A stretch of DNA of 64,000 bases from an uncultured Chloroflexia bacterium (lineage in GTDB: Bacteria; Chloroflexota; Anaerolineae; CG2-30-64-16): the NCBI GenBank assembly GCA_963810095.1, contig CAWEMM010000011.1:128001-192000 (forward strand), in the 5' to 3' direction. Positions 1-64,000 of the stretch are shown here, piece by piece (the stretch's first letter is position 1; each line of letters opens with the position of its first letter). The notes under the pieces were generated by a model. It ran no database searches. It saw only the letters and a program-made list of their open reading frames with translations, and had not been told where the DNA came from. A program made the position numbers and the translations under genes.

Positions 1-11710
<11,710 letters not shown>

Positions 11711-11714
<4 letters not shown>

Positions 11715-12822
11715 TGGATAACATCATAGGTATCGCCTATCCTGAGTGGCGCGAGCTGCGCCGGGAGGTGAACAGCCTGGACAGCGGACGGGACGGGGTC
11801 GACCCGGACAAGAAGCAGTTAGCCCGCCGCCTGACCATCATGAGCCTGTGGGTGGCGTGGCGCAGCCGGGGTGAAACCCGCATGTTTGGCGAAGCCGTGG
11901 CGAAGACCGAGGTGCCCGACCCTGTCTTCATTCTGGGCCACTGGCGCAGCGGGACCACCCTGCTCCATAATATGATGGCCCTGGACGATCAGTTTGCCTA
12001 CCCCCGCATCTACCAGGTCTCGAACCCACACACCTTCTTGCGCATGCCCATCGAACGCATCGTCGAGCGCCAGAAGCAGACCTCCCAAAAACGAACGCGG
12101 CCGATGGACAACGTCGAGTTTGACCTGATGAGCGCGGCCGAGGACGAGTTCGCCACCTGCCCGATGAGCATCCGCTCGCACATGATCGCATGGTCGTTCT
12201 TACGACAGGAGCCTTTCTACGATCGCTTCCTGACCTTCCGGGAGGCGCCCCGAGAAGACTACGAGAGGTGGCGGAAATCGTTGGTCTGGTTCCTCAAGAA
12301 GGTTGTCTACAAGTACGACTGCTGCCGGCCTTTGCTCAAGTCGCCGCAGCATACGGGGCGAATCCGTTTCTTGCTCGAGCAGTTCCCCAATGCGCGTTTC
12401 GTCCATGTCCGGCGTAATCCGTACGTGGTGTTCCGCTCCACCCAGCGCCTCTACGACACGGGCATCCTGCCGCATGCGTTCCAGTCCTCCCCCGGCCCCG
12501 ACTTCGCCGTCGACGGCATCCTGCGCCGCTACAAGGAGATGTACGATGCCTTCTTCGAAGACCGGGCGCTGATCCCGGCCGGCCACTACACGGAGATTGC
12601 CTTCGAGGACCTCGAACAAGACATGATCGGGACCGTGGCTCGCACGCGTACGATGCAGTAGGCCTGGATGGTTATGCGCAGACAGAGCCAAAGCTGAAGG
12701 CGTTCGTCGCATCACAGAAGGACTACCAGAAGAATAAGCACCCGCAGATCGAAGAAGGGCTGCGCCAGCGCATCTATTCGACGTGGCAGCGGGCCTTCGA
12801 GGAATTCGGCTACCCTGCGTGA
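11711..12822 (+). CDS. PAPS-dependent sulfotransferase (Sulfotransfer_3/Stf3-like), frameshift near 12650
   Basis: 5'-PSB motif PVFILGHWRSGTTLLH and LLKSP..H...FPNARFVHVRRNP..V..S. The C-terminus continues in another frame from 12661 (GLDGY...YQKNKH...FEEFGYPA*, TGA ends 12822). Overlaps the NRPS stop. Confidence 0.9.
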
Positions 12823-12873
12823 CCGGGCAAGTTTCTGCGCAGCATCGCACCAACTGACGACTAAGGAGACGGC

Positions 12874-14208
12874 ATGCAAGAGCCGCACGACATGCAAGAG
12901 CCCGACAAGCTGTTCAATCGCAACTTTGTGCTGCAGTGGCAGGGCCAGACGATCAGCCGGCTGGGCTCTCAGATATTCATGGCCGGCCTGCTCTTCTGGA
13001 TCAAGGGCGCCACCGGCTCGCCCGCGCTTATGGGCACGATCGCAATGGTCTCCAGCCTGCCTGGCGTGATCCTGATGCCGGTCGGCGGCGCGCTGGCAGA
13101 CCGCTTTCCGCGCCGCGTAATTATCATCCTCGGCGACCTGATTCGGGGCTTGGCGCTCCTCGGACTGACCGCGCTGATGGTGCTGCAGCCTCAAGCCATT
13201 CCCGCCATCCTCGCCGGCCTCTTCATCGTGTCGGTGATCAACGGCATTATCGGTTCGTTCTTCGGCCCCGCGCTGGCCGCCACCATCCCCGATCTCGTCC
13301 CGCAGTCCCGCGTGACGGCTGCCAATTCCCTCGGCCAGCTTTCACTGCAGGGGTCGCTGTTCATCGGGCAGGCCCTGGGCGGATGGCTCTTCGAAATGGT
13401 CGGCGCAGTCTGGCTCTTTCTGATCAACAGCCTCTCGTTCCTGTACTCGTCGGGCAGCGAGGTGCTGGTCAAGATCCCGCAGACCATTCCCGAGCGGAAG
13501 GGCAACTGGCGCGAGCAGTTCCGCACGTTCGGCCGGGAAATCCTGGAGGGCTTCCATTACGTGTGGGCGAAGCCCGGGCTGCGTGAGATGCTCTTCCTGT
13601 CGGCCGCGCTGAGCTTCTTTACCGCGCCCATCCTCGTGCTGATGCCGTTCTACGTTGAGGATACACTGCACGCAACCGCCAGGTGGTACGGGTTCCTCCT
13701 GTCGGGCTTCGCGGTCGGCACGATTCTCGGCTACGCGCTTGCGGGCGTCCTTCGGCTGCGCGCCACCCGCCGGGGCGCGGTCATGATGGTGATCTCCGTC
13801 CTTGTCCCGCTCGGGTTCATCGGCCTGGGTCTGGTCCGCACGACGGGCGCCGCGCTGGCCCTGACCATCCTGGGCGGCCTGGCGACGGGGTATGTCACGG
13901 TGAATATCACCGCCCTGATCCAGGTGACGACCCCCAGCGAGATTCGCGGCCGGGTTGTCGGCCTGCTCGCCGCGCTGTCGAGCGCACTCACTCCGATCGG
14001 CAGCGGGCTTGCCGGCATCGTCGCGGAGTTGCTGGGCAAAAATGTGGCGGTCGTCTTCATTGCGTGCGGCGCGCTCACCGCGGCGGTCGCGGTCTTCCTT
14101 TCGACACGCCGCAGCTACCGGGCTATAATGTCGACCGAGTTCGACCAGGCCCGCCAGCAGCGGCCCAGGCCGTCGAGGCCACCCGAACCAAAGCTGCCGC
14201 CGGCGTAA
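12874..14208 (+). CDS. MFS transporter (macrolide-efflux/DHA3-like), probable product exporter
   Basis: About 12 hydrophobic helices, GGALADRFPRR motif A, TPSEIRGRV, RBS AAGGAG upstream. Confidence 0.9.
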   Translation: MQEPHDMQEPDKLFNRNFVLQWQGQTISRLGSQIFMAGLLFWIKGATGSPALMGTIAMVSSLPGVILMPVGGALADRFPRRVIIILGDLIRGLALLGLTALMVLQPQAIPAILAGLFIVSVINGIIGSFFGPALAATIPDLVPQSRVTAANSLGQLSLQGSLFIGQALGGWLFEMVGAVWLFLINSLSFLYSSGSEVLVKIPQTIPERKGNWREQFRTFGREILEGFHYVWAKPGLREMLFLSAALSFFTAPILVLMPFYVEDTLHATARWYGFLLSGFAVGTILGYALAGVLRLRATRRGAVMMVISVLVPLGFIGLGLVRTTGAALALTILGGLATGYVTVNITALIQVTTPSEIRGRVVGLLAALSSALTPIGSGLAGIVAELLGKNVAVVFIACGALTAAVAVFLSTRRSYRAIMSTEFDQARQQRPRPSRPPEPKLPPA

Positions 14209-14225
14209 GCGAGACGAAACCACCG

Positions 14226-15002
14226 ATGACCAGCGCAACGCCAAACAAGTTCAATACCTGGATCTCGTGCCCGCGACCCAACGCAGCCGCCCGGGTGCGG
14301 TTGTTCTGTTTCCCTTACTCGGGTGCAGCCGCGAATGTTTTCTATCCGTGGTCCGACGTGCTGCCTGCAACCTGGGAAGTCTGCCCGGTGCAACTGCCCG
14401 GCCACGGAACGCGGCTAAACGAGCCGCTGGAAAAGCGCCTCGCCCTGCAGGTCGAAGCCGCGGCTGCCGGCCTCGCGCCGTACCTGGACAAGCCATACGC
14501 GTTCTTCGGCCACAGCATGGGCGCGCTGCTGGCGTTCGAGCTGACCCGCCACCTGCGCCAGGCCTCGGCGCCCCTGCCGCTCCACCTTTTCGTCTCGGGC
14601 CACCAGGCCCCCCAGCTCCCCGACCGCAACCCGCCGCTGCACGGGCTGCCGCACGACGAGTTCGTCGCCCGGCTGCGCGAGTTGAACGGCACGCCCGAAG
14701 AAGTGCTGAAGCACACCGAGCTCCTGCAATTGCTGGTGCCGATCCTGCGCGCGGACTTCGAGGTCTGCGAGACTTACGTGTATCCATCTGAACCGCCGCT
14801 GTCTGTCCCCATTTCCGCTTACAGCGGCCTGGGCGATGACTATGTGAACCGCGCCGAACTTGACGCGTGGCGCGAGCAGACAACCGGCACGTTCAGCGTC
14901 CGGATGTTTCCCGGCGATCATTTCTACATCAACACCGCGCGCCCGTACCTGCTCCAGGCGCTGGCGCGCGAACTCGAACAGACGCTCGCGACCCGGGCAT
15001 AG
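14226..15002 (+). CDS. Type II (editing) thioesterase
   Basis: [34 protein letters not shown] at 14226 is in frame with ORF 13683..15002. Confidence 0.93.
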
Positions 15003-15064
15003 CACCGCAGCGAGCAATACACCCGTTTTCCGCGCAACTTTATCGTTGCGCAACAGGAGGCAAC

Positions 15065-15286
15065 ATGGGCTGGGACGATCGTGAGGACACCACGGTTTAC
15101 CGGGTGGTCGTGAACTATGAGGAGCAATACTCCATCTGGCCGGTGGACCGCGAGATCCCCGCGGGCTGGCGCGATGGGGGCAAGAGCGGACCGAAAGCGG
15201 AGTGCCTGGCCTACATCAAGGAAGTCTGGACCGACATGCGGCCGCTTAGCCTGCGCAAGCAGATGGATGAGGCGCAAGGGGAGTAG
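15065..15286 (+). CDS. mbtH: MbtH-like protein
   Basis: [12 protein letters not shown]...P.GW...[18 protein letters not shown], with RBS AGGAGG at ~15055. Confidence 0.97.
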
Positions 15287-15299
15287 GAAGGGACGGCGG

Positions 15300-16103
15300 G
15301 TGCAGCCGCTTGCTCTGGCTGCATCCGCCCCCGCCGGCACGATGCTGCTTCCCCTCTGGGCGCCGCCAACCCGACTCTTCCCACTTGGACCGGCTGGTCT
15401 CCACCTGTGGCTCGTCGAACTCGAGCTCTCGCCGCACGAGCTCGAGCAGGCGCGCCAGGTGCTCACCGCCGGCGAGGTCGAACGCGCCCGGCGGTTCCAT
15501 TTCGACCATGACCGGCGCCGCTTTGTCGCCGCGCACGCCGCGCTGCGTACGGTCCTGGCGCAGTACGCCGGTCTTGCGCCGCGCCAGCTTGCCTTCCTGG
15601 CCACCCCTCATGGCAAGCCGTACCTCTCCCCCGACGTCAAGTATGCCGTCCCCGACCTGGCGTTCAACCTCTCGCATTCTGGCGAGCTTGCCCTCATCGC
15701 CGTCACCGCCGGTCGCCGTGTGGGCGTCGATATCGAGCTCATCCGGCCCGCGCTGGCCGAGGGCAACATCGCAGAGCGCTTCTTCTCTCCCGGCGAAGCG
15801 TGTGAGCTGGCCGCGCTGCCCGAGCACGAACGAGCCAGCGCCTTCTTCCGCTGCTGGACACGTAAAGAAGCGTTTGTCAAGGCCCGCGGCGAGGGCCTCT
15901 CGCTCCCTCTCGCCAGCTTCGACGTATCCCTGCGGCCCGACCGGCCGGCCGCCCTGCTTCGCACTTCACCAGACCCAGACGAAGCGGGCCGGTGGACCCT
16001 GGATGCTGTGCCTATCGACACCGAAGCGGAGTATGAGGCAGCAGTCGTCGTCGAAGGCCCACTGGCAGAAACGGCCCTCTGGAGGTTTCTTAGAAATACT
16101 TAA
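15300..16103 (+). CDS. Sfp-type 4'-phosphopantetheinyl transferase
   Basis: GKP, FNLSHSG, VGVDIE and FFRCWTRKEAFVKARGEGL motifs. Start codon uncertain (GTG 15300 or ATG 15342). Confidence 0.92.
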   Translation: MQPLALAASAPAGTMLLPLWAPPTRLFPLGPAGLHLWLVELELSPHELEQARQVLTAGEVERARRFHFDHDRRRFVAAHAALRTVLAQYAGLAPRQLAFLATPHGKPYLSPDVKYAVPDLAFNLSHSGELALIAVTAGRRVGVDIELIRPALAEGNIAERFFSPGEACELAALPEHERASAFFRCWTRKEAFVKARGEGLSLPLASFDVSLRPDRPAALLRTSPDPDEAGRWTLDAVPIDTEAEYEAAVVVEGPLAETALWRFLRNT

Positions 16104-16223
16104 GAACCCTCCGTATCCTTCCGCGAATTCCCCCGTTGATGGAGTAAGTAACCGGTTTCAGATGCATTGCAGTTGCAGGCACGCAGACATCGCGGCCGGC
16201 AACGTGTCCCTAAGGAGACGCAG

Positions 16224-16748
16224 ATGGACGAGCACGAGCTCCTTCGCCGCTACCATGCCGGGGAGCGCGATTTCATGGGCGCAAAGCTTGCATTCTCGCA
16301 CCTGTCGGGCAGCAAGCTTCACGGCGCCAACTTGAGCGGGGTAAGTCTTTTCTCGGCGCGCTTGAGCGGCGCGGATCTGGCGGATACGGATCTGCGCGGT
16401 GCAAACCTGACGGGCGCCGAACTCGATGGGGCAAATCTCACGGGTGCGAAGCTGAATGCCGCCTCCCTTACCGGCGCAAATCTCGCCCGGGCCGACCTGC
16501 GGGGCGCGCGCACCGATCTGAGCGCGGCCAACCTGGCCTGGGCCAATCTCGGCGGCGCACGCTTGGCCGCGGCCAACCTGAGCGGGGCCAACCTGACCGG
16601 CGCACAGCTCGCGCATGCCGACCTGAGCGGCGCGGACCTGAGCGGCGCCGATCTTACGGACGCGGTCCTTGACGGCGCGATCCTGCGAGGTGTGAACTTC
16701 GCTAACGCCCGCCTGGCGGGCTCGTCGCTGGCCGGCGCGCTGCGCTAA
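16224..16748 (+). CDS. Pentapeptide repeat protein
   Basis: A(D/N)L(S/T)G repeats throughout, N-terminal LLRRYHAGERDF cap, RBS AAGGAG. Confidence 0.92.
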   Translation: MDEHELLRRYHAGERDFMGAKLAFSHLSGSKLHGANLSGVSLFSARLSGADLADTDLRGANLTGAELDGANLTGAKLNAASLTGANLARADLRGARTDLSAANLAWANLGGARLAAANLSGANLTGAQLAHADLSGADLSGADLTDAVLDGAILRGVNFANARLAGSSLAGALR

Positions 16749-16787
16749 CTCACGCCCGCAGGGGCTACGTTCGCATCTCTTCCACGC

Positions 16788-16832
16788 CGCAGCTCACGGA
16801 AGGGGAACAGGCGGCTCCTTCCGTGAGCTGCG
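16788..16832. terminator. Hairpin downstream of the NRPS cluster
   Basis: cgcagctcacggaagg...ccttccgtgagctgcg inverted repeat, no clear U-tract. Confidence 0.55.
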
Positions 16833-16860
16833 GTCGCGTGTTGCGCCAGGCGCCGGGAGA

Positions 16861-16902
16861 ACAGAGAGGGGAGCGGCCGGTGCGGCACGCTCCCCTCTCT
16901 GT
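16861..16902. terminator. Hairpin between convergent operons
   Basis: acagagaggggagcg...cgctcccctctctgt, 15-bp perfect arms just after the stop of the minus-strand surface-protein gene. Confidence 0.6.
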
Positions 16903-16927
16903 CGTCAGTTAGGCGGTGCCGGCTACC

Positions 16928-18506
16928 TCACGGCGTGCCGGCGGTCAGGCCGAACTCGAACAGGCCGACACGATTCGAAGGCGCCGCGGCGTCGGTCGTA
17001 CCCAGGCGGCCGTAGACGATATAGTATCTCGTGTCGGCCGGCAGGCCACGTACGGTGAGATCGTCGTACTGCCAGGGTGCGGCCGCATCCGTCGCATCGA
17101 CCACGAAGCCGCCGGTGGCCGAGGTGAAGTACGGGTTGGTCGGGTGCGCCAGGACGTGCGCCGCGTTGTTGGGCGCCGGATTCGTCCACGTCAGCCGCAC
17201 GTCTGCCGTGTTGAGGGGTGCGATGGCGAGGCCGGTCGCGGCCGGCACGGCGCACCGGGCGCGATGTAGTTGCCGCTGGCGTCGAACTCCCAGATGTGGT
17301 CTTCGACCTCGCCGAATTCGATGGGACCGCTCGGCGCGGGAACAGGCGTAGGCGTCCCCGCGACAGTTCTGCCAGATGCGGCAGCGGGCGGGGAAGGAAT
17401 TGGGCCAGGTCAGGCCCGCCGGAATGGTGATGCCGCGGGTCTTGGTTGTAGGGTTGATGATGCACGTTGCTTACGATGGTTTCGCCCGAGTCAGTCCACA
17501 CGCCGTTCTTGTTGAAGTCGATCCAGCAGCCGATGCGGGCGTTGGTTGGTGCCGACGATCGAAAAGTTCAGCGAGCCGCTGCCGTCGCTCCAGGTGTTGG
17601 TCGCGTCCGGGTAGATGCCTTGTTCGTCGTTAGGGCGTCGTGCCGTTCGTGTCGTCCGCGTCCGATGCTGCGTTCTGCAGGTTACCGGCATCAGCATCCA
17701 CGGCTTCATTTCCAAATCGCAGCGGCTGCCCGCCCGGCGTACCTGGGGCACAATACCGTGGCGTGCGCCGTCGCACTGCAGCCCGGTGAGTTGTCGGACT
17801 GCCGCAGGTCGCGGGCGGCAGTGCAGGCATACGTCTGGCCGTGTCGCCGTAGTCCATGGGGTTCGACAGGTCCGCTGCCGTCGAAGCCTGGTCGACCACA
17901 GAATCCCGTTGCACGTTGCTTGGTGCTCCAGCCGATACTGATCGGCGCGTGCTCCCGCGGCAGCCGGGATAAAGCAGGTACAGCGGCACGCCCCACTCGA
18001 TGCTGGCGCCGGCCGCGTCGGATGGTGGTCACCGCTGACCGCCCCGACGAACGTGAGCACACCGCTCGAGTTGGGGTGGCCGGGATACACGTTGACCGTT
18101 CCGTCCGGCGAAGAAGATAATCAGGCGGTCGCCCATCCGGTCCGTTCACAATGCGGTCGTTGAAAAGGCCGTCATGATTGCAGTCAATGCCCCCGACCGC
18201 TCGAAAGTTCGTGCCGGCAAGAGCAGGCGTGCCAATCGTATCGATGCGGAAGTAGATGTTCGTCCCGTCGTACCGCACCCAGGCCTTGGCAATTTCATTC
18301 CGATCGGTGATGGATCGGTTGTTGTTGGTATCCGTGTAGTTGGCGGTACCCCACGCGGCCGTGTCAATCGTGCCCGTCGCGAATTCGATCGTCGTCCACG
18401 CGGCGAATGCGGCCGACGCGACGGCAAGTCCGGTTGCGAGCACGCCAACGAAAACGAGCCAGCGCACCAGGCTGCGCTTGGATCGGGACCGTGCTTCCTT
18501 GGTCAT
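16928..18506 (-). CDS. Secreted GEVED-domain protein, multiply frameshifted
   Basis: Signal peptide (RWLVFVGVLATGLAVASAAFA). Fragments DYGD, DEQGI, IDFNKNGVW and a literal GEVED at 17299-17313. C-terminal domain ends SNRVGLFEFGLTAGTP. RBS GGAGGA. Confidence 0.75.
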
Positions 18507-18538
18507 ACGCGTTCCTCCCTCTCGACAAGAATTGGGTG

Positions 18539-20279
18539 CTAGGGATGGTTTACCACTAGTTGATACGGGCTTGTGGCAGAGAAACCCGAGCCGACGAACA
18601 CGCGGACGTAGTAGTCGCCCGCCGCGCCGTACGCGCCCACCTCGTACGGGGCCGTCGTGTCGGTCATCAAGGTGTTGGCAATGTTGTCATAGTACAACAC
18701 CACCCGCACGGTCTCGCCCACCATGCCATCGACCCGGGCCGTGATTGCGCCGGCTTGGGTCATTTGCACGTGGAAGAAGTCACTTGAGTCGTTGGGCAGC
18801 GCGTAGACCGCTGCATCGCTGGTCAAACCGCCGTTGGCCTGCGTAAGCACATTGTTCGGTTCCGTCTCCCAACTCACCGCAGCACTGCGCACCTCGGACC
18901 AGGGGCTTGTGCCGCCGAAGTTGCGCGCTCGGACGCGGTAGTAGAAGGTGCCGATGCCGCGGCTGGGCATGTGAAACGAGGCGCTCTCGCCGGTATAGAC
19001 GATCTGGGTTGTTCCGGCAAAATCCGCGTTCTGCCCCTGCTCAACTTCGTAGACGTAGGCGTCATAGATCGGCGTCCACGAAATCAGGTAACTCGGACTT
19101 CCACCGGGCGGCTCGATCGCCATGAGTGAAGGCGCCAGCGGTGGCTGCAGATCAGCCGGCAGTTGGAGCACCAGCGGGAGATACACATTGGGCACACGGG
19201 TGGCCTCAGGCGTTCCCGTTTCGGTGGCCGTCGCAGTGGGCGTAAACGACTCGGCCGGAGTGGGGGTATCGGTGGCCGTAGGGCCCTCAGTGGCCGTCGG
19301 GCTCGGCGTGGGCGTCTCCGTTGGGGTTGCGGTGGGCGTAGACGTCACCTCGGACGTCGGCGTATCGGTCGGAGCCGGCGTGGACGTCGCGGCACGCACG
19401 CCGAAGTTGACCACCTTGTTCGTCGGGAAAACCAGGGTGACCGGCACCTGTGTCGGGCTCGTAGCTGCGTAGCCCGCCGGCAGCTGGACGGAGACGGTGT
19501 AGACGCCCGCGGCAGCCGTCGGGAACTCGTAGTAGCCGGCCGCGAAAGTGGTTGCCTGCCTCCGCAGCTTCGGGTCGTCTGGCCGCGGCACCAGGTCCAC
19601 CTTGACACCGCTCACCCCCGACGTCTCGTTGGGGTTACGGATGCCGTCCCCGTTTTGGTCAAGAAATACATGACCGGTCAGCGGAATGACAACCTTGACG
19701 GTGACTTTGTCGGTGCGCGATAACTGGGTCCCGTCGCCATCGACGGCCGTCCAGGTCGCAGTGTTTGTAACATCCTGGAGCAGCGCAGGCGGGAGCCCGG
19801 CGAGACCGATCTGTCCGCTGGGTGGGAGATTGAACACTGCGGGACCCGGGCTGCCCAGCTTGTCGTCGACAAGCGTGTGGGTGATCCACGTCGTAGTCCC
19901 GTTGTTTGTTACGATGTAGCAGTACGCCACCGTCGTGCTGTACCACACGGTCAGCGAGTCGACCGCGCCCACGCACCCCCCCTGCGCGTCAAAGTCCGAT
20001 CGCAGCATGACCTTCTTGTCGAACCGAAAATCGGGTGCCGCGGGCTGGTCGGGCGAAGCCGGGGCCGGTCCGGTTATCCGCCTGCCCCATCCCGAAGGCA
20101 GGCAGCAGACGGAACTCGGTCGAACCCGCCCCGGCCGCGCCGGCCACAGCGTCGGCGAGCGGCCCGGCCGGCCGCGCCGGCGCCGCCAGCACTGCCAGTA
20201 CAAGGGCAGCGGACAGCCCGGCACCCACCAGTATGAGTGTCAGCAAGCCGGCAGTCCGGCGCAATCCGCTTCTCACCAA
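18539..20279 (-). CDS. Secreted protein: DUF11-like Ig, SdrD B-like, Thr-Pro linker, YLPL motif, Fn3-like and PPC-like domains, frameshift near the N-terminus
   Basis: Signal peptide in ORF 19989..20279. Body in 18539..20224 has GHVFLDQNGDG..NPNETSGVSGV, VYLPLVLQ, YYRVRARN and WETEPNN. Confidence 0.8.
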
Positions 20280-20306
20280 GCCTCCTCGAGCCGCCGTGCG
20301 CTCAAG

Positions 20307-23300
20307 CTAGCGCTGAATCAAAGGCAGATAGAGCCGCGTCAGGTCCCCATTGAAGACCGAATTGCTGCGCGATTGATAGCTGCCGCCATCGAAAGACCAG
20401 TACGCATAGGCGCCCCGATTTAGAACGCTGACGGAATTCCCCACGGCTCGCGGCGCAGCACCCGCAGGCAGCGGGAGATAGATGTCAGGCACCGGCGGAG
20501 CGAGCGGCGTCTCGGGCGTAGGAGTGTCGGTATCGACCGGCGCCGGCACAGGCGTATCCGTCGGCGTGAGCGTATACGTGGCAGTTGGCGGCTCAGGCGT
20601 GTCGGTCGGCGTGAGCGTGTACGTGGCAGTTGGCGGCACAGGCGTGTCCGTCGGCGTCCACGTCGGTGTCCAGGTGGCAGTGTCCGTTGGCGTCCACGTC
20701 GGTGTCGACGTAGCAGTGTCGGTCGGCGTCCAAGTAGGCGTCCACGTCGGTGTCCAGGTGGCGGTGTCAGTGGGCGTCCAAGTGGGCGTATGGGTGGGCG
20801 TGGGCGTATTCGTCGGGGTGTTGGTCGGCGTGTTGGATGGCGTACTCGTCGGTGTGTAAGTAGGTGTGTTGGTTGGCGTATTGGTCGGCGTCGGCGTCCA
20901 TGCAAGGTAATTCGCAGTGACCGTTACGTCCAGCGTGGACGGCGTGAAGGAAGTCGCCGGCGAAGTGCTGCCCCCAAGACTGCCCGAGGTTGCGGTCCAG
21001 TTATTGAAGTTGAAACCCGTGTTGACCGAGGCCGATATCGCGATCGCGACGCCCGGCTGATACTTCGTGCCGCCGCCGGGGCAGTTGGGCGCACCCACGC
21101 TCACGACACCCGCGCCGAGGGGCGACACCGCCGTCGTCACCGCGACGCATGCCTGGAAGTTCGCTGTGACGCTCTTGTTCGCGCTCATCGAAACGCCGGT
21201 TGGATTCGCGGAGCCGGTAACGTCGCCGCTCCAGCTGCTGAACCCATAGTCCGTCGCAGGGCTGGCCGTCAGTTGCACGAACGTGTTCGGCACATATTTC
21301 GTGCCGCCCTTGCAATTGGGCGCCGGCGCTGCCCCCACCGTCCCTGACCCGCTCGGGCTTACACCCTTGCTGAGGGAATAGCACCCCGCGAAGCGGGCGG
21401 TCAGGCTCTTCTCGCCGTCCATGGTAATCGTGATCGGATTGGCCCGGCTGTCCTGGCTAAGCGGCACGTCGCCGCTCCAGTAGTCGAAGGCGTAATCGTT
21501 CTCGGGCGCAGCCGTGAGCTGGACGACCGTGCCGTACTTGTATTGGCCGGCGGCAGTCGTGCAGTTCGGGGCAACGTTCGCGCTGATCGTGCCCGCACCG
21601 GCCGGCAACACTCCGGACGTGAGCGTAAAGCACGCGTCGATGAAGTTCGCCTGGACCGCCTTGTCCGCGTTCATCGTGATCGTGGTCGGATTTGCCGTGC
21701 CGGTGACGTCGCCGCTCCATTGGTCAAACACGTAGCCGGTGTTCGCGCTGGCGGTCAACGCCACACTCGTGCCCGGCAGGTAACGGTCGCCTCCGCAGTT
21801 CGGCGCGGGGCTCTTCCCGATGGACCCGGCGCCAAACGGACTCGGCGCAGCCGAGAGGATCTTGCACGTATCGTAGTTAGCCGTTACGGTCGAATTCGCC
21901 GTGCCCAGCGTCAGGGTGGTATTGGGCGAGGTGGGTGCGGCCACGCTCCCGCTGCTCGCAGACCACTGCTTGAACACATCGTAGGCGCTGGACGAGCTCG
22001 TGCTGATGTTTACCGTGCTGTTTGGCGCGTATTTCGTGCCGCCGCCGGGGCAGTTAGGCGCGCTATCCACCTTCGCCGTTGCACCGGTTCCGCCCGAAGT
22101 CGCTACGGTGACCCCAACGCACGAGAGGAAGTTGGCGGTGACTGTCTTCGCGGCATCCATCGTCACGCTTGTAGGGTTGGCGGAGACCGACGAGACCGGC
22201 CCGCTCCAATCCTTGAATGCGAAGTCGATCGCGGGCGCAGCCGTGAGGTTCACGACGGTACCCGGGTTGTACATGTTCGTGCCGCCACCCTGGCAGTTCG
22301 GCGCGACGTCACGGTTGACCGCGCCGCCGCCGGCTGGGTTCGATTGCGTCGTCAGGGGAAAGCATGCTGTGAAGTTCGCCGTGACGCTCTTGTTCGCCGT
22401 CATACTGACCGTGACAGGGCTCACGGCGCCGCTCGCATCACCCGTCCAACTGCTGAACTTGTAGCCCGACGCCGGGTTGGCCGTGAGGCTAACGTTCGTC
22501 CCATAGGTGTACTTAGTCGCGTCGGCCGCGCAATTGGGCGCAGGCAACGGCACAACCGCGCCACTGCTCGCCGGGCTCACCGTAGTCGCCAGGCTGAAGC
22601 ACGAGATCTCGAAGAGCGCCGTGACGTTCTTGTTCGCGTCCATCGTGATCGTGACGGGGTTCTTCTTTTGATCCGCAGTCGGAACGTCGCCGCTCCACTG
22701 TTGGAAGGTCTTGCCTGTCACCGGCACCGCCTCGAGGGTCACCGCGGTCCCGGGCAGATAGCGGTCCACACCGCAGTTCGGCGCGGTCTTTACCGAGACA
22801 GAACCGTCAGCCGCAGGCTGAGCCGCGGTCGTCAACGTCTTGCACTCGTCGTAGTTAGCGGTGGCCTTGGCATCAGTCGTGCCCAACGAAAGCGTCGTGT
22901 TCTGGGCGGTGGCGCTGCCGAGCGACCCGCTTGTCGTGGTCCAGTTCTTAAAGAGGAAGTACGCGCTTGCCGGGCTGGTGGTGATGTTCACCTGCGTGTT
23001 GGGCTTGTACTTGGTGCCGCCCTGGCAGTTCGGCGCAGTCGTCACGCTTGAGGTGCCGCCGCCGGTCGGATTGATCGCCGTGGACGCAGCGACACACGCT
23101 TCGAAATCCGCCGTCACCGACCGAGCCGCACTCATGGTCACCGAGGCCGGGCTGGTGCTGCCGGTGACGTCCCCGCTCCAGCTCTTGAAGTTCCAGTTGC
23201 TCGCCGGGCTCGCCGTCAGGTTAACGACCGTGCCCGGGTTGTACAGGTTCGCGCCCCCGCCCTGACAGTTCGGCGCGACGCTGGCGCTCACGGTGCCCGA

Positions 23301-25568
23301 CCCACTCGGCGCGCTGCTGGTGGTCAGGGGGAAGCAGCCTGTGAAGTTGGCAGTAACAGACCGGTCACCGTTCAGCGTCAGCGACACCGGGTTGGTGGGG
23401 CCGGCGGCATCTCCGTTCCAATCGACAAACTGGTAGCCGGTTGCGGGCTGCGCCTGCAGCTGGAGCTGTGAGCCGATGTTGTACAGGTTCTGTCCGTTGG
23501 CGCCGCCCTGGCAGTTCGGCGCGGGGCTGATCGACACGTTGCCACTGCTGCTGGGCGCAACTGATGCGCTGAGCAGCGAGCAGGCGCGGGTGCCGAAGTT
23601 CTCGACCACCGAGCAACCCTTGAGCGCAGCCGTGACGCTCGTCGGCGACGTGGCGGAGTAACCCGTGGGCAGTTCGTAACTGACCTGGTAGTCGCCGAGC
23701 TGCAGGCCCGTGAACTGGTAGTATCCGGAGCTCAAAGTCGTGGCCGGCGCACTGGCCTGCGAGCCGTTCTTGGTCAGCCGCACGGTGACGCCGGCCACGC
23801 CGGCCTCGCCGACGTCTCTCACCATGTTCGCGTTGGCGTCCAGGAACACGTACCCTTCGACCTTGCCGGTCGAGCAGGTGATCGCGGTTCCGGTGGAAGT
23901 CGCCGTCGACGTCTGCGTGCCGGTCGCAGTGGTCGATGCAGTGGGCGTGCTCGATGCACGCACCGTCGGGGTCACGGATGGGGTCGAGGTGGCAGTCCCG
24001 GTCTGCGTGGCCGTGGGACTGGGTCCCGGTGTTGCCGTCAATGTACGCGTGGCGGTCGGCGACTGGGTGGCCGTGGGCGTGGCGGTGGGAAGCGGCGCAA
24101 CGACCTTGTACCCAACCGTGTCCGCCGAGCCGGTCGTCAGGTCGCCCAGCGACCACGTGATCACTCGGCCATCGACTGTGGCTCGACTTGCCGGGAAGAT
24201 CGAACCCGGTACAAGTTCTACGTTGGACGGGACGGCATTCGTGATGACCGCGTTGGTGGCGATGCCCGCACCCAGCACTTGGTAGTCGATGAAGTAGCTG
24301 ATCTGGTCGCCCGGATTGATGGGGCCGTCGGGCGAAGACCACAGCGACAAGGCGATGCGGGGACCGACGGGCGTGTTTGTCACGGTCGGCGTCGAGGTGG
24401 GGGCCACGGTGTCGGTGGGTTGCGGTGTGTCACTTGGCGTAGGCGTAGGGGTGCGCGGGATCGTGACCGCAGCCCACAGACCGTCGTTCGTGCCTGCCAG
24501 GAGCCGGTTGTACGCCGCCCACCGGACCAGGTAAATCTTGCGCCCGGGCTCGCCAAGCCCATCAAACATCCATTGCCCGTCTTCGTAGCGATACATGCCC
24601 GAATCGCGGGTCCCTGCATAAAGTGCGAGGTCCCAGCCCTGGCTGACGGTATAGATCGACGACGGCCCGCCGAGCGGCGCCCAGGTCGCACCGCCATCCT
24701 TGCTCGAGAAAACGCCCCCGGAGTTCGTGCCCGCCCAAATCTCTCCTGATCCGGACCGGTCGTACGCGAAATCGTATACGCCGTACCCAACCAGGCCGGC
24801 CGGCTGCCAGACCTTGCCGCCATCGTAGGAAACGTAGGCGCCGTTGACCGTTCCCAACCCGACGATGCCGGGAACCGCGAAGAGGGTCAGTATCTTGCGG
24901 TCGTTCGCGCCGGTGCGGATGCCCGTATTGGCTGGGGTCCAATTAGCGCCTTCGTTCGTGGTACGGAAGATGCCCTGATCGTACGTGCCGACCAACGCCA
25001 CGTTCTGCGCATCGCAGGAGACCGCCGAAATATACAGCTGGGTGAGCCCCGTGTTCACCTGCGTCCACTGCCCCAGCTGCGGATCGTGACGAAACACGCC
25101 GCCGCCCCACGTGCCAGCGTAGATCTTGCCGGAAGGACAGACGGCGAAGGCTTGTATGCTCCGGTTGGTCAGGCCGATCGTGCTCATCTGGATCCACGAC
25201 TGGCCCGCGTCCTGGCTGCGGAAAAGCCCCACGCCATCAATGGCCGCGAAGGTGAAGTTGGGGCTCGATTGGATCACGACGATCCAGCGCACGTCGCCGA
25301 AGCTGTTGGGCGTCTTGCTCCAGCCTGTCGATTGGGTCCCGGCCGGGCTCGCTGCGGGACCAGGTCCAGCGCTCCAGCCGCGCGGAGGCTCGGGCGCGCC
25401 ATCCGGCACGCTGGCGGGGGCTGCAGGCGTGGAGGCGTCCTGAGCACTGACCGCGGCGGCTGGCAGCAGCGAGGTGAGCAGCGCGACGAGCATGATGAGC
25501 GCCAAAAGCGTTCTGTTCGGCGCTTGTGCTCGCTTCCCGGAACTGGACCGAAACATGGGCTCCTCCAA
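20307..25568 (-). CDS. 1753-aa secreted adhesin-like protein: Asp-box beta-propeller, DUF11-like, SdrD B-like, 11 divergent InlB-B-like repeats, Thr-Pro tracts, C-terminal LYLPLIQR
   Basis: Intact ORF with signal peptide, SxDGGxxW Asp-boxes, [10 protein letters not shown]...GEAGVAGV, and repeated G..V.LTA.P..GY.F..WSGD...VTANF units. Confidence 0.9.
20510..20900 (-). repeat. Thr-Pro low-complexity repeat (TPTW/TPTN/TPTD)
   Basis: 12-bp degenerate tandem units such as gtcggcgtccac encode (TPTx)n. Confidence 0.85.
20905..23583 (-). repeat. 11 tandem ~80-aa Cys-containing repeats
   Basis: Each unit starts with Cys and contains APNC. Counted from the translated ORF. Confidence 0.88.
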
Positions 25569-25626
25569 TAATCTCTACAACGACTGCATGCTCCGACCGC
25601 CACCCCTCGGGAGGACGGCGCGGCCA

Positions 25627-27597
25627 TTACTTAGTCTTCGGCGGCACGGGCACGGGCGTCGGCGTGAGCCCGCCCCAAACAAGCAGCCGGGCGCCCTCGG
25701 TGGTGGGCTGCGTCAGCCGCGCATAGGGATCTTTACGAACCACCAGGACCGTCCAATACAGACGATCGCCGCTTAACTGGCCCGTCGAAGCCATCGAGTC
25801 GATATTCACCTTCGCCTGATTCTTCGTCGTAACCGGTGCAAGGCCGCGGGCGTCGGCAGGCGTCTGGTCGGGGCTCCAGTAGACCACCTCGTACGCCGCG
25901 CCGGCCGGCAATGGACCCGCAGGCTGCCAACGGAAGACAACCGCCTCGTTCAAGCTCACGTTATCTTTTGGATCCAGAAGCACGGGCGGCGCGACTGCCG
26001 CGGGCGCTGCAGTCGCCGGTGGCGGCACCTTGGCCGTGGCCGCCGGCTTCGCGCCTGAAGTCTTTGGCGCAGCCGCCGTGCCCGGCGTGGTCGGCGTAAT
26101 CGTTGCTGTCGGCGCGACCGTCGCCGTCGGCGGCACAGGGGTCGCAGTCGGCGTCAAGGTGGGGGTCGACGTACGTGTCGGCGGCCTCTCGGCAATCCGG
26201 GTCGCCGTGTCCCCGGTCACCTGCCCCGTTCCGCTGCCCGGCTCGACCATGACCTTGGCCGTCATGTTCCACAACAGGCGGTCGTCCGTCCGGTCTGGCG
26301 CAAGATAGACGGTGTACGTAATATCGCCCTGGGTGTTCTGGCCGATGCTCCGGACGCGTGTAACTTGTGCCGGCAGCTCCAGGTCGGGAATCGCATCAAA
26401 GGCGACGATCGCTCGGTCGCCCGGCCGGACGCCGACGACGCGCAGTTCGGTCAAGTCACGCGTTTCGATCAGCCAGGAAGAGAAGTCAGCGAGCTGGACG
26501 GCGGGGGCGGTCGGTCCCACCTGCTGCCCGATGGATACGTCGACCGACGCGATCTGCCCCGCAAACGGCGCCCTGAGCTCGGTCTCCCCCAGCCCGGCCT
26601 GAGCCTGCTGCAGCTGCGCGTGGGCCGCGGCCAGATCCGCTTCGGCCGCCAGCAGCTCTTCGGCCTGCGGACCGGCCAAGAACAGCTCGAGTTTGGCCCT
26701 GGCCTGGCGCACGTCGGCCTCGGCCGCCGCGACGTCGGAGGGCCGCGGTGGTGCCAGCCTACCCTGCAGCTCAGCCCGCGCCCGGTCCACCTGGGCCTTC
26801 GCGTTGGCGATGTCTGCGGGGTTGGGACCGCGTTTCGCGCTCTCATACCGCGCCTTCGCCGCGTCGTACTCATTGGTACGCTGCTGCAAAGCCAGGGCCT
26901 GCGGACTCATGCCGGCCATGGGATATTCGCCGATGCGGTCGTACTCGCTCTGGGCCATCTGCACCTTAGCCGCGGCATTGTCCATGTCGGCCTTAGCCGC
27001 CGCAATGTCGTTCGGATTCGCCGGCGTCTGGGCCTTTTGCAGCACGGCTTCGGCCTGGGCGACGTTGGCCCGGGCGGCTGCAACGTCCGCCTCGCCTGGA
27101 CCGGCCTTCAAGGAGTCGACGCGCGCCTGGGCCGCATCGACGGCAGCCCGGGCGCCGTCGATCTCCTGGCTACGTGACCCGGCCCGCACCTGGCTAAGCC
27201 GCGCTTCGGCGCGCTTGACGTCCGCTTCGGCCTGGGCGACGCTGGCCTGCTGGCGCGCGCTGCCCAGCCGAACCAGCACCTGGTCCATCTCGACGCGGTC
27301 ACCCTCTGCCACCAGCACCTCGTCGACCGTCCCCGTTGTGCCAAAACGCAGATCCGAGCTTCGAATCGGGATGACGTGCCCGTCGGCAATGATACGGTCG
27401 TCTGCCTTGACTGCCGGAAGCGGCGTTGGCGCGGCCGCAGGGGGCTGGGCGTTGCACGCAGTCAACAGCACAAGCAAGGGCAAGCAAAGCAGAGCGTTCC
27501 ACGGGCGCCGGCGGCGATCCGAAGCGTCATGGATCTGCCTGCGCGGCGTATCTTTCTGCGTCATCTGCGTTCTATTCAGTAATGCGGCTGGACGCAT
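25627..27597 (-). CDS. HlyD/MFP efflux adaptor lipoprotein with Pro/Thr linker and extra C-terminal domain
   Basis: Lipobox LTAC, lipoyl-like halves (GTVDEVLVAEGDRV and LRAPFAGQI), long Ala-rich coiled coil. Start uncertain. Confidence 0.88.
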   Translation of the reverse strand: MRPAALLNRTQMTQKDTPRRQIHDASDRRRRPWNALLCLPLLVLLTACNAQPPAAAPTPLPAVKADDRIIADGHVIPIRSSDLRFGTTGTVDEVLVAEGDRVEMDQVLVRLGSARQQASVAQAEADVKRAEARLSQVRAGSRSQEIDGARAAVDAAQARVDSLKAGPGEADVAAARANVAQAEAVLQKAQTPANPNDIAAAKADMDNAAAKVQMAQSEYDRIGEYPMAGMSPQALALQQRTNEYDAAKARYESAKRGPNPADIANAKAQVDRARAELQGRLAPPRPSDVAAAEADVRQARAKLELFLAGPQAEELLAAEADLAAAHAQLQQAQAGLGETELRAPFAGQIASVDVSIGQQVGPTAPAVQLADFSSWLIETRDLTELRVVGVRPGDRAIVAFDAIPDLELPAQVTRVRSIGQNTQGDITYTVYLAPDRTDDRLLWNMTAKVMVEPGSGTGQVTGDTATRIAERPPTRTSTPTLTPTATPVPPTATVAPTATITPTTPGTAAAPKTSGAKPAATAKVPPPATAAPAAVAPPVLLDPKDNVSLNEAVVFRWQPAGPLPAGAAYEVVYWSPDQTPADARGLAPVTTKNQAKVNIDSMASTGQLSGDRLYWTVLVVRKDPYARLTQPTTEGARLLVWGGLTPTPVPVPPKTK

Positions 27598-27608
27598 GTA
27601 CGTTCCCT

Positions 27609-30007
27609 TTACTCGTAGGCCAGCACCTCGCGCACGCTGAGGCGCGAGGCGTTGCGCGCGGGCCACAGGCTCGCAACGGCGGCTAGCAGTAAAACTGCAG
27701 CTAGCCAAATGAACGCGCCGGGTGCGGAGAAGCTGTAGCTGAGCGGCGTGCGCAGAAAGGCGATGCCGACCGCGTTGCTCAGGAAGCGACTCAGGGGCAG
27801 CGCGAGAAGCAGGCCCGCGGACCAACTCAGCACTCCAATCAACGCACCTTCGCCAATAACGATTCCCCGAATTGCAGCGCCCGTTGCGCCGACCGCGCGC
27901 ATCACGCCGATTTCACGCGTACGTTCGAGTACGTTAATGCTCATCGTTCCGGCCAGACCGAGCGCACCTACGACGGCAATCAGCACGGCCATGATCAGGA
28001 GAAACACCACGATGACGTTGAATTGGTTGACTGTGGCCGCCCGCAACTGGCCGATCGTCTGAGTCGAACTGACCCGTAGCCCCGCGGCCTCGAACCGTTG
28101 CTCCAGCGCCCGGGCGAGCTGCATCTGCCCTTGCAGTGTGGCGGCGGGCGCGACTACTTGCACGCTGCCGGCCCGATCGACATTGCGCGCAACCCGCGTA
28201 AAGTACGGATAATTGGCATACACCGTGGGGCCCGAGAGCACCCCTCGGATAATGCCAACGACCGTCCACGTCGTCGGCCGGCCGTCCATCTGCAGCTCGA
28301 TCTGCTGGCCGATGCGAACGTCTGGCTCCTGTTGTAGAAAATCGGTATTGATGACGACCGCGTTCTCGTCATCGTCGAGCAGCCAGCGCCCCCGCCAGAC
28401 GTCAGGCTGCAGGAGTTTTGTGTCCGCCGCGGTGCGATGAGGACGTAGCCTTCGCTCTCGGTGCCGTCGGGGCGCTCGCGGCGGACACTCTGGTATCCCC
28501 AGGTTTCCGCGGCCAGAACGCCAGGCACGGACCGGGCCTGCTGTTCGATGTCGTCGACGCGGTAGGGGCGATTGAAGACAACCCCCACGTCATATTGCCA
28601 GTACTTGAGCGCGTCGTCAAGTGTTAGCAGCAGCGACGCGCGCACGCTGAACACCGACATGAAGATGGCGCTCCCCAAGCTGAGGGTGATCAGCGTGAGC
28701 GCCAGCCTCCGCTTGCGCCGGAATGTGTTGCGGAGCGACAGCACGAGCGGCCGCGAGAGGAACCGGATGGCCGACAGGATGCGGTCGACCGGCCCACGCC
28801 CGAACCCCCCTCCCGACAGGCCGTAGTTCGTGATGGCCTCGCGCACCGTGATGCGCGCACCCCCGCGTACCGGGCCGATGGCGGCTGCCAGGGGCACCAG
28901 TAGGGCCGCAGCAGCCTGGATGCCGAACACCCAGAGTGGCACCTGGAAGCCCTTCAAGTCAAAGTTGACCAGCCGGGCGAGGAAGCTCACGATTGCCCGC
29001 GCGGCCAGCATGCTGAGCGGCACCGCGATGGCAAGGGCGACGAGACCCAGCGCCAACACCATCGTAAGGTACATGCCCGAGAGCTGCGCCGACGTCGCGC
29101 CCACCGCCTTCATAACGCCAATCTGCCGCACCTGCTGCGCCAGCAGCGCCGAAATGGTGTTGACGATCAGGAAAGCGCTGAGAATGAGGGTCAGGACGCC
29201 CAGCGCGGTCAACAACATGACCATCGGTTCGACGAACCGTTGGAAGGGGTGGCGGCCCGGCGTGGGCACTTCGGTGTAGTAGACGCGGCGCCCGCTCTTC
29301 TCGATCTTGTAGCGCACATCCTGCGTCACGTCGAGAATGTGCTCCCGGTCGAGCTTGCCGTGCTTGACGACAAACTGGAGCTCGTTAAAGCTGTTTGGCG
29401 CGCCCAGCCACTCCAACGTGCCAGGGCTAATATAGGCATAGACGCGGTTGGAGAACGTCGGCGAGGGCAGCGTCGCGTCGTGCACCGTCCCGGTCACCTT
29501 CAGCTCGCGCTCGCTGTCGTTCGGCATCCGGATCGTGATCGTGTCGCCGACGGTGGCGCCTGCCAGGGCGAGCGCACCCCGCTCGATGAGGATATCGCGA
29601 TCGGCGGGCGGGTACGCGCCCACCTCGGGGGTGATCCGGTCGATCTGCATCGACTCGTAATCGGGGATGGCGAAGAGCGTGATGTCGCGCCATTGGGGTT
29701 CGCCAGACTCGGTTCCCTTGACCTGGACGCGAGCGCTGACGGTGCGCCGTCCCTCGGCCTCGCCCACGCCCGACAGATTCCGGATGGTCTGCACCAACTC
29801 GTCGTCAAACGGATCGGAGACGATGCTTGCGCTGGCCGGGTTGGCCGCGTTGTAGCCTGCGGGCAGGTCACGGGAGATGATGGCATAGCTCGCGCCGATA
29901 ATCCCCAGGGCAGCCACGCCCACGGCAATAGAGAGGACCACGAGGAGGGTGCGCGCCCGGTTGCCCCAGAGATCGCGAAGCACCTTGCGCCAGCGGGGCG
30001 CGATCAT
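27609..30007 (-). CDS. FtsX/MacB-type ABC transporter permease (two FtsX domains), frameshift ~28430
   Basis: [29 protein letters not shown] and [14 protein letters not shown] in ORFs 28154..30007 and 27609..28289. Confidence 0.92.
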
Positions 30008-30840
30008 GCGCCGGTCTCCGCCGGGGCTGCTGCCGCCGCCAGCTCCCCGGGGGTCTGGCCCGAGTCGTCAAGGGCAACAAACTGGCCGTCGGCGATGCGG
30101 AGGGTCCGCGTGACGCGCTGTGAAAGGTCGCGATCGTGGGTCACCATGACCACGGTCTTGCCGCCGGCGACCGCCTCGGTGAAGAGATGAAAGACCGCCT
30201 CCGCGGTGCGCGAGTCGAGGTTGCCCGTCGGCTCGTCGGCGATCAGGATAGGCGGGTCGTTGGCCAGCGCCCGGGCAATGGCGACGCGCTGCTGTTCGCC
30301 GCCCGAAAGGGTCGTAGGCAGCTTGTCGGCATGGCGCGACATCTCGACGCGATCGAGGAGGGCCAGCGCACGCTTACGCCGCTCGCGCACCGGATAGGTG
30401 TTGCAGAAATCCATCGGCAGCATGACGTTTTCCGCCACGCTGAGCATGGGCAGGAGCTGGAAAAACTGGAAGACGAGCCCGACGTTGCGCCCCCGCCAGA
30501 CCGCCATCTTCTCTTCGTTAAGGGTGTGCACCGCGGTATCGCCGATGTAGATTTCCCCCGAGGTTGGCCGGTCGATACCCGTCAGCATGTTGATGAGCGT
30601 CGACTTGCCCGAGCCGGATTTGCCGACAATCGCAAGGAACTCGCCGGGGTTGACGCACAGGTCGACACCCCTGAGGGCCATGAAGCTGGCTCCCGCTTCG
30701 CCCGCCCGCGGCCCAAGCGCAAATGTCTTGACGACGTTGCGCACCTCGATGAGGTGGGTGTTGCCATAGCGATAGTGCGGGCCAGCGCCGGCCGCGTCGC
30801 CCTGCGCGCTCGCTGCAGGCTGCCGGGAGTTACGTCGCAC
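30004..30840 (-). CDS. ABC transporter ATP-binding protein (LolD/MacB-like)
   Basis: [49 protein letters not shown]. Confidence 0.95.
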
Positions 30841-31172
30841 GAGGATCTCCTCGATCTCGGATCAGAACTGCGCCTGCGGCGCCGGTCGCGCAACAGCGCG
30901 GAGTCGGCCCGCCTTTGGGAACACGATCGGATTTCGGATGTGCCGGTCGCTTGCGCTGGCTGGAGCTCGCCACCACTGGGCACGGGAGACGGTCCGGGGA
31001 TTATGCGGCCGCCGAGCGCGCGCCAGAGCCCACGGGACCTGGCAGCCACGGAAGTATACCATAGGTGAGATTGGAGGGCGAAGTTCGGCGGTCAGATTCT
31101 ATTGGCAGGGCCGGGCAGACCTGATGAAAAACTCGCCGTGTGGTGGTATACTGCGGTCTGACGGAGGCGCCC

Positions 31173-32252
31173 ATGTCGACTCGAACCTGCATCATCAACT
31201 GCTTCGCCGCCAAGCCCGATCCTGAGCCGCGCCCCCCACTCCTCCTCGATCTGACCCTGTGGCACAAGTGGCATCGCGAGCGCGGCACCTTGCCCCGCGG
31301 CTGGGACACCGTGATCGACGCGGCAAAGGCCTTGGGCACGCCCGTGTGGGCGCCGTTCAAGCCTTGGCGCACCGAGTACGACTGCTTGTTTGGCACAGAG
31401 GAAACTGCTGAGGCGCGCACAGTCGTGTACCGTGCCGGCGGCCGCACGTTGGTGGCCCGCTGGACGCGGGGACCCGACGGAGACTGGTGGCAGACGGAGT
31501 ACCCGGTGAAGTCGCCGGAAGACCTGGAGACGGCCGTCCTGATTGCTGCCGCGCGCCGTTATGTCCTTGACCCGGCGGGGCTGGCCGAGTGGCGGGCAGC
31601 CGTGGGCGAAGCGGGCGTCGTCCCGCTGGAACTCCCGATGCAACCGTACTCCGACGTGCTGCACACGCTCGTCGGCTGGGGCGACGGCCTCGCGCTCATG
31701 CTGGGCGAGGGCAAGCCGCTGGTGGGCGAGATCGTTGCCAGCCTGCAGGCCGCGCTCCTGCAGTTGGCAGGCGACCTGGGCGGACTGGACGCCGACCTAT
31801 TCCTCGCGCCCGACAACCTGGACGGCCAGTACATCTCGCCCCGCTCGTTCAAGGAGTACCTCGGTCCCGGCTACGCCGCGACGGCGAGTGTGGGCCAGCG
31901 CTGCAACACCGCGACCGTGGTGCACGTGGGCGGGCCGGCCCGCAAGCTCGTCCCGCTGCTTGCGCAGAGCGGCGTCGCCGGCATCGAAGGGCTCGCCGGG
32001 CCGCCCCAGGGCGACGCAACCCTCGCCGATGCCCGGCAGGCCGCCGGACCCGATCTGACGCTGTGGGGCGGCATTCCGCAAGATCTGCTGCTGCCCGAGC
32101 ACAGCGAAGAGGAGTTCGAGGCTGCGGTGCGCGAAGCGCTCGCGCAAGCCTCAGGCGACGCCAGCAGCCGAACGATCCTGGGCGTGGCGGACAGGGTGCC
32201 GGTGAACGCGGACCTGGGGCGCCTGAGGCGGTTGGTGGAACTTATTGGCTGA
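31173..32252 (+). CDS. Uroporphyrinogen decarboxylase / MtaA-CmuA superfamily protein
   Basis: EYPVKSPEDL, DNLDGQYISP..FKEY and LWGGIP pattern. RBS GGAGG and extended -10 TGgTATACT at ~31144-31152. Confidence 0.75.
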   Translation: MSTRTCIINCFAAKPDPEPRPPLLLDLTLWHKWHRERGTLPRGWDTVIDAAKALGTPVWAPFKPWRTEYDCLFGTEETAEARTVVYRAGGRTLVARWTRGPDGDWWQTEYPVKSPEDLETAVLIAAARRYVLDPAGLAEWRAAVGEAGVVPLELPMQPYSDVLHTLVGWGDGLALMLGEGKPLVGEIVASLQAALLQLAGDLGGLDADLFLAPDNLDGQYISPRSFKEYLGPGYAATASVGQRCNTATVVHVGGPARKLVPLLAQSGVAGIEGLAGPPQGDATLADARQAAGPDLTLWGGIPQDLLLPEHSEEEFEAAVREALAQASGDASSRTILGVADRVPVNADLGRLRRLVELIG

Positions 32253-32428
32253 GGGCAGCCACGGTGCTCCGACGTGACGCGGCTCGAACGAGTGACCTTC
32301 CACCACCGTCCCGGCCCTGAAACAGCGTTCAGGCCCGGGACCCGGGACACAGCGGGCCATGGCGCTGCCCAGCAGGCATCTGCCCGCGTGGGCGCTCGCG
32401 TCTCGAGTGGAGTAGTCCGCGGCGCTGC

Positions 32429-35272
32429 TCAGGCTGCGCGTGTCTCCATCCGAACCGCTCGATGCCGCACGTACAGCTTGGTCAGCTCGGCCGCAACCGA
32501 CGCCAGCAGCATGAACGGCAGCATCAGCAACCAGTCTGTCAGCGAGAGCGGTACGGTGCCGAAGACGTCCTGCAGAAACGGTACGTAGATTACGAGCAAC
32601 AGCAGGAAGAGCGACGCCCCCACCGCGTATTGCATCCACTTGTTTCCGAATACCCCGATCTTGAGCAGAGGATACCGTTCAGATCGCGCGGTATACGCTC
32701 GCAGCAGCTCGGATACAATCAGAGTCGCAAACGCGACCGTCCTGGCCCCGTCCTCCGTCCCAAAACGCCGAATCCCGATGAAGTAGTAGGATAGAAGCAC
32801 GGCGGCCGTCATCACAATCGCCTGGACGATAACGCCGAGCAGCATCTCTTGGTTGATGACAGGCTCTCGAGTGGGACGCGGTGGCCGGCCCATGATGTCC
32901 GGGTCGCCTTTCTCCAGGCCCAGCGCCAGCGCCGGCGCGCCATCCGTCACGAGGTTGAGCCAAAGCAGCTGGATCGGGCTCGAGCGGGATGGGCAATCCT
33001 GCCAGCATCGCCAGGAAGATGATCAGGATCTCGCCGATGTTGCACGAGATCAGGTAGAACACGAACTTGCGGATGTTCGAGTAGATCACCCGGCCTTCTT
33101 CGATGGCAGACACAATGCTTGCGTAATTGTCGTCCGTCAGCACCATGTCTGCCGTTTCCTTGGTCACGTCGGTGCCCGTGATGCCCATCGCCACGCCGAT
33201 GTTGGCACGCTTGAGCGCCGGCGCGTCGTTGACGCCGTCCCCCGTCATCGCCACAACATGGCCGCGCATCTTCAGCGCGTCGACGATCTTCATTTTGTGG
33301 GCCGGGGACACGCGGCGCGAACGCGTCGACGTGATCCACGACGTTCGCCAATTCCTCCTCGCTCATCTTGTCGAGTTCGGCGCCCGCGATGACACGGCCG
33401 CCCGGGCGAAAGCATTCCGATTTCCTCCGCGATGGCCGCGGCAGTGTCGGGGTAATCGCCGGTGACCATCACGCTCTTCAGGCCAGCGCGCTTGGCCGTC
33501 GCAACCGCCACCTTGACTTCTGGCCGGGCCGGGTCGATCATACCTAACAGGCCAAGAAACGTCAGGTTGCACTCGACAGTGTCAGGGCTGGGTTCGTCCG
33601 GCACCTCTGCGAGTGGCCGGCACGCGACGCCCAGGACGCGCAGTGCATCATGCCCCATGCCGCTGTTCGCCGCGAGGATGCGGTTCCGCAACTCGCCGTC
33701 GAGAGGCTGCGTCCCGCCGTCGACGATGATGTCGTTGCAGTATTGGAGCACGATGTCGGGCGCTCCTTTGACGAACGCGATGATTCCCGATTGCATGCCC
33801 CGATCCCGTTCGTCCTCCGGGTCATCAAGGTCGGAGAGGCCCATGCCCAGGTCGCCGGCAGCATGAATAGTGGTCATCCGCTTCCGGTCCGAGTCGAAGG
33901 GGATTTCCGCCACACGGGGCAACTCGCGTTCGAGGTCGCTCCGCCACAGGCCGGCTTTGCCTGCTGCGACGACGAGCGCGCCTTCCGTGGGGTCACCCAC
34001 GACGCGCCAGGTGCGCTTGCCCGCCTCCTCGCCGCTCACTTCCAGCTGGGCGTCATTACAGAGCAGAGCGCCGCGCAGCAGGAGCGCGGTCGCCGCATCG
34101 TTCGCAGGTGCAAAGGGCACGTCGCCCCGGTAGAACTGCCCTTCGGGTGTGTATCCCTCTCCCGATACCGCAAAGCTCCGCCCGCCTGCCCATCCCCGAA
34201 CTACGGTCATCTGGTTCTGCGTCAACGTACCGGTCTTGTCCGAGCAGATCACCGTCGCGCTGCCAAGCGTCTCGACTGCAGGCAGCTTGCGTATGAGCGC
34301 GTGGCGCGAGACCATACGCTGCATGCCCAGCGCAAGGCAGATCGTTACAACCGCGGGGAGTCCCTCGGGAACGGCAGCAATGGCGAGGCTGACGGCCGTC
34401 ATGAAGAGGCTGACGAGTTCGTCCTCGTGTGCGGTCAGATAGGAGCCGAACCCCTGCGACAGCGCCGTGCCGATCTCAGTATCGCGGATGACTCCATAGA
34501 TGAAGATGAAGCCACAGATGGCCAGCGAGATGATGCCGAGGGTCTTGCCCAACTGATCCAGCTTCTGCTGGAGCGGCGTGTCCTCCTCATCATAGGACTG
34601 GAGCATCTCGGCGATCATGCCGATCTGCGTCGTCATACCCGTGGACGTGACCACGCCCTTCCCCCGGCCATAGGTGATGAGCGTGCCCATAAAGGCGGAA
34701 TTCTTGCGATCGCCAAGGGGGATATCTGAGTCGAGCACAACGCGGGCATCTTTGTTGACCGGGACCGATTCACCCGTCAGCGAAGCCTCTTCGACCTTGA
34801 GATTGATGCTTTCGACCAACCGCAGATCGGCCGGCACGTAGTTGCCCGCTTCCAGCAGCACGATGTCGCCGGGGACCAGCTCCCGCGCTGGGATGCTTAT
34901 CTGCTGACCATCGCGGATGACCTGCGCGTTGGGTGCCGCCATCTTCTTCAACGCGGCGAGCGCCTGCTCGGCCTTCGACTCCTGCACGACGCCCAACACG
35001 GCGTTGAGCGTGATGATGGCGATGATTGCTAGCGCGTCGACTACTTCGCCGAGCAGCAGCGAGAGGATGGCCGCAACTATCAGGATAATGACCAGGAAGT
35101 TGTTGAACTGATCGAGCAGGAGCTTGAGGAAGCCCGGCCGCGGCTTCTCCTGTAGCTCGTTCGGCCCGTAGCGTTCGAGGCGCGCCTTTGCCTCCTGGGT
35201 CGTCAGGCCCTCGTGAAAGTGCGACCCGAGGTCCGCGATCGCCTGCGCGACCGGCAATGAATGAGGTGACAT
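32429..35272 (-). CDS. Cation-translocating P-type ATPase (type IIA, Ca2+-like), frameshifts ~33405, ~33315 and ~32980
   Basis: [44 protein letters not shown]. Confidence 0.95.
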
Positions 35273-35358
35273 GAGTCCTCCGCCCGTTGCCACAGCGAGC
35301 ACAGGGACAACCGTGGACCAGGGTCCAACGCCTCTGCGCCCTCCGTGGGAAGAAAACG

Positions 35359-37911
35359 CTATCTGAATGCGCCGGGATTGAATCGGCCCGCCGGGTCCCA
35401 CTTCGCCTTAAGGCCGCGCATGAGGTCGACTCCCTCGGGTGCGCAGCCCCACCGGTCCTGGCGGCTTTGTCCGGCCACCACGATGCTGTATCCACCCAGC
35501 TTCTCGGCGGGCGGTCGCAGCGCCGACCCGTCGCCCCAGGTGTAGACCAGGCCGCTGGCCATGTCGGCCAGGAAGGGCTCGTTCGCCATCTGCGGCGCGA
35601 CCTCGACCAGCCACCGACCCAGGTCCTTCGGCGCGACCCCGGTGCGCACGATTATGTCCGAGCCCGCGCAGTACAACCAGTTGGCCCACAGGTCGCTGCC
35701 CGACACCGACTCCAGTTCGAGGGGCTCGGCGCGCGGGCGGCCCCAAGGACAGAGCGGACCTGCTTCAGCTCCGCATCGACGTCCTCGTCGACCCCTTCGG
35801 CCGTGTAGATGAGCGTGTAAGGCGCGTCCAGATCCTCTGTCTCGCACCCTTTGCAGAGCAGCAGCGCGGAGGCAACCAGGCACACGGGCAGCAGCTGGCT
35901 CCCGAGCATGAGCCCTTCGCTCAGCGTCTGGAGGGGGACAACCAGGCTGACCCGGCTGCGGGGCGCGGGCAGCAGCTTCAGCGAGATGTCGGTCATCAGG
36001 CCCAGCGTGCCGTGCGCGCCCACCTCCAGCTTCGGCAGATCGTAGCCCGCGACGTTCTTGACCACGGGCCTCCCCGCCCTGACGACCCGGCCATCAGGCA
36101 TGACGACGGTCATCGCCAACAGCAGGTCTCGGATTGCGCCGTAACGCATCCGCAGCGGCGCGTTGAAGTTTGCCGCAACAATACCGCCAACGGTCGCCTC
36201 GGGCCAGGGAGAAACAAGGGGGGTCCACACCTTGTCGCGGGCCAGCTGCGCCTGTAACTGCGCCAGCGGCGTGCCCGCGCCCACCGTCACGAACAAATCC
36301 TTCAGCTCGTAAGCCTGGATGCCGCAGAGCTCGTGCGTGGAGAGGACCACATCCGCGGGAGGGAGCGCGGCCGACTTGGTGCCGCCGCCACGAATGCGTA
36401 CGCTGCGACCCTGGGCATGCCAAGAACGCAGCACGCCGGCCGCAGCCTCCACGCCGGCCGGCGCGTACTCGAGACCGTCGCGCGCCGGCGGGGGTCCCCT
36501 CGACTGCAGCGGGAGGCGGCGCGGCAAGCTCGGGGAGGATTTTGCCGGGGTTCATGAGATTCCGCGGGTCAAACACGTCCTTGACGTCCTGCATGACCTG
36601 CAGCTCGTCGTCATTGAACATCAGGCGCATGTACTGGCGCTTCTCGCTGCCCACGCCGTGCTCGCCCGTAATTGTGCCGCCGATCTCGACGCACAGCTTC
36701 ATCACTTCCTGCCCCGCCTCATGGACGCGCTGCACCATCCCGGCGTCCTGGGGGTTGAACAGAAGCAGCGGATGGAGGTTGCCGTCGCCGGCGTGAAAAA
36801 CGTACCCGACGCGCAGGTCGTACGAGGCGCAGATTCGGTTGATTGCAGACAGGGTGTGGGCGAGCTTGGAGCGGGGCACGGTTCCGTCCACGATCAGGTA
36901 CGCGGGACTGATCTGCGCGATCGCGCCAAATGCGCTCTTGCGTGCGAACCAAATCTTGTCGCGCTCGGCCTGGTTCTGCGCGAGGCGCAGCTCGCGTGCG
37001 CCCTGCGCCTGCATGACCTCCACGATCTCCGCCATCTGCGGCTCGAGGCTGGCCGGGTGGCCGTCCGCCTCGACGATCAGGAGCGCCTCGGCGTCGACGG
37101 GCAGGCCGGCATGAACGTAGTTCTCGACGATGCCGATCATCGTCTTGTCCATCATCTCCAGGGTCGCCGGTACGAGACCCCGGCTGATGACTGCCGAGAC
37201 CGCTTCCCCCGCAGTCTCGACCGAGTCAAAAATCGCCATCAGCGTCTTGATGCCCGGCACATTCCGCATCAGCCGGAGCCGGGCCTCGGTGATGATCCCC
37301 AGCGTGCCTTCCGACCCGACGAGCAGGCCCGTCAGGTCGTACTCGGGGTAGTCGTACGCCTGGCCGCCTGTGTGCAGCACCCGGCCATCGGCCAGCACGG
37401 TTTCCAGGCCCAGGACGTAGTTGGTCGTGACGCCATACTTGAAGCAGTGGGGACCGCCCGCGTTCTCGGCCAGGTTTCCGCCGATGGTGCATGCCCGCCC
37501 ACTGGCGGGGTCGGGCGGATAGTACAGTCCCTTCGTCTTGACGTACTCGTCCAGGTTCAGGTGGACAAGACCGGGCTGGACCACGACGGAACGGCCGGCT
37601 TCGTCGGTTTCTACCACAGCCTTCATCCGCGCGAGCGAAACCATCACCCCGCCTTCGGGCGCGACGGCGCCGCCGCTGAGCCCGGTGCCCGCGCCCCGCG
37701 CAATCAACGGGATGCCCCGCGCCGCGGCCCACTGAACGATTCGCCTGACATCCTCCGTGCTCCGAGGCAGGAGGACGCCCTGCACTTCGCCCGACCCCAG
37801 GCTGCCGTCGACCTCGTACGGGATCAGCTCGATCGGATTTGTCAGGATAGACTCTTTGGGCAGCGCGGCCTGCAGGGCCTTCCAATCTTCGGAAGTAACC
37901 GTTCTGTGCAT
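35359..37911 (-). CDS. glcD: FAD-linked oxidase, GlcD domain apparently fused to a GlcE-like domain, frameshifts ~36490 and ~35750
   Basis: RGAGTGLSGG, PPDPAS, ENAGGPHCFKYGVT, HAGDGNLH, GEHGVG and NPGKI, then without a stop RGGGTK, VVKNVAGYDL and LKAKWDPAGRFNPG. Confidence 0.82.
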
Positions 37912-37926
37912 CTGCGGTCTCCTGTT

Positions 37927-39249
37927 TCAGTCGCCCGACGATCCGTTGGCGCTGCGATATGACATGTCCAGCAGCTCGACCACGTGCAGCACGCGCACAG
38001 CCCGGCCGTTTGCGGTCAGACCCGCCCGCCGCACACCCGCCAGGAGCTGCATGTGACAGCCCGTGTTGCTTGCGACGACGATCTCTGCGCCCGTTGCCTT
38101 GATATCGGCCATCTTTGCGTCCAACACCTGGTCGGCCGTCTCCGAATGGACAATGTTGTAGACTCCGGCGCTGCCGCAGCAGCGGTCCGGCTGCCGTAGC
38201 TCGACCAATTCGAGCCCCGGAATCAGCCGTAGGAGCGCGCGCGGCTGCCGCACCACCTTCTGGGCATGGCGCAGATGGCAGGAGTCAGAATAGGTGACGC
38301 GCGCCTTGATGACGCCGGTTGGCGGCTGGGCCAGGTTGTCGAGGAGGAACTCGCTGATGTCCCTGACCTTCCGGCCGAAGGCCCGCGCCTTGGCAGCATA
38401 TACGGGATCATCTTGTAACAGGTCCTCATACTCATCCTTGAGCGTCGCGCCGCAGCCCCCCGCATTGTTGACGATCACGTCGTAGCGTTCGAATGCGTCG
38501 ATATTCCGGCGGGCAAGGTCGCGCGCCAGTGCCTCGTCGCCGACGTGCAGCTGGGCCGCGCCGCAACAGGTCTGCCCGGGGGGAAAGTGCACCTCGAAGC
38601 CGTTGCGCTGCAGCACGCGAATCGTCGCCTCGTTCACGGAGTTGAGGAACGCCTCCTGGATGCAGCCGATGAAGAAGGCCACCTCGCCACGCTTCTGTCC
38701 CGTTGCCGCCGCCGGTTTGCCGTAGTCGCGATAGCGGGTGGGGATGACAGGCAAGATCGCTTCCGCGGCTTGGAGCGGCCTTGGCAGCATCCCCGTCCGG
38801 CGGACCACTTTCTGCACGCCGGTTGCCTCATAAACCTTGAGCACCCGGGCCGCCGCCTTGAGCCGGCCTACGTGGGGCATCGACTGCTTGAGCGTCAGCC
38901 AGCGCAGCGCGCGCTCCCCGGCGCCCTGCTTTCGATGGTGCTCCAGCGCGAACTTGGTCGTCTCGATCAATTTGCCGTACTTGACCCCGGATGGGCAAGC
39001 AGTCTGGCAGGAGAGGCAGGAAAGGCACAGGTTGATGTGCCGCGAAAAGGTATCTTCGAGTTCACCGGGGCTAATTCGGCCCTCGGAGGCAGCGCGCATC
39101 AACGAAATACGCCCGCGCGGCGCGTCCATCTCCGTTCCCAAGACGTCATAGGTCGGACAAGCCTGCAGGCACAAACCACAGTGGATGCACTGGCCGACAA
39201 GGGTCTTGAAGCGGGGATCGCCGAGCTCCGGTAGAACGGCTTCGTTCAT
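37927..39249 (-). CDS. glcF: Glycolate/lactate oxidase Fe-S subunit
   Basis: CIHCGLCLQACP, CLSCLSCQTACP and two CCG domains (TCCGA, RCCGSAG). Confidence 0.92.
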   Translation of the reverse strand: MNEAVLPELGDPRFKTLVGQCIHCGLCLQACPTYDVLGTEMDAPRGRISLMRAASEGRISPGELEDTFSRHINLCLSCLSCQTACPSGVKYGKLIETTKFALEHHRKQGAGERALRWLTLKQSMPHVGRLKAAARVLKVYEATGVQKVVRRTGMLPRPLQAAEAILPVIPTRYRDYGKPAAATGQKRGEVAFFIGCIQEAFLNSVNEATIRVLQRNGFEVHFPPGQTCCGAAQLHVGDEALARDLARRNIDAFERYDVIVNNAGGCGATLKDEYEDLLQDDPVYAAKARAFGRKVRDISEFLLDNLAQPPTGVIKARVTYSDSCHLRHAQKVVRQPRALLRLIPGLELVELRQPDRCCGSAGVYNIVHSETADQVLDAKMADIKATGAEIVVASNTGCHMQLLAGVRRAGLTANGRAVRVLHVVELLDMSYRSANGSSGD

Positions 39250-39644
39250 GCTGCGCTCCTTTTGTTTCGCATCGCCCCTTGCGGCGGGGCCCGAGGACAT
39301 CATTTCTGCGCTGCACGCACACGAGTCGCTTCCCTGAGGTTGGGTCCGGCAGGGAACTGAGTCGACTCGAAACCGGCGTACCGCTGTCGTGGCCGCAATG
39401 CCCATTATACACGGGTCAGCCGCTCGGAAAAGTAGCGGGCAGGCGAGCCGGGAAATCCCTGAAGTCCGCCAGTGCTCCAGGCCGCACCCCAGGCGCGGGG
39501 GCCGCGGGAACGCGAGCGACCGCCAAAGCCTCGACTCCTGCTTGATCCGAGGCTGCCGTCCCGCCCGCAACTTGCTTGACACGTCTCTTGTGCACGGGTA
39601 CACTCAGCGCAGCGACAAACGAAAGGACAAGAGCAAGCAGAGAT

Positions 39645-40073
39645 ATGTCTGACGGCGCAAACAACGAGTGCCGCTGCGGAGGCCCGAGGGAAATCCTCAC
39701 CCATCTCGTCGACGAAGACCTGCTGGAGCTGAAGCCAGGCGAGCGGCTTTGGAAGCTGTACTGCTTCCGGGAAGCGGAACACCCTTCGGCGCTGCGGCAC
39801 CGGATCTACACGAAGGAAAAGGTCGACGGCAGGCTGGCATTACTGACCTTCGCAGTGCATAACCCACCGCGGGAGGACCGCGCTGTGGCCGAGCCGCCGG
39901 CGGTCCGCTCGGCGCTGGCGCGGGTGCCCGACCTCTCGACCGAAGATTTGGAGCGGTTGATCTCGGCCGTGCGCATGCAGAGCGGCGCGCACGGGTGTGA
40001 AGAGCTGGACCTTTCGAGCCGTGGGCGGCTCGACGATCAGATTGCGGCGCTCCAGGCCCGCAGCGAGGGTTGA
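39645..40073 (+). CDS. Hypothetical protein
   Basis: 142-aa ORF with typical codon usage directly upstream of dgt. No family recognised. Confidence 0.6.
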   Translation: MSDGANNECRCGGPREILTHLVDEDLLELKPGERLWKLYCFREAEHPSALRHRIYTKEKVDGRLALLTFAVHNPPREDRAVAEPPAVRSALARVPDLSTEDLERLISAVRMQSGAHGCEELDLSSRGRLDDQIAALQARSEG

Positions 40074-40104
40074 GCCTGGCCTGAGCAACTGAAGGAGGCC
40101 GGCG

Positions 40105-41256
40105 ATGTTCCTAAGCCGTGAAGAGATCGAGATTCGCGAGCGTACATTTCTGGCCCCGTACGCGGTCAGCAGCGGCTCGAGCCGGGGCCGGGCCTACCCC
40201 GAAGAAGAGCACCCCTATCGCTCCGCCTTCCAGCGCGACCGCGACCGCATCATCCACACGACCGCCTTCCGCCGCCTCGATTACAAGACCCAGGTTTTCG
40301 TCTACCACGAAGGGGATCACTACCGCAACCGGTTGACTCACACGATCGAGGTGGCGCAGATCGGCCGCAGCATGGCACGCGCGCTCGGCGCCAATGAAGA
40401 TTTGACCGAAGCGATCTGCCTGGCGCATGACCTGGGGCACCCGGCGTTTGGTCACACGGGCGAAGCGACGCTCAACCAACTGATGGCCGGCCACGGTGGG
40501 TTCGACCACCAGCGCCAGACGATGCGGATCGTCAGCGTGCTGGAGGACCGCTACGAGGGCTTCCCCGGCCTCAACCTGACTTACGAGGTACGCGAGGGCA
40601 TCGTCAAGCACGACACCGACTATGACGTGACCGATGCGACGGGCTACGAGCCCGAGGCAGCAGGCAGCCTGGAATGCCAGATCAGCAACCTGGCGGACGA
40701 GATCGCCTACAACGCGGCCGACCTCGAAGACGGCCTGCGCAGCGGTGTGCTCGACTATCTACAGGTGCGCGATCTGGGGGTGTGGCAGAGTGTAATGAGG
40801 TCGCTGGGCGAGACCGCCGGCTGCAGCCTCGAGGACAAGCTGCGCACCCGGGTGATCCGTCGGCTGATCGGCCTGGAGATCACCGATGCCATCAGCGCAA
40901 CGGCCACCGCGATCGGCGTGCGCGACCTGGGCTCGGTCCACGCTGTCCGCAGCGTGGGGTGCAACGTGGCGGGCTTCTCCGAGGAATTGCAGGAATTGAA
41001 CGTCGAACTCAAAGCGTTCTTGATGAAAAACTTCTACCGCCACCCGCGGGTGGTGCGGATGGCCTACAAAGCAAACCACATGCTGACGGCCCTCTTCAAC
41101 GCCTACGTAGAGGAACCCCGCCAGCTGCCCCGCGAAATCCAGGCCCGCATGGTCGAGCAGCCCCACCGGGTCATTTGCGACTATATCGCCGGCATGACCG
41201 ACCGCTTCGCCATCCTCGAGCACCAGCGTCTCTTCGACCCCGAAGCGCGGGTCTAG
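40105..41256 (+). CDS. dgt: Deoxyguanosinetriphosphate triphosphohydrolase
   Basis: FQRDRDRIIH..AFRRL..KTQVF, RLTHTIEV, AHDLGHPAFGH.GE, DYIAGMTD. Confidence 0.96.
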   Translation: MFLSREEIEIRERTFLAPYAVSSGSSRGRAYPEEEHPYRSAFQRDRDRIIHTTAFRRLDYKTQVFVYHEGDHYRNRLTHTIEVAQIGRSMARALGANEDLTEAICLAHDLGHPAFGHTGEATLNQLMAGHGGFDHQRQTMRIVSVLEDRYEGFPGLNLTYEVREGIVKHDTDYDVTDATGYEPEAAGSLECQISNLADEIAYNAADLEDGLRSGVLDYLQVRDLGVWQSVMRSLGETAGCSLEDKLRTRVIRRLIGLEITDAISATATAIGVRDLGSVHAVRSVGCNVAGFSEELQELNVELKAFLMKNFYRHPRVVRMAYKANHMLTALFNAYVEEPRQLPREIQARMVEQPHRVICDYIAGMTDRFAILEHQRLFDPEARV

Positions 41257-41261
41257 ATGTC

Positions 41262-41333
41262 ACCACTAAGACACAAAGACACGCAAGCTTCACGAAGGCT
41301 TTGTGCCGTTTCGTGTCTTGGTGTCTTTGTGGT
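41262..41333. repeat. REP-like imperfect palindrome of 8-bp units (accac.aagacac.aag family)
   Basis: accactaagacacaaagacacg...cgtgtcttggtgtctttgtggt between convergent genes, related to 50965-51038. Confidence 0.75.
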
Positions 41334-41344
41334 AAGCGAGCGGT

Positions 41345-42621
41345 TTACGAGCGGCGGTACACGGTCATCTTGACTTGCAGGTCCGCGTAGACGCCACGGA
41401 CCGGCTCGGCCTCGGCGTAGGAAACCTTCTCGACGCGGCCCCGCAGCAAGAGGTCATGACTGGCCAGCTCGAACTCCGTACCCGGCCGCACCGCGACGGC
41501 CTGGTGCTCGCCCGAGTACTGCGAGCGCAGCGCGGTGTCGCGGTAGGCGCCTTCGCTCATCAAGACCAGTGTCTGCGTGTCCGGATCGCTCGAGTCCCAC
41601 AGCCACACCTGCAACGCCACTGCCTGGTCACGATCTCGCCCAAACGGCTCGATCAACTGCAGGCCGCATTGGCCCATGTAGCCGTCGACGGGGTCGTTGA
41701 TATCGAACGCCTCATCATAATCCGGCTCGCCCATCTGATACATGGCCGTATTCTGTACGAGCACCTGGAGACCTGCCGTCGGCCGGGCCGGCGGAACGGC
41801 AGCCGGAGGCGGAGTCCGCATGTCTGGCGGCTCGACAGGGGTCGTGTTAACCGGGCCGACCGGGCGAGGCGCGGCCGTGGGCGGGGTCACGGGCGTCGCA
41901 GGCTCCTGGCCATTGTTCTCGTAGGAGGAACTGGTGCGCGGCGCAGGCCGAACGGAGTCCCCGGGCGTCGTCTCCTCCCACTGATAGGCCGCGGGGCTGA
42001 GCGGCCGCGCCTTCTCCTGCTCGGCAGCCACGGCCGCAGTCGAGGCGGTAGTCAAGGGGCTGTAGTCGGGCGCTAGCGCCTCTTCCTCGCGCTGCCGCGT
42101 CGCGCGCCACCGCAGGAAGAGATAGGCAATCAGCGCCGCGGCCCCCAGCGCCAGCAGCAGGAAGATGCCCGCTGTGCAGATCTGGCGCAGCCTGGACGGC
42201 TGTGCAGCCGTCGTGTTCGCGGGGGCAGGTTCCGCGGGAACCGGCTGGCCTGCCTGCCCTGCAACCGCACCGGGCCCGGCCTGGGTGGCCTTGAGCGCCA
42301 CCGCAAGCGCCTGGACGTTGGTTGCCCCCGCGGATCGCGCGCAACGAGGACCTGTTGCGTGTCGGCCAGTAGCGCCGCCAGGTCTTGCTCCGACCATCCG
42401 CTCAGCCGCTGCCGGGCCACGTCAAGATTGCGCGTCTGAGCGTATGACTCGGCAACCATTGTTACGTACTGCTGGCGAAGATCAGGGCGCAGATCCTGGA
42501 CCGTCGCGTTGGTCCACGTCACCGGCCAGACGCCCCAGCCGAGGACGACCAACCCGATCAGCAGCCCGACGACAAAGGCGATCGCAGCCCAGAAATACCA
42601 GGGACGCCCATTTGCACCCAT
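41345..42621 (-). CDS. Hypothetical two-TM membrane protein with Pro-rich linker, frameshift ~42340
   Basis: N-terminal TM ...GWGVWPVTW (42130..42621), second TM and C-terminal globular domain (YDEAFDI...MGQCG...VWLWD) in 41345..42397. RBS GAGGAGG. Confidence 0.7.
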
Positions 42622-42708
42622 GCCACCCTCCTCGCGTAAGGCAGGCCGCCCGCACCCATCTCCGCGCCCACCAGGTGACGCGCGAGCAGCTGACGGATCA
42701 AACGCTCA

Positions 42709-43809
42709 TTAGATAATAGGGTTTTTTGGCGCGCAAGTCAAGACCTCTGCGCCGTTCTCCGTAATCAGCACGATATCTTCGATGCGCACCCCGCCCCAAC
42801 CGGGAACGTAGATGCCCGGCTCAATCGTGATGAGCATCCCGGCCTCGATGCTGGCGCTCGACGTGCGCGACATCAGCGGCGTCTCGTGGATTTCGAGCCC
42901 CACGCCGTGGCCCAGGCCGTGGCCGAACAGATCGGCATAACCTGCCTCGGCGATCACATCGCGCGCCAGCGCATCCGCAGCGACTGCGCTCAGGCCCGGC
43001 CGGATCCCTGCCTCGGCTGCGACCTGCGCCCGCAGCACCGTGTTGTAGACCGCCCAGAATCGCTCGGGGTCGTTGGGCTGGCCGAAGCAAACCGTCCGGG
43101 TCAGGTCGCCGTGGTATCCGTCGACCTCCGCGCCGATGTCGATCACGATGGGCTCGCCAGCCCGCAGCGGCGCATCGCCGGGCCGGGCATGAGGCAGCGC
43201 ACCGTTCGGCCCACCGGCCACGATCAGCTCGAACGCGACTGCATGCGCGCCGTGCGTGCGCATATAGCTCTCGATGCTCCACGACAGGTCGAGCTCGGTC
43301 ATGCCCGGCCTGGCGTCTGCCAACGCGGCCGCCAGGGCCTCGTCCGTCAGCGCGATCGCCCGGCGCAGCGCTGCGACCTCGGCTTCGTCCTTGATCGCCC
43401 GCAGCCCTTGCACCACCTGGCCGGTGGGCACCCACTCGACACCCGGAGCGGCCGCCTTCCAGCCTTCGAGCGCGGCGACGGTGGCGTGATCCGCTTCGAA
43501 CCCCAAGCGCGACACCCCGGCCGTCTCCAGCATCTGGGGCAGGACTTCCTCTAGCTTGCTCTTGATACGGACCAGCTCGAAATGCGGCGATTGCTGGCTC
43601 ACCTGCTCGTAGTAGCGGAAATCGGTGGCGATTAGTGCGTGGGAGGCAGAAATGAGAAGCGTGCCCGCCGAGCCCGTAAAGCCGCTCAGATAACGGCGAT
43701 TCTCGGGCTGCGACACCAGCAGTCCATCGATACCGAGTTCGCCCAGCAGGGCGCGCACCTTGCCCAGGCGCCCGTTCATGGCCAATGCGCCGGAAGTTGG
43801 AGACGACAT
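42709..43809 (-). CDS. Xaa-Pro aminopeptidase (M24 family)
   Basis: NRRYLSGFTGS, IDIGA..GY.GDLTRT, HGLGHGVGLEIHE, TIEPGIY, GVRIED. Confidence 0.95.
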   Translation of the reverse strand: MSSPTSGALAMNGRLGKVRALLGELGIDGLLVSQPENRRYLSGFTGSAGTLLISASHALIATDFRYYEQVSQQSPHFELVRIKSKLEEVLPQMLETAGVSRLGFEADHATVAALEGWKAAAPGVEWVPTGQVVQGLRAIKDEAEVAALRRAIALTDEALAAALADARPGMTELDLSWSIESYMRTHGAHAVAFELIVAGGPNGALPHARPGDAPLRAGEPIVIDIGAEVDGYHGDLTRTVCFGQPNDPERFWAVYNTVLRAQVAAEAGIRPGLSAVAADALARDVIAEAGYADLFGHGLGHGVGLEIHETPLMSRTSSASIEAGMLITIEPGIYVPGWGGVRIEDIVLITENGAEVLTCAPKNPII

Positions 43810-43842
43810 TGTTGATCCCTTCGCGCTTCAGGTCAGGTGGCG

Positions 43843-44790
43843 TTACTCGCTCTTGCGCGCCCGCGGGTGGGCCTTGAGGACCGTGTCCCGCAGCTGCTTC
43901 TGGCTGACCTGCGTGTAAATCTGCGTCGTGCTGGCCGACTCATGCCCCAGCAATTCCTGCACGGAGCGCAGGTCGGCGCCGCCATCGAGCAGGTGCGTCG
44001 CGAAGCTGTGTCGCAGCATGTGGGGTGTGACTGGGTGCTCGATCCCGGCCATCTGCGCGTAGCCCCCGAGCGACCGGGTAAACATGCTGATCGACAGCCG
44101 CTGTCCGAAGCGGTTCAAAAAGAGCGCGGCCGGCCGCTTTGGCAGCCACTTCCCGTCGGCCCGAGCTTTCCCGCCTGACTGTTGCGCGGCCTCAAGCAGC
44201 TTGGGCCGGCCCTCGGTTAGGTAGCGCTGCAGCGCATCGACCGCCGGCCGTCCGACCAGCGCAATGCGCTCCTTCGCGCCTTTGCCCGTCACGTGCACCT
44301 GCCCCTCGCTAAGGCTCACGTCGGCCGTGTCCAGCGCCAACAGCTCGCTCACCCGCAGCCCGCCGCCGTAAAGCATCTCGAGCATCGCACGATCCCGCTG
44401 GCCCTGCGGCGTGCCCAGATCGGGCGCGGCGAACAACTTGTCGATTTCCTCACGCGTCAGCGGCCGCGGCAGCCGTTGGGGCAGCTTGGGCGAGAGGATC
44501 CCCTGCACCGGATTCACTTCGACGATACCCCGTACCCGCATGTAGCTGTAAAACGCCCGCAGCTCAGAAACGCGCCGCGCGACGCTGGCTTTCACATAGC
44601 CCCGAGCGTGCAGGTCGGCCAGCCACTGGCGCAGCAGCGCCGGCGTAACCGCGGACCATGCCGTGATGCCGTGCGCCTCGGCAAAGGCGGCGAACTGGAG
44701 GATCTCGCGGCGGTAGTTGCTCACCGTGTGCGGCGAGGCGTTGGCCTCGGCCACCAGGTGCTTCACATACGCGTCGATCTGCTCCTGCAT
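43843..44790 (-). CDS. xerC: Tyrosine recombinase XerC/XerD
   Basis: RDRAMLE.LY..GLRVSEL, GKGAKER, HMLRHSFATHLL, LLGH..STTQIY. Lies downstream of topA. Confidence 0.9.
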   Translation of the reverse strand: MQEQIDAYVKHLVAEANASPHTVSNYRREILQFAAFAEAHGITAWSAVTPALLRQWLADLHARGYVKASVARRVSELRAFYSYMRVRGIVEVNPVQGILSPKLPQRLPRPLTREEIDKLFAAPDLGTPQGQRDRAMLEMLYGGGLRVSELLALDTADVSLSEGQVHVTGKGAKERIALVGRPAVDALQRYLTEGRPKLLEAAQQSGGKARADGKWLPKRPAALFLNRFGQRLSISMFTRSLGGYAQMAGIEHPVTPHMLRHSFATHLLDGGADLRSVQELLGHESASTTQIYTQVSQKQLRDTVLKAHPRARKSE

Positions 44791-44806
44791 ATCTGCTCCG
44801 AAGGTT

Positions 44807-44898
44807 GCCACGAATTACACGAATTTCACGAATTGGCCGAATCGCCTGTGTAGCTGCTTATTCCATCCATAATTCGCCAAATCCGTGCAATTCGTGGC
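44807..44898. repeat. REP-like palindrome with (cacgaatt)n arms
   Basis: gccacgaattacacgaatttcacgaatt...aattcgccaaatccgtgcaattcgtggc fills the topA-xerC gap. Confidence 0.75.
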
Positions 44899-44908
44899 GA
44901 GCGGCTCA

Positions 44909-47797
44909 TCACACCTTCATCCGAGCGCCGCAGACGGTGCACTCCGCCGTGTCTTTCGACGCCAGCACCATCAACCCATCGCAGTTCGGGCAGGGTTGAC
45001 CCACGGGCTTCTTCCACGAGGTCCAGTCACAGGCCGGGTAATTCGCGCAGCCGTAGAAGGTGCGTCCCTGGCGGGTGCGTCGCTCCACGATTTCCCCGCG
45101 ATCCTTCGGACACAGCACGCCGAGCTTCGCCACCAGCGGCTTCGTGAAACGACAGGCGGGGTAGTTGCTGCAGCCCACAAAGCGCCCGTAGCGGCCCTGC
45201 TTTATGACAAGTTCTCCGCCGTCGTCGGGGCACAACTCGCCGGTTTTCTCGGGTTCGACCGAGACCTTTTCCATCGTGCGCTCGGCGTTCTGCAGCTGCG
45301 GCTCGAAGAAGTCGTAAAACTGGCGCAGCACCGGCGTCATCTCAGACTCGCCGCGCGAGATGCTGTCCAGCGACTCCTCCATCTGCGCGGTGAAGCCGAC
45401 GTTGAAGACGGAATCAAAATACTTCACGAGCAAGTCGTTGACGGTGAAGCCCAGTTCCGTCGGCACCAGCTTTTTCTCGGACCGTTCCACGTAGGTGCGT
45501 TCGAGGATGGTGGAGATAATCGCCGCATAGGTGCTCGGGCGGCCGATGCCGTATTCCTCCAGCGCCTTGACCAGCGAGGCTTCCGTGTAACGCGGGGGCG
45601 GCTGGGTGAAGTGCTGTTCTGGAAGCAGGCGCAGCAGGTCGAGAAGCTCGCCCGCCGTCAGGTTCGGGATATTCATCTGTTGCTGGGCCGCGTCCCCATC
45701 CGTCGCGCCCTCACTCCCGTCGCCGTCGCCGTTCGACCGTACCTTCTCCGTGCCGTTGCGGCCGTTCTTCCCGTTCGAGTCCGCCGCGAGGTCCCTATCG
45801 GTCCCGCCGGTCTCCTGCGGCCCTGATGCGCCCCCACTGTAGACGGCCAGAAAGCCGGGGAAGCGCACGGTCGAGCCGCTGGCCCGGAACAGGTACGGGC
45901 GCGGGGTGTTGCCGGGCGCGCCCGCCTCCACGTCTACCGTGAGCGTGTCATAGATCGCGGCCGCCATCTGGCTTGCGACGAAGCGCCGCCAGATCAGCTC
46001 GTAGACGCGGAACTGCTCGGCCGAGAGCTTGTCGCGCAGTGCCGCCGGTGAGCGATTGACCGACGTCGGCCGGATCGCCTCGTGCGCCTCCTGTGCGTTC
46101 TTGGCCCGCGCCTTGTAGACGTTGGGCTCCGCGGGCGCGTACTCCGGCCCGAACTGCTGCTGGATCAGCGCGCGGGCCTCGTCTTGCGCCTCTTTTGCCA
46201 CGTTGACGCTGTCGGTCCGCATATAAGTGATGAGGCCGACCGGGCCGCCGCCCTCGCCGATGTCGATGCCCTCGTACAGGTCCTGCGCCACCCGCATCGT
46301 GCGGCTGGCCGCCATCCCCAAGCGATTCGACGCGTCCTGCTGGAGCGTGCTGGTGGTAAACGGCGGATTCGGCCGCCGGCGGCGCTCGCCCCGCTTCACG
46401 TTGGCAACCGAATACGCAGCACCTTCCAGCTCGCGCACGACTGCCGCGGAGTCCTGCTCATTCTTCAGGTCGGCTTCCTGCCCCCGAATCCGAACGAGCC
46501 GGGCCAGGAAGCTGGGCCGGGGCTGCTGGCCGCGCGTCGTTTGCTGGGCCAGGTCCGCATCCACCGACCAATACTCCACCGCGACGAACGCCTGGATCTC
46601 GCGCTCGCGCTCCACGATCAGGCGCAGCGCCACCGACTGGACGCGTCCGGCCGACAGGCGGCTCTTGACGCGATCCCACAGCAGCGGGCTGATCTGGTAA
46701 CCGACCAACCGGTCGAGGATGCGCCGCGCCTGCTGCGCATCGACCAACTCCATGTCGATATCACGGCTGTGGCGGAACGCCTCGTCCACCGCGTTGCGCG
46801 TGATCTCGTGGAACACCACCCGGTGCGCCCGTTCCTGGGGGATTTCGGCCGCCTCCATCAGGTGCCATGCGATGGCCTCGCCCTCCCGGTCGGGGTCCGT
46901 GGCCAGGTAAACCTCGCGCGCCTCTGCGGCCGCGGCCTTCAGGTCCTTGACGACTGACTTCTTGTCGTCGGGCACCCGGTACTTAGGCACAAAGCCGCCC
47001 TCGATATCGACGGACAGCTGCGAGCGCAGCAGGTCACGCACGTGCCCGATCGATGCCCGCACGTCGTAGTCGCGCCCCAGGAACCGCCCCACCGTGCGCG
47101 CCTTCGCCGGCGACTCGACAATCACCAGCTTGGTGCCGTGCAAGGGCCCGCCGTGTGACCGGCGGCCGGTCCCGCCGTCCTTGGCCGCCGGCGCCTTGGC
47201 GCCTTCGCGCTTCGCACCCTTCGCCGCCGCCTTCGCACCTTCGCGCTTCGCGCCCTTTGCCGCCGCCGGCCTCGCCGGCGCCTTCGCGCCTTCGCGTTCC
47301 AAACCCTTTGCCGCCGCCGGCTTTGCCGGCGCCTTCGTGGCTTCCCGCGCCACGGCCACCGGCTGGGGCAAGCCGGCATGGTCGGGGGTCGCGCCGATCT
47401 TGAACAGACGCGTGCCGCACTCCGGGCAGCGCCCCTCGGCGGCGGGCCGCGCGTTGTTCATGAAGATGGCGCGTCCGTCGGCCAGGGGCCGCAGCGCCTT
47501 GCACTTCATGCAGTAGGCTTGCACGGGCTGGGTCAGCGGCGCGGAGACCTCGCTGGGCGCGGGTCCAGACGCGGCTTGCTTCGTTTTGCCGGCGGGTTTG
47601 GGAGTAGCAGACGGGACGGGCGCGGGAAGCAACTCGTGCGCCGGCGTCGCGCCGATGCGCGTCAACTTCGTCCCGCACTCGGGACAGCGGCCGCGGGTGG
47701 CGGCCCGGCCATTTGCCAGGAAAACTGGCTCGGCATCGGCCAGCGGCCGCATCGTCTTGCACTTAACGCAATAAGCAGTCAGGTTCGTTTCAGTCAT
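44909..47797 (-). CDS. topA: DNA topoisomerase I with extra N-terminal zinc-ribbon (DUF5679-like) pair and Lys/Ala repeats
   Basis: LVIVESPAKA, ATDPDREGEAIAW, SAGRVQS, ITYMRTDS, GIGRPSTY and C-terminal C4 zinc ribbons. Confidence 0.97.
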   Translation of the reverse strand: MTETNLTAYCVKCKTMRPLADAEPVFLANGRAATRGRCPECGTKLTRIGATPAHELLPAPVPSATPKPAGKTKQAASGPAPSEVSAPLTQPVQAYCMKCKALRPLADGRAIFMNNARPAAEGRCPECGTRLFKIGATPDHAGLPQPVAVAREATKAPAKPAAAKGLEREGAKAPARPAAAKGAKREGAKAAAKGAKREGAKAPAAKDGGTGRRSHGGPLHGTKLVIVESPAKARTVGRFLGRDYDVRASIGHVRDLLRSQLSVDIEGGFVPKYRVPDDKKSVVKDLKAAAAEAREVYLATDPDREGEAIAWHLMEAAEIPQERAHRVVFHEITRNAVDEAFRHSRDIDMELVDAQQARRILDRLVGYQISPLLWDRVKSRLSAGRVQSVALRLIVEREREIQAFVAVEYWSVDADLAQQTTRGQQPRPSFLARLVRIRGQEADLKNEQDSAAVVRELEGAAYSVANVKRGERRRRPNPPFTTSTLQQDASNRLGMAASRTMRVAQDLYEGIDIGEGGGPVGLITYMRTDSVNVAKEAQDEARALIQQQFGPEYAPAEPNVYKARAKNAQEAHEAIRPTSVNRSPAALRDKLSAEQFRVYELIWRRFVASQMAAAIYDTLTVDVEAGAPGNTPRPYLFRASGSTVRFPGFLAVYSGGASGPQETGGTDRDLAADSNGKNGRNGTEKVRSNGDGDGSEGATDGDAAQQQMNIPNLTAGELLDLLRLLPEQHFTQPPPRYTEASLVKALEEYGIGRPSTYAAIISTILERTYVERSEKKLVPTELGFTVNDLLVKYFDSVFNVGFTAQMEESLDSISRGESEMTPVLRQFYDFFEPQLQNAERTMEKVSVEPEKTGELCPDDGGELVIKQGRYGRFVGCSNYPACRFTKPLVAKLGVLCPKDRGEIVERRTRQGRTFYGCANYPACDWTSWKKPVGQPCPNCDGLMVLASKDTAECTVCGARMKV

Positions 47798-47807
47798 GCG
47801 CGTCTCT

Positions 47808-47840
47808 AGAAACCTGGTTTCTCGAAGACACCAGGTTTCT
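47808..47840. repeat. AGAAACC..GGTTTCT double palindrome (REP-like)
   Basis: agaaacctggtttct-cga-agacaccaggtttct, related to 53576-53610. Confidence 0.75.
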
Positions 47841-47848
47841 TACAGTCC

Positions 47849-48916
47849 TCATAGGTAGGTGAGCTGCCCGGCAGTCTCGAGTTGCTTAACCAGATCGCGA
47901 ACCTCGTCGGCGCGCGACCGGGGGCAGACCAGCAGCACGTCGGGCGTGTCCACGATGACCACGTCTTCCATGCCAATCACGGCGACCGTGCGCTCGCTGC
48001 GCACGTAGCACCCTCTCGCATCCTTCGCCAGCAGCAGGCCGCCGGCGACATTGTCGTTTGCGTCGTGTGGCAGCACGTCGAGCAGCGCGCCCCAGCTCCC
48101 GATGTCGCTCCAGCCGATGTCGACCGGGATCACTGACACCCGTTCGGCCCGTTCCATCACCCCGTAGTCGACCGATACCTTGCTCAGCTTGGGCCACTCG
48201 GCCTCGAGCACGGCCTGCGCTTCGGGCGTCCCGAGCGCATCCCCGATGTGCCTCAGCGCCGCGTACGACTCGGGCATCTGCCGCTGGAATTCGCCAAGCA
48301 GCCTGTCGGCCCGCCAGATGAACATGCCCGCGTTCCACACATGCCGTCCGCCATCGAGAAAGGCCTGCGCGGTCTTCGGGTCAGGCTTTTCGCGAAAGCC
48401 CGCCGACTCGTAGACCCGGAACCCCTCTACGATCTCCTGCGACTCGCCCAGCTCGATGTAACCGAAACGTGTGTCGGGCCCTGCCGGCTTGACGCCAAGT
48501 GTGACAATCGTACCGTCGCCCGCGACCTCCGCGGCTGCGGCGAGCACCGACCGGAACTGTTCCACGTCCACGATAAAGTGATCGGCCGTCAGCATGACCA
48601 TGATTGCATCCGGGTCGCGGTGGAGCAGATTGATCGCGGCGAGCCCGGCGGCGGGCCCCGAGTCGCGCCCCGACGGCTCGACGATGAAGTTTGCCGCGGG
48701 TATCTCAGGCGCTTGTGGTTGGAGCAGCGTCGTCAGCTCGGCGTTTGTGCCGACGAAGATGCGCTCGGGCGGAAACAGCGGCGCGAGCCGGTCGACCGCG
48801 TGCTGGAACATCGTCCGGTCGCCGATCAGCTTCAGCGCTTGCTTCGGCTGGCTCTTCCGGCTGAGCGGCCACAGGCGCGTGCCCGATCCCCCCGCAATAA
48901 TGACCGCGTACAACAT
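47849..48916 (-). CDS. manC: Mannose-1-phosphate guanylyltransferase
   Basis: IIAGGSGTRLWPLSR..PKQ, EPSGRDS, FREKP, WNAGMF, WSDIGSW. No PMI cupin domain. Confidence 0.92.
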   Translation of the reverse strand: MLYAVIIAGGSGTRLWPLSRKSQPKQALKLIGDRTMFQHAVDRLAPLFPPERIFVGTNAELTTLLQPQAPEIPAANFIVEPSGRDSGPAAGLAAINLLHRDPDAIMVMLTADHFIVDVEQFRSVLAAAAEVAGDGTIVTLGVKPAGPDTRFGYIELGESQEIVEGFRVYESAGFREKPDPKTAQAFLDGGRHVWNAGMFIWRADRLLGEFQRQMPESYAALRHIGDALGTPEAQAVLEAEWPKLSKVSVDYGVMERAERVSVIPVDIGWSDIGSWGALLDVLPHDANDNVAGGLLLAKDARGCYVRSERTVAVIGMEDVVIVDTPDVLLVCPRSRADEVRDLVKQLETAGQLTYL

Positions 48917-48940
48917 CGTCCGAACTCCTCCATGAACATC

Positions 48941-48973
48941 AGACGTTCGAGGTCTCGAGGACCCCGAACGTCT
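48941..48973. repeat. REP-like palindrome
   Basis: agacgttcgaggtctcgaggaccccgaacgtct between dprA and the guanylyltransferase. Confidence 0.65.
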
Positions 48974-48982
48974 CACTTGCAT

Positions 48983-50066
48983 TTACCTCGCCCGCACGTA
49001 AGTCATGCCGCCCGCGCTGTTGACGAGCCCCTTGAGCTCCATCAGCGCCAACGTGCCTGTAACGGTCGCGATCGGCAGTCCCGTTGCCCGGCAGATCTCG
49101 TCCGCATGCACCGGCTCATCCGACAACTGCTCAAACAGAGCCGCCTCGACCGGATCGGTTGGGAACAGCATGCGGGCTTCTACGTGCGCCTCGACCTGGG
49201 TCAGGTCGAGCGCTTCCAGAATGTCGTTCACCGACGTTACAGGGACGGCCCCGTCGCGAATCAGGCGATTCACCCCTGCGCTATTACGGGCAAAGATACT
49301 CCCGGGCACGGCAAAGACGTCACGGCCCTGGTCGGCGGCAAAGCGGGCCGTAATCAACGCACCGCTGACTTCGCCCGCCTCAATCACCACGACGCCGCGG
49401 CTCAAGCCGCTGACAATCCGGTTGCGGGGCGGGAAGTTGCTCGCCTCGGGCTGCGTGCCCAACGGGTACTCGCTGATCACCGCACCATTCGCCGCCAGAT
49501 CCGCGGCCAACTTCTTGTTTTCCCAGGGATAGATCACGTCGACGCCTGAGCCCAGCACCGCGATGCTGCGCCCGCCGGCGTCAAGTGCCGCCCGGTGCGC
49601 CACCGCGTCGACGCCTCGCGCGAGACCGCTGATCACCGTGATCCCTGCCTTGGCCAGGTCGCCCCCCAGGCTGCGCGCCGCTTCCCGGCCGTAATTGGAG
49701 ATCGAGCGCGTCCCGACGACGGCAACGCCGTAGTCGTCTTCCGGGCACAGTTCGCCCATGCATGTAAAGCAGCGGCGGCGGATCGTTAATGGCTTTGAGG
49801 CGAGCCGGATAGCGAGGGTCCTCCCAGGTGAGCAGAGAGATGCCGGCCCTTTGCACGCGGCCCAGTTCGGCCTCAAGGTCGAGCTTTCCGCGCATTTCCA
49901 CCAGGCTCTGGATGGACCGCCGATCCAATCCGACGTCGCGCAGCGCATCCGGCGCCGCCGTCCAGGCAGCCCCGACGCTGCCGAAGGCATCCAGCAAAGC
50001 ACGTAGGCGGGCCGGGCCAATCCCACGCACCTTATTGAAGCCGATCCAATAGGCGAGAGAGTCCAA
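48983..50066 (-). CDS. dprA: DNA-processing protein DprA, frameshift ~49765
   Basis: N-terminal VRGIGP...YPARLKAI.DPPPLLY, then AVVGTR, VISGLARGVD, FPPRNRIVSGLS, SGALITA and a winged-helix tail. TTG start. Confidence 0.95.
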
Positions 50067-50213
50067 GGAGCACCTTCCAGCGACGATGCTGCGGCTTGCT
50101 TGCCGGGTGCGGCAAACATGCCGGCGAAGGGCGCCAGTCTGCCGGGCCAGGTGCACGGTATAACCGCGCCGGCCCTCAGGCAACCACCGACCCGTCTGCC
50201 CTTGACGGTCGAG

Positions 50214-50242
50214 AGCATAAACGAGACAGGATTCTTTGTCAA
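50214..50242 (-). promoter_or_regulatory. Sigma70-type promoter upstream of dprA
   Basis: TTGACA-17 bp-TATGCT on the minus strand. Confidence 0.7.
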
Positions 50243-50273
50243 CAGAACGCGACCTGTGCCGGCTGCAAAAAAG

Positions 50274-50881
50274 TCAGCCGTTCCCGTCGTTCCCGTCGTT
50301 CTCGTCCTGCCGGTCGTCTTCTTCGTTCTCGTCGTTTTCTCGCTCGGCCGGCGCCAGCAGCCCATCGGGCAGGGCCACCGTCATACGATGGCCGGGCAGG
50401 TCGACACTGAGAATCACCTCACGGGTGGCGGGGATCAGCGTCTCGCCGGCGAGCCGCGGACGATGTACACGTCGTTGGCGGGGGTGAAGAGGATCTCCAC
50501 CAGCTTGCCAAGCGCGACGCCGTCGTTCGTGACGACGTCCAGCCCGATCAGGTCGTGCGCGTAGTTCTCGTGCTCGCCCAGCGGCATGGCGTCCGCCTCG
50601 GGAATCAGCACGTAGCGATCGCGCAGCGCTTCGGCCGCATTCCTGTCCTTGGTGTTGCCGAACAGGACCAGCCAACGGCCCTGGTGCGGCCGGGCGGCGG
50701 CGATCTCCGTCGCCACGACCTCGCCCGCATCGACTTTCTGGCCGAGGAACACCCGGGCGCCCTTCTTGAAGCGCTCAGGGAAGTCGGTTAGCGGCTCGAC
50801 CTTGACCTCGCCCCGAATCCCGTGCGGCGCGACGATCTGGCCGATGGCAATGTAGCTCTGCTGTGCTTGCGGCTCCGTCAT
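50274..50881 (-). CDS. rimM: 16S rRNA processing protein RimM, frameshift ~50455
   Basis: IGQIVAPHGIRGEVKV...TDFPERF, Y.HDLIGL, ANDVY, then LIPA..VI.SVDL...LPDGLL in the other frame. Confidence 0.93.
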
Positions 50882-50964
50882 ACTACGTACATCCCTCTCC
50901 ATGAAAAACGGGCGGAGGCGTCCCGGCGTTCCCGCCTGCGCTCCACCCGCTGCAGTGGCTTCTT

Positions 50965-51038
50965 ACCACAAAGCCACAAAGTCACGAAGTCAGACCATGA
51001 GATTTTCGTGAAACCTCGTGTCTTCGTGTCTTCGTGGT
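50965..51038. repeat. REP-like imperfect palindrome, same family as 41262-41333
   Basis: accacaaagccacaaagtcacgaag...cctcgtgtcttcgtgtcttcgtggt. Confidence 0.75.
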
Positions 51039-51045
51039 TCCGGCC

Positions 51046-51273
51046 TTACACGATCTCCAGCACCACCCGGCGTTCCTGCGACATGACCCGCAGGATCGTG
51101 CGCAGCGCATTGGCCACGCGGCCGTCCTTACCGATCACGCGGCCCATGTCCTCCCGGTCGACATGCAACTCGAGGACGGTGACGCTGGCCCCGCGCGTCT
51201 CCTTAACAAACACCTTCTCCGGCTTCTCGACGAGCTGCCGGGCGATATACTCGATCAGTTCTTTCTCTTTCAC
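51046..51273 (-). CDS. khpA: KH-domain RNA-binding protein
   Basis: ELIEYIARQLVEKPE...DMGRVIGKDGRVANALRTIL, between rpsP and rimM. Confidence 0.93.
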   Translation of the reverse strand: MKEKELIEYIARQLVEKPEKVFVKETRGASVTVLELHVDREDMGRVIGKDGRVANALRTILRVMSQERRVVLEIV

Positions 51274-51383
51274 CAGTCAGCCTCCACATGCATCCGGGGC
51301 CGGCCACTCAACTGGCGCTGGCGGCCCGGCCCATGCCCCCACCCTGTGCCTTGCGGCGGTGCGGGGTCTGGTCGGCTGACGGG

Positions 51384-51659
51384 TTAGGCCGCCGGCTGCG
51401 CTTGCACCGGGCCGGCATCTTTCAGCAAGCCTTGCTTCTTCAGCAGTCGGGCAACGCCTTCGCTGGGCTGCGCACCCTGGCTGAGCCAAAAGGTCGCACG
51501 TTCGCCGTCGATCGAGTAGGTCTCGGGATCGGTGGTCGGGTTGTAGAAGCCGATGTTTTCGAGGATCCGGCCATCACGCGGCGAGCGCTGATCGGCTACG
51601 ACGATGCGATAGCTTGCCTGCTTCTTGGCGCCCTGGCGGCGCAGACGAATACGTACCAT
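51384..51659 (-). CDS. rpsP: 30S ribosomal protein S16
   Basis: MVRIRLRRQGAKK..YRIVVAD.RSPRDGR..E.IG.YNP, WLSQGAQPS. Confidence 0.98.
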   Translation of the reverse strand: MVRIRLRRQGAKKQASYRIVVADQRSPRDGRILENIGFYNPTTDPETYSIDGERATFWLSQGAQPSEGVARLLKKQGLLKDAGPVQAQPAA

Positions 51660-51708
51660 GGATGTGCTTCTCCTTGAGTATGGGACGCAGAGGGTCCCGA
51701 ATGCTGAA

Positions 51709-51764
51709 CTTTACCGCTCGTGCCTTCTTCCGACTAGCGTCGGAAGAAGGCACGAGCGGTAAAG
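51709..51764. repeat. Perfect 26-bp inverted repeat with 4-nt loop
   Basis: ctttaccgctcgtgccttcttccgac-tagc-gtcggaagaaggcacgagcggtaaag immediately after the ffh stop. Confidence 0.92.
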
Positions 51765-51767
51765 CAA

Positions 51768-53096
51768 TCACCTAAACATGTCCATCAACCCGCGCATGCC
51801 GCCCTTGCCCGAGCCCATCTGCTTCATCATGCGCTGCATCTGGCGGAACTGGTTGAGCAAGTCGTTGATCTCGGGCACAGTCGTACCCGAGCCGCGGGCG
51901 ATGCGGCGCTTGCGGCTGCCGTTGATGATCTTCGGATCATGGCGCTCGTCCGCCGTCATCGAGTTGATGATCGCCTCGATCCGTTTGAACTGCTTGTCCG
52001 TGTCCTCGGGCTGAATCTGGGCGGAAAGCTTGTTCATGCCCGGAATCATGTCGAGGATCTGGGTGAGCGGACCCATCTTCTTGAGCTGCTGCATCTGCTT
52101 CAGGAAGTCGTCCAGGTTCAGCTCGCCCTTGACCAAGCGCTTGGTCATCTTCTCGGCCTGCTCGCGGTCGACGGTCTCGCCGGCCTTCTCGATGAGCGTC
52201 ATCATGTCGCCCATGCCGAGGATACGGGTCGCCAGGCGGTCCGGGTAGAAGATTTCCAGCGCGTCGAGCTTCTCGCCGATGCCCAGGAATTTGATCGGGA
52301 CGCCCGTGACCTCGCGCATCGAGATCGCCGCGCCGCCTCGGGCATCGCCGTCCACCTTCGTCAGGATCAAGCCTGTGAGCTGGACGCGATCGTGGAACCC
52401 TTTCGCCACGTTGACGGCTTCCTGGCCCGTCATCGCATCGGCCACCAGCAGGATTTCCTTGGGCTTCGCGATGCTCTTGATCTGGTCGAGCTCGGCCATC
52501 ATGTCGTCCGAGATCTGCAGGCGGCCGGCCGTGTCGAGGATGATCACGTCCATCGCCATCTCGCGCCCGCGCTGCAGGCCGTGGCGCACGATCTCGGGCG
52601 GCGGCACCTTCGTGCCCTCGCTGAACACGGGGATGTCGATCTGCTTGCCCACAACCTCGAGCTGGGTGACGGCCGCGGGGCGATAGGTGTCTGCCGCCAC
52701 CAGCATGCTGCGCTTGCCCTGCTTCCGCAGCGTCAGCGCCAGCTTGCCAGCCGTGGTCGTCTTGCCCGAACCCTGCAGGCCCACCAGCATGATCACGTGC
52801 GGAGGCGTGCCCGACAGGTCGATCTTGGCGCCTTCACCCAACGTCTTAAGCAGTTCCTCGTGCACGATCTTGACGACCTGCTGCGCGGGGGTCAGGCTCT
52901 TCATCACCTCCGAGCCGATCGCGCGCTCGCGCACTCGGGCCACGAGTTGCTTGACAACCTTGAAGTTGACGTCGGCTTCGAGCAGCGCCAGGCGGACCTC
53001 GCGCAGCGCGGTGTCCACGTCGGCTTCGGTCAGGCGGCCGTGCGCGGCCAGCCGCTCGAAGACATTATTCAGCTTGGTCTGCAGACTCTCAAACAT
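51768..53096 (-). CDS. ffh: Signal recognition particle protein
   Basis: GLQGSGKTT, DTAGR, TKVDGDARGG and Met-rich M domain with SRKRRIARGSG. Confidence 0.98.
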   Translation of the reverse strand: MFESLQTKLNNVFERLAAHGRLTEADVDTALREVRLALLEADVNFKVVKQLVARVRERAIGSEVMKSLTPAQQVVKIVHEELLKTLGEGAKIDLSGTPPHVIMLVGLQGSGKTTTAGKLALTLRKQGKRSMLVAADTYRPAAVTQLEVVGKQIDIPVFSEGTKVPPPEIVRHGLQRGREMAMDVIILDTAGRLQISDDMMAELDQIKSIAKPKEILLVADAMTGQEAVNVAKGFHDRVQLTGLILTKVDGDARGGAAISMREVTGVPIKFLGIGEKLDALEIFYPDRLATRILGMGDMMTLIEKAGETVDREQAEKMTKRLVKGELNLDDFLKQMQQLKKMGPLTQILDMIPGMNKLSAQIQPEDTDKQFKRIEAIINSMTADERHDPKIINGSRKRRIARGSGTTVPEINDLLNQFRQMQRMMKQMGSGKGGMRGLMDMFR

Positions 53097-53187
53097 GGGC
53101 GCTCTCGAACATCACGGTCGTCCCGAGCCGGAAATACGCGCATGGGCCGGCGCGCTGGCCGGCCCATGGGATCACACTCTGATCCTG

Positions 53188-53230
53188 ATTTTACGGGACA
53201 TTGCGCTTTTCGTCAAGTAGATGCTATAAT
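53188..53230. promoter_or_regulatory. Overlapping divergent sigma70 promoters (ffh and CBM48 gene)
   Basis: Minus strand: TTGACG(53216-53211)-17-TAAAAT(53193-53188). Plus strand: TTGCGC(53201)-18-TATAAT(53225-53230) with extended TG. Confidence 0.7.
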
Positions 53231-53278
53231 CGCAGCGTCCGCCGAAATTGCGTTCCACTTTCGCAGGAGTGCTTCCCG

Positions 53279-53578
53279 ATGATCTACAAGGATCCCACGC
53301 CAGACGGCGAGCACGTGCGCGTCACGTTCGAGTTGCCCTCGAGTTTGTGGGCCGAGCGTGTCAATCTCGTGGGCGATTTCAACGATTGGGACACGAGCAA
53401 GGACGCGATGACGCAGTCGCGAGCCAACGGGAACTGGCGGATTACCCTCGTGCTGCCGAAGGGCAAACAGTACCAGTTCCGCTACCTCGTCAACGGCCGA
53501 GACTGGCACAACGAGTGGCATGCGGACGAGTACGTGTCGAACAAGTATGGGTCGGACAACTCGGTCGTTACCACCTAG
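53279..53578 (+). CDS. Isoamylase early-set / CBM48 (AMPK beta-like) glycogen-binding protein
   Basis: VTFELP...V.LVGDFNDW...YQFRYLVNG..W.N...AD.Y..N.YGSDNSV. Confidence 0.88.
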   Translation: MIYKDPTPDGEHVRVTFELPSSLWAERVNLVGDFNDWDTSKDAMTQSRANGNWRITLVLPKGKQYQFRYLVNGRDWHNEWHADEYVSNKYGSDNSVVTT

Positions 53579-53610
53579 AAACCCGGCTTCTTGAAGAAAC
53601 CGGGTTTCTA
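53576..53610. repeat. AGAAACC..GGTTTCT double palindrome between convergent genes
   Basis: tagaaacccggcttcttgaagaaaccgggtttcta, may also act as a bidirectional terminator. Confidence 0.75.
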
Positions 53611-53611
53611 A

Positions 53612-54721
53612 CTACTGCACGATCGTCAGTGGCACCGGCACGAAGACGAGCACGAACAGCACCAGCATGGCCGCCGCGAACACCTTCTGACGCTCGGTCA
53701 GCTCGGTGATCTCGTCCAAGGGCATGTCCTGGATACGCGTTGCCAGCAGCAGCAGCACCAGCCAGAGCACCCACCCCGTCCACACAAACGACAGCGCCAC
53801 CATCACCCCAAGCATCACCCACCCCAGCAGCCTGGCGCGCTGGGGCCCCAACAAGGCATAGGCGATGTGCCCGCCGTCGAGCTGCCCCGCCGGAATCAGG
53901 TTCAGGCCGGTGACGAGCAGTCCGGCCCACCCGGCAAACGCCAACTGGTGGACCCATACATCCATCCCCGCCGAGGGCAGGAGCCGGCCGAACACCAGGA
54001 ACTTCAGCGCCGCATAGAGCAGCGAGTTCCCTTCCATCTGGTAGCCGCCGGGCGGCAGAGGCTGCAAGTGGCTCAGCTTGAGCCCAATTAGCAGGACCGG
54101 GATCGCAACCACCAGGCCGGCGACGGGACCCGACGCGCCGATGGCCAGCAGGTGCCGCCGGTTTCGGATCGGCGCGCCGGCCGTGATCACCGCGCCGAGT
54201 GTGCCGAAGGGTCCGATGGGCAACGGGATGAAGTACGGCAGGCTGGTCGGGCTGCCCAAGCGGCGGGCCGTCAGGTAGTGCCCGAACTCATGCGCCAGCA
54301 GGATGGCGAGCAAGCCGGCGGCGAACGGCAGTCCGTCGAGCAGGTGAAAGTTCCAGGTGGTCAGCCCGTCCACCATCTGCGCCCCGGCGAAGAGGCACGA
54401 GAATACCGTTAATATGAAGAGCACCGCCGGGAGCAGCACACGCGGTTTGCCGCCCCCGAAGGTGACGGGGAGCGCCAGCAATTCTTCGCCCGGCCCGTCA
54501 GGCCGCCGGCGCAGCGTGGGCGTCCACCCGGAAGGGCTGAGCCGGTCGGAAAGCAGCTGCCAAGCCCGCTCGGCCGGCATGAACAGCCGGCCATGGACGC
54601 GCACCGCGTTGGCAGGCGGCACCCCGGCCATAACGTTATCGATGCTCATGACCTCGGCGGCTGCGGCCCGAACTTCATCCACTCCGCCCGGGGGCTGCTC
54701 CAGTGGGGTTACTCCACGCAT
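53612..54721 (-). CDS. Site-2 protease (M50 family)
   Basis: HEFGH, GTLGA, GPVAG, NLIPAGQLDGGH and multiple TM segments. Confidence 0.93.
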   Translation of the reverse strand: MRGVTPLEQPPGGVDEVRAAAAEVMSIDNVMAGVPPANAVRVHGRLFMPAERAWQLLSDRLSPSGWTPTLRRRPDGPGEELLALPVTFGGGKPRVLLPAVLFILTVFSCLFAGAQMVDGLTTWNFHLLDGLPFAAGLLAILLAHEFGHYLTARRLGSPTSLPYFIPLPIGPFGTLGAVITAGAPIRNRRHLLAIGASGPVAGLVVAIPVLLIGLKLSHLQPLPPGGYQMEGNSLLYAALKFLVFGRLLPSAGMDVWVHQLAFAGWAGLLVTGLNLIPAGQLDGGHIAYALLGPQRARLLGWVMLGVMVALSFVWTGWVLWLVLLLLATRIQDMPLDEITELTERQKVFAAAMLVLFVLVFVPVPLTIVQ

Positions 54722-56752
54722 TCGCGCTTCTCGCCCCTGAGTGCCGCGGCCACCGCGCTGCCGTCCACCGACTCACAGCGGATCAGCTCTTCCGTGAGCA
54801 TCTCGAGCGCGTCCCGGTGCTCGGTGAGCAGGCGCTGGGCCCGCTCGACCTGCTCCGATACGATCCGCTTGACCTCGGCATCGATGGTCTCGCGCGTCTC
54901 GGGGCTCAGGCTCGCGTTGTCCTCCATGGCCCCGCCCAGGTACTGCAGCTGCTGCCCGGCATAGCGTACCCAGCCCAGCTTCTCGCTCATCCCCCACTCG
55001 GTGACCATGCGCCGGGCGAGCTCGGTCGCGCGGTTGATGTCGTCAGACGCACCCGTGCTGATCTCGTTGTAGATGATCGTCTCGGCCGAGCGCCCACCCA
55101 TCATGATCGCGATGCGGTCCAGCAGCTCGTCCTCGCGAATCAGGTAGCGATCCTCTTCCGGCATCTGCATCGTGTAGCCCAGCGAGCCCCGGCTGCGCGG
55201 CACGATGCTGATCTTCGAGACGGGGTCGCCGTGCGGCACAAGATGCGCGATCAGCGCGTGGCCGGCCTCGTGATACGCCACCGCACGCTTCACGTCCTCG
55301 TTCAGCATCTTGGTCCGCTGCTCGAGCCCTGCGACGACGCGTTCGATGGCCGCCTCGAAGTCCCGGATCGTGACCGCGTCCGCGTCCCGGCGGGCTGCCA
55401 GCAGCGCGGCCTCATTCATGATGTTCGCCAGGTCCGCACCGCTGAAGCCGGGCGTCATCCGGGCGGCCCGCTCGATGTCGAAATCGGGCGTCAGCTTCAC
55501 GTTCTTGCTGTGAATGCGCAGGATTTGCTGGCGGCCGATCAGGTCAGGGTTGCCGACCGTCACCTGGCGGTCGAAGCGCCCGGCGCGCAGCAGCGCCTGG
55601 TCGAGCACCTCGGGCCGGTTGGTGGCGGCCATGATGATCACGGGCGCGGTTGTGTTTGTCTTGAAGCCGTCGATCTCGGCGAGCAGCTGATTGAGCGTCT
55701 GCTCGCGCTCGTCGTTGCCGCCAATTCGCATATTCATGCCGCGGCTCGCGCCGATCGCGTCGATCTCGTCGATGAAGATGACGGCCGGAGCGGCCTTGCG
55801 GGCTTGTTCGAAGAGGTCGCGCACACGGGCCGCGCCCACGCCGACGAACATCTCCACGAATTCGGACCCGCTCGTTTCGAAGAAGGAAACGCCGGCTTCG
55901 CCCGCCGTCGCCTTGGCGAGCAGCGTCTTGCCTGTGCCGGGCGGCCCGACGAGCAGCACGCCCTTGGGGATGCGCCCGCCGAGCTTCGCAAACTGCTCGG
56001 GGCTCTTCAGGAACTGGATGGTTTCCTGAAGCTCGGCGATGGCCTCGTCGGCGCCGCCCACGTCCTTATACGTAACGCCCACATCTTCGGGCTTGACCTC
56101 TTGCGCCTTGCTCTTGCCCACCCCGAAGATATTGCCCAAACCGCCGCCGCCCATTCCTGCGCCGCCACCCGAGCGGGCGCGGAAAAGCATGTACCAGAAG
56201 CCCCCGAGCAGCGCAAGGGGCAAAATCCATGAGATGAGGAACGCGCCGATTGGGCTGTCGGGCCGGGCAAAGCGGTACTGCACGCCCGACGCCTGCAGGT
56301 CTTTCACCAGGTTCGGGTCGCCGCCGCTCTCGAAGAAGGTATTGAAAGTGAGTGTGTTCGTGTTCGGCTGGCTTGCGCCGATCGCCGCGGCGAGGTCCGG
56401 ACGCAATCACCGTGGGACTGCCGGGAGCCCCTGCCGTTGGCAGAGCGGTCGGAGCAGCCGTTGCGCCGGGCGCCGGAGTTGCCGCAGGGTTCGGGTTCTT
56501 CATCTCGCCGCTCAAGGCCGTCTGGCCGATCTCGACGGACAGGATTTGACCGGCGGCGAGTTTCTGGCGGAACTCGCTGTAGGGTATCTCGGCCGTGCGC
56601 ACGCTGAGCGGGCCGAGGACAAACTGTTGAAATAGCCAGAGTACGACGAGCCCGACGAGAATGTAGGTCACCCCATAACGCATCTGGCGCCCCATCTGCT
56701 CTTGGCGCTCTTTCTCGTCGTCTTGATCTGGCTTGCGATCCTTCTTATCCAT
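54709..56752 (-). CDS. ftsH: ATP-dependent zinc metalloprotease FtsH, frameshift ~56405
   Basis: Two TM segments, [39 protein letters not shown]. Confidence 0.95.
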
Positions 56753-56916
56753 CCTGAGACATCCTCGCTAAACATCGTCCAACCAATGCCCAAAGTATTG
56801 CATATCCACGCCTGCGCGTATGTGTCTTGGCGCACCAATACCGTCCGGAAGTAGCCCTTCCGTGCGCCTCGCCGTGCCCGGCCCCCCCACCTGCCCCAGC
56901 GGCTGAGCGGCGCGGC

Positions 56917-56953
56917 AAAAAAACCCCCCGCGGTCTGGGGAAACCGCGGAGGG
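56917..56953 (-). terminator. Rho-independent terminator of the corrinoid protein gene
   Basis: Minus strand ccctccgcggt-ttccccag-accgcgggggg followed by T7. Confidence 0.8.
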
Positions 56954-56986
56954 CTGCGGGGTTGAAGGCGAAGACCTTGAGGGAAC

Positions 56987-57619
56987 CTACGCCATCAGGG
57001 ACTTGGCGAGCCGTACGGCAGACGAGGCATCCGGGCTGTAGCCGTCGGCGCCGATCTGCTTGGCGAAGCCATCTGTTACGGGCGCGCCGCCGATCATAAC
57101 CTTGACCTGATCGCGCAGGCCGGCTTCCTGGAGCGCCTTGATCGTGCCCGTCATCGAAGGCATGGTCGTAGTAAGCAGCGCAGACATGCCGATCACCTGG
57201 GGCTTGTGATCCATCACCGCCTTGACGAACTTATCGGGGGTCACGTCGGTGCCCAAGTCGACAACGTCGAACCCGGCGCCTTCGAGCATCATGGCGACAA
57301 GGTTCTTGCCGATATCGTGGAGATCGCCCTTGACTGTGCCAACGACGACTTTGCCTGCCGGCGCCGCGCCTGAGTCGGCCAGCAGCGGCTTCAAAATGGC
57401 CAAGCCGGACTGCATGGCACGCGCCGAGACCAGCATCTCGGGCACAAAGTACTCGTTTTCCTCGAACAGCCGGCCGACCTCGCCCATGGCGGAGATCAGG
57501 CCTTCCTTCAGGATAACGTCTGGCGCGGTGCCCTCAGCAATGGCTGCCTTTACACCCGCCTGCGCTGCGGCGGCGTTGCCGTCCAAAACGGCTTGATAAA
57601 TGGCTTCGAGTTGGCTCAC
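56987..57619 (-). CDS. Cobalamin-binding corrinoid protein (MtaC/MttC/MetH B12-module-like)
   Basis: Cap domain M.EVG.LFE..EYFVPEML, DLHDIG, MSALLTTT, MIGGAP. GTG start with GGAGGA RBS. Confidence 0.95.
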   Translation of the reverse strand: MSQLEAIYQAVLDGNAAAAQAGVKAAIAEGTAPDVILKEGLISAMGEVGRLFEENEYFVPEMLVSARAMQSGLAILKPLLADSGAAPAGKVVVGTVKGDLHDIGKNLVAMMLEGAGFDVVDLGTDVTPDKFVKAVMDHKPQVIGMSALLTTTMPSMTGTIKALQEAGLRDQVKVMIGGAPVTDGFAKQIGADGYSPDASSAVRLAKSLMA

Positions 57620-57753
57620 AGTGTCCTCCAGCGTAACGCGGCTTGGGGATGAATCGGCAGCTCGCCGGCGCTGCTGGCCGGTCTGCCTACAAACTGCTGC
57701 CAGTATACGCGTAACACATGGGTCCAACAATGACGTTAATCAGGAACCCCGAC

Positions 57754-57782
57754 TTGTTTCTTTGCTCGCAGCCACGTATAAT
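57754..57782 (+). promoter_or_regulatory. Putative sigma70 promoter for the GroEL-like gene
   Basis: TTGTTT-17 bp-TATAAT. A divergent TATACT for the corrinoid gene lies on the minus strand at ~57702-57707. Confidence 0.6.
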
Positions 57783-57852
57783 CGAACGGGTCGGATAGCT
57801 TAGGCGAGACTGGCTCCTTTTTATTCCCTCCCCATCGAGGCAAAGCCACCAC

Positions 57853-59479
57853 ATGCGAAAACGACGGTCAGGTGTCCTGTTCCAGCCCGCGGTCGGGCGC
57901 GCGCTACAACGCGGTGCAGCAACCCTGGTTGCGGCTGTTGAGCCCACACTCGGACCGCTGCCCCGCTACACGGCCATACAGCGCGCAACCACGGGCGGCC
58001 CCGAGATCCTGGACCAGGCGGGCGTCATCGCCAGAAGGGTCATTGCGCTGCCTGACCCCGACGAAGACGTCGGCGCGATGCTGGTGCGACACCTGATGTG
58101 GCAGATGACCGAGCGGGTCGGCGACGGCGGAGCGACGGCGGGCGTGCTGTTCCTCGCCATTTACAGGGCGGGGCGCACTTACGTCACGGCGGGCGGCAAC
58201 CCGATGGTGTTGCGTGGGCACCTGGAAGCCGCAACCCGGGTGGTTCTTGCGGAGTTGGACGGCATGGTCCGCCCGGTCGAGGGGCGCGAGGCCCTGGCCA
58301 ACCTGGCACGCTCGGTCTGCTTCGACGATCAACTCGCAGCCGTGCTGGGCGAGATCTTTGACATTATTGGCGAATACGGTGGGCTGGACATTCGCACCGG
58401 GCGGGGCCGGGATCTCGAACGCGAGTACGTCGAGGGGATGTACTGGGACGGCGGTTTGCTCTCACGTGAGCTGACCACGGATTCGGCCCGCCTGCGCGGT
58501 GAGCTCGAAGATGCGGCGGTGCTGGTGAGCAACCTAGAAATCACGGATGTGCGCGATCTTGCAGACTTTCTCTCGCAGTGCGCGGCCGGCGGTGTCAAGA
58601 CGCTGTTCATCGTGGCGCGCAGTATCTCGAACGAGGCCATGAGTGTACTCGTCGTCAACAACAACGCTGGGAGCATGAAGACCCTGGCCGCCCGGTGTCC
58701 GATCTCAGGAACGACCGTACACGACGACCTGGAGGACATGGCCGTGCTCACCGGCGCGCGCGCCTTCCACATGGACGCCGGCGATTCGATCCGGTCGGTC
58801 CGGGTGGCCGACCTGGGCCGGGCTCGGCGGGCCTGGGTAGACAAAGACTACCTGGGCGTGTCGGGTGGCGGCGGCGATCCCCGGGCTGTACGCACCCACC
58901 TTGCGAACCTCCGCCACGCCTACGGGGCCTCGCAGCGCGACGGCGAGGCACGGCAGAAGCTGCGGAGGCGCATTGGCAAACTGCTGGGCGGCGCGGCCAC
59001 GCTGTGGATCGGCGCGGCGACCGAGGCCGAGATGGAGCCTCGGAAAGCGCTGGCCGAAAGGACTGCAGAGTCGTTGCGTGCGGCCCTCGTCGACGGTGCG
59101 CTGCCGGGCGGCGGGGCCGCCTTCCTGGCCTGCCGGAAGGCGCTGCGCGACTGCGGAAACGCGGCGACCACGCCCGACGAGCGCGCCGCCTATCGCATTC
59201 TGGCCCAGGCGCTCGAGGCGCCCGCACGCACCATCCTCCGCAATGCCGGCGCCGAGGTTGCAGCCGCAATGGCCGGGATCGACGCGGCGCCGCCTCGGCT
59301 ACGGTTACGACGTCGTCGGCGGCCGGGTCGTTGACATGGCCGAAAGCGGCCTGCTTGACGTTGCAGCCGTCGTACGCTTGGCCCTAACCTCTGCCGTATC
59401 TGTCGCCGCGATGGCCTTGACCACCGACGCCCTCGTTCACACCGACTTCGGAACGCAGGGCGCCAACTTCACCCCGTGA
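57853..59479 (+). CDS. Highly divergent GroEL/Cpn60-like protein, frameshift ~59295
   Basis: TLGP, GDGGATA, G.NPM.L, EGMYWDGG, LEDMAVLTG, LGRA, RRIGKLLGG, GALPGGG, LEAP.R.I..NAG. The C-terminus GYDV....VDM.E.GLLD...V...AL..AVSVAAM.LTT is in frame 58865..59479. Confidence 0.88.
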
Positions 59480-60435
59480 GAGACATGAACGACCAACCGA
59501 CCGAAAACCAGATTGAAGACGCTGCCGTGTACGCCATCGTCGCTTCGCCCGCTTACGCGACCGACGGTACCTGCTTTGCGGCCACGGCGGCGGGGCTGCG
59601 CGTCTCGCACGATTGTGCGGTAACCCTGTCGGATGCCTACCGCGCCCTGCAGCTGCCGGAACCGCTGCCCACCCCTGCGGTCACGCTCTCGCCGGGCTTC
59701 GAATCGGACGGCACGGTGTTCGCCGGCGTGTTCGGCGCGATCTTGCGTTCCCACGATCGGGGCGCGAACTGGCTTTATGCCGAGCTGCGCACGCCACCCC
59801 CCGTCGTCACCTGTCTCGCCGTCTCGCCCGCGTACGAACAGGATGGAATTGTGTTCGCCGGCACGCTGCAGGATGGGATTTTCCGCTCGGCAGACCGCGG
59901 TGACCGGTGGGCCGCGTGGAACTTCGGGCTCATCGACCTGGGCGTGCTCTGCCTGGCCCTCTCGCCTGCGTATGCCACGGACGAAACACTGGTGGTAGGC
60001 ACGGAAACCGGCCTGTTCCGCAGCACAAACGGAGGGCGGGCCTGGCGTGAACTGGGCCTGCCGACCGATCTCGCGCCGGTTCTCAGCGTGGCCTTCGCTC
60101 CTGACTATACGAAGAGCGGCGTTCTGTTTGCGGGGACCGAGTCCAGCGGGCTCTGGGTCTCGTCGGACCGCGGCCGCAGTTGGGCATCGGTCGAGGCCCT
60201 TGAAGAGGGCGCAGTGAACGCGCTGCTCGTGGAGCAAGGCGGTGAGGGCCTGACGCTCGTGGCGCTTGTCGAAGACCAGGTCCGCGTCTCACACGACGGC
60301 GCGGCGACATGGGACATCCTGCCAAGCGCCGAGGACCTGGCGCCTATTTGCCTGGCCGCTCCACTGGGCGCGGCCAGGGGCGCCCCCCTGCTCGTCGGCT
60401 GCTCAGACGGGGCGCTACGCCAGCTGACCCTTTAG
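59476..60435 (+). CDS. Cytoplasmic Asp-box (BNR) beta-propeller protein
   Basis: Repeated SP.Y..DGT.FAGT..G..RS.D.G..W blades, no signal peptide. GTG overlaps the upstream stop (GTGA), with an alternative ATG at 59485. Confidence 0.85.
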   Translation: MRDMNDQPTENQIEDAAVYAIVASPAYATDGTCFAATAAGLRVSHDCAVTLSDAYRALQLPEPLPTPAVTLSPGFESDGTVFAGVFGAILRSHDRGANWLYAELRTPPPVVTCLAVSPAYEQDGIVFAGTLQDGIFRSADRGDRWAAWNFGLIDLGVLCLALSPAYATDETLVVGTETGLFRSTNGGRAWRELGLPTDLAPVLSVAFAPDYTKSGVLFAGTESSGLWVSSDRGRSWASVEALEEGAVNALLVEQGGEGLTLVALVEDQVRVSHDGAATWDILPSAEDLAPICLAAPLGAARGAPLLVGCSDGALRQLTL

Positions 60436-60499
60436 CAGCACGCCTACGCGATAGCCATCGCTGGCACGATGTGGTTGATTCCTGGATTTACTATACGAA

Positions 60500-61391
60500 A
60501 TGTCCGATTTACCCGGCATATTCGAATCTTTGCCCCTGTTCGGCCTGCGCGTCCTCGACACACGTGCGGCCGGAGACGGCGAAGAGCTGACCCGCAGGCT
60601 CCGCGAGCTGGGCGCCGAGCCGGTCTCGCTCCCCGCGACGCACATCGTGCCCCCGGACGACCTTACCCCGCTCGACGCCGTTGTTATGTCCATCCGCAGC
60701 GCCCCACCCCACACGCCGGCGTACGACTGGGTCGGCTTCACCAGCGCCCACGGAGTTACGGCGTTCCTGGACCGCCTGCTGGGGAGCGGTGAGAACCTTG
60801 CCGGCGTACCTCGCGCTGCCCATTCCGGGAGCGAGCCGGGAAGGGGCGCCGCGGAGCTCCTGGCCGGGATCAAGCTTGCCGCCGTGGGAGAAGCCACCTC
60901 TGCCGCACTCACAAGCTACGATCTCACGCCCGACCTGGTGCCCGACCGGGCCGCGGGTCGCTACCTTGCCGACGCACTGGGCGACGTGTCAGGGCTGCGC
61001 ATCCTGCTGCCTCGCTCCGACGTCGCGCTGCGCGACCTGCCCGAAGCACTTCGCAAGCGGGGCGCCCTCGTCCAGGAAGTCGTCGCGTCACGCGACGCGT
61101 CCCGCCCCCGCAGACGCCGGGGTGCTGCAGAGGATGACGACTCAGCCCGTCGACGCGGTCACCTTCTTCAGCCCGTCCGCCGTCCGCGGCTTCGCCGCGC
61201 AGGTCGCGCCGCGGTCCCCCGCCGACTTCCTGGCTGGGGCCGTCGTGCTGTGTGTCGGCGAGACGACGGCCAACGCCGCCCGCGAACACGGCTTGGTCGA
61301 TCCGCTCATTGCGAGCGAGGCAACGGTGCGCGGCGTGGTCGCGGCGCTGGTGCAATGGCGCAGGGAGCGCGGAGCAGGGCAAAGGGGTTGA
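60500..61391 (+). CDS. hemD: Uroporphyrinogen-III synthase, frameshift ~61095
   Basis: L.GLRVL.TR, YDWVGFTSAHGV, AAVGEATSAAL, ILLPRSDVA..DLP, then VTFFSPSAVR...CVGETTANAA in frame 60681..61391. Confidence 0.88.
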
Positions 61392-61623
61392 CGGGCAAGC
61401 GCGTCGGCTGACGAGCGCGTTGGCGGGCGAGAAGGTGACGGGGGTGAACGCCGGCGGAGCACCGACTAGGAACGCGAACTATCCCCTGCCTCGACGCCTC
61501 GGCTAGCTTCGTATAGTCCGACGGAGTTGGGGGCGTTGCAGTCCGGGCGGGCCGGCCAGCCCGCTCTGCGAAGTATTGGCGTCCGGACCCTCAGATGCGC
61601 AGCAAGCGACGCGGTCGCTTGCT

Positions 61624-62784
61624 TCATTCCCGATCCAGCCCGGCCGCCTCGTTCAATTCATCCAACAACCGCCGGACTTCCTCTGGTCCGTATCCACGCA
61701 CCGCCGCGGCTTGGCGCACTGGCTCCCAGAACGGAACCGGATCGTCGCGCCACGGGATACCGTGGGCATCAAAGACCGCCTGCGTCTGGGGGAATGCCTG
61801 GGCAGTCTGCGCGACGCTCGCGTCTACATCGAGCGGTCCACTCCCGGCTCGACCGGCAGCCGCCCCCGTCGTGTTCCGCCCGTAGGTGCCCGCCTGAGAC
61901 CCCTCCAGGCCCAGCAGCGCAGCCGCATTCCCGCCCATAATGGCAGACCTGGCGTCTGCGTCCAGCCCCAGCGCGCCAACCTCGCGCAGGAACGGCAGCA
62001 TATCAGGCTCCGCTTGGCGCGCAGGGTACAACCGCAGCGGATAGTCGGATGCGAACAGCAGCTTCTGCGGCGCAACGCACGCCAGCGCCGCGTTGAAGAT
62101 GCGGCTCGTCGGGAAAATGAGCGGGGATGCGGCCGTGTCGTACCAGACGTTGGCCAGCGCCCGGCGCACGGCGGGCATCAACTCGTAGAAGAGCAGCCCA
62201 CCGCCCCAATGGGCAAGGATTAGCCTCAGCTCGGGGTAGCGCACGGCCAGCTCGTAGTAATGAGCGAGCGGCGTCGTTGCCTTTCCGGGGTAGTAGTGGC
62301 CGACTTCCTCGTTGGTGTGCAGGTTAAGCGGTATGTTATGGCGGATGCACGCCTCGGCTAAGCGCAGGAAGTCAGGGTCGTCCAGCCGGTAACCCTGGCC
62401 GTAGGGGCCCAACTCGCCCACGCCGCGCATCCCCGCATCGACGCACCGCGCGACCTCGTCCAGTGCGGCCGCGCCCGCCTTCGGCTGCACCATTGCAAAG
62501 GGAATCACACGGTCGGGCCAGCGCCGGGCAATGGCGATGGCCTGGTCGTTGCGCGCCACGCAGGCTTCGTGCGAACGCCGGTACTCCCCCATCAGGACGA
62601 CCCGGTCCACCCCGGCCGCATCCATGTCGGCGATCATACGCTCGGGTGTGGCCCACCCTTGCAGGCTCCGGCCGTCCGGGCCGGGCGCGAGCAGCAAGCC
62701 CCAGAACGGCTCTTCCTTTAGGAAGTCGTCTAGGTGATCCCGCAGTGCGGGCGGCGTGTAGTGCACGTGCGCGTCGATAATCAT
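61624..62784 (-). CDS. Amidohydrolase_2 family protein with C-terminal DUF1858-like domain
   Basis: IIDAHVH, GVGEL, LHT, LAHWGGG, FASDYP. Tail V...AFPQTQAVF..HGI...E.VRQAA...G...LLDELN. Confidence 0.85.
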   Translation of the reverse strand: MIIDAHVHYTPPALRDHLDDFLKEEPFWGLLLAPGPDGRSLQGWATPERMIADMDAAGVDRVVLMGEYRRSHEACVARNDQAIAIARRWPDRVIPFAMVQPKAGAAALDEVARCVDAGMRGVGELGPYGQGYRLDDPDFLRLAEACIRHNIPLNLHTNEEVGHYYPGKATTPLAHYYELAVRYPELRLILAHWGGGLLFYELMPAVRRALANVWYDTAASPLIFPTSRIFNAALACVAPQKLLFASDYPLRLYPARQAEPDMLPFLREVGALGLDADARSAIMGGNAAALLGLEGSQAGTYGRNTTGAAAGRAGSGPLDVDASVAQTAQAFPQTQAVFDAHGIPWRDDPVPFWEPVRQAAAVRGYGPEEVRRLLDELNEAAGLDRE

Positions 62785-62869
62785 GTCGTTCCCTTCGGGC
62801 CACTTGGAGGGCTGGGAAATGGCAGGCGTCCTCGGCCTGAGCAACGGTGCAGCTACTGCCGCTCTGCAC

Positions 62870-63889
62870 CTACGCAACCGGTCCCGTGGTGTCACCGGCC
62901 ACCCAGCGTGGCTCCAAGAGGACCTGCGTGTCGCCGGCTGGCGCGTCGCCCAAAAGGCCCAGCAGAAGTTGAACCGCGTGCCGCGCTTGCTCCTCGCCCC
63001 GCAGATCCACTCCGGTCGCTCCGAACCCCAGCGCCTCGCTTACCCAAGTCTTGCCCAGGCAAACAAGTGACAGGTCGTCCGGCAGAATCCGGCCAAGCGT
63101 CCGTGCGGCTGCCTGAGCCCCCCACGCTGCGAGATCGCCCGCGACGATGAGCGCGCTGATCTCTGGCTGGTGTCGCAGGAGCTCTTCGGCCGTCGAGCGT
63201 GCGGCCGACGGAGGGCACGTGGCAGCCTGAATCCGCAGGCGGCGCCGGGCGCATGCCCGCTCGTAGGCCTGCAGCGAGCGGGCGGCGCTCGCGGCTCCAC
63301 GAGGGTCTTCGTGGAGAAACGCGATGCGGCGGTGCCCCAGGCCCGCGAGGTGTTCGACGCATTCCTCCACGGCCGCGTCCACGTCCACATCGACGAAATT
63401 GAGGTCTGAATTATCCTCAGTCCGGCCGAGCATGACAAACGGCACCCCTGCGGAACGCAAGCCGCGCACACGCTCGTCGTGCATCTGCACCTGCCCCACG
63501 ACCGCCCCGTCGAGCATCCCGGCCTCGAGAAACGGCGTTAGCCCGGACGCATCCGCGCCAGGCTGAGTAAAGAGCATGAGCGCAAAGCCCGCAGCGGCCA
63601 CATCCGCACCGGCCGCGGCGAATACGGCCGTCACGTCCGGTTGCCAGGTCGCCGCATGTCCCGGCCGCGACTCGAAAACCAGGGGATAGATGAAGCCGAC
63701 CGCGCCGCTACGCCCCGCGGCGAGCCGCTGGGCCACCGGATTAGGCCGGTAGCCGAGGGCTAGGATCGCAGCATCGATGCGCCGGCGCGTCTCGACCGAG
63801 ACAGGGCGCTTTCCACTTAGCGCGTGAGACACCGTGCTTTTTGTGACGCCTGCGCGGCGTGCCACATCCTCGATCGTGGCCCTGGTCAT
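62870..63889 (-). CDS. LacI family transcriptional regulator
   Basis: ATIEDVARRAGVTKSTVSHALSG...LGYRPN..A..L plus periplasmic-binding-like effector domain. Confidence 0.95.
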   Translation of the reverse strand: MTRATIEDVARRAGVTKSTVSHALSGKRPVSVETRRRIDAAILALGYRPNPVAQRLAAGRSGAVGFIYPLVFESRPGHAATWQPDVTAVFAAAGADVAAAGFALMLFTQPGADASGLTPFLEAGMLDGAVVGQVQMHDERVRGLRSAGVPFVMLGRTEDNSDLNFVDVDVDAAVEECVEHLAGLGHRRIAFLHEDPRGAASAARSLQAYERACARRRLRIQAATCPPSAARSTAEELLRHQPEISALIVAGDLAAWGAQAAARTLGRILPDDLSLVCLGKTWVSEALGFGATGVDLRGEEQARHAVQLLLGLLGDAPAGDTQVLLEPRWVAGDTTGPVA

Positions 63890-63932
63890 GCATACCCCTT
63901 CCTCTAGCGAGGCGCTTCCGAGGTCGATCATA

Positions 63933-63981
63933 CAAACCGGTTTGATTCTTCCATGATAGTGCAAACCGGTTTGAGTGTCAA
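63933..63981 (-). promoter_or_regulatory. Sigma70 promoter with two LacI-type operators
   Basis: TTGACA(63981-63976)-17-TATCAT(63958-63953), with perfect palindrome CAAACCGGTTTG at 63962-63973 (spacer) and 63933-63944 (downstream of -10). Confidence 0.85.
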
Positions 63982-64000
63982 GGCGCGACAGAAAAATGAC

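Follow-up and report, generated by a model that had tools for sequence, protein, structure and literature searches.

The 64,000-nucleotide stretch of DNA analysed here (the window) carries a GroEL-derived gene, designated cpn-like, and, immediately downstream, a gene for a β-propeller protein (Table 1). On balance, we somewhat favour the view that these genes represent a conserved two-gene module of Anaerolineae, in which a GroEL-derived protein and a cytoplasmic seven-bladed BNR propeller are made together and bind each other, acting as a scaffold or holdase without a general folding role. A functional tie between the cpn-like protein and the propeller is supported by gene adjacency, phyletic co-occurrence and a predicted complex, and the data suggest a chaperonin turned to a new job. 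GroEL is among the most conserved bacterial machines; if the proposed reading is true, GroEL paralogues without the catalytic aspartate and with a fixed partner show the re-use of a folding cage, here in a large family under purifying selection.

Table 1. Features of the cpn-like/propeller region, in window coordinates.
Feature	Position	Strand	Remarks
Methyltransferase-type corrinoid protein gene	56987..57730	-	Divergently adjoins the cpn-like gene
Region between the corrinoid protein and cpn-like genes	57731..57852	+	122 nt; without CIRCE
cpn-like gene (Cpn60/GroEL-derived)	57853..59479	+	About 541 aa if read through the 1-nt insertion near 59292
cpn-like gene as assembled (split)	57853..59334	+	493-aa ORF, then +1 frame to TGA 59477-59479
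+1 frameshift	59290..59297	+	One extra base; assembly artefact
Seven-bladed BNR/Asp-box β-propeller gene	59485..60435	+	316 aa from ATG 59485

The cpn-like protein exhibits a GroEL fold, as an earlier note on this DNA had claimed. The truncated ORF matches the Pfam family Cpn60_TCP1 (PF00118) with 85.6 bits (cut-off 34.3) over profile positions 3–430 of 490, and the C-terminal +1 frame, which scores 28.1 bits against the same family, carries the last 48 profile positions. The sequences used in the comparisons were this truncated window protein (P0001) and an intact homologue (P0005, 84% identical to the window protein), which PDB GroELs match with E values of 1e-84 to 1e-67. The AF2 model of the cpn-like protein has a pLDDT of 78.9 and reaches a TM of up to 0.83 to GroEL chains in Foldseek; its confidence is low at residues 36–64 and 194–214, the latter segment touching the predicted propeller interface described below. 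Group I chaperonins account for all of the best structural matches, with TM values of 0.77–0.83 for GroES-bound GroEL chains versus just 0.54–0.61 for apo, T-state and most other GroES-free chains. P0005 falls below the cut-off of the GroEL equivalog model TIGR02348 (332.5 versus 582.1), and the only GroEL model that it passes is the subfamily model NF009487 (360.5 versus 352). The ESM Atlas returned nothing but Cpn60 clusters from Chloroflexota. The window protein ends in GANFTP and the family in LVH(H/R)xxP, its tail being about 12 residues long; GGM repeats are absent from both, as the alignment bore out. This absence is a weak feature, because long GGM repeats are likewise missing from the local canonical GroEL.

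The +1 shift that divides the cpn-like gene, for which a frameshift-corrected gene had been called for, is real in the assembly at about 59290–59297, but it is a sequencing or assembly error, and the gene is to be taken as intact. A 523-nt contig from a relative (run X1, about 95% identical) spans positions 59223–59746 with 27 mismatches, and its single gap, one base left out at 59292, restores the frame; the check used contigs from four runs, all of relatives, of which this one alone bridges the site, the best run share of the window sequence being 0.12. The close homologues listed are mostly 513–541 aa long, versus 493 aa for the truncated ORF. In the source assembly, rpoB, rpoC, infB, nusA, truB and ftsH also change frame, infB being recovered as six collinear HSPs in alternating frames. 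The opposite reading, a decaying paralogue or pseudogene with a genuine frameshift and motif changes due to erosion, could appeal to the gene being split as assembled and to split copies in three other genomes of the same order (G022, G019 and G004). It is contradicted by the bridging contig, by the repeated frame switches in essential genes of the same assembly, and by the state of G022 and G004, which have few contigs and in which the propeller gene is broken as well. Furthermore, dN/dS, for which values near 1 had been named as the sign of decay, is 0.042–0.230 in 18 of 18 pairs, and the substitutions are fixed across 210 sequences. Decay is thus already close to refuted, and we regard it as extremely improbable. 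The case is a caution that an apparent frameshift was an assembly artefact in an indel-rich genome. Likewise, a 745-aa cpn–propeller fusion at one locus (L042) is apparent only, the product of frame changes in that assembly.

In a Cpn60 phylogeny, the cpn-like proteins form a monophyletic clade (SH-like support of 100) on a long stem. Relatives numbering 210 were found in species-representative genomes, and locus counts rest on 80 loci from these, all of them MAGs and nearly all assigned to Anaerolineae, Caldilineaceae, Ardenticatenia or Thermoflexales, with two bins labelled as other phyla (Zixibacteria and Spirochaetota). The carriers are one group of soil and sediment bacteria. Of 301 genomes sampled from the class, 28 had a match at E ≤ 1e-186, counted at this threshold only, since 1e-110 was too loose and admitted canonical GroELs. 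The second divergent groEL that had been looked for within the loci did not materialise, the 15 extra cluster members being off-frame ORFs.

The catalytic residues of the cpn-like family are replaced in a conserved way, without random erosion. Residues are numbered as in E. coli GroEL by alignment (L005:1526-3172) unless P0005 numbering is named. The window protein reads TLGPLP for TLGPKG, EILDQAG for TITKDG, GDGGAT for GDGTTT and LAERTA for RVEDAL, in agreement with the motifs originally read by eye (TLGPLP, LDQA, GDGGAT, LAERTA), and the substitutions are K51→D, D52→Q, T89→G, T90→A and D398→R. Among the 210 distinct family sequences, D398 is never kept (R in 202, H in 7 and Y in 1), and K51→D recurs in 205, G35→P in 194 and T90→A in 190; D398 is also missing from deeper relatives (36–38% identity) at 10 of 10 loci. 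The backbone of the nucleotide pocket is kept (T30–P33, G86-D87-G88, T91, G414–G416 and D495), with D87 and G414 each in 210/210 sequences, D495 in 206/210 and the GGG414–416 loop intact. From this pattern, the cpn-like protein may still bind nucleotide, and the fast GroES-coupled ATP hydrolysis cycle has probably been lost; residual or alternative hydrolysis is possible, because D52 is kept in 94/210 family members and most deeper relatives and D87 and the GGG loop are intact. At the GroES/substrate site, Y199, Y203 and F204 are replaced in the family, and R197 of the R197–E386 bridge is G in 136/210 sequences. The inter-ring residue R452 is kept in 208/210, and the hydrophobic character of helices H and I is partly kept (L237, L259 and V263).

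The earlier view of a repurposed, GroES-unlinked paralogue outside CIRCE control was supported at the genomic level. A tblastn search with E. coli GroES over flanks of 1.5–8 kb detected no groES in any cpn-like locus and detected it in 8 of 8 canonical loci; the sole groES of the source genome lies beside the canonical groEL (C6:612921-613205). Perfect CIRCE copies occur in that genome at C6:612818 and C6:395121 only, that is, at groESL and one other site, and a search with the CIRCE consensus that allowed up to three mismatches gave matches on contig C6 only, at these two sites, and none on the window contig (C11). In the region upstream of the cpn-like gene, TTGTTT lies 17 nt before a TATAAT hexamer (57777–57782); by its criteria, the promoter scan called no site there. 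Rfam, cobalamin riboswitch included, gave no match in the window, and PADLOC gave no match.

The downstream gene encodes the signal-less Asp-box propeller that had been described. It scores 35.8 bits against BNR_6, 47.9 bits against Sortilin-Vps10 and 22.4 bits against PSII_BNR (below the cut-off of 27), and its AF2 model (pLDDT 92, pTM 0.90) shows seven four-stranded blades, with GH74 propeller domains and WD40s as the nearest folds (TM about 0.7). The N-terminus is short and acidic and, by eye and by alignment, is devoid of a hydrophobic leader or lipobox. Its automatic name is 'photosystem II stability/assembly factor-like', and its distant profile matches are HCF136/Ycf48 and GH74; the F510_1955 glycosylhydrolase model of NCBIfam matches weakly (72.7 bits versus a cut-off of 175). 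As to the reported GTGA overlap between the two genes, an in-frame GTG at 59476 does overlap the cpn-like stop codon in the DNA, but in the gene call of the source record and in four near relatives, the propeller begins at the ATG ('MND') 5 nt past the stop. The two genes are therefore tightly spaced, and the overlap itself is putative.

The linkage between the cpn-like and propeller genes extends to other genomes. In 68 of the 80 loci, the 1.3 kb downstream of the cpn-like gene contains a propeller homologue, in 67 of them on the same strand, and the median gap is 11 nt; among the 12 loci without one, two have less than 500 bp of downstream DNA. Within the order, the propeller adjoins the cpn-like gene in 16 of 23 loci, and it was also found in 8 of 9 additional places. 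When 37 genomes of the order were compared, 23 had both genes, 12 had neither, one had the cpn-like gene alone (at a contig end) and one had a weak propeller match alone, counts that overstate the support because related genomes are not independent. Adjacency has been lost in at least five subclades, and genomes of genus g16 that have lost it carry the propeller orthologue elsewhere (E 1e-150). A phylum-wide propeller search was uninformative for orthology, because the profile also matches double-propeller paralogues of 650–680 aa. Of 834 longer propeller homologues, the best 120 included no cpn–propeller fusion, which is weak evidence.

Structure prediction of a 1:1 complex indicates that the cpn-like protein probably binds the propeller. 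The predictions gave ipSAE values of 0.81, 0.80 and 0.79, versus 0.00 for the best control, with 50–54 contacts and a partner pLDDT of 89; 58 of 80 solved complexes attain the mark set for the prediction tool, as do 2 of 110 mismatched pairs, a calibration that is rough here, where own alignments were used. On the propeller, the predicted interface involves blades 3–4, with the motifs WNFGLLDL and STNGGRAWRE. On the cpn-like protein, it occupies the outside of the apical–intermediate domain junction (P0005 residues 144–145, 170–173, 194, 219–220, 325–326, 337–350 and 377–380), which corresponds to 140–141, 167–170, 191, 216–217, 321–322, 333–346 and 372–375 in E. coli numbering and lies at hinge 2. 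The substrate- and GroES-binding helices H and I make no contact with the propeller in the predicted complex, which does not support the propeller as a lid or in-cage client. Cpn-like interface residues are enriched in positions conserved at 90% or more (13 of 22 versus 132 of 541 overall, p = 4e-4). They include G144, D170, R325, G338 and R347, whose conservation is specific to the family, and G173, E194, L377, G379 and G380, which are conserved in all GroELs. For the propeller, the corresponding enrichment is weak (10 of 20 versus 106 of 316, p = 0.09), with a Mann-Whitney p of 0.002. None of the solved relatives of the propeller was deposited together with a chaperonin.

The cpn-like protein keeps the three-domain GroEL fold and the nucleotide-pocket backbone, and its catalytic centre carries a fixed swap of charges (D398→R with K51→D, plus T90→A). 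In the reading that we somewhat favour, the propeller would clamp the hinge in one conformation, and the pair would form a stable hetero-complex, the chaperonin-derived part serving as scaffold or holdase and the propeller as its fixed partner. Asp-box loops sit away from the usual ligand-binding face of a propeller, and that face may consequently stay free. A more elaborate version, tentative and rather unlikely as a whole, would make the chaperonin ring a static, nucleotide-latched scaffold, in which D398R/K51D fills or locks the γ-phosphate site, the subunit is held in a GroES-bound-like open state and a propeller clamps hinge 2 of every subunit, yielding a cytoplasmic megacomplex of a kind not seen before, with 7 or 14 propellers and maybe a carbohydrate role in Anaerolineae. 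A dedicated folding chaperonin, that is, an ATP-driven and perhaps slower group I machine that borrows the housekeeping GroES, has the propeller as its obligate client and is caught by the prediction in a late release or assembly intermediate, appears unlikely to us. CCT folds WD40 propellers, close co-transcription would fit a chaperone–client pair, and the retained pocket scaffold (D87, the GGG loop and D495 in at least 206/210 sequences), the persistence of D52 and R452 in part or nearly all of the family and the partly hydrophobic helices H and I are all compatible with such a machine. However, it has to accommodate the complete absence of D398, the replacement of K51 and T90 in at least 90% of sequences, the changes at Y199, Y203, F204 and R197, and a predicted contact that places an already folded propeller on the outer hinge, away from helices H and I. 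Moreover, the propeller is modelled confidently alone, and BNR propellers are common in genomes that lack the cpn-like paralogue. The predicted 1:1 interface and the clear revertants (R403D and D54K, P0005 numbering) make the question open to experiment.

The genomic context of the module bears on which process it might serve. In the window, the neighbours of the pair are the corrinoid protein, HemD (encoded after the propeller gene), FtsH and Ffh; a tie to corrinoid or tetrapyrrole metabolism had been proposed. The divergent corrinoid-protein arrangement recurs in the genus (L007, L025 and L027) and in one distant subclade (L092), and at L055 the corrinoid protein is encoded 1.7 kb from the pair; nevertheless, a B12-binding neighbour occurs in only 4 of the 80 loci and HemD in none of them, the 48 window ORFs scanned with Pfam include no UroD or MttB, and the Rfam result given above applies here as well. 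The corrinoid/tetrapyrrole link is confined to this genus and a few others, and a role of the module as an accessory of this metabolism is very unlikely. The recurring operon context is instead carbohydrate uptake and catabolism, neither heat shock nor corrinoid metabolism, the commoner neighbours being ABC sugar permeases, LacI regulators, sulfatases and sugar kinases. Among 81 loci, the gene directly upstream on the same strand encodes an ABC sugar-type permease in 17 cases and a sulfatase in 12; ABC permeases occur in 28 of these loci, LacI regulators in 20, Zn-ADHs in 16 and FGGY kinases in 12. This context, together with the GH74 xyloglucanase propeller domains and BNR glycosidases that are the nearest folds and sequence relatives of the propeller, and with the weak glycosylhydrolase match, could point to an adaptor-bearing chaperonin or holdase for carbohydrate use, whose propeller would recruit substrates or bind glycans and which would assist enzymes or transporters encoded in sugar and sulfated-glycan loci. 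We consider this doubtful, given that 41 of the 81 loci have another gene or none directly upstream, that such sugar loci abound in the genomes of Anaerolineae and the loci cluster by phylogeny, that the window itself has different neighbours, and that GH74 enzymes have a cleft formed by two propellers, which one propeller alone cannot provide.

Comparison with known systems places the favoured scaffold or holdase module apart from each of them. The cpn-like family shares with GroEL/GroES of E. coli the three-domain Cpn60 fold and D87, GGG414–416, D495 and R452, but differs in the fixed D398→R, K51→D and T90→A substitutions, in the replacement of Y199, Y203, F204 and R197, in lacking a GGM tail, a groES in the locus and CIRCE, and in having a conserved propeller partner. 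CCT/TRiC (group II), with its WD40 propeller clients, likewise links a chaperonin functionally to a seven-bladed propeller; the cpn-like protein, however, is a group I derivative that CCT/thermosome models match only at residues of about 407–529, with 20–41 bits versus cut-offs of 400–710, and the predicted contact involves a folded propeller on the outer hinge, outside any lidded cavity. BBS6, BBS10 and BBS12 are eukaryotic and derive from group II, their kinship with the cpn-like protein being limited to the Cpn60_TCP1 superfamily. They resemble it as diverged chaperonin paralogues, and they are reported to help assemble a specific complex rather than to act in general folding (PMC2846930). 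The chlamydial GroEL2 and GroEL3 are also extra GroEL paralogues, and the available portion of the relevant paper reports that their GroES-binding and ATP-binding/hydrolysis regions are changed, that they are not heat-induced and that they are not paired with groES (PMC1892554). They constitute a separate family (NF038370 102.6 and NF038369 97.8, versus a cut-off of 600 each), and a conserved propeller partner is not mentioned for them in that portion (PMC1892554). On the side of the partner, the propeller of the window resembles Ycf48/HCF136 in being a seven-bladed BNR/Asp-box propeller of about 320 aa with distant profile matches to that family, but it scores 25.3 versus 326 with NF010237, stays below the PSII_BNR cut-off and has no signal peptide or lipobox by eye. 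GH74/BNR glycoside hydrolases share the BNR propeller, the alignment of GH74 chains (TM about 0.7) covering one of their two domains; they have two tandem propellers versus the single 316-aa propeller here, which also falls short of the F510_1955 cut-off.

A literature search retrieved no description of a BNR propeller paired with a GroEL paralogue in Chloroflexota. A gene called 'GroEL-like' in the gbu cluster was considered and set aside, since it belongs to an ordinary GroES/GroEL pair according to the accessible text (PMC10653785). The JGI and NCBI pipelines label the cpn-like family simply as 'chaperonin GroEL', a label that makes the number of chaperonins in Chloroflexota look too high and conceals a distinct function.

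The GroEL-derived (cpn-like) gene and the BNR/Asp-box propeller gene that follows it are encoded in a source genome (G000) of 6.1 Mb, 16 contigs and 88.5% completeness, of which the window covers C11:128001-192000. The Cpn60_TCP1 match of the cpn-like gene is divided between two frames, its final 48 profile positions lying in the +1 frame and ending at the TGA at 59477–59479; the assembled gene thus carries one extra base that breaks it, between approximately 59290 and 59297.

Features of the window and Cpn60 genes elsewhere in the source genome (C6 and C15, contigs of that genome)
Feature	Location	Strand	Remarks
NRPS genes	1-16100 (1-16 kb)	+	modules broken mid-domain
Two large repeat proteins	18539-25568	-	
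MacB/FtsX-HlyD-ABC export set	25627-30840		
ftsH	54709-56752		split over two frames
Methyltransferase-type corrinoid protein	56987-57730	-	B12-binding_2 + B12-binding; divergent, upstream of the cpn-like gene
cpn-like ORF	57853..59334	+	493 aa; Pfam Cpn60_TCP1, profile positions 3-430
Propeller gene	59476/59485..60435	+	BNR/Asp-box repeats
Canonical groES-groEL	C6		perfect CIRCE present
Third Cpn60 paralogue (L002)	C15:63237-64709		~524 aa; Pfam 209.8 bits; D398→G

A 523-nt contig from a relative of approximately 95% identity covers positions 59223–59746 with a single gap: it lacks one base at 59292, and the frame is thereby restored up to the stop codon and on into the propeller gene. Most of the close homologues that the protein collection lists measure 513–541 aa, against the 493 aa of the truncated ORF; the exact window sequence is present in no public sequencing run. 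When 14 E. coli proteins were compared with the genome by tblastn, infB came out as six abutting, collinear HSPs whose frames alternate, rpoC came out as collinear HSPs with several frame switches, and rpoB, nusA and truB also changed frame. The frameshift in the cpn-like gene is an assembly artefact; the genome carries many indel errors, and any pseudogene call in it needs checking. Both genes are also broken, at other places, in two genomes of the same order assembled in few contigs (G022 and G004). An apparent 745-aa fusion of the two genes at another locus (L042, 9400–10700) was rejected, as it reflects frame changes in a MAG with a 1.1-Mb contig and not a natural fusion.

Alignment with E. 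coli GroEL (from NC_000913) confirmed the divergent motifs TLGPLP, EILDQAG, GDGGAT and LAERTA (D398→R) described in the earlier note, as well as the absence of GGM repeats from the C-terminus. The NCBIfam score of the protein (332.5) is below the GroEL equivalog cut-off (582.1), and the protein scores far under the models for chlamydial GroEL2/3 and for thermosome/CCT. The genome contains three Cpn60 genes: the canonical one, the C15 paralogue and the cpn-like gene. The C15 paralogue retains K51, D52 and GDGTTT, and has no groES, CIRCE or adjacent propeller; in the tree it neighbours the cpn-like clade, with a branch that is long and unreliable.

Scanning species-representative genomes with a pattern gave 210 cpn-like relatives, the best 80 of which come almost entirely from MAGs assigned to Anaerolineae, Anaerolineales, Caldilineaceae, Ardenticatenia or Thermoflexales; other phylum labels are attached to two of the bins. 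Of 301 genomes sampled from the class, 28 had a match at E ≤ 1e-186, and within the order of the window scores were clearly bimodal (at least 420 bits for cpn-like matches, 230–260 bits for canonical GroELs). The cpn-like sequences formed one clade with a support of 100 and a long stem in a FastTree phylogeny of 117 rows, in which support is SH-like only and long branches were flagged. Nei-Gojobori dN/dS ranged from 0.042 to 0.230 in all 18 pairs (0.18 between the window and genome G025). These findings show a conserved, selected GroEL-derived clade lacking D398, as opposed to decay.

Across the 210 distinct sequences, D398 is replaced by R (202), H (7) or Y (1), K51 by D (205), G35 by P (194) and T90 by A (190), and the D52 position is variable (D 94, N 50, S 40, Q 18). 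T30-P33, G86-D87-G88, T91, G414-416 and D495 are retained. Further substitutions comprise E178→R (201/210), R197→G (136/210) and, in the apical domain, Y199→L/V/I, Y203→E/Q and F204→M. Thirty-eight positions are at least 95% conserved yet unlike canonical GroEL, among them W83, W198, W328 and C427. Two near-invariant cysteines are specific to the family, C427 (E. coli V422; 205/210) and, slightly below the 95% threshold, C156 (E. coli A152; 193/210), numbered on P0005, an intact homologue; the corresponding segments of GroEL line its nucleotide pocket, and the cysteines may have a redox or metal role.

The propeller gene, whose model is a confident seven-bladed fold (pLDDT 92, pTM 0.90), was said to overlap the cpn-like stop codon at GTGA. 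This overlap survives only as an alternative start (59476); because the start lies at ATG 59485 ('MND') both in the gene call that comes with the source and in four near relatives, the favoured arrangement leaves 5 nt between the genes. A propeller homologue lies within 1.3 kb downstream in 68 of 80 cpn-like loci, sharing the strand of the cpn-like gene at 67 of them (one copy being incomplete at a contig end) and inverted at one; two of the 12 loci without it have less than 500 bp of downstream DNA. When the flanking ORFs were clustered all against all, the propeller proved to be the one real gene that most loci (68/81) have in common, with a median gap of 11 nt. The deepest branches already show the adjacency, which at least five subclades have lost; four genomes of one genus without it keep a propeller orthologue elsewhere (E ~1e-150). 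Among 37 genomes of the order, counted descriptively as kin are not independent, 23 had both genes, 12 neither, one the cpn-like gene alone (at a contig end) and one the propeller alone, the latter a weak match itself beside another divergent Cpn60 ORF. Thus, the cpn-like gene is genomically coupled to a BNR propeller. It is linked to neither groES nor CIRCE, and groES is absent from all cpn-like loci, as the earlier note had observed for the window.

Ten deeper relatives from other Anaerolineae genomes (L134–L143; 36–38% identity) all lack D398, having R, E, Q, H, K or A instead, and share the C-terminal ...VHHRKP... tail with the core clade; a BNR propeller gene, in some cases seemingly longer than one propeller, follows six of them. 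The pairing may therefore predate, and reach beyond, the core clade.

When the cpn-like (A1) and propeller (A2) alignments were folded as a pair, alongside three controls, the pair gave ipSAE values of 0.81, 0.80 and 0.79 and the best control 0.00. Of 80 solved complexes 58 pass the mark set for this score, as do 2 of 110 mismatched pairs; for self-made alignments these counts apply only roughly. The models contain 50–54 contacts, with a partner pLDDT of 89. The PDB holds no propeller relative deposited with a chaperonin, so a score derived from memorised structures is unlikely. The cpn-like interface comprises E. coli positions 140-141, 167-170, 191, 216-217, 321-322, 333-334, 339-346 and 372-375, which form the intermediate/apical junction around hinge 2, outside helices H/I. 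It is enriched in residues at least 90% conserved (13/22 versus 132/541 overall; hypergeometric p = 4e-4), five of them family-specific (G144, D170, R325, G338 and R347) and five others common to all GroELs. Propeller contacts fall in the WNFGLLDL and STNGGRAWRE motifs of blades 3–4, where enrichment is weak (10/20 versus 106/316, p = 0.09; Mann-Whitney p = 0.002). The prediction supports, rather than shows, 1:1 binding at the hinge. The AF2 cpn-like monomer (pLDDT 78.9, low at residues 36-64 and 194-214) matched GroES-bound (cis or football) GroEL chains with TM 0.77–0.83, and apo, T-state and most other GroES-free chains with only 0.54–0.61.

We lean slightly towards a stable, non-cycling complex of the cpn-like protein and the propeller. 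We infer that ATP hydrolysis is impaired; the K51D/D398R charge swap would latch the nucleotide site, and the propeller would clamp the hinge, the pair acting as a scaffold or holdase. That the protein is instead a chaperonin dedicated to folding, the propeller being its client, seems rather unlikely, and decay into a pseudogene is scarcely credible given the low dN/dS and the artefactual extra base. Chlamydiae are already known to have GroEL paralogues whose ATP and GroES sites are altered (PMC1892554), and eukaryotes to have chaperonin-like assembly factors (PMC2846930); full-text literature searches retrieved no account of this Anaerolineae clade or of any GroEL paralogue that has a propeller as conserved partner.

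The gene neighbourhoods bear on two further readings. In the window the pair is accompanied by genes for the corrinoid protein (best NCBIfam matches MtgC and MtbC, under their cut-offs), hemD, an amidohydrolase, LacI, FtsH, an M50 peptidase and Ffh, and a divergent corrinoid/cpn-like arrangement recurs at L092, in a distant subclade without an adjacent propeller. The proposed tie to corrinoid/tetrapyrrole metabolism nevertheless did not hold across the family and is very improbable: of 80 loci, 4 have a corrinoid protein and none has hemD. An adaptor role in carbohydrate pathways, which overlaps with the stable-complex reading, is improbable. ABC sugar-type permeases occur in 28 of 81 loci, and in 17 (including L103, L108, L112 and L085) they lie directly upstream, within a few bases of the cpn-like gene, FGGY kinase or sugar-isomerase genes coming next; there the cpn-like gene seems to be part of sugar-uptake operons. 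LacI (20/81), Zn-dependent dehydrogenases (16/81), FGGY kinases (12/81) and a directly upstream sulfatase gene (12/81) also appear. This sugar-locus theme recurs without being universal, and such genes are abundant in these bacteria.

Elsewhere in the window, the NRPS cluster encodes condensation, AMP-binding, PP-binding and thioesterase domains, together with a sulfotransferase, an MFS exporter, a type II thioesterase and a phosphopantetheinyl transferase. One of the two repeat proteins, of 1753 aa, carries eight Flg_new_2 (divergent InlB B-repeat) units and an SdrD_B domain.
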